Both the position numbers and the translations under genes were made by a program. Shown piece by piece: positions 1 to 64,000 of a stretch of DNA of 64,000 bases. How positions within the stretch are numbered: position 1 is the first letter of the stretch; each line of letters opens with the position of its first letter. Below the pieces are notes generated by a model, which was given only the letters and a program-made list of their open reading frames with translations, searched no databases and had not been told where the DNA came from. This DNA is from Botryllus schlosseri (lineage: Eukaryota): contig CM119376.1 of assembly GCA_051294905.1 (NCBI GenBank), forward strand, positions 29,264,001 through 29,328,000, written 5' to 3'.

Positions 1-351
1 CAGCGTTATTAACCAATCAACTTGCGCATGATTATCACGCGGCTTCACAGTAACGTCTCTTCTGCCTATCTTTGATCGGTGGATCATTCCAGAATTATCA
101 TCGAAAAATTGAATAACTCCGCTTCTACAGCTTGGAATTGAGTCAAATTTGTTTTGCATCGTTTTTGAAGACAGCGCAACAATTTCATAGGGTTGGCAGA
201 AACATTTGAAAAATTTTTTAAACTGTGCGAAACACGCGAATATTGGTGGGAATGAATTGAAATTGCGCATGCGTCGTTTTTTAAGACAACCTCACAATTT
301 AATCACGCAGCCAGCAAGGTTCAGGAAAAAATTAATTTTTGAACAGCCCTG
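1..351. mobile_element. Partial MITE, family C (terminus TAGGG(C/T)TGTTCAAAA), truncated by the window start
   Basis: Ends in TTTTGAACAGCCCTG. Internal sequence matches the copies at 21341-22066 and 55509-55979. Confidence 0.75.
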
Positions 352-996
352 GTGTAGGGGTTGTATCAGGCTAAATAATTGCTCATATTATTTTATTCAA
401 TATCTTCCTTAAGTGGAATTTTTTTCGATTCATGTATAAAATTCGTAGGGTAGGGACCGATGGTACAATAGCCAAATCAAGCAAAATAATCAATAAGCAT
501 ACTAATCATGCAACAATTGAAACATGCCTACGTACAGCCATTAGTATGTATCCTCAAATTTATAGGTTCGAGCCTAAATCGAAACGCGACTTTATGGCAA
601 CATTTGAATTGTTATTAATTATATTTTTTGACGGTTGCGACCAAACATTATTCTTTGGCATGCTGTAGCTTAGATTATAATATACACAGCAAGAAAATTT
701 GTCACATCTGAGTTTTTGAGAGTATGTCTCATAGGTCCCCGGGTCGTGTGCCATTGGACCCGCCGGGTGGGGACCGATGATACGTTCGAGCAACAGATTT
801 TAAACGTTCATAAATATTTTTTGAAAAGACGGATATTCACGTATATGCGCGATAGGTAGAGCTTGTATCAAAGTGTTGCGAGCCAGCAAAAGATCTGCTG
901 TTATCGGCTGAAAATATTGGGGCCGGAGATCATTTTCCAATTTTTGATCCATCGCTACCACATCTCCCCTACTCGATTTTGTCCAGCCCTAATCAT

Positions 997-1179
997 AGAG
1001 AGAGAGAAAGTCTTTATTTTTTCATCAAACCAAAATACATAACACACACGGCAGTGGTGGTGGTACAGAAAATATGCATGCACAGTATTCGGTATTAGAT
1101 AGGAATGATCGATAAGACCGTGAGGGTCATCTAGTCTGATCACACCAGCATCAAACAGGTACACTTGACTCTAAACAGT
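997..1179 (-). mobile_element. Short 5'-truncated copy of a LINE 3' end with a (CT)n tail
   Basis: The reverse complement aligns at about 90% with 3899-4000 joined to 7649-7736, i.e. the same sequence without the hAT insertion. Confidence 0.75.
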
Positions 1180-1681
1180 AAGCCCGGGGGCGTGTCTAAA
1201 AAAAGGGTTGGGAACCACTGCACTAAACTTTCGAGCTTTCGATTGAGACCGGTTGTATTAAATTCTGCGCTCTATGGTCGCCAGCGCGAAGTTTACCAGA
1301 TTGTTGTATTAACTTTCCGTTCTGATGCTCATGAGGTCTGATTTGTCATGAATTGAACTTAGTTCAGACTTTCATTTTTCTCGACTTCAGTAATTCTAAT
1401 TCTAATTGAAAAACACTGTGTATAATGTAATTATAATTATAATCTAATTTAGAAAAGATGAAAGTTATCTACAGTTATCAAACTCAGCCCTGTATAGCGG
1501 AAACTGAATGTATTTCGTTACTAGGGATACTCTCCTCGGTTCTTTTCAAATCTTCATGTTCTACTACCACTTGAAGTAGTTTTGAGAGGCCTTGGAAAAC
1601 TTCTGCGCATTAAAAATATTTCTTATTTGTTTCCTTCCTACATTTTATCCTATTTGCTCATGCTGGATGAACGTAACAACG

Positions 1682-1733
1682 AAAAAGTTTGGTACGCTTC
1701 ACGATTATGCGTGTCATCCTTGCGCCAGGGGCC

Positions 1734-1769
<36 letters not shown>

Positions 1770-1790
1770 GTGCACCGCCGAAGCGAGTAC
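1682..1790 (-). ncRNA. RNU6: U6 spliceosomal snRNA
   Basis: Minus strand reads GTACTCGCTTCGGCGGTGCACATACTAAAATTGGAACGATACAGAGAAGATTAGCATGGCCCCTGGCGCAAGGATGACACGCATAATCGTGAAGCGTACCAAACTTTTT. ACAGAGA box, AGC triad and T5 terminator are present. Confidence 0.97.
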
Positions 1791-1814
1791 GTTAAGGGTA
1801 CATTGGCACTTCAA

Positions 1815-1856
1815 TATATAAACGCGCAAAATCAAATAATACTATTTACGGTGGGT
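1815..1856 (-). promoter_or_regulatory. Type-3 Pol III promoter of U6: TATA box and PSE-like element
   Basis: TTTATATA at about -25 to -32 and ACCCACCGTAAATAG at about -52 to -66 from the U6 +1, the canonical U6 spacing. Confidence 0.75.
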
Positions 1857-2319
1857 AAGATTACGTCATATGTTTCAAGCAGTAAACCAGGGTGGGGGGC
1901 ATTACAAAACAATGTGGTAAATCAGAATCTCCGCCAGCGGTAACGAGCTCTCTCGAATGCGATAACCGCATTGTGTCAAAATTGGTATGTCAAAACATTT
2001 TGCGGCCAGCTCACGCAAGAGCGCTCTGAACTCTCGTAAAATCTCGTAATTCGATCCAGACGCAACACAACGTTTCACAATCAACGCGCTAGTTTGTGAT
2101 TTCGCCAAGTCGGCAATCTCAGTAAAAGATGACACCAAATGAGGGCTTTTAATGCTGTATGGTCAGCAACGATTTGCAATTTAGCTGCGATAATATTTCA
2201 CAAACAGGGAGATAGAAATGCCCGAATTGTTTGTGATTTTGCTCTGAAGAGATCAAAATACAGGCGTGGCGTACGGTACATTAAATAGTTTGTCTGCTTA
2301 TAGGCCGCTGCGTCTAGAA

Positions 2320-2554
2320 CAGTGGTTCCCAACCTTTTTCGACTCATCACCCGCTTTTCACGCTCCACACCGATCATCGCCGACCATCTCCGAATTGACT
2401 CCAATAGAGCCGTTTTAACGCGCCATCGCCCCCTTCGCTATTTTCGTCCACTTTTTCCGTTTTCGCTCCCATATCGCCCCTTCGTTATTTTCACCCCCTA
2501 GACCGCCAAATCGCATCCTGGGGGTCGATATATCGCCCACGTTGGGAACCACTG
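2320..2554. mobile_element. Buster-type hAT MITE (family A)
   Basis: Terminal inverted repeat (TIR) CAGTGGTTCCCAAC...GTTGGGAACCACTG. Flanks GTCTAGAA / GTCTATAC are a degenerate 8-bp TSD with central TA. Confidence 0.8.
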
Positions 2555-4000
2555 GTCTATACATTTTGTCCGTCGTTTATAGTTTTTCGACGCTTTTACT
2601 CGCTCCCTTTCATTCGCTTCCTATAACGGCCCTTCACCGGGTCTTTCTCTGGATTCTTTCGTAAAACTAGGATTTCCATATTTTGGGATCCGCGGAAAGG
2701 AGGACACTTTTTACATATTACAAATTACCGGACTAGAACACTGCCGATTCTGGAATTTTTACGGGAAATCATGTTGTGCCGACTCCGGAATGACCCACTT
2801 TATGATAATACTCATGCTGCCGTAGCCTATATTGACTAAAATAAAAACAGGCTAATTTTTTTTGGTCCTACTCCCGAAAGACCCGCCCGAACATCCGAAT
2901 TGCACATTTCGCGTCATTTAATTTTTAGTTAGTAGTGTCTTAGTTTATTATATATAATAATCGTTGAGTTATATTTTTCATCTGAACAAGTCGCTCACAA
3001 TGTACATAATGCGATAAGACACAATGCGATGTCATGAATAGATAGGAGGATGTAGAACGAGACGTATCGGTAGCGATTCTTTACTCTAACATCCACCTCG
3101 GCCTAGAGTGCCCGATGTCACGGTTATTTTCGATGTCGATCTTTTTTGAAGCCGTGGCCATTTCTACTAGTTCATTCCATTCCTTGTGAGTGCTTCCTTT
3201 GGTCAGGTCTTTTTCTGGTCTTTTTCGTCGCCGAACGAACGGCAACGGCGGGGGAAGAGGAGCCCAACGGGAATCGTATCGAGTCCGACAGATTTGTGGG
3301 CGCTTATCCTCACCACTACGCTATCTCTATATATCAGTGGTTGGGTCTGTCCATTAGCCTGGCTGTCAAAGCTATAAAGGAGTACGAATTCCCAAAAAGA
3401 TGGACATTTAGGCATTCTCGGATAACATTTCCGATTTCATCTCATCTGTACCTTTACGTACCAATTTATCGCCTTACTACCGTAAGCATCGAATTTTGCG
3501 AGTTGATGAACTATATCGCTTATCAAAAGTTGTTCACAAATATTTTTCCAATAGTCTGCCTCCTGTGTTTGATGACTTTTTCATACCTGCTAAACATGAC
3601 CATTCCCATTACACGAGATCCTCGTCTAAAGGAAACATCTACTTACCCCCACCCAATAGCAACCTAACTATAAGAGATCTATCGACTACTCGGGACCTAT
3701 CATCTGGAATGCATTACCACCACATATTCGTGAATTGCCTTATAATAGATTCAAAAAAGCCCTACTTGATCACCTCTTGTCGTTACACTAACACTGTTGC
3801 CCTACCTCGCCCAGACATTGCTTCATTGATCATTTGCTACCATTGTTTAATTTTTTTTTCTATTTTCCTTTCCTAACTAAACATTTTTTTACAGTTAGAC
3901 TGTTCAGAGTAAAGTGTACCTGTTTGATGCTGGTGTGATCAGACTAGATGACCTTCACGGTCTTATCGATCATTCCTATCTAATACCGAATACTGTGCAC

Positions 4001-7000
4001 TAGGGTTGTTCAGAATTGACCGACTTTCAAAAAGTCCAGGTTTTCAGTCCGTTTCCCATGCCGTATACCTTAAAAACAAATTCTGGCAACTTTTTTTTGT
4101 AATTCATCCCCTGCATCCGTGTGCACATTGCCGTTTTCTCATGCACCTAAAAACTTCTTCGGAATTAGGGGATTCCCCCGTTGTCAGTGACTCGACAGGA
4201 ATGGCGTGTGTTCTCATTGACGTGACGCGTATGTTCTAGCGCTGATTAAGCGCTGAGCACGGCTGTGAAACGGGGATCATTGATTAGTCAGGTGCCTTGC
4301 TGCTTTGTTGTTGATGGACTGTGTTTACGATTGAGGTGCAGGACTTATCAGGCGGCATTTTGACTCGTGCTATTAGCGAGTTTAGCGCGTGATTAGTGAA
4401 CATAGTATTATAGCAGTATACAACTATTTGATATAATAGACCTGATACTCTTTTCCTTTCTACTAGGATAGAAACAAAGCTTGCAAATGTCCATTCCAGT
4501 GACTGGGGAAAACCGCCAGTCGGTTGCTCTAAATTTTTTGTTATATCCCAAGATATCAATATACTGGTATGAGTTTTTCCAATTTAGGAATAACTATCTT
4601 CGATAATCTATAACTGGATCTAATCTGGCTACTCCTGTGCAAGTTATGCAGTATGTGTTCGACCTAAAACTCTAAAGAACTGAAATGTTTTCCACTATTC
4701 TTTGTTGCTTGACTGAGTTTATGTATATCTGTTTTTCTAGGATTAGCTGTAGTGCGAAATGTCTGAAAAAAAAGAAAATCGTCATCTAGTGCAGCAGTAC
4801 CGAAGAAAACTAGAAGAACACGATCGCAGACACAACATTTCTTAGTTGGGCCATCTGAGGAAGCCATTACGGGATCGAAGTTGCCCACTCTGAGGCTGTG
4901 AGGCAAGTTATGCAATATGTGCTACACCTGAGAGAGCATTCATTTAAAAAAAATGAACCAGTCAAGTCACACATCCAGATCGCAGTAGATGAAGTGATCG
5001 GTTTTTGGTTACTTGCTGGCATAAAGACTATCACAAAAGTCAATGCCACTAAAAGATTGGGAACAGTGTGGAAACAATGGCTGTCACTAAAGAAAACTGC
5101 AGGCCGGCAATATGTATAAAAAAAACAAAGCGACTTTGAAGCCAAACTGAGTAAGCTATGGGATATAGGAGCCCTTGACGCGATAGCGACAATTGAAGCA
5201 AGTAGACTTCTTTCTGACGATAAAAAACGTGAAGACATAGCATTTTATCAGGATCAAAGGGGTCCGAGATTAGCAACGATCGGTGGCAAAGATAAAGTGT
5301 TGAAAGCGAAAATCATGCACCAAAAGAGACGGACCATGAGTGCAAGAGAGTCTGCACCAGCATCAAGTAGCGAAGGTGTATTTACAGAGAGCTCATCTAT
5401 ATCTTCACAGGTAGCTGACACTTCTCACAGCACTGATTTTGAACTTGCACAGTCGACATCTGGTCATTCCGCTAAATTTGTGACTCTAAAAGCTGTAAAC
5501 CTATTCAGCGACGAAGACCTATTCCAGGTTTTCGATCGCTTGAAAGTCAGTGATAATGCCGCTACCATGATAACTGCAGCACTGATTAAAGCTTGCGATG
5601 GCAACCCTAATGACTTCCATCTTTCGAGATCTGGGACCTATCGACGACACATTGCAAATCGTTTGAAAATTTCCGAATCTATCTTTGAAAAAATATCCAC
5701 CAATCCACCAGAGCACATTGCATTGCACTGGGATGGAAAGCTCACTAAGAGTCGTCTAGGATATCAATTTGAGGCCTTGGCAGTGCTCGCATCGTCTGCG
5801 TATTCCGGCGCATTTAAGAAAGGGAAACTTCTTGGCATTCAAACTCTATAAAGTGCTACAGGAAAAGCACAGGCTGATGCATCATTTGAACTGCTGGAAC
5901 TTTGGAATTTAACAAAATCTGTTAGAGCTCTTGTGTTTGTCACAACATCCTCAAACACTGGTAAAAACAAAGGTGCGGTTCCGTTACTTGAAGAATATAT
6001 TAACAGGAAAGTTTTCTACAATGCCTGTCGCCATCATATTTATGAACTGGTCATTCGAGAGGTTCTGAAGTGTTTGTTTGGATCGACAACCACAGGCCCT
6101 GAAAACACGGATTTTAATACCTTCAAGAAGAAGTGGAAACATATTGATGAATCAAGAAGCTATAAAACGCTGAAGTTTATTGAAGGCAGCTGGTTGGCGA
6201 TGAAAGCTGATGAAGCAAAGCAAGAAATAATTCCACTGATGAAACCCAATGATGGAAAGCAGAAAGAAGTCTTGATAAGAGATGACTACAGAGAATGTGC
6301 AACAGGCACCTTGGCGATTTTGGATGACAAATATGTTGATCATCGTTTTCGCAAGCCTGGTGTTACTCATAGCGCTAGATGGATTAGTCAAGTCCTGTAC
6401 TGTCAAAAAATGTTCATGTGGAGTGAGCAAATGGACTATTCTGAAGAGTTCATTGAAAAGTTGGAACGAATCAATACATTCATTGCTTTGTTTTATGTTC
6501 CAGCTTGGTTGAAAACTGGTATTGCATGTGACGCACCTTGGAATGATCTCAAATTCCTTCATGACATGAAAAACTTTTCATTATGCGATCTCACTGTTGC
6601 TGATGTGGCATACAAGAAATTGCGAAAACATCATTGGTATCTAACTGAGGAAATGGTGGTATTTACCATGTTCTCGGCTAATCCAAAGATTCCTGACAAA
6701 CTGAAGGAAGCAATGGCTGCTAAATTGATTAAAATGCCAATCCCTGAAAAATTTCGCAGAGGTATGCCTCTCAGTCTGATCTCTGACTCTGTCTCTGAGT
6801 CAATGAGTATGGTCGATTTGATTGGGCCAGAACCGTGGTTTCTATTTGATGCTATACATGTGGAACATGATTGGTTGAGTCTTCCAGTTTCGGAATGGCA
6901 TACTGATCCGGATTTCGTGACTGCTCAAGAATTTGTGAATACTGTTGAAGTAGTTATGATGCAGCAGAGCGTATGGTAAAATTGAATACCGACTATGCTG

Positions 7001-7640
7001 CGTTCATAACGGATGACAAAAAACAGCGAGTGAGCCTCCTACAAGCTGTGGAAGATCGGAACAGATATGCAGATTTCTCGAAAGCAACCATTTCATCCGG
7101 ACCTGATTTATGTAATTTTTTGCCAAGTTGATCTCTTTCTTTGCCTTATTTTTTCGTTTCCTGTGATGTTTATTATGTGGCTGTGAGTGGATGTTACATT
7201 TACAGTTGTATTCTTGCACATGAGGATCCAGGAAATTGATGAACAGTGCCGGGTAGGTTTGAGGGGTGTAGGATATGTGATCCAACAAAATGACTATCAG
7301 TTTTAGGTAGTTTTGAGCAGTTCTAAGGCAGTGTGGGACATGGAAATGATATCCTGAACTAGGAATGCCTTATATAGTGGGGTTTTGTAGCACTCCAAAC
7401 CGCAACAGCTGCATAAATCCATGTTATATGTCACTTTAACTAGGGTAGGTAAAATCGTGACACTCAGATTTTAGGGGAATCCCCTATTTTCAGCTGCTAT
7501 TCTTCCAGCTCAATGTGCACACGGATGCAGGGGACGAGTTACAAAAAAAAGTAGCCAGAATATGTTTTTAAGGTATAAGGCATGGGAATCGGACTGAAAA
7601 CCTGGACTTTTTGAAAGTCGGTCAATTCTGAACAACCCTA
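4001..7640 (+). mobile_element. Full-length hAT-superfamily DNA transposon (possibly hATm-like), 3640 bp
   Basis: About 130-bp TIRs starting TAGGGTTGTTCAGAATTGACC, with the first 51 bp perfect. Perfect 8-bp TSD CTGTGCAC at 3993-4000 and 7641-7648. Encodes a transposase remnant. Confidence 0.93.
4759..7131 (+). pseudogene. Inactivated hAT-type DDE transposase
   Basis: HWDGK, CRHH (CxxH) and VVNDAAER motifs. In-frame TAA stops at 5117 and 5849. The expected F-D-T-T motif reads FVTTSSNTG. A 1-bp deletion near 6957 puts NDAAER out of frame, and there are further frameshifts near the 5' end. Confidence 0.88.
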
Positions 7641-7710
7641 CTGTGCACGCATATTTTCTGTACCACCATCACTGCTGTTTGTTATGTATTTTGGTTCGAT
7701 GAAAATAAGA

Positions 7711-7742
<32 letters not shown>

Positions 7743-8100
7743 CATGAAAAAGGAGGACAAATCCTCCTAAAGGACGACATATGGTAACCCTGTCCTATCA
7801 AAACGCCGTAAGAAGAATAGGCCAGAGTGGGATTTTGATTGATTGCCCCCTCCTCTATTTTCTTTGTATCATTTTGAACCGACGAAATTCTCAATAATCT
7901 GAACTAAACTAAAAATTTATCATTGGAATGATGTTGACTTTGATGAGCCATAAACACCAGAGACAGTAAACCAAGCTATTGTATTCTGAAAGAAAAGGTG
8001 CGAAGGCAAAAGTATCTCTCGTGGCTCGTGTAGTAAATATTATTTTGCCGTGAAGCGTGTTGCATATTGTTTTTGTGGAAATAGCAGTCAGCTAACAGGG

Positions 8101-8988
8101 ATGGGTTGCGATGGAGGAACTATTCCGCGGAGACACGAACTAGTAAAAACCAAACAGAGAGGCGAACAGAAAGACAAAAACGCCGACATAGTGGCGAAAT
8201 GGAAACATTGCGCTCTTTCGAGCGAGCCTTTGAAGGAACCGATAGTCGCTTGCGAATTGGGTAAATTGTACAATAAGGACGCGGTTATCGAATACTTGTT
8301 GAACAAAAAAGCCGAGAAGAAATCAGAGATGAAACACATTAAAGGTTTGAAAGATATTCACACATTATCATTACACCGAAATCCGGCCTGGAAAAGTAGG
8401 ACGGAGAAGGCCGAAAAGGGTGACGGTTACATCGACGACCACGATTCGAAATACATGTGCCCGATCTCGGGAGTGGAAATGAATGGAAAACACAAATTTT
8501 GTTACTTAAGAAGCTGTTCATGCGTGTTAAGTCAGAGAGCTTTGAAAGAGCTCAGGGGTTCGGTTTGCGGAATCTGTTCGAAAGAATATTCAGAATACGA
8601 TGACGTCATTGTGTTGAACGGGGATAAGGAAGAAGTGGAGATATTGCAAAAAAAAATAGATCAACGCAGAAAAGACAAGAAATCACAAAAATCCAAGAAA
8701 AAAATGGAAACGAGTGAAAAAGAAAAAATCGAAAATCCCAAAAAATCTGATATTCCTACAAGTTCTGGAATGATGTCGACTGACACCTTTTCTAAGAAAA
8801 TCCCCGGACAAGGTACCGCTCAAAAGCTGGAGGTCTCGGGCACGTTGAATGGTGTGAAACGTAAAATGGAGGAAGATACGATTTATAAAACCGAGGCTTT
8901 CAAATCGATATTCACGTCGCACAACTCTGCGAAAAGATCGAAGAATCAGAAAGCTCACTGGATAACTTACAACCCGTATCATTGCTGA
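8101..8988 (+). CDS. RTF2: Replication termination factor 2, single exon, 295 aa
   Basis: Diagnostic N-terminus MGCDGGTIPRRHELVK, W..CALS.EPL.EPIVACELGKLYNKDAVIEYLL, CPISGVEMNGKHKF, and C-terminal AHWITYNP. Confidence 0.96.
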   Translation: MGCDGGTIPRRHELVKTKQRGEQKDKNADIVAKWKHCALSSEPLKEPIVACELGKLYNKDAVIEYLLNKKAEKKSEMKHIKGLKDIHTLSLHRNPAWKSRTEKAEKGDGYIDDHDSKYMCPISGVEMNGKHKFCYLRSCSCVLSQRALKELRGSVCGICSKEYSEYDDVIVLNGDKEEVEILQKKIDQRRKDKKSQKSKKKMETSEKEKIENPKKSDIPTSSGMMSTDTFSKKIPGQGTAQKLEVSGTLNGVKRKMEEDTIYKTEAFKSIFTSHNSAKRSKNQKAHWITYNPYHC

Positions 8989-9882
8989 GATGGATATAGA
9001 ATGCTGCCGCAAAATATGGCTTGTTTTCTCGAGTATATCATCTGTGTTTGTAGAACTTTGTGTCATGATTATTGTATACAATTGAGCGCATATTTTCGTG
9101 GATTTTGTTAGCGATTGTCATTTGGCTCACTGTTTTCGTCTTGGATAATGTATCGTCACTGCGGAATCACAGTAGATTACGTCTATTTTCACATTTTGAG
9201 GAAATCAAGTTTCTGAAAAATTTTGAAACAATGTAACAAATATAGCCATGGCCCAGATATGGCCGAAACAAAATGAAATTTTACAAAACCTGATTTTCTT
9301 AAAATGTCATGAAAACATTCTGATTCCACAGCGATGATATGGCAATTTATGGTTTCACTTATCCATTTTTCAAGATACCAACCTAGCAAAAATAAGCGTA
9401 TCGTCTTGCACCAGTTGGTTATCATCATTCAATTCGATTATTGTCTTATTTTATCACAGCCAGTTATATATAATTTGTATCGTAATTAGAAAGGCGAATA
9501 GTGAAAAAGAAACACGCATTGGTAACTATCAAAGCTGTAGCCCAAGTCACAAGGTTCCGAGTCACAATTCAGTTTTAATTTTATAGTTTTGACTCAAGTC
9601 GAGCCATTTTCAATACACCACCGAGTCCAGGGTTGTACGTATTGCCTTGGTACATATTACCTTGCATTCCCAGTAATATTCACAACGTCCTGGTGGTTTC
9701 ATAGCAGATTTTGCATGTTTTCCAGTGTCCTGTTTAGTATTGTGAATTTACATGCAGAAGTGTACCTTACCCTACTTACTATGTATTCTGTTAATAAATT
9801 CATTTTTTTGGTGTAAATTTTAATCTTTTAAAAATTGTAAATATTATTAAGATTTTACTTGGTATCTAACTAAAATTACAAT

Positions 9883-11995
9883 ATGCCGTTGGTACTGATG
9901 TGTGGACATCCGTGTAGTGGGAAGACAACACGGTGCCGTCAATTGACTGAGTATTTAGCGGAAATTCATCCAGATGTGAAAGTCGTTGTCGTAGGAGATG
10001 ACAGCCTTGGAGTGGACAGGAATAATATTTATAATGATTCGAAACATGAAAAAGCAATTCGAGGATCGTTGAAATCGGAAGTCGACAGAAACTTGACAAA
10101 GGAAACGGTCGTCATTCTTGATTCGCTCAACTATATCAAAGGTAAGTTGATTGTGATTTATATAGCAGTGGCAAAAGCCTCTTCTCATTTAACTGATGCC
10201 GTCAACCATGGTAGGACTACACAATCGATCGAGGTATTGCAGACTCAAGAATATAATCCAAAGTAACAATCATATAATATCAAATTGCTCGAGACTCAGA
10301 ATGTACAATACCATAGGCGGGCAACTTCTACAGTCGACAGGCCTGATATGGGAAAATCAAGTACCTGACAGGCCGGACTCCTAAATCGTTACATTATTTG
10401 CGTATTTATCCACTTATAAAAGGAATAAATCGTATTAAATGTAAGCTTTAAGTTTAAAGTATGGAGACAAAAACAGTATTTCATGAATTTATTAATAGCT
10501 GTTGAAGTCAATTAGACATCTGTGGTGTGGTCGATCAAAGTCGTCAACAAGTTCTTTGAACTCTGGCTGCGTGCCGCTCAAAATCCTGTTGCGGGTCAGG
10601 TCCGGCACTTCTAACCACCTCCATGCACACATGATACAATGCTTTGTAATGAACAGATAGAAGGATGTCAAAAACGACGGAGGATGGGTATTTCAATATA
10701 ACATCCAACTCGGCCGAATGACCCATGTAACTTTGTGACAATCTTGATCAATGATCATCCGCTGTTCATTCGCTCTTCACTGGGTCTCTAGGCTTTAGAT
10801 TGGCATAGTGTGGGTTCCACAGTCAGCCCTAGTTAAGACTCAACTTACTGTACCCCTCCAAATGGCCTTGATACACCAAAGCTCGCTATATCAGGATAAT
10901 ATTTGATAAGTCAACTTGTTTGCGAAGTTCCAAATGCTCAACACTCAACAGACCATTGAAAGTGATCAGTCTTTGACTGCTGAGCTCACCATCGACCGAA
11001 CATAAATAGTAGCCTCTATGATGCTCGGGTAGAATGATATTGGCATGATCGAGGGTTGTAACCAAGTCATAAGGTTCCAAGTCATAAGTCAATCTCACTG
11101 TTATAGTTTTGACCCGAGTCAAGTCAAGTCGAGTCATTTTCGATTCACCACCGAGTCAAGTCCGAGTCCAAGAAGGTGTGTTGTGACTCGAGTCCGAGTC
11201 AAGTCATTATGTTCTCTGGTTTCAGTTAGCAGTGCTTGGGTTCCATGATAATGACCTAGTTCCCTTTTGATAGGATACTACTTTTTTACTAGCCTACACA
11301 TTGTTCCGTTACTCACTTACTTACTTACCGTTACATTGATGTTTAGTGGACCCGCGATTATAATTGAAATAGATATGTTAAATGCCCGAATGTGAACGCA
11401 AATTTGTGTTGTTCTAGGTTTCCGTTACGAACTATTTTGTGTCAGCAAATACGCACGGACGCCGCACTGCGTGATCTGCACCGAATCGTCAAAGGATACG
11501 ATACAAAGCTGGAATTCAGCTCGAAGTGACACTGAAAGATATCATGAAGAAATCTTGGATGAGCTGATGATGCGGTTCGAGCCTCCAGATTCCAGCCATC
11601 GTTGGGATTCTCCATTATTTACAATCCAACAACAAGATGCTTTGCCAGCGAGAGACATTTGCGACGCTCTCTTTCACAAAAAACCTCCAAAGCCGAACAT
11701 GTCGACCCAAAATCCGCCTCTCCGAGAAACGGATTACTTGTACGAGGTCGACAAAAAGACGCAGCAAATCGTTTCGAGTATTTTAGCGTCTCAAAAATCG
11801 ATGTTAATCGGAGATCTGGTTTCAGTTCCAGGCACTGCAGAGAAATATTGCATCACGCAAAACTTGACTTTGTCACAATTGCGGAGGTTTAGGCAACAGT
11901 TTTTGACCTACGTGAAAACGGGGACTACGACAAAAGTGGACGATATTCCGAAAACGTTTTTGCTGTTTCTTAACAAGTGTATCGAATCTTGTTAG
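9883..11995 (+). CDS. KTI12: KTI12 homolog (Elongator-associated P-loop protein). Exons 9883-10141 and 11418-11995, 278 aa
   Basis: MPLVLMCGHPCSGKTT P-loop. VILDSLNYIKG|FRYELFC is joined across a phase-1 GT-AG intron. RFEPPDSSHRWDSPLF motif. Confidence 0.95.
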
Positions 11996-12244
11996 TGTTT
12001 AAGCGTTGATGCCAACTGCATTTGTTCTGAAAATTATTTTGCGTATGAAGAATGTGTATTTAAAATCTGAACTCTTTATATTCAATGATGTGCCCAATGC
12101 TAGTTACAAGTAAAACCATTGAAAATAGGCATACAGCAAATTTTAGAGCCAAACTAGTCTGGCGGTGGTGCAATACATTGTTGCGATTTTATGGAACATT
12201 TTTCATTACTCTAGATCTGTATATTGTATTTGAGTATTCTCGAT

Positions 12245-21157
<8,913 letters not shown>

Positions 21158-21340
21158 CGGAAATGCTGCGAATATGATTTGGTGTGTGCGATCCCGAGAT
21201 TGTTGCTAGGGTTGGGCAGAATCGAGTAGCTGAGTGACTCTGTTCTGAATAGAGTATTACCCTTCGAGTCGAATATTTGAGTATCACTAATTACAGTGTC
21301 ATACCGGTTTGGATGAATAGATAACTTGAAATATGTACAT

Positions 21341-22066
21341 TAGGGCTCTTCAAAAATGACTTTTTTTTCTCAAACCGCACTGGCTACTTGATAAAATTGT
21401 TAGGTTACCTAATTTAAGTCTACTCACCAAATTTTGTTGAATTTCAACCAGTGGAAGCGGAGTTATTGCCGTCGAAAAATTTGGATTCGAATAAAATAGT
21501 ATTTACGGTTACCAATTCTTTAATTATTTATTATAGTGGTGCCCACCGTAAATACTATTTTATTCAAATCCAAATTTTTTCGACGGCAATAACTCCGCTT
21601 CCACTGGTTGGAATTGAACCAAATTTGGTGTGTAGGCTTAAATTGGGTAACCTTGCAGCGAGGCTTGCGTACTGACTTGAGCATGAGCACTCAATTCCAA
21701 TCCGTAGAAGCTGAGTTATTTGAGTTTTTCTTTGATAATTCGGGGGTTATCCTTGATCGGTGGATAATCCAAGAATTATCATAAAAAAAACTCAAATAAC
21801 TCAGCTTCTATGGGTTGGAATTGAGTCAGATTTGTTTTGCATCGTTTTTGAAGACAGCGCAACAATTTCATAGGGTTGACAGAAAAATTTGAAGAAAAAA
21901 ATATTTTGTATTTTTGGGTAAACTCAAAATTATCAAACTCTACGAAATCCGTGATTATTGGTTGGAATGAATTCAAATTTGGTGTGCGTCGTTTTTCAAG
22001 GCAATCTAACGATTTATTCATGGAGCCAGCAAGATTCCGGAAAAAAGTTTTTTTTTAACAGCCCTA
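21341..22066. mobile_element. MITE family C, long composite copy with internal palindromes
   Basis: TAGGGCTCTTCAAAAA...TTTTAACAGCCCTA. No TSD recognised. Confidence 0.75.
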
Positions 22067-23807
22067 GCGCGTCGTCTTGAAGTAGGTTAGCATACGTCCG
22101 CTTTCTTCAATAAGTGCACTAGGAGGATGCCTGAATGTCTTCTTTTTAGGGAATTTGTATTAAAATGCCATCAACAACTCGACCATTTTCTTTTCCGCCA
22201 TTACAGATTTCAGAGTTTTCAAAAAGTGGCCTCTTTTTTCGATATCAAATATGGTAACACTGCTTGAAGTGCATGCTTGGCACGCTGTGACACTTTAGTC
22301 CTGTGCAAAAAGCGCTAAAACTGTAATTCTCGTCGATAATATAACTCTACATGCTCGATTCAGTTTTGATACTCGAATTATTGTGCCCAGCCCTGGTTGT
22401 TACTTGGCTACTCTGTAATGACGTGGCGTGGCAATGTTGGCGGCATAGCATTTTGAACGGTTTTGTCGCGTTTGTCCAATCATTTTATGTTCAATTCCAC
22501 AAGTTTCTTGAGGCATATCATCCAGGATACCTTCAATCGTGAGACGGACTACTTTTTGAAATGCGCAATTTTCCGCGATTATTTGGCGTTTTAATTCGCC
22601 GCGGGATTTAATTTTGAGCTTTCTTGCTGCGTGTGTTTCTCTCTGTTGGCTTGGAGTAGCATGTTTTTTATGGAATAAACCCAAAGCGAAGTGCCCTCAT
22701 AACGAGGTCGGTTGGTAATTGTATTGCGATAGCTTTGGTACGGGTGACATGCAGATTGCAGTGGTATTCAGCACTGCATGTCACGAGCACGTTCGCCTGG
22801 CAGGAGGTCGCCAGAGAATTCGGTTTTTCGAAAGCTAGTCTTCCAGTGGTCCTCTGGGCCAGTCTCAATGCTAATTTTCCTGACTTTTTACACAGTTTCT
22901 AGTACTATTTTACAGTAATGATAGACCAAACACCAATATTGTGGTAGCTTATGCTATCCTTTGAAGTTACAACAAAATGCCTGTCTTGGCCGAGTATCGA
23001 TTTAAATGACTTGGTCGACTCATAATCAATCGATGACTGGAGTCAAGTCAAGAAAAAAATTAGTTACCGTAGGTACTTTCTTGCGCTTTCACCAAGACTT
23101 TTATGCAACATGTGTTTACTTCCAAAAAAATACTGTACCCTTAAAAGTGGTTTTCTGACAGATTGCCCTATCTTCTTGATCGTTATTGCAAATATTGTTC
23201 GAAATTCTCTGTAACATATTGGCCATTTTAGATGCAAAAATCTGTCGCAATTTTCGAAATTGGCAAATCTATTGGTTGGATCAGTTGGATCGAGCATCTT
23301 GACGGTTGCATATAACTTCCTGTGAACGATTTCGTGAACTCGTTAAAAATGATCATTTCTTGACAGCAAAAGTGAAGTAAACCCTGAAGAATTCACGGAC
23401 TGAATCTGAAGAATAAATTCGATTTATTGTTTTTGTGTCTGTTCTTGTAACTTTTGCTCGCAACTACCACAGGAATGTAAAACATCGTCAAACTCAAACG
23501 TAACAATTTTACTTTCGCAAGTGTCGGCGATACCAGAGGCGTGAATAAGTCATACAGAATGTGTTGAGACATTACAACCCTGCTGGAACCATGCCTGCTG
23601 TTGCTGTCTGACATAGAATGCAAAATAGTATTGCATGTTTATTTGGAGTTCAAGAGTATGAACAGGATTGCATGTTTAGATTTGTAAACTAGAATTACTC
23701 GATAAGAAAAAAGCAATTGCATATAATCATAATACTCGTCAGATATATTTTAATCCGCCCATTACACAATGCGATGTAATTTGCCACGGAATAATATTAT
23801 CAAGGCA

Positions 23808-24757
23808 TTACAGTCCAGACTTGATTTTGAAACCCTGACCATACAGTTCTATCTCAACCTGACATGCAACTAGCGAATTTCTTTTAACGTGAAACTTGTA
23901 AACATTTGACTCCTGTTCCGTTTGCCAGACGCAGGTCTCAATCACGTTGCTCATCAAGAGTTCGCTGATGTAAAGCAAAGACATTCTCCGAATTTTATGA
24001 TCCAATAAGGAACCTTTTTTTCCGAACGTCGTAGCAGCAAATGCGTCACCCAAGCAGTCGTAACAAAGATTTGCGTAAACCGCCTGATTAACATGATTGT
24101 TACGATCGGTTTGTGATGCACTGATTTTGCAGACGCTAGTAAAAATTCTGCCGTCATATGGCAGACACGGATATTCTTTCTGGCATTGAGGAGCACTTCG
24201 CTGTATTTTATAACGCTGTGCACATCTCTCAGGTGTGAAATATCTAGTCAATGACTGTGAAAAAGCAGTCGGGCGTCTAGTTGCGGGATCGATATTCACT
24301 CTCAAAACTGAGGACAGTAGTAGCACATCTTTGGTATTGTGATCCACGACAGTATCTTCTAAGAATTGAGACGATTTTCCGATTGGTAAAAGTTGATGAT
24401 GTAATGTGATTTTTCGATTTATGAAATCTATGTAAGAGCCACCCTCTTGGGAATCGGTGGTTTTATAATAAAATTGCGGCAGGATTTCGATTTGTTGCCA
24501 CTTTATAAAAAACATGTTCTGATAACTCTCTTCGGCTTTGTCGGCGATATCTTGCGTGAGTTTGGCAGCCGACGCTCGAGCGCTTTCACACATCTTCAAG
24601 ATTGAGTGTGGCGATGTTTGCCCTGCCAAAATACACTCTTCAGCTCGTTTCTTCGAGATTATATTGATTGGCGGAACTTACCTCCGCCGATGATACTTCC
24701 GTAGTTCAAATGTTGCATTGTGATTTCACAATGAGCATCTCCGTATTGTATTTCCAT
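23808..24757 (-). CDS. Acyl-ACP/acyl-CoA thioesterase-like double-hotdog protein, paralog 1. Exons 24757-24682 and 24622-23808, 296 aa
   Basis: SQTDRNNHVNQAVY resembles the FatA/FatB-type DxNxHVNN motif, followed by Y-x-x-E. 59-bp phase-1 GT-AG intron after codon 25. C-terminus KIKSGL. Confidence 0.8.
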
Positions 24758-25101
24758 GACGCTTTATAAGTTTCAGGGCTAGCATGAACAAGAGCCCTTT
24801 GGTTAATAAATTATATTTTCTAAGAAATTATTTTCTGTTGGTAAATCATCACAATTTACAAATAAATCAAAAACAATATGAAACTTGAAATAATCTGGTT
24901 GGACGGGGACGTAGCTTACACATCATAATTCATAACCTTCGGAATATCATAAATTTTGTAATACAATTGACATTACAAATGTAATTTGTGGATATTTTAC
25001 TTCATTCCATTTTCATTTAAATACAATACCGGTACTCACAAACCAAATTGTAGGGAATCCATACAGAAGGGCATTCCATCTATTACAAATTGGTACAAAG
25101 A

Positions 25102-25477
25102 TAGGGTTACCATATTTTGGAAATCTGGACACTTCCAAAAATTTTCAAATATACAATACTGGAGTAAAATCGTAAAAAATGGATAATTTTTCCCGACTTT
25201 GTGGCTGGTTGACTAAAAAAAGGTAATTTTTCAGACTCGGCTCCAGAAATTCACACTTTCACTAAAAAAAAAGGTCAAGTTGCATGCTCAGCTCCCAAAA
25301 TAGCGGCCGCAGCGTTACTTCAATGCTGATTTAATGTATATCAGTCGAATTTTACCCTATATTTAACCAAAATTTTCAAAAAAGCGGACAAAATCCCCAA
25401 AAAAAGGACAGTTGGACGTCCTCCGAGGACACTTTCAAAAGAGTCAAAAAAGGGGACGTATGGTAGGCCTAACCCTA
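25102..25477. mobile_element. MITE family E (TIR TAGGGTTACCAT) with a 6-bp insertion in the right TIR
   Basis: Flanks TACAAAGA / TACAAAGG (7/8). Fragments of the same end occur at 7781-7792 and 17848-17859. Confidence 0.75.
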
Positions 25478-25951
25478 TACAAAGGTGACCCAGTATATCA
25501 TTCAATATAAATTGCAGTAAATTGCCAATTGAAAACTCTCAAAAAAAAGCATAGAAATTATGATTGCTCCATACCTCATCACAACAAAGTATTAATGTGA
25601 CATAAAGAATCAAAATGAACATTGATGGGGTTCTACAATAATAAGGCACATAATTATGAAAAAAAAACTAGTGATAATAGGAGAACACATTATCTATGCG
25701 GCATAGTCAAATCACATACAGAATATATTCAAAGAGGCAAAAATGAAATGTTATAGAGTACAGTACACACATGAAACAAATTAGGGACCGATAGATAAAC
25801 CTTCCTCGCCCACTAGTAGGCCTATAGATCTTATGAATAATATATTCACACATAATATATTCGCACAAATTGACATACAGTTGGCCGACATGATTAATTG
25901 GCAAGTTTCGCTATGTTGCATGAGTTACAAATGCGATTTCATGGAATTCTC

Positions 25952-26876
25952 TCATGGAAATAGCTCAATTTCCACCTGACACACGATGACCGAGCCCTTT
26001 TTCACATTAAACTTGTAGACTAATGGGTTTGCATCATCTTGCCAAACAAAAGTATTAATTTTATCTCTGTAAACGACCTCATTCAGAAATAGAAATGACA
26101 TTCTGGAAATTTCATGGTCAAGAATTGAACTAGTTTTGCCAAATGCAGATTTAGCGAACGCTTCCCCTAAACAGCTGTAGCAAACATCAAGAAAAGAAGC
26201 TTGATTCGCATGATTATTTGCGTCGAGTTGGCGGATATTTATTTGACATTCATTCATGAACATTTTATCTTCACTGGGTTGACATGGAAACAAACATTGA
26301 CCAGCGAGTCTCATTTCTTGCGGAATTTTTATGTGCTTTACACATTTTTGAGCTGTGTAGTGGTCTTTGAAGGACAGTGGAAATGGTTTTGGGCGTCTGG
26401 TAGTCGGGTCAACATTGACATTTAGAAGTGTTGCGATAAATAATGGGGATTCATTTTCAAGGTCAAAAGCAGTCACTTCTCGTAATTGAGATGAATTCCT
26501 GATAGGTGAACAGCATACACACAGTTTAATCTGCCTATTTACCAAATCTATGTAAGAATGTAGACTGGAGGGGTCAATCTTTTTGTAAAATTCTGGCAAA
26601 ATTTGAATTTGCTGCCACTTCAAAAAAATTGTTCTGCTGGCTTCATCTCCGTGTACCGGTAGAGTTCTGTCGATACGATATATAGAAGCATTGCCAAATT
26701 CAACGAACTTGAGGATCGAACGAGGAGATATCTGTTCTGAAATGTCACGTAATTTCTAATGAAAACGACTGATGAAAATAAAAAATACACCAAATCTCAC
26801 TTCCTCCGATGATATCTCCGTAATGAAAATGCTTTATCGTGACTTCACAATGTGTGTCCCCTGTTTTCACTTCCAT
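25952..26876 (-). CDS. Thioesterase-like paralog 2. Exons 26876-26801 and 26736-25952, 286 aa to the UGA stop
   Basis: RQLDANNHANQASF motif and the same phase-1 intron (64 bp). Roughly 70% amino-acid identity to paralog 3 by eye. Confidence 0.8.
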
Positions 26877-29205
26877 GGCACCAGATTGTAGATCAGTTCT
26901 GCGTAATAGAGTAAATGAGTTTGCACTAGCAATCGTAATTCTTACCCCGGTAGACCCAGAATTGCACAAAATGGTCAACATTTGACTGTTTCTGATTGAA
27001 GTTCATGTGAAAATACTGTTGGTACTCTATGTCAGCGCTATACCATTGAAATTGTAGAAGTATGTTTGAAATTAAAAAAACTATTTCCACTTGACCTGTG
27101 TTGCTGTAGCACTGCAAGTTCTTGCACGAGATAAGTAGTTTATGATACTATGATGTAGTTTGTTAGTTGATGGTTTCTGGCAAACTTATATGCCTGGTAG
27201 GCATAAACTAATATTTATTTTTAACTTGTAGTACGGAAGAAGGTTCCAGTTGGTGCCTGAGCTTTGTGCGAAGTATTATATATATATAAGAATGATATAA
27301 ATTAAAAAGATATAAACTCATCTATCGAGTATACGCATTATTATAGAGCCAACAGTGTGAAGCTGGAATTTATAGGACTGCTGCAGTGTTTTTCTGCTAG
27401 GTTCAATCAGCTCGGAAGCAGATGTCGAACCTATGGTATAGAAATGAGTAGATTTGGTGTGAGTTGACGGTTGATTGCAACGTAACACATAAGTAATGTT
27501 TTTTGGTGCATGCATTGGCAGATAAATGCATTTCTCACGCTCTATCTTACTCTAGCAGCCATTGAAACGCATTCTATATCTTAATGCCTATAACAGCAGG
27601 AATTCACCGAAAATGAAGTACTTACATCTTCTAGTTTTCCTATGAAAACTTTCAGCCAGTTTGACCAATTCCTACTACATCAAAAGTCAGACTTGAAGCA
27701 ATAATAATGTAGGCCTATCGGTCATTATAACATGATTCTGAAGCAACAAGAATTCAAAAATCATAAATATGGCACACATAAACATTGAACTTCTATCAAC
27801 AGCGATAAATCAGGAATGAAGATGTTGGCAACAATTATTTCGTCTAAAAGTCAATGTGACACAACTCACAAGGCTTCTTTATGTTATGTGCAAAACCACA
27901 TATATCATATAGGTTGCAGTAACCAAGCCAGCAATGCACATGAAATGGAATGTACTCAACGCGCATCTCAGATGAACATTATAAATGATTGCAGAAATGT
28001 ATTTGCTACTTTTATCTCATTAGTGTTGCATGCACATTGTACAATGTACATGCCCCCTTGAGATAATAATTTACATTGTCTTAAAAAGAATTTGCTGGCG
28101 AATCATCACAATTTATAAACATATCAAACTTGAAATATAATCTGGTTGTACATACAGAGGACTACATCCTTATAATTTGTAATCCAATAACTTTGGTCAA
28201 GATGGCCAATTGGTAATAATTCTAATATTACAAAAGTAAGTTGCGTATATTTCACTACATTCCATTTCCATTTATATACAATTCCCACAAAACAAATAAT
28301 ATTGAATAAATCAATCAGGGCGAAAAGCATTGATTTCGTTTAATAGCAAATTAGTTTAAAGGTAACGCAGTACAGCATTCAAAATAAAGAGAAGTATGTT
28401 TTCAAAAAAATAGCACAAAGATAGCAGATTGCCTAACACTTCATAACAACAAAGTGATTAATATTACTGTAGTCAAAATGAAGATTAATTGGGTTATCCT
28501 AAAGACCACTGTAAAGTCGACTCAATCTAAACCAACACGGACAGTAAGTTGATAATAATGTGGTCACTATATAGACTGGGGACATCAGACTTGGACAAAC
28601 CATTCATTTAGTTAGTTGACAGTCAACTAACCAACAGCTTTTTGAGTAGTTCAAGTTGTGGATATTGAAATTTCAGTAGTTCTAGTTTCACATTTGATAA
28701 AAATATCAGTTGCCAAACAGCTAGAAAACATGTGTCGTCGTTTTATGTGAATCGAGATTCCGTTGAATGTTTGTGCTCTGCGCAGCCATCGCTAGCTTAT
28801 AGCCATCGCTACTAAAAGTGGCGTAGCCAGAGGGTGGGTATTTGGGGTCGATATCTCTCCCATTTCAAACAGATAACACTGTCCTTTGAAATGTAGACTA
28901 TACGTCTGATATTTCGAATAAAATAATAATAATGTGTTGCCTCGGAGAATGAAATCCAGTTCAGTACGGGTCTAACATTTATTGGCTGAAGGTAGTTAGT
29001 TCTAGTTCTGGCTCTAGATGTGGCTTTTGAAAAATGAGTAGTTCTAGTTGCAGATTTTTAAAACTGAGCAGTTCTAGTTTCAGTTCCACTTGCCGTTTTG
29101 AAAATCCCATAGTTTGTACAAGTCTGGGGGACATATCAATATCACTACAGTATTGAAAAATCAATTGAAGAATATACTCAAAGGAACGAGATTGATAGTT
29201 TACAG

Positions 29206-29819
29206 CATTGGTTCTCAAACTGAGGGAGGCCTTGGGGGCGTGAAAGCATCTGAGGGGAGGCGCGAAGCTGCCTGAGAAAAATGATGTTTCTTGAACTAGG
29301 AATAAGTTTAATTTGTGCCGAAACATACAATTTTCAACAATGGCAATAATCCTGATTATATTTCGATTTTAAATGTTATGAATTGGTCGTACCATCCACA
29401 CACTGATGTTAGATTTTGACTGATACTGAACCTTGCGGTAATCAGAAGATGTCCGTGAATGAAGTATAACTGATCACGTACGTTTGAGGCGTTGAGCTAA
29501 GCTCAAGTGGGGGGATAGATTGAATTAGGCACCAAAATAGTTAAAATATCTATGTACCACGTGCTATCATTGCACATGATTCAATATTCAACTAGGAATT
29601 TTTTCGCGCACTGCAGGATTTGAATCTGGCTCATAATTATTGCTGTGTTTAGTCCGAATATACCATTTTTGAGAATTGTCTTAACAGCCATAACACCGTC
29701 CATGCCACGAAGCAATGCAATGGTTCCTCTTTTTAATATTTTATGATATGACGATAAGGGGGCGTGACATTTTTCACTAACATCAAGGGGGTGTGTCGAA
29801 AAATGTTTGAGAACCACTG
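29206..29819. mobile_element. Buster-type hAT MITE (family A variant)
   Basis: CATTGGTTCTCAAAC...GTTTGAGAACCACTG with perfect TSD GTTTACAG. Confidence 0.88.
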
Positions 29820-29955
29820 GTTTACAGGGTAAAGTACACACATGACAGTGATTAAGAACCGAGAGATAAAATTTCAATACCCACTATCATAAATTTTCTG
29901 GCGGAAATTGACACGCAGTACACAATTTCTTAAAACATTGCTCTTCTTGACTGTG

Positions 29956-30911
29956 TTACAAATGCGATTTCCTGGAATTCTCCTGTGCAAATAGCTCAAT
30001 TTCAACCTGACACACGATCACCGAGCCTTTTTTGACATGAAACTTATAAATCAATGGATTCGCACCATCCTGCCAGACAAAGGTAATAATTTTGTCCATG
30101 TAGTTTGCCTCGTTGAGATAAAGAAATGACATTCTGGAAATTTCATGATGAAAAATCAAACCGGTTTTGCCAAATGCTGAGTTAGCAAACGCTTCACCTA
30201 AACAGTTGTAGCAAATTTCAGCATAAGCAGCTTGATTTGCATGATTATTTACGTCAATTTGACGGATATTTATTTGATATTCATTCACAAATATTCCATC
30301 TTCATTGGGTGGACATGCAAACAACGATTGCCCACGCAATTTCATTTCCTGGGATAATTTTATGCGTTTCTGACATTTTTCAGCTGTGTAGTGGTCTTTC
30401 AAGGACTGAGGAAATGGTTTCGGTCGTCTGGTAGTTGTGTCAACATTGACCGACAGAGCGGTTGCGATGAATAATGGAGATTCACTTTTAAGATCAAAAA
30501 CCATCACTTCACGCATTTGAGACGAATTCCTAATTGGCAGACTGCATACACGCACCTTCATTTGCCTATTCACCAAATCTATATAAGAAGGTGGACTAGA
30601 GGGTTCAATCTTATTTTTGTAAAATTCCGGCAAAATTTGAATTTGCTGCCACTTGAGAAAAACTGATCTGATGGCTTCATCTCCGTATACCGGAAGAGTT
30701 CTGTTGATCAGATGTACAGCAGAGTTGCCAACTTCAATCGCCTTGAGGATGGAATATGGAGATATCTGTTCTGAAATCGTAATTTCTTATGAAAACTGTG
30801 CAACTTATGAATATCAAAAATACACTGAACCTTACTTCCTCCGATGATATCTCCGTAATGAAAATGCTTTATTGTGACTTCAACATGCGTGTCCCCTACT
30901 TTCACTTCCAT
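29956..30911 (-). CDS. Thioesterase-like paralog 3. Exons 30911-30836 and 30770-29956, 296 aa
   Basis: RQIDVNNHANQAAY motif and the same phase-1 intron (65 bp). C-terminus ENSRKSHL is a PTS1-class signal. Confidence 0.82.
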
Positions 30912-33900
30912 GGCACGAAATTGTCAATCAGTTCTGCATGCAATAATCGTCATTCCCAACCTAATTGACTCGGAACTACACACACATTTTACCATTTCTG
31001 AATAAAGTTTGACACCAAGTTATGTAAGATGTCGTTAGTACCCTAGATCACGGTTTTTCAAACGGCCTCAACTTCAGATAGCTTGCAAGGGTATACATTG
31101 ATGGGCCATCACCACAGTGGTTAAGACATAAATTAAAAACTCAACATCATAGTCTGTAAAAGTTAGTAGTTTCGTATATGATCCTTGCAGTTTTGCTATT
31201 ATGCTGCATGTGTGGTTTGTCGGTATCTGATTTGTACGAAGCTTACATGCATTGCAGCGAGTTGAGTACATGACGTCATTGTCAGATCTGGAAACCTCAT
31301 GCCAAACATGACCAACATTTACTGGTACTCAGTCGGCGAGTTATTCTACGTCACTGCATGAGGACCTTCATTCTTCACATAAGCACAAAATTTCAATACA
31401 AGCATGGGAAATATTCTTCATAAAAATCTTTTTTGTGAATAGGTCCTCTTTGAAAACTAGATGATCTCTGTCCGATGCTTTGTCTTACAATAGCAATTGG
31501 CAGGGTTGACCGAGCAAAGACTCGATTCACGATTTTTTAGCGAATCGAGTCGTTTTTTTCAAATCCGTTAAGTGACTCGAGACTAGGACAGCCTGGACAG
31601 ACATTTCATTGTAACTTTGAAGAATAGTAAAATCACCACTTGGAAAATAGGACCAGTAACTGTTAGGACTGAGGAAAATTACGATATTATGAATGAAAGC
31701 CATTCTATATCAGTTGAGCAGAGTCGAAAAAAAGTTTGTCTAAACCAGTGGTTCCCAACCTTTTTCGACCCATCGCCCCCTTTTCAAGGTTATCACCGAT
31801 CATCGCCCCCCAAATTTTGTGTACCGAAAATTGGGCATACAAACTGTAATCACCGGCGGGTTGACTAAAATAAAAAAAAAAGGTCAAATTTTCGGCTCTA
31901 TGTCTAATCATCATTGGTTTATTATCAATTTTATCAGTTCAATACACCACAAAAAATGCGATACGAAGAAAAGAAAGGAAGATGTCGAAGTGACTAGGAG
32001 TTGTCTATGGAACCGGACACCCACCTTGGCCTAGGCGATGTAAAGAGGAGGCATGCACACTGAATGAAAGTAAAGAAGATAGTATAGAAAAAGGAAGCGA
32101 CAAGAAATAGGGCGGCATGTCATGGGAAGCGAGATCGATTTGTCAGTCGTGGTCCGGTAATCTTGAGGATGAACTGTATTTATTTAGTAGTAATTGCTTG
32201 TATTTCGACTTGAATGTGGACATGTTCGTCGACTGCCGGATGTTCAAATTGGCATTGTTCTAAACAATCGCAGCGACGCAGCACAATGACCATAACAATG
32301 GCCCTTGCGTGGTTGCGATTGTTCAGAACAATGCCGATTTTCAGACTTTGAGGTGTATTTCAAGGGGGTTCCATTGCCCCAATTAGATTTTATTGTATAT
32401 TTTCGGAATCAGTGCGACAGTAGCTTTCAAATAAGATCAACTTCATTGAATTTAAGCACGTGGGTCGTCAGCTATGGGACTAGCAATTATGTTGAGTTCA
32501 GATTGCTGAGCAGTAATTCCCTCCGGGCAAGCAAGCGTGACGACGGGTGTTGCGTATCTATCCGTAGGTTAGTTATCTATAGTATATTCAACCTATTGAC
32601 TGCACACTAAACATACATAATCCACTAGCTGTAAAACAACTGTTTCTGATCTGTAAAACATGGAGAGTGCTCCAGTTCCAGTGGATGGATGAGATGCTTT
32701 CTGCATGCCCATTATTTGAAAGAAATGTAGGATAGGGCATATGTACCACCTCAGCTAAAAAAACACCTATTGCATGTCTGTCTAATTACACGGTCAAGTT
32801 TAAACTTGAATTCATAGGACCGCTGTAGCGTTTTTCTGCTAGGTTTGATCAGTGTGGAAGCAGATGTTGAAGCGATGGCGTAGCAATGGCTGCCCACTGA
32901 CTCCAGCAAATTGGGTATGAATGAAATGACATGTAGCGCAATTTTAACGTCACCAGAAAGCGATTAAGCACCACCGCTGTAAATGCTCATTGCTCAATCT
33001 TAGTCTTGCTTGCATTGAAACTTCCTTAATCTCTATCCAGAAAGCAAAGTACTTACATCTTCCGCTTTTCCTACAACACCTTCCCGGCAGTTCGGCCAAT
33101 TCCTAACTACAATAATATGAGAGTCAGTTTCAGACAAAATGTAATTAAAGAGATGATTCTAAAACAAAGATTTTATACAATTTATGATAAATACCATGGC
33201 ACACATAAATACAGAACTTCAAGCAAAAGCAAAAATATGTCGACCAATTTGATTTTGGCAACAAACATACTGTACAAAAGCAAATGCTTCAAGATTTTAG
33301 GCGCCAAAGACAATGGAATACAGCGTACAGCAGCCAAAATTGAATTCATAGAGTGCGCAAAGTAAAATGTACTATAGAGGCGTCACATGAGAGCAGCAAT
33401 ATGGCAGCGATGTATTTGTTACTATATATTTGGCGTGGGGCCTATAATTCAATACAAGCTGCCTCAATTTACTGGAATAGGCAAGCCACCCGTGTTCAAA
33501 ACCAACTTCCATAGCTAGTTGTACTGTCACGCTTATGATGGCAAAATGTCTTTCCTATAATCAATGTCAGTTCGAAAAACATTCATGTTATCATAATCTA
33601 AATTAGGATTTGATTTTTTCCTAGGGTTTATCTATGTAGACTAACCTGTAACATAGAATTCCTCCGGCGCAATAATTAAATAATACTATCGATAAACATA
33701 AAGTAAATAGGTAAATTACATATGACCATGTCAAACATAACTAAGTTATTAAAATTCCAGACAGGGAACATGTAGATATATTGTACAATGTAGTTGACAT
33801 TTCTATAAACAGTCTTGAGGTCACTTCTTGAAATATATGAAAGCTATTCTATGCCAGGAACATGCGACCGTTGCACACAACACCGTTTAGTGACCCCAAC

Positions 33901-34347
33901 TGAGTCGTTTGCACGAATGGAGCAATTTTCATCAACACCGGTAATGTTTGTGAGCAAACAAATTGAGTGACGTTAGACGATAGGCTTGACAAGACAGAGC
34001 AAACAACATTGTGCCACAAAATGCAGGACCGGAGTAGCTCGCAATACCATTATGGTGTTTTAATTCTGCAAATATATCGCCTCATCGACATTGCAGGTCA
34101 CGACATCTATGTACAACGAAGTAGTCGATTCATCATAGCTTTCACATCGAATTGAGATATACATTTACCAAGCAGAGCCGCAAGGTTGCAGCAAAGAACA
34201 AGAGAAAGCTATTTGCTGAAGAAATCAAAGGCAGTCAAACACAGTAAAGTAGATACTCGTAACAACAGAGTACATTGAAAGTTTTTCCACCAAAAATATG
34301 ATCCACAAAGGAAAAACTTTTCATTATGTTGATTCTTCTGTCGTCAA

Positions 34348-34762
34348 CAGGGCTGGGCAAAATCCGAGTACCTGAGTAACGGAAGATTAGGTACGGGGTG
34401 GAAAGTTCAAATATGTACCATACAGAAAATAGTGCCAGTTCTACCTCACACTAAATATAATTGGGTATTTTCAGACCATACCAATTTCATTGCACTTTGT
34501 GACAATGCTGTGGGTTGATCGCAATTTCACAGAAATTTCATCACCATTAAAGTGTGTAGCCTTGTAATACATGTTTGGTATGCTGCGACACAACCGATCG
34601 AGGTTTCAAGACTTGCACAATAGTAAATCATAATTCTCGTCGATAAATTAACTGTCAGTGTAAAGGGGCTTATACTTTCAGTACTAAAAGCCTCTCTCAC
34701 TACACGACTCATTACAATGCTCGATTTAGGTTCAAGTACTCAAATAATTGTGCCCAGCCCCG
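34348..34762. mobile_element. MITE family D (TIR (T/C)AGGGCTGGGCA), about 70 bp past the LNX stop
   Basis: CAGGGCTGGGCAAAAT...TTGTGCCCAGCCCCG, related to 38006-38435 and 52666-53180. Confidence 0.7.
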
Positions 34763-34832
34763 CCATCAATTGCAACTCCGCTGTACGTACGATAAATCCC
34801 CGCACTAGGGTTAAGCGCAACGCACAGTACAG

Positions 34833-37800
34833 TCAATGTAAGCTCCCGGGCCACGACACAACTTTTAAAGTAATACACGTGACGCTACGTATCATATGTA
34901 ACACTTGCGCGTGATTCATCTCGCGCACCGGTCTTTTATTGATCGCCACTATTTCGTCCCCGCATTTTAATACTTTGCTGGCAGGTGAGTTTTTCGAGAT
35001 ATGGGTTATGAAAATCGGGATTGGCGTCGTAGCGTCTACGATACCTTCCGAGATTTTAAAGCCGTAACTCGTACCGCTCTGCCGCTTCAACACGAGCTCT
35101 TTCATCGACGAGAAATCTCTAGACGCGGCCAACCACATTTTCCAAGAAGGCGCCCAAGTGCTGGGATTCTGATGCAGCGACGTTAGCTCGTCCCACAAGG
35201 CTTCGTCTTCCGCTTTTCCATCATATTCAAGCTCGTACACGACTAGCACCACTTCTCTTTGCTGCGCGCACTCGCGCAGGACGCCCATCGCTTGATTATG
35301 CGATAACCCGGTGAGTTTGATAGAGTTAATTTCGGACAACAAGTCTCCACGTTTGATTCGTTTGTCTTTTCCCAATACTGAAAAAGGCAGTACGTTTTGT
35401 ACGAAAATCGGCAGGTTACCGTGCGGGCTGCAGTTTCCTCCCGAAACCACAATACCAAGATTATCACGCGGAGATTTAACCACAGAAATCATTTTTTTAG
35501 TACGTTTGGACTTTGATATTTTCGGTTTCACCACATATGTATCTGATCGGTTCAATTTCGCTTTCCGTGATTTTTCTTCCTCCACCGATTCATTAAACAT
35601 AATCACGGCGGAACTCGTAGTTAGATGACGCACATGGATTTTTACTTCCTTATCGCAACTGCCTATAACGCGAGCAGCGTGTTCAGGCGTGCTGTCCGTT
35701 AAATCGGTGTCGCCGATTCGCAAAATTCGATCTCCGACTTGTAATCGGCCGTCTGTTTTCGCAACTTGATCAGGAATCAGTTCGATGATATAAACGCCTT
35801 TATCGCCAATTTCGCTCGATGATATCCGAATGCCGAGTTGCTCCAAAGGTGGCTTTACCAAGCACACAGTCTCCTCGTGAGCACTTTTGCTTTTACATTT
35901 GTTCTGCGGCTCCGTGATCTCATTAGAGTCATCGTTATTGTGGATATCACGCAGTAAATGAAACTTCATCAAAGACGAGGGCTTCATGAGGATCGATCTC
36001 GCTTCTGCGTGAGTCACAGAAAACATAGACTCTCCGTTAACTTCCACAAAGATATCACCGACGTGAAGACGACCGTCGTCAGCCACCAAACTACCAGGAA
36101 TGATTTCCTGCACCATCACATATTGAACAGGAGTGTCATTACCACCCACAATCATAATCCCGAGTTCGGCAGTGCCTTCGGGCCGGAATAAATCAACAGT
36201 TATGTCTTCAGAGAATGGATGCAAATCCGATAACTTGTCCGTTAAATCTTTAAACCGACAATTTTCAATGTGAGACTTCATTTGAGATCTAGGACAGCGG
36301 TGGAGGCACCCGTGCATCGATTTCGGACATCTGATCACAACGCCCGGGCAGTTGTCCTGTAAATGGTCTTTTAACTCGCAGCGGGGCAGTGTTTTCTGGC
36401 ACACCGTATCATAAGGACAAGTGACACTCAATTTATTGACGAGTTTCCTCAAAATCAGACTAGATTGCCAACAGTCCGAGTTTGAATTCGTCAACTTAAC
36501 GCGATCGACCGGGCATATGTCTCTTACTTTCAGATAATTCATTAAACATATGTTGCAAAAAGTGTGACCGCACGCAGTATCGTAGGGGTCGACGAGAGGC
36601 TGCAGGCAGATATCGCACATTAAGTCTTCGTCGACTTCATCAACGTAATCGTACTCGTGATTTTCCGTGACGCCATGATTCTGACCGCAGATTTTACATA
36701 AAGGTGGCAGTTTGGGAGTAGCGGCTTGAGACACAGGAGTAGATGGAGTATCACTTCCCAAATCACGACTTGAACTACGACTAGAACGGCTGGATGTATT
36801 AACATGTGAGTTCTGTGTAGCTGTCGGTGAATTGAGTGCCTCCAAATCTCTGCTGGACCTACGGCTAGATGTATTAACAGGCGGGTTCTGTGTAGCTGTC
36901 GGTGAATTAAGCGCCTCCAAATCTCTGCTGGACCTTCGACCAGAACGGTTAGACGTAGAAACAGGTGTGTTGTGTGTGGATGTCGGTGAATTAACTGCTT
37001 CCAAATCTCTTGACCTTCGATTAGACGTTTGATCCTCCTGATTCGCCGATATTGAGTCGAGATCTTGGCTGTGCCTTCGACTTGATGCTGGCCTGTTATG
37101 ATAAACAACATCGCCCGAACGTGGAGACATCCTGTACGCAGGTGGAGCGACGTATGGCAGTCTGCGTGTGGAAGCACCCGTCTGTTGCGATGATCTTGGG
37201 GTCTGTTGATTTTGTGCGTCAGCAGTAGCATTTGGACTTATTCTAGTTTGCTGTATCGGTGAATTACGCAAGTTCTGAGTATTTACAGCAGATCTGCTGG
37301 AATAGCAAGGCTGTTCGCCACCACCGACTGATACAATTCTATAGTTGGATTGCGATAAAACAGGGTCTTGCGATGTGCTCGGTAAATCCCCGTAACTGCC
37401 CCGTCGGATATTGGTTGTCGTGCGTTGCCCGTCTAATTTAACGTAACGTGGCTGATGACCGACCGGCGATACATACTGAGGAACGTCATTACTATCCAAG
37501 TGAGAAAAATAATTGAACCCTGTATCGTCGTAGGTGTATGATTCGTTCTTTGTGATAGTTTGGTATCCAAAGTTATCGATTCCTGCCGCAGACGGGTTAG
37601 CGATCATTGTCGGAAGTGAATCAGGCCTTGCCATGAGTTTTTTCTTGCTTTTCCCCGCATGCTTTTTCTGCGGGGTGCGGCTAACCGCCACAAAAGCTAT
37701 ATCCCCCGTATCGCTCTTTATCGCTACTACGTCGCTGTTTACGCGACCGCGATCTTTGGACTTCATAATCGGAGCATCGTTACTGCGATCGTCATCCCAA

Positions 37801-37874
37801 ACGTCGACGCTACTTTCGGGCAGGAAGTCTATGAGGTCCCGGTGACAATTATCGTCGTTATAATTATACTCCAT
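34833..37874 (-). CDS. LNX1/2: LNX1/2-like E3 ligase (RING, TRAF-type Zn fingers, 4 PDZ), single ORF of about 1013 aa
   Basis: CGQNH..TENHEYDYVDEVDEDLMCDICLQPLVDPYDTACGHTFC matches the LNX1/2 RING region. WAPSWKMWL lies between PDZ3 and PDZ4, and the C-terminus is VSWPGSLH. First ATG at 37874. Confidence 0.9.
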   Translation of the reverse strand: MEYNYNDDNCHRDLIDFLPESSVDVWDDDRSNDAPIMKSKDRGRVNSDVVAIKSDTGDIAFVAVSRTPQKKHAGKSKKKLMARPDSLPTMIANPSAAGIDNFGYQTITKNESYTYDDTGFNYFSHLDSNDVPQYVSPVGHQPRYVKLDGQRTTTNIRRGSYGDLPSTSQDPVLSQSNYRIVSVGGGEQPCYSSRSAVNTQNLRNSPIQQTRISPNATADAQNQQTPRSSQQTGASTRRLPYVAPPAYRMSPRSGDVVYHNRPASSRRHSQDLDSISANQEDQTSNRRSRDLEAVNSPTSTHNTPVSTSNRSGRRSSRDLEALNSPTATQNPPVNTSSRRSSRDLEALNSPTATQNSHVNTSSRSSRSSSRDLGSDTPSTPVSQAATPKLPPLCKICGQNHGVTENHEYDYVDEVDEDLMCDICLQPLVDPYDTACGHTFCNICLMNYLKVRDICPVDRVKLTNSNSDCWQSSLILRKLVNKLSVTCPYDTVCQKTLPRCELKDHLQDNCPGVVIRCPKSMHGCLHRCPRSQMKSHIENCRFKDLTDKLSDLHPFSEDITVDLFRPEGTAELGIMIVGGNDTPVQYVMVQEIIPGSLVADDGRLHVGDIFVEVNGESMFSVTHAEARSILMKPSSLMKFHLLRDIHNNDDSNEITEPQNKCKSKSAHEETVCLVKPPLEQLGIRISSSEIGDKGVYIIELIPDQVAKTDGRLQVGDRILRIGDTDLTDSTPEHAARVIGSCDKEVKIHVRHLTTSSAVIMFNESVEEEKSRKAKLNRSDTYVVKPKISKSKRTKKMISVVKSPRDNLGIVVSGGNCSPHGNLPIFVQNVLPFSVLGKDKRIKRGDLLSEINSIKLTGLSHNQAMGVLRECAQQREVVLVVYELEYDGKAEDEALWDELTSLHQNPSTWAPSWKMWLAASRDFSSMKELVLKRQSGTSYGFKISEGIVDATTPIPIFITHISKNSPASKVLKCGDEIVAINKRPVREMNHAQVLHMIRSVTCITLKVVSWPGSLH

Positions 37875-38005
37875 ACCTTCTGAAATCACAAATTTGAAGC
37901 ATGGTTTGCGTGAGTCGAAATTGAAATTTCCGCTCGTGTCACGAAATTGGAGTAAAAATGCAATTTTAATGTATCAAGCAACAAAACGCACGAGAGGATT
38001 ATCGT

Positions 38006-38435
38006 TAGGGCTGGGCGTAACTTTTCGAGTTCACCAATCTGAATCGAGTATTTTAATGATTCGAGCACTGAAATTATACGCTCGTTGACACTAAGAGTTG
38101 ATTTATCCACAAGAATTAGAGTTTCGATATTATTTTCCGTTGTTGAAGGCTGTAACCTTCGAACGGTCATAACGCAGCATACGAAACATGTAGTGAAGAT
38201 GACATATATGTGAAGTCGTGATCAACCGACGGCATTGTCGCAAAGTGCAATCAAATAGGTATGTTATGGTAATTTGATGTAGACCTTGCGTTATATTCCT
38301 TGTGATCGCATCAAAGGTACATATTTGAAATCTACGCATCATTCATACGATGGCATGATAATGAATGTTACTCGAATACTCCTCGTACTCAATTCAGAAT
38401 CGTATCAATCAGGTACTCGATATTGCCCAGCCCGG
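38006..38435. mobile_element. MITE family D copy
   Basis: TAGGGCTGGGCG...TGCCCAGCCCGG with flanks ATTATCGT / GTTATCAT (6/8). Confidence 0.7.
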
Positions 38436-39156
38436 GTTATCATAAGAAAGTCACAAATTAGAAAATACCCTGGAGGACAAATACATGCACGTATACACAA
38501 AACGGAAACTTTGGCGATTGAAGAGATTTGTTAGTCTACAACTTCATGCGGGAGCAAAGTACAAAACCATCAACTCTGCAAAAGGACTTATCTCGATTAA
38601 TCCTATAATGACTACCATCCAATGAACTGGGCAACACTCATGAAGCAAAGCGATAACCTACCAGCTCATCAAGTAAGCTGTAACGGACTTGATCGAACCC
38701 AAATTTAATTTCACTTGAAATCATATTCTACTGAGCATAATATTTAACATTGCATTTTGGCGGATCTAGTTCACCTTTTGATTATTGCACAATTCAGATC
38801 AATTCACTCATATATAGCACAGTAGGTGGTGTCATGCCTCGTTAGTTTTCTACATATTTGAATAGTTATACTACAATTCTACTACAATTGGTTTGAATTT
38901 TGTTCAAAAAAGTATCCAAGAATTTATAGCCAACTGCTGCCATTCAATTGAACGTGAAGAAAACTACAACATTTGAATGTACCAGTTCCATTTTGTTAGA
39001 ATTTTGTTTCTAAAATAGGATCCATTACCAATCCTACAAACATTTATAGCGAACTGTTGCCATTTAATTAGAAGGGAAGGACGTAAAATAATCATTGGTA
39101 ACAGAGTTCAAACTGTACTCAAACTACATGGAAAATGGAACAAGAAAATGGTTGCT

Positions 39157-40539
39157 TTATTCAACTTTCTTTTCCAATTTTTGACTACTCTTCATAGCAT
39201 AACGAACTTGCAGCAAAAGCCACATAACAATGTAAAACAAGTGGCCATAGTAAAACATCTTCATATAGATGGGTGCGTATAAACGCCATTTCCTAAGAGA
39301 AAAATCTAGCAGACAGTACCCGAACAGCAATCGAACGTAGACAAAGCCACACAGATGACCAATCCACGACGTAGATTTTGATGAAAATATACTTTGCACA
39401 AGCTTTGTTTTTCCGAGTTCCTCACGAAGTGGACGTTCCACAGTCATGACCAGAAATTCGTACGCAAAACATGTGAAATAACCTTCATGATAGCCGTGCC
39501 AGAGTGCTAAAAACATCAACGTTGTTATATGAGACACTTTGCGGTTACCAAGAAAACGCAAACGTTTGAAAACGTAACGAGCGACCCACTGATTAGTATT
39601 AATGTTAAACGCTTCAATCAGATGTTGAAAGCTGTTGCAAAATATGTATTTCCTCAGTTTAACATTTCTCACGGCATCCCACTTATTTTTGCCATCTTGC
39701 TTGTAATAACCAAGGCCTGATAATATACAGACTCCTTCGTTAATCATCCATATCGCGACGTACTGCGACAAAAGAATGTGACCTCGCAAACACACTACTC
39801 CGGCTATGTTTAAAAATCCAGAATCTAGGAATCCAGGTTCAAGAAGCGTGCTTTGTGGCATTGCTGCGTCACAAATCAACTGTAGAACGAGGACAAATGT
39901 CCCAGAAAGACAGCGACGAAACGCCGGGACTACAGATCGAGGTCGCTTTCCAGGGTTATCGGATAATTCTCCGGAAACCATTTGGCGAAATCTTCGAATT
40001 GGAAACTGTGGGCCGACGTTAAAACCTCCGTAATAGTAACAAAATCCAAACATTTCCAGTAAACCCGGAATATCGTTTATAAGCAAAGTCTTTTGCTCGG
40101 CAGAGACACCTTTTTCGTCACGATGTCCGTCGTAAATATCCCAACAGAGTCCAATCAATCTCAAAGTTAGTATGCAATGAGCCATAGTCCAATTGACATC
40201 ATAATCTTGAGTGGCCGAAGAGACATACCCAAGAGTGAGGTAAGTCAACTGAAACGCAAACGAAACTCCGACACATAGAGCTCCTGTTCCTACAATTTTA
40301 AACAACAGCCATTGAGTCGTAATGCATATCGCCGAGTGTATAATCCCGTTCCCGTACAACCAGTGAATCAATAGCGCTCCGATTGCGGTAAAAAACGCAT
40401 TCTGGATTCGAGGATCTTTGGCGAAGAGAAATCTTCGGTGGATAGTCCCAAAAATATATCCCAGGTACACGGTGAGTAGTAATTTGACGGCGTTCACAGG
40501 AACGCCGAATTGATCAGCATAATCGGTGACGAAAGACAT
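39157..40539 (-). CDS. LPCAT3: Lysophospholipid acyltransferase 5 / LPCAT3 (MBOAT), single exon, 460 aa
   Basis: FNINTNQWVARYVFKRLRFLGN and LALWHG with the catalytic His, multiple hydrophobic helices, and a C-terminal KKVE ER-retrieval motif. Confidence 0.94.
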   Translation of the reverse strand: MSFVTDYADQFGVPVNAVKLLLTVYLGYIFGTIHRRFLFAKDPRIQNAFFTAIGALLIHWLYGNGIIHSAICITTQWLLFKIVGTGALCVGVSFAFQLTYLTLGYVSSATQDYDVNWTMAHCILTLRLIGLCWDIYDGHRDEKGVSAEQKTLLINDIPGLLEMFGFCYYYGGFNVGPQFPIRRFRQMVSGELSDNPGKRPRSVVPAFRRCLSGTFVLVLQLICDAAMPQSTLLEPGFLDSGFLNIAGVVCLRGHILLSQYVAIWMINEGVCILSGLGYYKQDGKNKWDAVRNVKLRKYIFCNSFQHLIEAFNINTNQWVARYVFKRLRFLGNRKVSHITTLMFLALWHGYHEGYFTCFAYEFLVMTVERPLREELGKTKLVQSIFSSKSTSWIGHLCGFVYVRLLFGYCLLDFSLRKWRLYAPIYMKMFYYGHLFYIVMWLLLQVRYAMKSSQKLEKKVE

Positions 40540-40631
40540 CGTTTTCACGTTAAATGCAACGAAAATCTAGCGACCTTGAAACGAAGCAAATTTGAACGTT
40601 AGTAATGCCATTGTGTCTGGACAAAAGACAG

Positions 40632-41165
40632 CAAGGTTGTAATCAAGTCACAGGGTTCCGAGTCATAAGTAAATCTCACTTTTATAGTTTTGACTCGAGT
40701 CATTTTCAATTCATCGCCGAGTCAGTTCCGAGTCAAATTCCCGGAGTAGAGTGCCGAGTCCGATTCATAGTGTTTTGAGTCGAGTTCGAGTCAATTGGGT
40801 TGACTGTTCAGTTCCGAGTTAATGTCATGTGAAACCCACTTTTTACAACTCTGCTCGCTGATATCGAATGCTACGCATTCAAAATATGCTAATTTTATTC
40901 ATTTTTAACAGTTTCTGGTCGCATTTTCAAGTACCAGTACTAATAGACGAAATAATATTGGTGTGCTAACTTTGCTATTCTTCGAAATTACAATGAAATG
41001 CCTGTCTCGAGTCATATGTCTTGATTCAAGCCATGCGCAATGACTGGAGTACAAGTCGAGTCAATACACAAATTGACTTGAGTCTAGTCATTTCCGTATT
41101 TTGAAAAAATGACTCGAGTCAAGTCGAGTCATCAGAAAATCGCGAATCGAGTCATTACAATCCTG
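40632..41165. mobile_element. MITE family B copy upstream of LPCAT3
   Basis: CAAGGTTGTAA...TTACAATCCTG with flanks AAAGACAG / CAAGACAG (7/8). Confidence 0.82.
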
Positions 41166-42136
41166 CAAGACAGTGTGACCAGACACATTTGCCGGATTAC
41201 AGCATAATGAGAGCGATATGATTCCTTGAGAATCTATTATTTGGTGAAATGATTTTATGTTTAAATTTTATTTCGAATTTCAAGTCAGATGTACAGACAT
41301 TTCACACTCTCACGCTTATGAGGATGAACTCTGATTTCATATGAAATTAACTCGATTATTGTGATATTCTTTTTAATTCGGAATTTCAATAATTCACATG
41401 TTTTTAAATTCAATAATTCTAATTTGATTTGAAAAAACTTGGTTTAACGCTAACTTCGAATTCAAGAACTTCATTCGAGGTTTCGGCGTTTCGCAGAACC
41501 ACAACTTCTTCAGGTGTTAGTTAGCCTATGGTCCAATTGCACCAAAGAAAGGCAAACAATATGTCAGTTGCCATCATGTAAATAATACAAACTGGACTAC
41601 ATTGTGTTTTCACAAGTAAAAAGTCACGAGGGATAGCAAGTATACTAACTATCTGCCCTGGTAATTCTCAACTTGAATTAGAATCAGTTAAATTCTAAAT
41701 TTTCCCAGGCAGTAAGCACTATAGCAAAGGCTCACGTCAAGTCACAGTGATAAACTGATATAATCTGACTGATATAAACTGATATAAATTATTATATCAC
41801 ATCACACACAAGTCCACCACTCCAGACTCCACAATCCACATATATTGTAACAGTTAAAACCAGTATGGTATTAAGCATGAAAATAAAACCAAGTTTTTTA
41901 CAAAATAAGAATATGGGATTCTGGATCCGAACCCAATCTCAAGTTAAAATAACTATAGGCCTATAGGCTAATACACTAATTTCTTGATGGAGATTATCAT
42001 AAAAACTAGACATATACACGTTGAATGAAAAATTAACGAAATAATGGAACTGAAGTGGTAGGTTTCAGTACGAGGGAAACTGACCTGCAAACACTTGGGT
42101 ATTCTTGATAAACCGACTCGACTCATCACAAAGAAG

Positions 42137-45100
42137 CTACAGGGTTGGTTCGATTGGTTTGAAATAAGGACAAATATGTTAGAAATGAGGTGAGTCTCAT
42201 GTCAGAAATGAGGATAGTCATGTCAGAAATGAGGATAGTCATGTCAGAAATAAGGATAGTCGCTATATTCACTATAAAGTCAGTTACAGTACCAGGCACG
42301 ACTTTCTAGTGCTGCTAACCCAGTCCGAACACATCCCAGACATGATGTCCAAACACGCCCCAGACACGATGTCCGGGTATCAACACAGGCCGAACACGCC
42401 CAAGACACCATGTCCGAATGGCAACACAGGCCGAAAACACCCCAGACATGATGTCTGAACACGCCCCAGATACGATGTCCGGGTATCAACACGGGCCGAA
42501 CACGCCCAAAAGACACCATGTCCGAATGGCAACACGGACCGAACACGCCCCAGACACGATGTCCGAGTGTCAACTCAGATCCGAAAACAACCCAGACACC
42601 ATGCTTGAATGGCCGAACATGTCCCAGACACGATGTCCGATTGGCAGCACAGGCCGAACACACCACAGACATGATGTCCAAACACGCCCCAGATACGATG
42701 TCCGGGTATCAACACAGGCCGAACACGCCCTAGACATCATGTGTGAATGGCAGTACAGGCCGAACACCCCCTCCCCCCCAGACATGATGTCCGAACACGC
42801 CCCAGATACGTTGTCCGGGTATCAACACGGCCGAACACACCCAAGACACCATGTCCGAATGGCAGCACAGGCCGAACACACCCCAGACATAATGTGTGAA
42901 TGGCATCATAGGCCGCAGACACAATGTCCGAACACAGCCGAGACACCATGTTTGAATGGCCGAACATGCCCCAGACACGATGTCCGATTGGCAGCACAGG
43001 CCGAACACACCCCAGACATGATGTCCAAACACGCCCCAGATACGATGCCCGGGTATCAACACAGGCCGAACACGCCCAAGACACCATGTCCGAATGGCAA
43101 CACAGGCCGATAACACCCCAGACATGATGTCCAAATACGCCCCAGATACGAAGTCCGGGTATCAACACGGGCCGAACACGCCCAAGACACCATGTCCGAA
43201 TGGCAACACAGGCCGAACACACCCCAGACACGATGTCCAAGTATCAACACAGGCCGAACACGCCCAAGACACCATGTCCGAATGGCAACACGGACCGAAC
43301 ACGCCCCAGACACGATGTCCGAGTGTCAACGTCAACTCAGATCCGAAAACAACCCAGACACCATGCTTGAATGGCCGAGCATGCCCCAGACACGATGTCC
43401 GATTGGCAGCACAGGCCGAACACAACCCATACATGGTGTCGGAACGCCCCAGACACGATGTGCTATTGGCAACACAGTCCCAACACCCCCCAGACACGAT
43501 GTTAATAAGGTTGGTCGTGTTTGAAATAAGGTCAGTCTAGTGTTTGAAATAAGGATAGTCATGTTAGAAATAAGGATAGCCATGTTTGATATAGGGATAG
43601 TCATGTTTGAAATAAGGATAGTCTCATGTTTGGAATGAGGATAGTCATGTCAGAAATGAGGATAGTCATGTCAGAAATAAGGATAGTCGCTATATTCACT
43701 ATAAAGTCAGTTACAGTACCAGGCACGACTTTCTAGTGCTGCTAACCCAGTCCGAACACATCCCAGACATGATGTCCGAACACGCCCCAGATACGATGTC
43801 CGGGTATCAATACAGGCCGAACACGCCCGAGACATGATGTCCGAATGGCATCACAGGCCGAACACACCCCAGACATAATGTGTGAATGGCATCATAGGCC
43901 GACCACATCCCAGACATGATGTCCGAAGTCGCCGCAGACACAATGTCCGAACACAGCCGAGACACCATGTTTGAATGGCCGAACATGCCCCAGACACGAT
44001 GTCCGATTGGCAGCACAGGCCGAACACACCCCAGACATGATGTCCGAACTCGCCGCAGACACGATGTCTGAGTGTCAACTCAGGCCGACACGCCCCAGAT
44101 ATAATGTCTGAATGGCATCATAGGCCGAACACGCCCCAATAACTTCGCTATCTCGTGTCGCAAATTTATAAGGTTGAACTTACTTAATACAGCCATAATG
44201 CACATTTTACCTCATTTTGACGTGTCGCAAGCAATAAAGCACAAGTATGTTTTGGAATGTAATCAAATGTATTGCAAACAAGAATATTCATGAATGCTAG
44301 CTAGGAGAAATCTCAAGATCATGCGTTGTCATGCAAATATTTGTGTAGTCCAGTGGTTCCCAACGTGGGCGATATCGCCCCCCGGGGGGCGATTTGTCGG
44401 TCCAGGGGGGCGAAAATAGCCAAGGGGGCGATAGGGGGGCGAAAACGGACGAAGGGGGCGATAGGGGGCGATGGCGCGTTGAAATGGCTATATTGGCGTC
44501 CATGACCGTAACTGCCACACTCAAACCCCAATTGGGATGGGGGCCCGAGATCGAAGGAGGCCCACAATTCTTTCGTGAATTAACAATAATTATTGTGGAA
44601 ATTTAGGCAACTTTTTCAAAAAAATTCCGCGCTGCGCGCCTTTTCTTGGTCTCATATTTCTTACTTATTGGATACCCTTCCTCCAAGAAATAATATGCAT
44701 GAGTTATATAAATGGGCATCTCGGCATCAGTCACACCATGTCGCACCAAGAGATATGTATAGTCTCAGGCCATGTAACATGCGACTCCGAGAAGTGGGCC
44801 AGAACGCGAAAACCTTAGGGAAAAGGCCTGCCTTTATGCTGACCGACTTCGATATATATACGATAGACATATATATTTAATTGTATATATGCGCCTAAAT
44901 GGCTGGCGCCAAATGTTCCTGTCCTGGCAATCAGAACCCCACAAAATTATGCCATCTCGCAGAGAAAAATTAATTGCCTGTGCAGACATACCAATTTCAA
45001 CTCGTGTGAATCTTTTAGTTTAGTACGTATGGGCGATTTGAATATCTTTTGGCATAGCAGACAGGCCACAAAATGTCATTACGTAACGAAGTCATTATAC

Positions 45101-48100
45101 CCACGGGTTCGCCCGAATATGTTAAATTATTATTTACGGGCCCTACATTTTCCAAGACACCTAACTCAGCTTTACCGGTAAATCTGAATACATGAGCAGA
45201 GAGAGGATAAGAAATTGATAGAAATATATATGCAATTCCCGATCATATTGACCGATTCAATCATACCGATGGAAATTTTTCGCGCTTCGCACGAATTAAG
45301 CCGACTAACTAATGAGTCCAACAATTTGTGCTGAGAAGTAGCGGGGAAGAGGTATCGGGGGAGTTGGGTATGAGGGGTGCAGAAATTTGCTTTATCGCCC
45401 TATGGAGGGGGGGGTCAAGACCAACGTATTGGGGGCTGACGAAGTGCTGTTATGGTCCTTTTGGAATCAAGTCGGAGAAATCACCTTTTTTGTTACTCAG
45501 CTCACCAAAATTTAGCTGGGAAAGTGAAATTTCGCGGTCGAGCCGAAAAGTTGACCTTTTTTCTTAGTCAACTCGCCGGTGATTTCAGTCTGTATGCCCA
45601 TTCTTCGGTTCCCCATATTTGGGGGGCGATGATCGGCGTGGAGTTTGAAAAGGGGGCGATGAGCCAAAAAAGGTTGGGAACCACTGGTGTAGTCTGTAGG
45701 AGTCGACACCATGCGAGTGCGTTCAACGCTTCCATCGATATTTATATGTGTGAGCCCCAAATATTCCTGTCCTTGTCAAATAAACCCAGCGGCAAACACA
45801 GGCGACCCGCAATAAATGCAAGGGACATTAGTATCGGCCGAACTCATAAATTAACTTTGAATGAAACTACAATTTACCAATACCGATCTTGATCGAAAGC
45901 TATTTCGCAAATACAATTTTAAAGCTGGCAGGTCAACGGAACCACCAATAAATATAGCCGTCCAAGTCTGAAATCTGGAAATCGGCATTGTTCCGAATGA
46001 TCGCTCGATAAAATTCCATTATCCTGGTCAATTATTCATTCGGACATCGTGTCTTAAGCGTATTCGGCCTGTGTTGATACTCGGACATCGTGTCTGGGGC
46101 GTGTTCGGTCCGTGTTGCCATTCGGACATGGTGTCTTGGGTGTGTTCGGCCTGTATTGATACTTGGACATCGTGTCTGGGGCGTGCTTGGACATCATGTC
46201 TGGGGTGTGTTCGGCCTGTGATGCCATTCGGACATGGTGTCTCGGGCGTGTTCGGCCTGTATTGATACCCGGACATCGTATCTGGGGCGTATTCGGACAT
46301 CATGTCTGGGGTGTTATCGGCCTGTGTTGCCATTCGGACATGGTGTCTTGGGCGTGTTCGGCCTGTGTTGATACCCGATCATCGTATCTGGAGCGTGTTT
46401 GGACATCATGTCTGGTGTGTGTTCGGCCTGTGCTGCCAATCGGACATCGTGTCTGGGGCATGTTCGGCCATTCAAACATGGTGTCTCGGCTGTGTTCGGA
46501 CATTGTGTCTGCGGCGACTTCGGACATCATGTCTGGGATGTGGTCGGCCTAATACCATTCACACATTATGTCTGGGGTGTGTTCGGCCTGTGCTGCCATT
46601 CGGACATGGTGTCTTGGGTGTGTTCGGCCGTGTTGATACCCGGACATCGTATCTGGCGCGTGTTCGGACATCATGTGTGGGATGTGTTCGGACTGGGTTA
46701 GCACTAGAAAGTCGTGCCTGGTACTGTAACTGACTTTATAGTGAATATAGCGACTATCCTTATTTCTGACATGACTATCCTCATTTCTGACATGACTATC
46801 CTCATTTCTGACATGAGACTATCCTTATTTCAAACATGACTATCCCTATATCAAACATGGCTATCCTTATTTCTAACATGACTATCCTTATTTCAAACAC
46901 TAGACTGACCTTATTTCAAACACGACCAACCTTAATAACATCGTGTCTGGGGGGTGTTGGGACTGTGTTGCCAATAGCACATCGTGTCTGGGGCGTTCCG
47001 ACACCATGTATGGGTTGTGTTCGGCCTGTGCTGCCAATCGGACATCGTGTCTGGGGCATGCTCGGCCATTCAATCATGGTGTCTGGGTTGTTTTCGGATC
47101 TGAGTTGACACTCGGACATCGTGTCTGGGGTGTGTTCGGCCTGTGTTGCCATTCGGACATGGTGTCTTGGGCGTGTTCGGCCCGTGTTGATACCCGGACT
47201 TCGTATCTGGGGCGTATTCGGACATCATGTCTGGGGTGTTATCGGCCTGTGTTGCCGTTCGGACATGGTGTCTTGGGCGTGTTCGGCCTGTGTTGATACC
47301 CGATCATCGTATCTGGAGCGTGTTTGGACATCATGTCTGGGGTGTGTTCGGCCTGTGCTGCCAATCGGACATCGTGTCTGGGGCATGTTCGGCCATTCAA
47401 ACATGGTGTCTCGGCTGTGTTCGGACATTGTGTCTGCGGCGACTTTGGACATCATGTCTGGGATGTGGTCGGCCTATGATGCCATTCACACATTATGTCT
47501 GGGGTGTGTTCGGCCTGTGCTGCCATTCGGACATGGTGTCTTGGGTGTGTTCGGCCGTGTTGATACCCGGACAACGTATCTGGGGCGTGTTCGGACATCA
47601 TGTCTGGGGGGGGGGGTGTTCGGCCTGTACTGCCATTCACACATGATGTCTAGGGCGTGTTCGGCCTGTGTATTGATACCCGGACATCGTATCTGGGGCG
47701 TGTTTGGACATCATGTCTGTGGTGTGTTCGGCCTGTGCTGCCAATCGGACATCGTGTCTGGGGCATGTTCGGCCATTCAAGCATGGTGTCTGGGTTGTTT
47801 TCGGATCTGAGTTGACACTCGGACATCGTATCTGGGGCGTATTCGGACATCATGTCTGGGGTGTTATCGGCCTGTGTTGCCGTTCGGACATGGTGTCTTG
47901 GGCGTGTTCGGCCTGTGTTGATACCCGATCATCGTATCTGGAGCGTGTTTGGACATCATGTCTGGGGTGTGTTCGGCCTGTGCTGCCAATCGGACATCGT
48001 GTCTGGGGCATGTTCGGCCATTCAAACATGGTGTCTCGGCTGTGTTCGGACATTGTGTCTGCGGCGACTTTGGACATCATGTCTGGGATGTGGTCGGCCT

Positions 48101-48871
48101 ATGATGCCATTCACACATTATGTCTGGGGTGTGTTCGGCCTGTGCTGCCATTCGGACATGGTGTCTTGGGTGTGTTCGGCCGTGTTGATACCCGGACAAC
48201 GTATCTGGGGCGTGTTCGGACATCATGTCTGGGGGGGGGGGTTCGGCCTGTACTGCCATTCACACATGATGTCTAGGGCGTGTTCGGCCTGTGTATTGAT
48301 ACCCGGACATCGTATCTGGGGCGTGTTTGGACATCATGTCTGTGGTGTGTTCGGCCTGTGCTGCCAATCGGACATCGTGTCTGGGGCATGTTCGGCCATT
48401 CAAGCATGGTGTCTGGGTTGTTTTCGGATCTGAGTTGACACTCGGACATCGTGTCTGGGGCGTGTTCGGTCCGTGTTGCCATTCGGACATGGTGTCTTTT
48501 GGGCGTGTTCGGCCCGTGTTGATACCCGGACATCGTATCTGGGGCGTGTTCAGACATCATGTCTGGGGTGTTTTCGGCCTGTGTTGCCATTCGGACATGG
48601 TGTCTTGGGCGTGTTCGGCCTGTGTTGATACCCGGACATCGTGTCTGGGGCGTGTTTGGACATCATGTCTGGGATGTGTTCGGACTGGGTTAGCAGCACT
48701 AGAAAGTCGTGCCTGGTACTGTAACTGACTTTATAGTGAATATAGCGACTATCCTTATTTCTGACATGACTATCCTCATTTCTGACATGACTATCCTCAT
48801 TTCTGACATGAGACTCACCTCATTTCTAACATATTTGTCCTTATTTCAAACCAATCGAACCAACCTTCCTC
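42137..48871. mobile_element. Foldback-type element of about 6.7 kb with long modular tandem-repeat arms (left about 42143-44135, right about 46040-48865)
   Basis: The arms are reverse complements: ORF-track translations 42280-42681(-) and 48327-48728(+) are identical. Arms contain 20-bp outer repeats and 24+17-bp inner repeats. No transposase in the centre. Confidence 0.85.
44351..45686. mobile_element. Non-autonomous Buster-type hAT element inserted in the foldback spacer
   Basis: CAGTGGTTCCCAAC...GTTGGGAACCACTG with perfect TSD GTGTAGTC. Internal homology to 57080-58546. Confidence 0.9.
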
Positions 48872-49814
48872 CAAAGAAGGGCACTAAGACTAACGCATAT
48901 TGAAACTATAACTAGGCCCATATCTGAGTCTGACAATGAGCCATCGAAACATTGACCAGAAGAAATGAGAAATGATCGAAAGAGAAATGAACACGTTACT
49001 AAGTAGCAACGTACCGCACGGTCAATAGTAGGCCAATATCAATAAATGAATGTTACTACATAAAGAAACATTCTATACTGCTGAAAGGCCAGGACTTTGT
49101 TATAATGAATGTGAGACCGAATGATGTGTGGATAGTAAACATAGTAAATAATTATATCTTTGTCAAATGTAATTTTAGCAATTAGCGATTTAAGTGAACG
49201 ACGCATCATCGTTCTTTATTGTACTTCATCTGATTCAGATCAGGAATGGAGCAGCGAATTAAAATTAAAGACGATGTTTTCTGGGAGGCAGGCCTACTAG
49301 GTTGATCCAGTTGATCCACCTCTTTCGACAATGGGGCACCAACTTCGATTCTCAGCAGAGGACGTTCCGTTAGACATGTATCTCTAGTCTTCTTATCCCT
49401 AGGTCGCCGTTCTTGTGGTGTATTTACAAAAATTAGAAAAAATACCTGGTGAAGAACAAATGAAAAGCGAATGAAAATGGCAATGAAATATTTCCAAAAA
49501 AGAAGACACAGCCGGCTGATGAAGTTAGAACACTGATACACCAGACATTAGATTGTGTGTTCCTGCGTTTTTACATTTATACTTATTTGTTTCTTATGTA
49601 TTTCGGTTTTATTAAAATTTAATGAAATTATGAAATAAAGTCTCTCACAAGCCCCGTTTTACGAAGGTCCGGAGATTCTCGTCACGCAACGATGACGTCG
49701 TTATGGTAATCGAAAATACAAAATCACCGGACAAGCACGCTGGCAGCAATACCATACTCGTTTTGTTTTGGTGTATCGCAATTTGCAACTTACTCTTTTC
49801 CGGTTCCGCATTCA

Positions 49815-51602
49815 ATGACACGATTCACGAAATGGCAGAGAGAAGTCTCAGACGCCGTCAGCTGGCATCAAGATCAAGCTCTTTCCGCCACCATCTTTCT
49901 ACTCCGAGAAACGGGACCCACAAGTTTTGTATTGGAGGAAGAAAATTCCGAAAAACGAGTACGAGTCAGCCTCGGAGATCCTCACACTTGCACTTGCGAC
50001 GTGTTCCGAAGAGAAAACAACCCGTGCAAGCATATTTGCTGGATAATTCTAAGGAAATTTAAGTGGCCAAGAAACAATGATCTTGCGTTTCAACACGGTC
50101 TCGTGGAAAGAGAAATAAATTTACTTTTGCAAGGCCCTCGGAACTCTACAAGGAGAACAAACGCAAGCCAACAAGACAACGCGAAAAATAAACAGAATTT
50201 AGATAAACCAGGGACTTTGGAACAGAGGCAGATAACTAATGTAGATGTGTGTCCGATTTGTCAAGAAGAACTACTCACTAAACATGCCCCCGTGACATAC
50301 TGTAAATTTGGTTGTGGAAATAGCATTCATATCAAATGCATGAAGGTCTGGGCGGAGCATCAACGCAATACTTCGCAAGATAACGAAATCAAGTGCCCTA
50401 TTTGCCGAGCATCTTTTGGGTCTTACTACAAACTTTTGGAAGAATTGAGAAATTCATCGGAAGAAAGTGATTCTGGATTTGACATCCATTTTTCAACCGT
50501 ATGTACGGGCTGTCAAATGTCTCCCATCAAAGGAAAGTGTTATAAATGCGTTTCTTGCGACGCGACTTTTCTATGCAACACTTGTTTCCACGGTAATAAG
50601 CACAGACAACACTCGTTCGAATTTCGATTAAAACGATGTCATCGCTGGCGTCAGGCTAAATCTAGACATAATAATTCCGGTTTGGAGATTGCGATACAAA
50701 ACGATCTTGGCGCACGTGAAATCACCGATGCAGATTACGATCTCCTTTTACAGCTGGACCAAGATTCCCAACAATCTTCTCAGACTGTAGATTTAAGCGG
50801 TTTACCACTACATATCATAAATTCGTTGCCTCTCAAAAAAGTCCGCGCCGGTGCCAAATTACTACAGCCTGGCCGACAATGCCGTCTGTGTTTGCACAAA
50901 TACGAACTTGGCCAGTTTGTGCGTATGCTGCCAGACTGCAAGCACATTTTCCATAAAGATTGCATCGATACGTGGCTTTCTGAAGATCACAGACGATGTC
51001 CGGTAGATCAAAAACTGGTCACAGTGTATCGAAGGCCTGCGTCCAAGCAAGAAAGTCCCCAAACACTCAATCATTCTTCCGGTGACACTATGGAACTAAT
51101 GGTTCCTGGAGTGGGTATCGCTAAGTTACAGAAGTCTAAAAACGATGACTCAAAGTCTGAACGTTTTATTGTCCATGAATTATCCCGAAAAATTAGGAAA
51201 TCGAGCAGTAATGCTAGCAGAAGATGGCATCGAACTAATTCCTCTTCAAATTTAACTACCAAACGAGATAGACATCATGAATTCAATGATAATTCAATCG
51301 ATTCCGCATCATCTCTACCATTCAATGAAGAATGTGGCGAAGATTATCACGCGGCAGATCCGTATAGCATTACGAGGGAATTGTCTGGAATTTCTGTCCA
51401 TGAAATGTTGAATACGATAGATGACGTTTTACCTGCAACGAGAGAACGTTCCCGAAACACGACTAAAAGTCGGATAGAAAAAGGTTTGGTTAGCAGAAGG
51501 AATAACGAACACCTGTTAGTTGCCCGTGTCAATAGTGCCAACGCAAATCCAGGACTCTGGCTGCAAGGAAGTTCGATAGGCCAGGAAGAGAATGATCTTT
51601 GA
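49815..51602 (+). CDS. ZSWIM2: E3 ubiquitin ligase ZSWIM2/MEX (SWIM, RING, ZZ, RING), single exon, 595 aa
   Basis: SWHQDQAL..IFLLRETGPT.F.L; SWIM CTC..PCKHICW; RING CPICQEE..CGNSIHIKCMKVW; ZZ CTGC..GKCYKC; RING-H2 CRLCL..CKHIFHKDCID. Confidence 0.95.
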   Translation: MTRFTKWQREVSDAVSWHQDQALSATIFLLRETGPTSFVLEEENSEKRVRVSLGDPHTCTCDVFRRENNPCKHICWIILRKFKWPRNNDLAFQHGLVEREINLLLQGPRNSTRRTNASQQDNAKNKQNLDKPGTLEQRQITNVDVCPICQEELLTKHAPVTYCKFGCGNSIHIKCMKVWAEHQRNTSQDNEIKCPICRASFGSYYKLLEELRNSSEESDSGFDIHFSTVCTGCQMSPIKGKCYKCVSCDATFLCNTCFHGNKHRQHSFEFRLKRCHRWRQAKSRHNNSGLEIAIQNDLGAREITDADYDLLLQLDQDSQQSSQTVDLSGLPLHIINSLPLKKVRAGAKLLQPGRQCRLCLHKYELGQFVRMLPDCKHIFHKDCIDTWLSEDHRRCPVDQKLVTVYRRPASKQESPQTLNHSSGDTMELMVPGVGIAKLQKSKNDDSKSERFIVHELSRKIRKSSSNASRRWHRTNSSSNLTTKRDRHHEFNDNSIDSASSLPFNEECGEDYHAADPYSITRELSGISVHEMLNTIDDVLPATRERSRNTTKSRIEKGLVSRRNNEHLLVARVNSANANPGLWLQGSSIGQEENDL

Positions 51603-52665
51603 TAACTTGTTGGATAATATATCTATGCAATTACGAAATGGTGTGAAATTATACGCAGAAAGGTTAATCTCTGTTGCTCTTCACTTTTCCTTTGCTAAAA
51701 TTACGATTTTCCATGAATAAATGATTTGTTCTCTATGGTAATAACAGGTCGACCAATCGTATGAAAGAAAGTGAACTTGTGGAATGCTGTCAATACTGTT
51801 GTTTAATGTTAAGCATTTGAAGAGACTTCATACTCGTGTTCATTTCAATATGAGTATATTATTAGATTGTACATTTAGCAATTCAATAAGTTTAACAGCA
51901 TTTGGAACTCAAGATATCCTGCGGAACGTTCAAGGGAACTGACATAGTCAACATTCGGATTATTTTATAACTTTGTTTGGTTATTGTAAGTAGTCACTCA
52001 TCCTGATACTGTGAGATTATGCTCCATTCGTGAGTCCGCGAATCCTCTAAATTTGCAACGCGATTGATCACTCAACTTTTGATTTTCTAGGATTGGATAT
52101 ATCATATGAAGCAGTTGTAGGCCTACTTCATAACAGCTGAAACGTTAGGCTCGCATTAGCAGAATGGCTGTTTGAGATAGAATAGCCTACTGTGCAGACT
52201 CACTTCAATGATGTTCGTCAGGGTAACTGCTAGGGTTGTAATCAGAGGTGGTCAGTAACGAAGTACTTCTACTTTTTGGAAGTACCCAAGTAGTTTTCCT
52301 CTACATCTGGTACTTACTCTAGTAGATATGATTTTTTCTACATCTACTTCGTAATATTTTGTGGTCTACGCACTTACTTTTCGCTATTTTCAGTTTGTCA
52401 AGTAGAAGTAGTTTAATCCCCCAATACAAAAGATAGCCTGAGGAATTTCACGGCTTTTTTCGCGGAGTACCAACATTTAATATTCATAAAAGTGAAGTAA
52501 AGCCAAGAAATTGTGTTGCGCTTCGCGCACAGTAGTTATTGAGATACAAATATGTTTTCACGGACGTATCAGTGAACATAATTTAGGTATCGGATTGCTT
52601 GGTTCCGCTCACACCGCATTGTCGCTCATATCAAATATTTCATCACAGTAAATATGGCCCACCGT

Positions 52666-53180
52666 TAGGGCTGGGCACAATGATTCGAGTACTCGAATCT
52701 GAATCGAGTATTAATTTTAATGATTAGAGTCGAGTAGTAAAAGACGATTTTTTCGAGTACTGAAATTACACGCTCCTTGCCACTGAAAGTTAATCCATCA
52801 ATGAGAATTATAGTTTTGATACTATTTTCCAATGTGGAAGGCTTAAAACCCTGATTGGCCGCATTGAAGCATACGAAACATGGTACAAAGCTGCCAACGT
52901 TACGTGAAATAACACATTTCCGAAGTCATAATCATCCCATAACCATGTCACGAAGTGCAATGAAATCGGTATGGTCGAAAAAATATCAAGGCATCTTTAA
53001 TGTGATGGATAACATGCATTATATTCTTTGTTGTGGCATGAAAGGTATATATTTGAACTTTGACGTATCACATTCTGTTATGACGTCCTCATGAGTGATA
53101 CTCGAATACTCGACTTGACTCGAAGCATAATACGTGATTCAGAATCGAATCACTCAGGTACTCGATTTTGCCCAGCCCTA
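52666..53180. mobile_element. MITE family D copy
   Basis: TAGGGCTGGGCACAAT...TTTTGCCCAGCCCTA. Confidence 0.78.
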
Positions 53181-53758
53181 CTTACCATACCGTTTGAAAC
53201 TACCGTTTTGCAATCTAGCAATTACCTATCATATCGTAATCTAGCAGCCCATTACATGTCTTGCTAATCTGGAAAATCCAGCTTTTTTGGTCGTTACACC
53301 TGTTTTAGCAGATCACCTTTTAAGCTTTATGGACCGAAGACATGAAATATATTTTCCGCTTTTTAGAAGTGGTATTTGTATTTCACTTTCAATTGCGAGT
53401 ATCATACTTTAGGTTCTAATTACTTTCAGTTCTTTTGTCTGCAGAACATACACGTTGAAGCATAAAAGCCACAATATATATAACTTTTACGATCCACAAT
53501 ATTTGTTATTAACCTATACTAATCGCACAAAGTGATGAAGCCGTATTCGATACAACTTCTACGTATTGCTCTTCGCCTAAACTGGGGGCCTTATAATTAG
53601 GGCTGGGCAAAATCGAGTACCTGAGTGATTCGATTCTGAATCACGAAATATACTTCGAGTCGAGTCGAGTAATCGAGTATCACCCATTATGACGTCAGAA
53701 CAAAATGTTATACGTCAACGTTTAAATATGTACCGTTTATGCACCACAAAGAATATAG

Positions 53759-54342
53759 GAAGAGCTTCTTGGAGGTACAGAACTTCAATATACAATTAAA
53801 TAGTATATTCATATTGAAATGAACCCGAATATTTTCGGCTGACACTCGTCAGGGGTAATCGTCAGCAACTAGTAGAGAATTGGAAAGAACATTGTATATC
53901 AACAATCGTATCACAAAATATGACGTCACCAGCATGAAATTTCGAATGAGAGAGCGTTCAATGTACTATTTTTAGGTATCGTGTATCACCTAAAAATAGT
54001 ACATTGAACGCTCTCTCATTCGAAATTTCATGCTGGTGACGTCACACATCAAGTAATATCCGCATTCAGACACAGCATCTCAACGCTCTACGCCAAGTCC
54101 CATCACCAGCAATAACTTGATCATTAATTTTTTTTCATATTCAGCATAACATTATTAGATTTTCATTACAATATGCGGAATAATCCATAGCCGTCATCAT
54201 GAAAAATCATGTCAGAACTGTGTAAGAATCTCGGCATAATTTGTCCTGCAACGCATTGAATCCGACATGCAAGTAAGTTTATTTCAATATGAATATACTA
54301 TTCAATCGTATATTGAAGTTCTGTACCGCCAAGAGTCTCTTC
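53759..54342. mobile_element. MITE family F (about 60-bp TIR GAGCTTCTTGGAGGTACAGAACTTCAATA)
   Basis: The two ends are reverse complements. Solo ends recur near 56680-56745 and 60360-60400. Confidence 0.7.
53921..54044. repeat. Perfect 57-bp inverted repeat with a 10-nt spacer
   Basis: 53921-53977 is the exact reverse complement of 53988-54044. Confidence 0.95.
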
Positions 54343-54554
54343 ACATCTCCTTTTTTATATGCTACTCAATCGAATAATTTTCACGCTTTTTATTCTCTCC
54401 TTCCACTCAAAACAGTTTAGACACGTCAATGAAATCATCACCTCTACTCGAAATCAAGCAGAAATTTGTGGCGTCACTTTTACTGCTACGCGAGTAGTAG
54501 TAACACCGACTACTTTGTCGACCTCCTGTGAGGGAATCTGCAAAGTCATCGAGC

Positions 54555-57500
54555 TCATAAATTATCAAATCTCCGAGCTTCTTCAAGCTTTTCCTGATTT
54601 AGAGTGCCGTCTTCGTCGAGGTAATTCAATAGAACAACCGAAATATCTCTACTCTCGATTTTCTCGCTCAACTGACTCATCAAGTCCGGCACGCTCGAAG
54701 AAGGCTGGTCTTCTAAACGCCGATTCAATTCTCTCTTTTTTACACCGTTCAAGGAACAAGTCCGTCCCAATCGTAGACTAGGTGACGAGTTCATTTTTTG
54801 TAGTTTGGCGAGCCGCTTGTCCACTAGTTTGAACTCTTTTGTGGGCGAATTCGGACCGGCAGGCGGTGACGATGGCACGTGATACCGGGACAGCGTGGAT
54901 GTGTCTTTGGATAACGTCGTGGTCCGCGTGCAGGTGCTGCCAAACAAACAGACTGTGTATTTTCGAAAGGAGACGAAATCATTCTGTGAAATAGTAGCCA
55001 GTAGAGCTGTACAAAGATTCGAGTATTCAAATCTGAATCGAGTATTAATTCTATCGATTCGAGTGGAGTAGGGAGAGATGAATTTTTTGAGTTAAATTAT
55101 GCACTTCATGCCACTAGGAGCAAATTTATCACCGAAAATTCTAGTTCCGACACTATTTTCCACTCGAGTCACAACACCATGATTTAGACTCGGCCCTCTC
55201 CTCGCTGACTTGGACTCGGACTTGAATCGATGGTGAATTAAAAATGACTTGACTTGACCCGAGTCAAAACCGTAAAAGTGAGATTGACTTTTGACTTGGA
55301 ATCTTGTGACTTCGTTACGACCCTGAATATAAAAATTGACTCGAGTTGAGTCATTTTACGCGTTTGAGATTTTTTTGGCGACTTTACTCGACACGAGTCA
55401 TTATACGCATTTGAAAAAATGACTCGAGTCAAGTAGAGTCACCAAAAAATCTCGAGTCATAACAACCCTGGTTTTATCACGTCATACCAAACAGGTGTTA
55501 CGAAGCTCTAGGGCTGTTCAAAAAAAGCTTTTTTTCCTGAATCTTGCTGACTAGGTGATTAAATCGTTAGGTTGCCTTGAAAAACGACGCACACCAAATT
55601 TGAATTCATTCCAACCGGTAATCGCGGATTTCGTACAGGTTAAAAATTTTGAATTGTCCGAAAATGGGAAAAAAAATTTTTGACATTATTCTGTCAACCC
55701 CATAAAATTTGTTGCGCCATCTTCAAAAACAATGCAAAACAAATTCGACGCAATTCCAACCTGTAGAAGAGGAGTTATTTGAGTTTTTCTTTGATAATTC
55801 TGGGATTATCCTTGATCGGCGGGTGATCGAAGAATTATCGTCGAAAAACTCAAATAACTCCGCTTCTACAGTTTGGAATGAATTCAAATTTGGTTTGCGT
55901 CGTTCTTTAAGGCAACCTATCAACTTAATCACCAAGTCAGCAAGATTCAGGAAAAAAACGTTTTTTTTTAACAGCCCTACTACATACGTTAGTGGAGATG
56001 ACATATCCGTGAATTCGTGACCACTGACCAACTTATAGCATTGTCACAAAGTGCAAATTACCTTGATGTTGAGTAGAGAGAACATTATATACTTTGTGGT
56101 CGCCAAAAAGATACATATTTGAAATTTTCACATCTTTCATACTGACGTCATAATGAGTGATACTAAAATGGAATCAATTAGCTACCCATAGCCCGTACCT
56201 GCCCGGCGATCTGTCCTGCCACGCTTTGGCCGGTAAATACTGGCAGGGCACGATACTGTGGCTGGACGCGGCCGATTTCAATATCCTGCTAACGCCTTCG
56301 CTGACCGGTGTGCTGTACTTTGCGCGGTGGTGCCTCCGTTCTGACATGCTACGTTTGAAAGGCGATTCGTCGCGTGTTCCCGACGACGCCCTTTTACGAT
56401 TTGGGGCGTCTTTGCCCGGACAGGAACGGGTCGAGAGAGATCTTGTTTGGAAGTTGCTGTCGGGCTCGTTGGTGAAATTAACTCGGTTTCGGGTATCTGG
56501 ATTTTCTTTTTTCGCGAATAAAATCTTCATCGAGGCGCGGTCTTGCGTGGAAAAGAATTTCGAGGCATCTCTCAAATTTTGAACACTGCCCAGATCGTCT
56601 GTGCCTGCGTATTATTAGAAGAGTGAGCACAAGACCATAAGCCTGCCTATTCTACAGTGGTAATATGGTATCAGAGGTGGTTCATTTCAATATGAATATA
56701 TTACTCAATTGTATATTGAAGTTCTGTACCTCATGGAAGCTCTTTAAGTAGTTACGTTTTTAAATCACTTCGACTTCTAACTGATAGTTTTTTAGGCAGA
56801 ACTTATACTGCAACGTAGTAAATGGTTTTTGGGGATGTTGGAATGAAATTGTCATGTCAACTGGGCAAAATAGACACTGTAAAACAGGGTTGTAATGACT
56901 CGAGTCGACGACTTTTTAGAGACTCGACTTGACTTGAGAGACTTGACTTTTGTATTGACTTGACTTGTGTATGACTCGAACCAATTCATATGACTCGAGA
57001 CTGTGACGGTCAAGACAGACATTTCATTGTAACTTTGAAGAATAGTAAAGTCACCACATGATTGGTATTTCGTCTAGCGCAGTGGTTCCCAAACGGTGGG
57101 GAATTCCCCACTGGTGGGGAATTCAATGGTTTCTGGTGGGGAATAGACGCATTTGTTCAAAATTATCTACAGGACAGTCGACATATTCACGGAGACACAT
57201 GCGCAATTACCGCTACCAGTTCACTGCTCTGGAATATATGTATCGAAAATTATATTGCATGTTGTTCACAAAACCTCGTTTTTGACTCTGGATGGCCTAT
57301 GATGGCGTCACAAACGCATCCAGCACGAATAATTTGACGTGAAATAACGCTTTCGCGAAATTATGAGCGTTACTGGTATCGGTTCACAATTCGTTTTATG
57401 TTGCATTTATAGGCGATTTTTTTGCGTACTGGCGTGGTTGTGTGTCTTGTGTAGTCAAACCAGCAAATAGCTGCTCTGTGACGACAATATTGCTGGGTAG

Positions 57501-60500
57501 TGGGGAACAGGACCGTAACTTCCGCACCCCCAATCCCCCAATTGGGGAGGGGGCGAGCTCGAAGGGGCCCGAAATTCTTACGTGAATTAACATAAATTTG
57601 AGTTTTTTTTTAAAGTTATGTCACTTTTTCAAAAGATTATCGCGCTGGGTGCGCGATTTAATATTGGCAAATATCTGATTATTGGTTACCCTTCCCCCAC
57701 GAAACTACGTAGAATTGATAGAAATGGAGACTTCGGCGTCGGCCATTACTGCGCCACGACGCACCAAGGCATATGAAGTTATAGGCCATGTAACATGCAT
57801 CTCCGAGAAGTGTGCCAGAACGATCAGCAGCGAGAAGACCTTGGCCGAGAAGGAATGCCCTTGTGGTGACCCAAAACTTCGATATATATACAATATATAT
57901 ATTTAATTGGCAGGCTTCAAATGGCTGGCGCCGAATGATCCTGTCCTAGCGATATGAACCCCACAGGACAAATGCCATCCCGCAGGAAAAAATAATTTGC
58001 CAGTAAAGCAATACCAATTTGAAATCGTGTGTGCCTTTTAGTTTTGGCGATTCCATATCTTTTGACATAACAGATATAGGATGTCACGAAATAGCATAAT
58101 ATGTAACGAAGTCAATATACCAACGGGTCCGCCCGAAGATGTTCAATTCTTATTTAGCATTAGCTTTTCGCTTATTTACCTTTTCCAACACACCTCCCTC
58201 AGCTCTACCGGTAAATCTGATTACGTGAGCTGAGGGGGGATGAAAAATTGATAGCTAAATATATGAAATTCCGATCATATTGTCCGATTCAAACACGAAT
58301 TAGATAAATTTTTCGCGCCTCGAGCGTTTAGTCGTAGTAAGGCGACGCACTGAACAGTAGACCCAATGCAGCTGATAAGTTGCAGGGAAAAGCGTACAGG
58401 CTCAGCGGGACTGAGGGGGTCCTGGGGACCCAAGACCAACGTTTTCTTGGCGGGGCTGACAAAGAGCTGTTACGGTCCTGGTGGGGAATGAAGGCTCGGA
58501 ATAAATCTGAAGTGGGGAATGAAGACAAAAAGGTTGGGAACCGCTGGTCTAGCGGTTCTGATACTTGGAAAATAGGGCTAGATACTGTTAGGACTGAGGA
58601 AAATGATGATATTATGAATGCGAGCCATTCTATATCACTGGAGAAGAGTTGAAATAAGTGGGTTGAACCGGATTGAACTCAAAACTAAACGGTGAACACA
58701 ATGACTTAGACTCGGACTTGACTCGGTGATGAATTGAAAATGACTCGACTTGACTCGAATCAAAGCTATAAAAGTGAGATTGACCTGTGACTCGGAACCT
58801 TGTGACTTGGTTACAACCCTGGGTGAAATAAACATTTAATGACGCATATTTCAATATCAATCATACAATCTGACACTCACTTCTTTTGTCCACATCGTCA
58901 TTGTAACTCTGCCTTTGACTCCCTTCCCTTCGACTTGACGTTCGTTTCTGATGTCAAAATTAACAAAACTTACAAATATAAACATATTTCTAGAAGCGAA
59001 CCTTACATTTTTGAAGCGTTCGGATGAAGATTTCTTTGAAGACCTGAATTTTACTTTCACAGATGACGTGTTGGTCATTCCCGAGTAGTTACCTCCCCGG
59101 CATCTTGAAAACAATTTCCGGTATTCGCAACGTACCTGGACAGGACAGTGGGCAGGCGTCAGTTTTGAATAAGATTCATAGAACACAAAGTGATATCCAA
59201 TTATCAAACTAATTTTCGACCATAGACTATTCACCATATGTTTAGTGCAGAGATGGAAAACTTGAAAATTCCCAGCTTTCCAAATGAGGTTAGAATTAAA
59301 ATGATAGCTACACAATTTTCATCCAAATTAGATTAGAACTAGAATTATAGGAGCCGCAAAAACACTACATAAAGGTGTTGCCCACTTACTTACAAGTAGC
59401 TATGCTTATAGACTACTGCCGCTACTACTTCTACAGTTTCAGTTTTTTTGGGGGGAAAAATAGGCCTACAATACTTGATTGGAACTATCTACTCTTATCT
59501 GTACAGTAGTACTTGAGTAAAAATTTACAATGTAACATCTACTTCCACATTAGTACCAAAGACAAATACTTGGCTATCTCTGTGCAAAGCTAAAATAACC
59601 AATGATTTTACCTTGTTGTGCAACAAGCAATGGAATATGAAGATGTAAACCCCTTGAAAAGCGTTGAAGATCGTGAATAAATATTGCAAGGCCGCCATTC
59701 CTTCCCACCACCAGAGCAATCCTAAAATCCACGTCGTACCGAGCAAGCAAACTAATGCCACAGTGCCTTTTAAAGCACCCCTGTAGACACAATAAACTAA
59801 CATGGAGATATGTTTGATACGAAAAACATTGTTTGGCGTAGTATTTCGTAAGTCTGGTAAGCTTAAAGACACAGACTTTTTAAGAGCTTTTGGACAGGGT
59901 GGGCAATTACTTTACCAAGCGAGCCAAATGAGAAGCAAAAGATAGGTTGGCGGACCGAATCAAAAGTGTAAACTATATTCTGCAGCGTATTTTAACAGTG
60001 AATTACTTCGTTAACACCAGCTGCTAAGTGGATATGTTAAAATCAGGATATAAGAAAGTGAGGGTTGATTTACAAAAAAAAACGATTTATTCATTCATTC
60101 ATTCGGTGTCATTATTCAAAACAATGCGAAACATGAAACATTCCTAAAAGATTTAAATCACATTAACCCCAGACACTTCTTTCCTATGCAGAAGTCAAAA
60201 CGTATTTGGGATATCACAAAGCTGGTCTTGGCCCCGAGCTGTGTGTAGCTTGGTATTTAGACTCGTCATTTGAGAGCTTTGCTGGCAGATGATTTATCTT
60301 TTATGTTCTAAAGTCCAGTCGACTTTTCGCGGGCCCGCAGGCTGCATTTTTCCGAGGTCTGTTCTTGGAGGTACAGGAATTCAATATGCAATTGAATAAT
60401 ATGAGTAAGACGCAAAGTTATTTACTTGATAGCCTTGATTCGCGAGAAGAAAATATATTTCCGTCCGTGTTTGTACATCATGCTGGCAGTCAGGATCACA

Positions 60501-63199
60501 AAGCCCAAATTAGCCAGAGCTACAAATGAAGCGGGGGCGATGAAAGACCAAATTAACGGAGAGACTTGGCCCGTGCTGTTGCCAGTGCTCAGCCAGCAAG
60601 ATGACTCGGTCCCATAACCGCTCGGATATAACCCGGCGCTGACTGACACGAATACAGCTGGAAATCCTGTTAACAAGATCGTCATTTCGATGAGAAAGTT
60701 GGGAAGTCTAATAATTCTTGTCATCTAATTAGGGTTTATTGACTTGAGTCCAAATTCTTAACTTGACTTAAGTCAATTTATGTATGGTCTCAATTTGCAC
60801 CAAGTCATATGACTCGAGTCAAAACTATAAAAGTAACATTGACTTGGGACTTGGAACGTTGCGATACGGGTACAACCCGGCCAATTAGAGAGAACTACTG
60901 GTAATGTAATTTTAATTTCTGTGTTCCTGAAAATGCTACCTGAGAACTGTTTAGTGTGAAACGAGCCAATCTTTGTTTAGAGACATTTGCCATTCTCGTG
61001 CTTATGAGAACTTTGATTTCATGTGAACTGAACTTTAGTTTTATTGTATCTCTTACTAATTCGGATTTCAATTCAATTTTCAGTAATTCCAATTCTGATA
61101 TAATTAGGGAAAAACGGCAACGGGTATCAAAATAACTCTAATCTAATTTGAAAAAACTGAAAATTTTCTAGTTGTCCAAATCTGCTGCTCACCGTAGCCC
61201 GCGATATAATAAAAGACGATCCTCGTCTGCTTTTCAAAGACTTCGATCAGCATCACGTACAGTTGAACACCCTCCAGCGCCATCCACGTGAATGTGGCAA
61301 GAAGAAAATAATGGAGCACGCCTGGAAGATATATGTTTGTGCTAAATTCACAAGCAAATCTTTCATTCCCAGAACATTCCTAATGAATCAACTCAAATTA
61401 CTCCACACACAGTGGGCACACAGTCTCGACGTCAACCTGCAATGCAATATTACTTCTCGGGAGTTGTTCTTCATGACTTGAAATTGGTAGTTATTCGATT
61501 TGGAATCAGTGATTCAAGCAATTTTTCAGCAGAAGATCAGCACATTGCTTTACAAAACATAGATGGATTATACCGGTAGCTGTTTCCTTTCATGTCCTTT
61601 ACCATGAGTACAAAAGAAATGAGAATTATATTGCTATGTGCATTGTGCATCTCCATGACTATGTGAAAGTAGCTTTTTTTGTTTCGACTATAATTAAAAG
61701 CTGTACACAAGAGACACTGCTTGGAATTGACACCGAAATGCGGTTATGTGGGTCAACATCTATGCAACCTCATTTCAGTTACATATATTTTTGTATAAAA
61801 AAGCATGGCCATCGCATTACCACGTAAATTTGCTTCAAACAGCTACTTTCTTGTAATTGTACAGCGAGTGTTTTACGATTTTTCTAGTGTGCCACAAGCA
61901 AAAAAGGTTGGGAACCATTGTTCTACTATATGCAGTCATCGTTTGTACTCGATCATAAATAGAAGTGATGCCATAAGGTTTAAAGGCCTAGTATTGCATA
62001 AACGAACAAAAACTGTGGAAGTCTAACTAAGATCATAACCACTCAAGTGGTCCGAAAAAGTGGAAAAACATTGTTACTGACGAAGTCTGATTCAATGTGA
62101 ATTAAAATGAGTTCGAGAGATAATTTTACATGTAGAAGGGCTGGGCTATGTCGAGTACCAGCGGGATTAGATTCTTGAACCAGTTTTAGACTTCCGAGTC
62201 GGGTCTATAATGAGTATATTGCCAGCAATACACCATATAATTTGGTATTTCATTGCATTTTGTGACAATGTGTTGATCACGACTTCACAGAAATATCATT
62301 TCCACAAAGTGAGAATTCCGGGGATTCACGGATTAAATTGTTGGATTACCTCAAAAAACGCTGCACACCAAATTTGACTCAATTCCAACTAGTAGAAGCG
62401 TCTGCAGATCCAATCGAAATGTTTCAATTTATTATAAATTTTTTTTTTTCAATTCTAATTTTCCTGTCAACCCATGAAATTGTTCAGTTATGTTCAAAAA
62501 CGAAGCAAAACAAATTTGACGCAATTCCAACGCGTGGAAGCAAAGTTATTTGAGTTTTTCTTCAATAATTCTGGGATTACCCACTGTCCAGGCTATTTTT
62601 GCATTTTCACAAGTTTCAACGGCAAAAACTTCGCTACTACTGGTTGAAAGTGAGCAGAAATTTGGTGCATCGTTCTTTTAGGCGACTTAATAATTTCATG
62701 GGGTTGACAGTGACATTGGAAAATTTTTATTTCTTATGATAAATTCAAAAATTTAAATTAGCTCTGAGGCCGCTTTTAATTGTTGGAATTGGACCAAATT
62801 TGTTGCACAGCGTTTTTTTTTAGGCAACCAAACAATTTAATCAGTGAATTCCCGGAATCCAGACAAAAAAAAATTTGGTGCTCGAAAATCTCATATCCCA
62901 CCACTCGACTTGAATTGTCAGAATCAATACTTGCTTCAGATTCGAGTACTCGAATCATTGTGCCAGGCCATAGTAGGCTGTTGTACCAGAACAGGTTACA
63001 AAAACTCTATATTCGCACATCTATTGCAGATTAAATATCGGAAAAACACATGATGACAGAGTAAAATGACAAACCAGCAATCAAAGAGCAAGCCGTCGGC
63101 AGATGTGGAAGATCGATCCCTACGAGAAATGTGAGCTGTGAAACAAAGAGGCATATGCACAGATTTGTGTGGATGCTGGTGCGTATGCTCTGCAGCGCC
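54555..63199 (-). CDS. Adhesion GPCR (latrophilin/ADGRL-like 7TM), 3' part. Exons 63199-63075, 61321-61193, 60666-60426, 59780-59612, 59135-59007, 56604 to about 56190, and about 54983-54555. The 5' end lies beyond the window
   Basis: [17 protein letters not shown] (TM2), [21 protein letters not shown] (TM3), [16 protein letters not shown] (TM4/ECL2), LVCLLGTTW (TM6), [19 protein letters not shown]|VRCEYRK (TM7/H8). The 7TM exon phases join consistently. The last two tail exons are less certain. Confidence 0.88.
55509..55979. mobile_element. MITE family C copy in an aGPCR intron
   Basis: TAGGGCTGTTCAAAAA...TTTTAACAGCCCTA with about 110-bp inverted arms. Confidence 0.8.
56885..58821. mobile_element. 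MITE family B copy split by a Buster-type insertion
   Basis: CAGGGTTGTAA...TTACAACCCTG. Removing 57080-58554 restores continuity with the intact copy at 63322-63754. Confidence 0.82.
57080..58546. mobile_element. Non-autonomous Buster-type hAT element, 1467 bp
   Basis: CAGTGGTTCCCAA...TTGGGAACCGCTG with perfect TSD GTCTAGCG. Confidence 0.9.
62137..62970. mobile_element. MITE family D copy containing family C sequence (about 62330-62870); boundaries approximate
   Basis: AGGGCTGGGC at the left end and GAGTACTCGAATCATTGTGCC at the right end, with family C blocks in between. Confidence 0.65.
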
Positions 63200-63321
63200 C
63201 TGTCAAAAATAATGGAAAACCTTTAAGGGCTTACTCAAGATACAAGTTATATATAGAAACATGACTTGAACCGGACGATATATAGCGGTGCTGTAATCAG
63301 TGCTAACGAGTCACTACCTTT

Positions 63322-63754
63322 CAGGGTTGTGATGACTTGAGTCCTGATTTTATGGTGACTTGACTGAACTCAAACCAAGTCATCAGACTCGAAACTAGGA
63401 CAGCCAAGACAAACATTTCATTGTAACTTCAACGAATAGTAAAGTCACCACATGAATGGTATGTCGTCTATCAGTCCTGATACTTGGAAAATAGGGCCAG
63501 AAACTGTTAAGACTGAGGAAAATTACGGTGTTATGAATGCGAGCCATTCTATATCACTCGAGCAGAGTTGAAAAAAGTGGGTTGAACCGGACTTGAACTC
63601 GAGTCACAACACTATGACTCGGACTCGACCCTCTACTCACTCACCTGGATTTGACTCGGTGATGAATTGAAAATGGCTCGACTTGACTCGAGTCAAAACT
63701 ATAAAAGTGAGATTGACTTGTGACTCAGAACCTCGTGACTTGGTTACAACCCTG
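63322..63754. mobile_element. MITE family B copy
   Basis: CAGGGTTGTGA...TTACAACCCTG with flanks CTACCTTT / CTACCGTT (7/8). Confidence 0.85.
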
Positions 63755-64000
63755 CTACCGTTGAGTCCCAAGTAATGGCACATTTTGAGTCAAGTCTAGG
63801 GAATTTTGCCCCTCGAGTCAATTAATGACTGAAGTCGCGACAGCACTGGGCGGGATAAGATATCCACACTCTTGGAATAGTTCATTAATGTTCTCCGTTT
63901 CTTTTTTTTTCTGGTTATTGATAATCGAATATGTACTCGTTACTACCATATCTTGCCTGCCTACTAGTTGTTCTGATTTTGTTATTATTCATCATACATA

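Follow-up and report, generated by a model that had tools for sequence, protein, structure and literature searches.

Acyl-ACP thioesterases of the FatA/FatB type are well known from fatty acid synthesis in plastids and bacteria. They are heavily exploited in oil engineering and serve as herbicide targets, and both the plant enzymes and their bacterial relatives act on acyl-ACP. To our knowledge, enzymes of the FatA/FatB type are not regarded as animal enzymes. Mammalian ACOT8/PTE1 is a peroxisomal double-hotdog thioesterase that carries a PTS1 and ends in SKL. In FatA, the catalytic centre comprises D262, N264, H266, N269 and E300, with the N269 position working through its backbone amide (PMC12713704). 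Peroxisomal isoforms of LDHB and MDH1 arise via stop-codon readthrough (PMC4359377, PMC4207609).

Here we analyse three neighbouring genes (A, B and C) in a 64,000-nucleotide stretch of Botryllus schlosseri DNA (the window). With a probability of about 0.7, we interpret the trio as tandem paralogues from an old bilaterian clade of the FatA/FatB (TE14) family that are likely peroxisomal acyl-CoA hydrolases re-addressed after duplication.

Gene structure and paralogy

The three genes each have two exons and lie on the minus strand at 23808-24757 (A), 25952-26876 (B) and 29956-30911 (C):

24682-24757, minus strand: gene A exon 1, 25 codons plus one base
24623-24681, minus strand: gene A intron, GTAAGT..GGCAG, phase 1, 59 nt
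23808-24622, minus strand: gene A exon 2 with stop codon; product 296 aa, tail KIKSGL
24084-24107, minus strand: gene A motif DRNNHVNQ
23961-23972, minus strand: gene A motif YISE
26801-26876, minus strand: gene B exon 1
26737-26800, minus strand: gene B intron, GTGAGA..TTTCAG, phase 1, 64 nt
25952-26736, minus strand: gene B exon 2 with TGA stop (25952-25954); product 286 aa, tail EIELFP
26201-26224, minus strand: gene B motif DANNHANQ
26078-26089, minus strand: gene B motif FLNE
25925-25951, minus strand: in-frame ENSMKSHL plus TAA past the gene B TGA
30836-30911, minus strand: gene C exon 1
30771-30835, minus strand: gene C intron, GTAAGG..TTTCAG, phase 1, 65 nt
29956-30770, minus strand: gene C exon 2 with stop codon; product 296 aa, tail SRKSHL
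30232-30255, minus strand: gene C motif DVNNHANQ
30109-30120, minus strand: gene C motif YLNE

Since exon 1 consists of 25 codons plus one base, the intron is in phase 1 in all three genes. An earlier note on this DNA had described three paralogues with a shared phase-1 intron following codon 25, the motif D-x-N-N-H-(V/A)-N-Q with a downstream (Y/F)-x-x-E, and aligned tails. The introns are indeed present in A, B and C, with GT-AG boundaries at the positions listed, and both motifs were located in every copy. The tails also agree, with A ending in KSGL, C in KSHL and B reaching KSHL only past its TGA. The N-terminal hotdog begins in gene A exon 1, which codes for its first two strands (residues 4-7 and 11-16 in the model of a full-length orthologue). 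Splicing is supported by 299-aa open reading frames that run uninterrupted on short contigs (L011, L012) from related species. RefSeq models for Styela and Ciona support it as well.

The paralogy of the trio is far above chance, with six-frame E-values of 3e-130 and 2e-62. B shares 74% identity with C, and the introns of the two are 85% identical; A shares 42-43% identity with either. The earlier description of a tandem trio holds in that the three genes are neighbours, but the family is not limited to three: at least six further copies occur in the genome, divided between a region ~95 kb downstream on the trio's own contig and a different contig.

Relatives and age of the family

Homologues were collected with an exhaustive HMM search, because word-index searches were nearly empty: copy C gave no match, and a 13-sequence profile retrieved three proteins only. 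Named relatives were found in Styela, Ciona, Branchiostoma, Acanthaster, Mercenaria, Potamilus and Arion, which together represent four animal phyla, and all are labelled "uncharacterized." The ascidian, amphioxus, starfish and mollusc clades of the family tree are each coherent. The relatives include Styela clava LOC120339910-914 and LOC144427293, Ciona intestinalis LOC100180199, Branchiostoma C3Z045, C3Z046 and C3XSG3, Acanthaster LOC110990185 and Mercenaria LOC123559889 (profile E 1e-71 to 1e-14). They have the two-exon plan and phase-1 intron of the trio. Most end in a PTS1, and those of Styela and amphioxus are tandemly arrayed. Their identity to the trio ranges from 20 to 53%, and they are known as automatic predictions only. 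Neither the record names nor the literature yielded a characterised animal member, in keeping with the earlier note, which had taken the family to be uncharacterised. The family is widespread in invertebrates and not special to the Botryllus locus. This is no dramatic surprise: predicted proteins of amphioxus and oyster are already annotated with the domain in databases.

The nearest characterised relatives of the trio are bacterial and plant enzymes and the first word-index search returned no homologue, as might be expected if the genes had been recently transferred from a bacterium or had entered the assembly as contamination. We reject this explanation as extremely improbable. GT-AG introns interrupt all three copies, the relatives form coherent clades in four phyla, and the neighbouring genes, among them LPCAT3, are ordinary ascidian genes. 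The same phase-1 intron occupies the homologous position in Styela, Ciona and Branchiostoma; in the clam Mercenaria it lies no more than one codon away. Because it is kept across phyla, the intron argues against contamination more strongly than its sharing within the trio, the argument used previously. For the possible ancient bacterial origin suggested in the earlier note, these comparisons gave no signal, and a transfer, if there was one, must be older than the divergence of protostomes and deuterostomes. The best metagenome match, P0014, was considered as a close prokaryotic relative and rejected, since it lies on a contig with few genes and a eukaryotic appearance.

Predicted fold and family assignment

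The AF2 model of gene C exon 2 (pTM 0.76) retrieves acyl-ACP thioesterases as its top 44 PDB matches (E 2.6e-14 to 2.4e-9), all of them FatA, FatB or bacterial enzymes, and the top 11 structure matches in Swiss-Prot are plant FatB or FatA. The full-length orthologue P0002, which is 53% identical to A, was modeled with a pLDDT of 92 and a pTM of 0.90. This model aligns with 33 acyl-ACP thioesterase entries over ~240-256 residues at ~3 Å (Z 23.6-21.9). Other double hotdogs score lower (LnmK, Z 19.6; ACOT7, 18.5), as do 2-enoyl-CoA hydratase 2 domains (~17), though the margin over LnmK and ACOT7 is just 2-5 Z units.

In sequence, the family is recognised through its C-terminal half. The Pfam profile Acyl-ACP_TE_C scores 21.1 bits in A, 18.1 in B and 19.1 in C against a gathering cut-off of 21, with B and C falling slightly below it, and reaches 32, 28 and 24.3 bits in the relatives P0002, P0010 and P0004 and 27-31 bits in sister copies of the same genome. 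The N-terminal profile Acyl-ACP_TE (PF01643) has no match in the trio, where that region gives just a sub-threshold 4HBT_2, and the N-terminal repeat is recognised through structure only. The TesB/ACOT8-type profiles 4HBT_3 and Acyl_CoA_thio (PF13622, PF02551) do not match the trio, and an NCBIfam search of the trio returned nothing meaningful. Profiles built from the family itself match PDB entries 5x04 (1e-4) and 2ess (1.8e-8).

On the basis of these models, each trio protein is predicted to be a single chain with two hotdog repeats. The comparison of profiles and structures with thioesterase families thus predicts the double hotdog fold (Z 22-23.6) and bears out the proposed likeness to acyl-ACP thioesterases, since FatA, FatB and bacterial enzymes top the model searches and sequence profiles match no family other than theirs. 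The fold could in principle be used for other chemistry, as an LnmK-like acyltransferase/decarboxylase or a hydratase, given that LnmK and the hydratase domains align over most of the model. We regard this as quite improbable, because acyl-ACP thioesterases rank above both in every search and are alone in having profile matches, and because the catalytic residues of a thioesterase are retained throughout the family, as described below.

Catalytic centre

In the alignments of family profiles with PDB entries, the D-x-N-x-H of the trio aligns with DVNQHVNN and its Y-L-x-E with YVAE. Across 159 aligned sequences, the catalytic Asp is kept in 156, the His in 157, the Glu in 152 and the Asn in 106, so that the thioesterase Asp, His and Glu, present in 152-157 of the 159, are nearly invariant. 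All three copies retain the catalytic D, N, H and E, and the position of FatA Asn269 is occupied by Gln in the trio. As judged from these alignments, the C-terminal repeat bears an Asp-x-Asn-x-His loop and, downstream, a Tyr-x-x-Glu, which in FatA make up the proposed catalytic centre.

With such a centre, the trio enzymes would hydrolyse acyl thioesters. For members with a PTS1 the substrate would be acyl-CoA and not acyl-ACP, because their likely location is peroxisomal and we know of no ACP in the peroxisomal matrix.

C-terminal targeting signals

A strict PTS1 ([SAC][KRH][LM]) ends 60 of the 150 best relatives, compared with ~0.4 expected by chance, and a further 31 end in a relaxed form. 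In the family tree, the amphioxus and starfish-clade rows uniformly carry SKL or AKL, while one entire sister subclade has no tag at all and the Ciona homologue likewise lacks a PTS1. The final 11 residues of the P0002 model have no regular structure. A PTS1 on an unstructured tail is both the ancestral and the commonest C terminus of the animal clade, and the earlier proposal of a probably peroxisomal family is consistent with these counts. The genome also carries peroxisome biogenesis genes, with Pex14_N and Peroxin-3 matches above cut-off.

Within the trio, only copy C has a canonical PTS1, the tripeptide SHL with Lys at -4. Neither A (SGL) nor B as terminated (LFP) fits [SAC]-[KRH]-[LM]. 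Together with the untagged sister subclade, the canonical signal of C, the signal of B cut off by its TGA and the SGL of A point to the diversification of location that the earlier note had envisaged.

The enzymes could also be genuine thioesterases outside the peroxisome, with SHL and SGL being incidental, and could serve in the cytosol or mitochondria, for example on the ACP of fatty acid synthase. In mammals, acyl chains are freed from this ACP by thioesterase II, which is unrelated. Such a role would suit the two trio copies, the six additional genome copies and the Ciona homologue that lack a consensus PTS1, as well as the acyl-ACP activity of the characterised relatives. It would not account for the great excess of PTS1 ends among the relatives, their uniformity in amphioxus and echinoderms, or the flexible tail of the model, and we consider it unlikely for the family as a whole. 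For the untagged paralogues, however, a non-peroxisomal role may well complement the peroxisomal one.

In the peroxisomal interpretation that we favor, members bearing a PTS1 would enter the matrix via PEX5 and release free fatty acid and CoA, tuning beta-oxidation beside the ACOT8-type enzyme of the genome. After duplication, copies would switch address: copy C would be peroxisomal, copy A would have weak targeting or none, and copy B, truncated by a TGA nine codons ahead of the old stop, would be mainly cytosolic unless rescued by readthrough or by import with a partner.

Copy B: hidden tail and integrity

The in-frame tail hidden past the B stop matches the gene C tail at 23 of 24 sense bases, and directly past the shared TAA the similarity drops to 19 of 60 bases. 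The conservation of this tail is slightly above background (P ~0.04), but is not convincing for selected readthrough because the preceding 60 nt are likewise 85% identical. Readthrough of the copy B stop is thus a possibility.

Copy B, and perhaps A, might instead be a decaying pseudogene in which the TGA is the disabling mutation. The stop is premature relative to C, no AATAAA or ATTAAA occurs within 400 nt downstream of B, and the reading frame of one sister copy at another site in the genome (L004/L010) is broken. Decay is nevertheless improbable in view of the coding sequence: Ka/Ks between B and C is 0.28 at a dS of 0.51 over 858 sites, the 286 codons of B have no further stop or frameshift, the catalytic residues are in place, and the stop removes only residues past the last strand of the fold. 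In addition, RNA reads cover B exon 2. Four raw RNA-seq runs over 25850-30960 place them there at 1-3x in one run (X19), with very few on C and no splice joints reported. As the depth is low and the reads are few, they support expression in Botryllus weakly.

Implications

Ascidians carry many genes of the FatA/FatB type, belonging to an old family that is present in several invertebrate phyla with a catalytic centre and a peroxisomal address. A broader scenario, which we put forward tentatively and at somewhat below even odds, is that bilaterians ancestrally had a peroxisomal FatA/FatB-type enzyme acting on acyl-CoA in an organelle free of ACP. Apparently lost in vertebrates, it would have been retained, and often greatly expanded in number, in molluscs, echinoderms, amphioxus and ascidians, with copies re-addressed after each duplication by loss of the PTS1. 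Copy B would have its tag hidden behind a UGA, and low-level readthrough or import as a heterodimer with C could give it two addresses. If true, the family would add a new enzyme class to the animal peroxisomal proteome and offer a natural case of the FatA/FatB fold acting on acyl-CoA. Tandem copies with the tag intact, masked by a stop or lost would then be a clean system for studying how duplicates change compartment.

Comparison with known enzymes

The closest described enzymes are FatA/FatB and the bacterial acyl-ACP thioesterases (TE14; PF01643 + PF20791; PDB 5x04, 9hrr, 2ess, 2own and 4gak). Like them, each trio protein is predicted to be one chain of ~250-300 residues with two hotdogs and the catalytic loop in the C-terminal repeat. 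Nevertheless, there are differences. The identity to these enzymes is just 10-17%, the spacing between the His and the Glu is ~10 residues longer in the trio family, and the genes have an animal host and a conserved spliceosomal intron. Furthermore, the trio lacks a plastid transit peptide and has a C-terminal PTS1 instead, which suggests that the substrate is probably acyl-CoA.

In location and fold, ACOT8/PTE1 offers the nearest parallel, with the role that the tagged copies would play. It differs in belonging to a separate hotdog family (4HBT_3) that has no Pfam match to the trio. Since the genome has its own 4HBT_3 (ACOT8-type) match, above cut-off on another contig, the trio adds to the ACOT8-type enzyme and does not replace it. 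Copy B, in turn, resembles LDHB and MDH1 in having an in-frame PTS1 just past a UGA, although its stop stands in a CCA UGA GAG context, compared with the leaky UGA CUA context of LDHB and MDH1.

Gene structure and further copies

A, B and C share a single plan in the minus-strand reading of positions 23500-31200: exon 1, made of ATG plus 25 codons and one base, is followed by a short GT-AG intron (59, 64 or 65 nt) and an exon 2 of ~270 codons that completes the gene. With the borders located and the spliced products translated, the three paralogues, the intron after codon 25, the motifs D-x-N-N-H-x-N-Q and (Y/F)-x-x-E and the quoted tails were all found as the earlier note had described them, correct in every detail. 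B and C are 74% identical, whereas A is 42-43% identical to each. The trio and its neighbours are as follows; Rtf2, KTI12, the RING/four-PDZ protein and ZSWIM2 are ordinary animal genes.

23808-24757, minus: A, 296 aa, C-terminus KIKSGL
25952-26876, minus: B, 286 aa, C-terminus EIELFP, then TGA
29956-30911, minus: C, 296 aa, C-terminus SRKSHL
5297-6979, plus: two adjoining ORFs (184 and 348 aa) without a Pfam match, perhaps a single gene or the relic of a mobile element
8050-8988, plus: Rtf2, 312 aa, long single-exon ORF
11471-11995, plus: KTI12, C-terminal part, single-exon ORF
34833-37889, minus: LNX-like RING, TRAF-zinc-finger and four-PDZ protein, 1018 aa, long single-exon ORF
39157-40548, minus: LPCAT3 (MBOAT5), single uninterrupted 463-aa ORF, intronless
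49815-51602, plus: ZSWIM2 (SWIM and RING), 595 aa, long single-exon ORF

LPCAT3 is closest to that of Styela clava among named species (63% identity, against ~50% for Phallusia, Ciona and Clavelina and ~40% for vertebrates), and by this measure the source is an ascidian and no vertebrate. By eye, a conserved YGCAG/AACTGAT lies exactly 22 nt 5' of the ATG in B and C (minus strand, 26899-26902 and 30934-30937). It could serve as a 3' splice acceptor, either of an intron in the 5'-UTR or in the trans-splicing of a spliced leader, a process that many ascidian genes undergo.

The three genes do stand in tandem, but they are not the whole set: a six-frame search of the species' own assembly (495 Mb, 219 contigs) returned seven more stretches matching the trio, which represent at least six additional copies, four or five of them ~95 kb onward on the same contig and two on another.

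Contig 6, 29386777-29396747: further paralogues L004-L006, L009 and L010
Contig 13, 8452887-8478514: further paralogues L007 and L008

These copies are mostly intact and terminate directly past the last β-strand, without a tag. The exception is L004/L010, where a frame break separates two ORFs and the C-terminus is KSVL; its exon 1 (MEVKIGNVHCEVVTQHLDYGTITGG) follows the same exon plan as the trio. In Styela the family occupies consecutive loci (LOC120339910-914), so tandem arrays are the rule rather than a peculiarity of the window. A second family member also lies <10 kb from the first in S. clava (OZ123520.1, 3228348-3252101) and in Branchiostoma floridae (CM022901.1).

Fold and active site

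The FatA/FatB thioesterase family has an old and as yet unstudied branch in invertebrates, and A, B and C are newly recognised members of it. The Pfam Acyl-ACP_TE_C match is weak (21.1, 18.1 and 19.1 bits for A, B and C; cut-off 21), and an NCBIfam search of the trio proteins gave no match. A seven-paralogue profile picks out Umbellularia FatB (5x04; E 1e-4), and a profile of 13 sequences picks out 2ess, from Bacteroides (1.8e-8), and Chlamydomonas FAT (3e-6). For C exon 2, modelled with AlphaFold (pLDDT 73, pTM 0.76), the 44 best PDB matches (E 2.6e-14 downward) are without exception acyl-ACP thioesterases, and the 11 best in Swiss-Prot are plant FatB and FatA; the closest human and mouse entries, ACOT9, ACOT7 and ACOT11, fit much more poorly. 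The model of P0002, a full-length orthologue 53% identical to A, is of higher confidence (68 homologues in the input; pLDDT 92, pTM 0.90) and aligns with 33 acyl-ACP thioesterase entries at Z 23.6-21.9, above LnmK (19.6) and ACOT7 (18.5). In this model the N-terminal hotdog draws its first two strands from exon 1, and the final 11 residues lack regular structure. Thus, the double-hotdog kinship proposed from sequence is borne out, and that reading was essentially right.

The catalytic centre proposed for FatA comprises Asp262, Asn264, His266, Asn269 and Glu300 (PMC12713704). In the HMM alignments, D-x-N-x-H of the trio falls on DVNQHVNN and Y-L-x-E on YVAE of 2ess. Among 159 aligned family members Asp is retained in 156, His in 157, Glu in 152 and Asn in 106; A, B and C keep all four. 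Judged from sequence, this conservation is the pattern of working enzymes, and we infer that the trio hydrolyses thioesters.

Distribution and age

Searched exhaustively with an HMM, 1.84 billion representatives yielded 439 matches at E ≤ 1e-3, of which 86 reach E ≤ 1e-10. All matches with a source name are animal and nearly all are called "uncharacterized". They include ascidians (Ciona intestinalis and S. clava, the latter with several loci in succession along one chromosome), three Branchiostoma species, the echinoderm Acanthaster planci and the molluscs Mercenaria mercenaria, Potamilus streckersoni and Arion vulgaris. In the ESM Atlas the protein neighbours three eukaryotic clusters (707, 114 and 85 members), for which Mollusca are the commonest source. 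The sole high-scoring metagenome match was rejected as a prokaryotic relative, its contig being gene-poor and eukaryotic in appearance. Full-text literature on acyl-ACP thioesterases (metazoa, horizontal transfer, peroxisome/PTS1, tunicates, oyster, amphioxus, sea urchin, molluscs) yielded no paper on an animal member, and the names of the matches pointed to no characterised animal family.

In a maximum-likelihood tree of 76 rows, the trio sits in a 17-row clade with Styela and unnamed close relatives (support 95), with B and C as sisters (99). Amphioxus and starfish-type rows form neighbouring clades.

RefSeq proteins of relatives were mapped back on their own genomes, and each gene has a phase 1 intron. 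That of Styela (2.9 kb) lies after codon 25, identical in position to the trio's; that of Ciona lies at the codon preceding HFNP (QISP in the trio), that of Branchiostoma at the codon preceding QISIW, and that of the clam Mercenaria one residue farther from the corresponding Pro. This plan is therefore older than the chordate ancestor, and probably older than the protostome-deuterostome split. Its age excludes recent transfer as well as contamination, against which the earlier note had argued from the spliceosomal intron.

State of copy B

Beyond the TGA of B the frame stays open through ENSMKSHL to a TAA corresponding to the stop of C, and the TGA removes only residues past the last strand. 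B compared with C gives a Ka/Ks of 0.28 (dS 0.51), which indicates that purifying selection has acted on both through most of the period since they duplicated. Only one of the 24 sense bases behind the stop departs from C, and likeness collapses right past the shared TAA; this is weak evidence of tail conservation (P about 0.04), since the 60 bases preceding the stop are also 85% identical.

RNA reads from one run cover B exon 2 at low depth, and none of the variants listed in B falls at the stop codon. The reads, mostly 95-99% alike and only partly aligned, disagree with the assembly at 26054, 26351, 26353 and 26423 in all covering reads, which suggests a divergent allele or individual. The leaky stop context of LDHB and MDH1 is UGA CUA (PMC4359377, PMC4207609), unlike UGA GAG in B. 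We take B to be a derivative located mainly in the cytosol; the stop may be read through, or the protein may be imported along with a partner.

The peroxisomal tag

A strict PTS1, [SAC][KRH][LM], ends 60 of the best 150 of the 439 matches (SKL 25, AKL 15, SRL 11, SHL 4 and others), against 0.4 expected from amino-acid composition, and close variants (SNL, SSL, SKI etc.) end 31 more. All amphioxus and starfish-clade rows of the tree carry SKL or AKL. Within the trio, the PTS1 consensus is matched only by C among the tails noted earlier; the middle residue in A is Gly, and B ends early. In this genome the untagged copies group as a separate subclade (support 100) that includes one foreign sequence, so this loss of the tag is older than that split; copies of the branch repeatedly lose the tag after duplication.

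Matches to Pex14 and Pex3 exceed the Pfam cut-offs in this genome, so the animal should have peroxisomes, and tagged members would be imported into them; there is also a separate ACOT8-type match. It is the peroxisomal tag that distinguishes this branch from the known FatA/FatB kind, and its substrate is accordingly probably acyl-CoA.

What the first reader, a model, noticed from the sequence alone, without database searches (positions are those of the whole stretch)
25925..25960. Intact peroxisomal-type tail hidden in frame behind a UGA stop in thioesterase paralog 2
Seen in sequence: paralog 2 ends ...ELFP-UGA, but the frame continues GAG AAT TCC ATG AAA TCG CAT TTG TAA (ENSMKSHL*). That is 26/27 nt identical to the true C-terminus of paralog 3 (ENSRKSHL*). 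Similarity collapses right after the TAA, and the UGA differs from paralog 3's CAG at all three positions. Established: (S/A/C)(K/R/H)(L/M) is the PTS1 consensus, and UGA readthrough exposes cryptic PTS1 tails in e.g. mammalian LDHB and MDH1. Inference: either programmed readthrough gives dual cytosol/peroxisome isoforms, or a duplicate was recently relocalised by a nonsense change. The UGA-G context is not the classic leaky UGA-CUA, which argues for caution.
Basis: partly seen in the sequence, partly recalled or inferred. Interest (0 to 1): 0.8.

Follow-up and report, generated by a model that had tools for sequence, protein, structure and literature searches.

The report
Stop codon cuts off peroxisomal tail
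One of three neighbouring sea-squirt thioesterase genes has a real UGA stop nine codons before an intact peroxisome-address tail; this is most likely a young nonsense change that strips the address, and regulated read-through of the stop remains untested.

Summary
On the minus strand, paralog 2 ends TTT CCA TGA. The frame then runs GAG AAT TCC ATG AAA TCG CAT TTG TAA (ENSMKSHL*), 26/27 nt identical to the true end of paralog 3 (ENSRKSHL*). The next 27 nt are only 15/26 identical.

The genes are two-exon, ascidian acyl-ACP-thioesterase-like double-hotdog proteins. A C-terminal PTS1 is the family norm: 66 of 150 relatives end in [SAC][KRH][LM].

Paralog 2 is otherwise intact. dN/dS against paralog 3 is 0.27, it shows no rate acceleration, its catalytic motif is kept, and the stop removes only a disordered tail.

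Nothing specific supports programmed readthrough:
- The context is UGA-GAG, not UGA-CUA.
- There is no downstream RNA structure.
- There is no SECIS element.
- The 24-nt tail is too short to show constraint. It only rejects a stop as old as the duplication (P≈0.01).

CAG→TGA is three transitions, so a sense path Q→R(CGA)→stop is available; one relative reads CCA CGA at this site. Other family members have also lost their PTS1 (masked SRL, truncation, FKL).

Best reading (about 0.6): a young nonsense truncation has removed the PTS1 from this duplicate. Functional readthrough is about 0.2. No same-species or sister-species data exist in the databases to settle it.

The parts
26801..26876 (-). 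Paralog 2 exon 1 (ATG at 26876-26874; 25 codons plus 1 nt; donor GTGAGA)
   Evidence: regex and translation (MEVKTGDTHCEVTIKHFHYGDIIGG); 92% identical to paralog 3 exon 1
26737..26800 (-). Paralog 2 intron (64 nt, GT...TTTCAG)
   Evidence: 52 matches, 8 mismatches and 2 indels against the paralog 3 intron
25955..26736 (-). Paralog 2 exon 2 coding part up to ...VEIELFP (260 full codons)
   Evidence: dN/dS 0.27 against paralog 3; catalytic D-x-N-N-H-x-N-Q motif kept
25952..25954 (-). In-frame UGA stop of paralog 2 (context CCA UGA GAG); the homologous codon is CAG in paralogs 1 and 3
25928..25951 (-). Eight in-frame sense codons behind the stop, ENSMKSHL, ending in the PTS1-type tripeptide SHL
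   Evidence: 23/24 nt identical to paralog 3
25925..25927 (-). UAA, the ancestral stop shared with paralog 3
29956..30770 (-). Paralog 3 exon 2 with stop; ends ...ELFAQENSRKSHL*
   Evidence: AF2 model pLDDT 89.8; Foldseek matches to acyl-ACP thioesterases
30836..30911 (-). Paralog 3 exon 1
23808..24622 (-). Paralog 1 exon 2 with stop; ends ...ELYGQGFKIKSGL* (SGL, not a canonical PTS1)
24682..24757 (-). Paralog 1 exon 1

Best explanation
Paralog 2 is a lineage-specific tandem duplicate of a peroxisomal (PTS1-bearing) acyl-ACP-thioesterase-like double-hotdog enzyme of an ascidian. A relatively young nonsense change created a UGA at the start of the flexible C-terminal linker. Because the stop lies in the last exon, the mRNA should escape nonsense-mediated decay. 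It should yield a fully folded enzyme that ends ...ELFP and lacks the SHL address. That enzyme would be cytosolic unless it is carried into peroxisomes as a hetero-oligomer with paralog 3.

The eight codons behind the stop are a relic of the ancestral C-terminus that has not yet decayed. They are not demonstrably a selected readthrough extension. Whether the allele is fixed, polymorphic, adaptive (a new cytosolic isoform) or the first step of gene loss cannot be told from one haplotype.

Shown here: gene structure, intactness, family PTS1 habit, fold, stop context. Inferred: localisation, recency, route of the mutation.
For: (1) The stop and the tail are real.

(2) PTS1 is the ancestral family state. 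The top relatives end SRL, SRL, SKL, AKI, SNL, SKL, AKL and SHM. 66/150 representatives (24/36 at E<1e-10) end in [SAC][KRH][LM], against about 0.2% by chance.

(3) Paralog 2 is otherwise intact. It has its ATG, GT-AG intron and open frame. dN/dS is 0.27 with dS 0.55. Tajima-type relative-rate tests are not significant with six outgroups (12 v 14, 19 v 11, 14 v 10...). The D-x-N-N-H-x-N-Q motif is kept.

(4) In the AF2 model of paralog 3 (pLDDT 89.8), the last strand is residues 250-259 and residues 264-270 are disordered. The stop corresponds to position 262, so it removes only the tail.

(5) The tail's similarity rejects only an old stop. P(one change or fewer) is 0.010 if the tail had been neutral for the whole paralog 2 branch. 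It rises to 0.16 at half the branch and 0.51 at a quarter.

(6) All three CAG/TGA differences are transitions. This allows CAG→CGG→CGA→TGA with sense intermediates and a final CpG C→T step. Relative P0005 reads TTT CCA CGA at the homologous codons. Pro at position -1 is the commonest state in relatives. Paralogs 2 and 3 have lower CpG o/e (0.77) than their neighbours.

(7) PTS1 inactivation recurs in the family. P0007 has SRL masked by a 3-codon extension (TTA CAG AAT TGT TAA). P0008 has a genuine stop right after ...ISLF. The Styela clava paralogs differ, SKL versus FKL versus AKI. Paralog 1 ends SGL.

(8) TGA is an ordinary stop here: the neighbouring PDZ-RING ORF ends in TGA.
Against: The stop codon differs from paralogs 1 and 3 at all three positions, and the preceding codon differs as well. 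If the first hit had been CAG→TAG, two further changes in the stop with one change or fewer in the 24-nt tail would argue for a constrained tail. The CGA intermediate is inferred, not observed in this lineage. The tail has no synonymous change, and its only replacement (R/M at position -5) spares the K-S-H-L core. That is what selection on a translated extension would also give. Some readthrough of any UGA is physically expected, so a minor peroxisomal isoform may exist regardless.
Confidence: 0.6

Rival explanations
1. Programmed (selected) UGA readthrough. A fraction of ribosomes would insert Trp, Arg or Cys at the UGA and make ...ELFP-X-ENSMKSHL. The gene would then yield a major cytosolic and a minor peroxisomal isoform, as with mammalian LDHBx and MDH1x and the fungal and insect cases.
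For: UGA is the leakiest stop codon. The extension is short, in frame, free of stops and ends in a canonical SHL preceded by Lys. The tail is 26/27 identical to paralog 3 while the UTR beyond the TAA is 15/26. Three changes in the stop codon against one or fewer in the tail would fit TAG→TGA tuning. There are precedents where some orthologs carry the PTS1 inside the ORF and others behind a stop (PMC4207609). Only 1 of 42 ribosome-profiling readthrough genes had the UGA CUA motif, so other contexts can work (PMC4359377).
Against: The context is UGA GAG, not UGA CU(A)(G). The +4 purine is the base preferred at eukaryotic stops. There is no stable or unusual structure downstream (z = +0.71 and -0.04). 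The tail is not more conserved than the CDS at silent sites. The 64-nt intron is 87% identical, so non-coding similarity between these duplicates exists without translation. The conservation comes from a paralog comparison only, and it is compatible with a stop present for up to about half of the branch.
Confidence: 0.2
2. Incipient pseudogene or segregating null allele. The truncation would be the first disabling lesion of a redundant tandem copy, or a nonsense allele present only in the sequenced haplotype, with no new function.
For: Three paralogs sit in 7 kb, so redundancy is likely. No AATAAA or ATTAAA occurs within 525 nt downstream of paralog 2, whereas paralogs 1 and 3 have them at 54/165 and 219 nt. 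The paralog 2 branch is somewhat longer, 0.23 against 0.14. From general knowledge rather than a test here, ascidians are highly heterozygous.
Against: There is no other lesion. dN/dS is 0.27 and relative-rate tests are not significant. The lesion spares the whole fold. AATATA variant hexamers are present in the 3' region.
Confidence: 0.1
3. Sequence or assembly artefact. The true codon would be a sense codon such as CGA, and the TGA a base-call or polishing error.
For: If the true codon is CGA, a single C/T miscall would be enough. No read-level data are available here.
Against: The site is not in a homopolymer. The surrounding sequence is clean and has no N. Substitution errors are rare in polished assemblies.
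Confidence: 0.05
4. Ectopic gene conversion from paralog 3 keeps the 3' end, including the tail, similar. The tail's identity would then say nothing about its age or its translation.
For: Exon 1, the intron and about 25 nt upstream are 88-92% identical, against 81% for exon 2 and 72% at third positions. This suggests at least one past conversion patch. The last 84 nt have 10 differences, P=0.052.
Against: There is no significant run-length signal (P=0.48). There is no silent-site heterogeneity (max-chi2 P=0.43; last 30 codons against the rest, Fisher P=0.33). A conversion tract would have to stop exactly 3' of the TGA or predate it.
Confidence: 0.05

Closest known systems
LDHBx and MDH1x (mammals); Art1, Rpe1 and PGK (fungi); IDH (Drosophila): cryptic PTS1 exposed by UGA readthrough (PMC4359377, PMC5133446, PMC4207609)
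   Same: A UGA is followed by a short in-frame extension that ends in a canonical PTS1. Relatives carry the PTS1 inside the normal ORF. The enzymes are oligomeric, so piggy-back co-import is conceivable.
   Different: Those cases have UGA CU(A)(G) and extensions conserved across species, with measured readthrough (1.6% to about 4%). Here the context is UGA GAG, no ortholog data exist, and nothing has been measured.
Type-I ACOT gene cluster of mammals (ACOT1 cytosolic, ACOT2 mitochondrial, ACOT3-6 peroxisomal; Hunt et al. 2006 as cited in PMC8919083)
   Same: Tandemly duplicated thioesterases whose copies differ in compartment through gain or loss of terminal targeting signals.
   Different: ACOT1-6 are alpha/beta-hydrolases, not hotdog proteins. 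Their signal differences are established and old, not a stop in front of an intact tail.
Acyl-ACP thioesterases FatA and FatB and bacterial TE14 enzymes (PDB 5X04, 2ESS, 2OWN)
   Same: Double-hotdog fold (Foldseek E about 1e-13, TM about 0.65). The D-x-N-x-H-x-N motif region is conserved.
   Different: Sequence identity is only 12-16%. The animal proteins carry a PTS1 instead of a plastid transit peptide, so the substrate is presumably acyl-CoA rather than acyl-ACP (inference).
Styela clava tandem family (LOC120339910/11/13/14, LOC144427293)
   Same: The closest named relatives, also ascidian. They are multi-copy, and their C-termini vary in PTS1 quality: SKL, FKL, AKI.
   Different: They are only 33-36% identical to paralogs 2 and 3. 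None is known to have a stop in front of the tail.

Membership tests
Acyl-ACP thioesterase-like double hotdog (Pfam PF01643/PF20791, clan HotDog) | Two tandem hotdog domains (double-hotdog fold) | tested here: met
   AF2 model of paralog 3 exon 2 has pLDDT 89.8 and pTM 0.88. The top PDB matches are 2ESS, 5X04 and 2OWN at E about 1e-13, TM 0.63-0.67. FatB proteins top the Swiss-Prot models.
Acyl-ACP thioesterase-like double hotdog (Pfam PF01643/PF20791, clan HotDog) | Pfam Acyl-ACP_TE_C hit above the gathering score | tested here: inconclusive
   Paralog 1 scores 21.1 bits against a cutoff of 21. Paralog 2 scores 18.7 and paralog 3 scores 19.6, both below it. PDB sequence-profile search found no hit. 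ESM Atlas neighbours carry PF13279/PF20791.
Acyl-ACP thioesterase-like double hotdog (Pfam PF01643/PF20791, clan HotDog) | Conserved Asp/Asn/His active-site motif in the second hotdog domain, and thioesterase activity | tested here: inconclusive
   D172, N174, N175, H176, N178 and Q179 are invariant in the three paralogs. D172 and H176 are at least 90% conserved in 30 family members. The catalytic role is assigned from general knowledge of FatA/FatB. Activity was not tested.
PTS1-targeted peroxisomal matrix proteins | Extreme C-terminal tripeptide [SAC][KRH][LM] | tested here: not met
   As terminated at the UGA, paralog 2 ends LFP. The feature is met by paralog 3 (SHL) and by the paralog 2 tail only if the stop is read through. 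Paralog 1 ends SGL, which is non-canonical.
PTS1-targeted peroxisomal matrix proteins | PEX5 binding and peroxisomal import | not testable with these tools
   Needs localisation or binding experiments.
Functional translational readthrough genes (LDHB/MDH1 type) | Leaky stop-codon context UGA CU(A)(G) | tested here: not met
   The context is CCA UGA GAG AAU. The motif is defined in PMC4207609 and PMC4359377.
Functional translational readthrough genes (LDHB/MDH1 type) | Protein-coding constraint on the extension across species | tested here: inconclusive
   Only a paralog comparison is possible. The tail is 26/27 identical, which rejects neutrality only if the stop is about as old as the duplication (P=0.01). 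It does not reject a stop present for half the branch or less. No ortholog is in the databases.
Functional translational readthrough genes (LDHB/MDH1 type) | Stimulatory downstream RNA structure (alternative to the motif) | tested here: not met
   100 nt from the stop folds at -15.1 kcal/mol, z=+0.71. The 91-nt window around the stop gives z=-0.04.
Functional translational readthrough genes (LDHB/MDH1 type) | Measured readthrough product | not testable with these tools
   Needs a reporter assay, Ribo-seq or mass spectrometry.
Selenoprotein (UGA = Sec) | SECIS element in the 3' UTR | tested here: not met
   Rfam scan of 22500-31500 at E up to 10 found no SECIS.
Processed or decaying pseudogene | Multiple disabling lesions, or relaxed dN/dS | tested here: not met
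   There is a single stop. The intron and splice sites are retained. dN/dS is 0.27. Relative-rate tests are not significant.

The most novel reading that the evidence does not exclude
This could be a snapshot of the birth of a readthrough gene in a tunicate. A nonsense UGA placed in front of an ancestral PTS1, in a non-canonical UGA-GAG context, would be kept because low-level readthrough (possibly amplified by piggy-back import of oligomers) splits one thioesterase between cytosol and peroxisome.
Probability: 0.15. Interest if true: 0.65.

Novelty: new member of a known kind. Interest (0 to 1): 0.35.

Why it matters
If the stop is a plain young truncation, the locus is an ordinary but clean example of how tandem duplicates change compartment by losing a three-residue address. 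Small C-terminal changes that remove a PTS1 also appear in other members of this uncharacterised animal peroxisomal thioesterase family. If readthrough were shown, it would extend PTS1-exposing readthrough to tunicates and to a non-UGA-CUA context. It would also show the evolutionary route: a stop inserted ahead of an existing signal, rather than a signal evolving in a UTR. Either way, the family (an acyl-ACP-thioesterase fold with a PTS1 in molluscs and ascidians) has no described function and deserves a biochemical look.

Tried and rejected
(1) Frameshift in paralog 2 at the T7 run near 26630. I suspected this at first, but three-frame translation shows the frame is continuous and matches paralogs 1 and 3.

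(2) Selenocysteine. No SECIS element was found.

(3) Templated multi-nucleotide mutation. TTCCATGA occurs twice, 13 nt apart, in paralog 2 only, and the four clustered changes make the upstream copy identical to the downstream one. The Monte-Carlo probability is only about 0.04. Pro (CCA) is probably ancestral, which removes one of the four changes. I treat this as coincidence.

(4) Gene conversion of the tail. Neither the run-length test nor the silent-site heterogeneity test gave a signal.

(5) A mini-intron that skips the stop (CAG|GTGGAA...GAGAG|AA, 27 nt). It is too short and would delete the conserved last strand, so I rejected it by inspection.

(6) A-to-I editing of UGA to UGG. Only an 8-bp hairpin lies just upstream and the z-score is about 0. 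There is no long duplex.

(7) Finding orthologs or same-species transcripts. The word-indexed search with paralog 3 gave nothing. The family-profile search gave only Ciona proteins. The exhaustive HMMER search gave relatives at 52% identity or less. LPCAT3 shows that the nearest sequenced relatives are 76% (Logan) and 63% (Styela) identical.

(8) DNA behind the stop of the similarly truncated relative P0008. It could not be retrieved because the sample file is too large.

Full report
**Observation.**
The feature lies on the minus strand. Window 25960-25925 reads TTT CCA TGA GAG AAT TCC ATG AAA TCG CAT TTG TAA. The homologous end of paralog 3 (29991-29956) reads TTT GCA CAG GAG AAT TCC AGG AAA TCG CAT TTG TAA. 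After the paralog 2 stop, 26 of 27 nt are identical. TGA and CAG differ at all three positions, and the codon before them also differs. In the 27 nt after the shared TAA, identity drops to 15 of 26 aligned nt.

**Anatomy.**
Three paralogs lie head to tail on the minus strand. Each has a 76-nt exon 1 (MEV/IK...IIGG, phase-1 GT donor), a short intron (64 nt in paralog 2, 65 nt in paralog 3) and one long exon 2.
- Paralog 1: 24757-24682 and 24622-23808, ending KSGL.
- Paralog 2: 26876-26801 and 26736-25952.
- Paralog 3: 30911-30836 and 30770-29956, ending KSHL.

tblastn finds no further copy in the window. Paralogs 2 and 3 are 73% identical in protein and 81% in DNA. Paralog 1 is about 42% identical to both. 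In a maximum-likelihood tree, paralogs 2 and 3 are sisters (99/98 support), with branches of 0.23 and 0.14.

**Host.**
The neighbouring single-exon LPCAT3/MBOAT5 gene (39160-40548) is 63% identical to the Styela clava protein. It is about 50% identical to the Ciona, Phallusia and Clavelina proteins and 76% identical to one anonymous Logan transcript. The window is therefore from an ascidian whose own proteins, and those of any close relative, are absent from the searchable collections.

**Family.**
- Pfam gives only borderline Acyl-ACP_TE_C hits, and the PDB sequence search finds nothing.
- An exhaustive profile search finds 284 relatives.
- The ESM Atlas places the protein among mollusc-rich 4HBT_2/Acyl-ACP_TE_C clusters.
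- An AlphaFold model of paralog 3 (pLDDT 89.8) matches the acyl-ACP thioesterases 2ESS, 5X04 (FatB) and 2OWN at E about 1e-13 and TM about 0.65.
- The D-x-N-N-H-x-N-Q motif is invariant in all three paralogs.

A C-terminal PTS1 is the family habit. 66 of 150 representatives, and 24 of the 36 best, end in [SAC][KRH][LM], against about 0.2% expected by chance. The tail behind the paralog 2 stop is therefore the ancestral peroxisomal address, not a chance motif.

**Is paralog 2 alive?**
Apart from the UGA it has no lesion. Against paralog 3, dN/dS is 0.27 with dS 0.55. Tajima-type relative-rate tests with six outgroups are all non-significant. Both paralogs break a similar number of family-conserved columns (10 and 8, six of them shared). 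In the model the last beta-strand is residues 250-259, the stop corresponds to residue 262, and residues 264-270 are disordered. The stop therefore removes the address and nothing else. Because it lies in the last exon, nonsense-mediated decay is not expected (general knowledge).

**Does the tail show constraint?**
It behaves like coding sequence rather than like the UTR, but weakly.
- 4% of 27-nt CDS windows are equally similar.
- The permutation test gives P=0.024.
- At silent sites the tail is indistinguishable from the CDS.
- If the tail had been neutral for the whole paralog 2 branch, 6.6 changes would be expected, and P(one or fewer) is 0.010.
- That probability is 0.16 for half the branch and 0.51 for a quarter.

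The data reject only an old stop. In addition, the untranslated 64-nt intron is 87% identical and exon 1 is 92% identical. Non-coding similarity between these duplicates therefore exists, perhaps from an older conversion patch. No significant conversion signal is found in exon 2.

**The three-position difference.**
All three CAG/TGA differences are transitions. A route through sense codons, CAG (Q) to CGG (R) to CGA (R) to TGA, ends in a CpG C-to-T step.
- The linker position is variable in the family: Q, N, R, E, T.
- Pro at the preceding position is the commonest state in relatives.
- Relative P0005's transcript reads TTT CCA CGA at exactly these codons.
- Paralogs 2 and 3 have lower CpG o/e (0.77) than neighbouring genes (1.2-1.3).

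The triple difference therefore does not require an old stop. This route is inferred, not shown.

**Readthrough signals.**
The context is CCA UGA GAG. The motif that drives PTS1-exposing readthrough in fungi and animals is UGA CU(A)(G) (PMC4207609, PMC4359377, PMC12233894). A +4 purine is the base preferred at eukaryotic stops (PMC9272376). RNA folding downstream of the stop is unremarkable (z=+0.71 and -0.04). No SECIS element is present. TGA also terminates the neighbouring PDZ-RING ORF. Other contexts can support readthrough, and basal leakage of UGA is never zero, so a trace of extended protein is likely. Nothing here indicates that it is selected.

**Family precedent for losing the address.**
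- P0007 ends TCA CGA TTA CAG AAT TGT TAA. This is an SRL buried by three residues, with CAG one transition from TAG.
- P0008 has a genuine stop directly after ...ISLF, one residue before the end of paralog 2.
- The Styela paralogs carry SKL, FKL or AKI.
- The Ciona members have no tail.
- Paralog 1 ends SGL.

Change of PTS1 status among duplicates is thus recurrent, as in the mammalian ACOT cluster.

**Verdict.**
The most likely explanation (about 0.6) is a relatively young nonsense truncation that removes the PTS1 from an otherwise functional duplicate, with the post-stop codons as an undecayed relic. Selected readthrough is about 0.2. The remaining probability is shared by early pseudogenisation or a null allele, an assembly error, and conversion. 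The decisive data are outside these tools: reads, other individuals and species, a reporter assay, localisation and mass spectrometry.

Noticed in passing
window 26737-26900 vs 30771-30935 (minus strand): Exon 1 (92%), the 64-nt intron (87%, two small indels) and about 25 nt upstream of the ATG are more alike between paralogs 2 and 3 than exon 2 is (81%; third positions 72%). This could be an older 5' gene-conversion patch or a constrained first intron or promoter.
   Followed up: partly
L004:1290-1330 (Logan SRR23343704, protein P0007): This relative ends ...N S R L Q N C*. The DNA is TCA CGA TTA CAG AAT TGT TAA, so a canonical SRL is masked by a 3-codon extension. CAG is one transition from TAG, which suggests a stop-loss that inactivates the PTS1.
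   Followed up: partly
P0008 (Logan SRR25569784, 4366-nt contig, gene 1149-1922): This relative terminates right after ...CQAEISLF, almost exactly where paralog 2 stops. Its DNA could not be fetched, so it is unknown whether a hidden tail follows.
   Followed up: partly
window 25955-25975 and 25935-25947 (minus strand): TTCCATGA occurs twice, 13 nt apart, in paralog 2 only. GUGGAAAU and AUUUCCAU can form an 8-bp hairpin ending at the U of the UGA, and this hairpin is imperfect in paralog 3. Both are probably coincidental (Monte-Carlo P about 0.04; fold z about 0).
   Followed up: yes
window 25400-25924 (minus strand): No AATAAA or ATTAAA occurs within 525 nt downstream of paralog 2; only AATATA variants are present. 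Paralogs 1 and 3 have canonical hexamers at 54/165 and 219 nt.
   Followed up: partly
window 23808-23822: Paralog 1 ends KSGL, which is not a canonical PTS1. The trio may therefore already differ three ways in targeting: SHL, none, SGL.
   Followed up: no
window 34833-37889 and 39157-40548 (minus strand): A 1018-aa RING plus multi-PDZ (LNX-like) ORF and a 463-aa LPCAT3/MBOAT5 ORF are each uninterrupted single ORFs, which is unusual compactness for such genes. Both have CpG o/e of 1.26-1.32, against 0.77 in paralogs 2 and 3.
   Followed up: no
window 42001-48000: There are strong opposite AT-skew and GC-skew blocks (AT skew +0.32 at 42-44 kb, -0.35 at 46-48 kb) with GC above 50%.
   Followed up: no
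window 17195-17549: Overlapping ORFs on both strands have low-complexity PNPNIP / GDIRVG-like repeats. This is probably a simple or tandem repeat rather than a gene.
   Followed up: no
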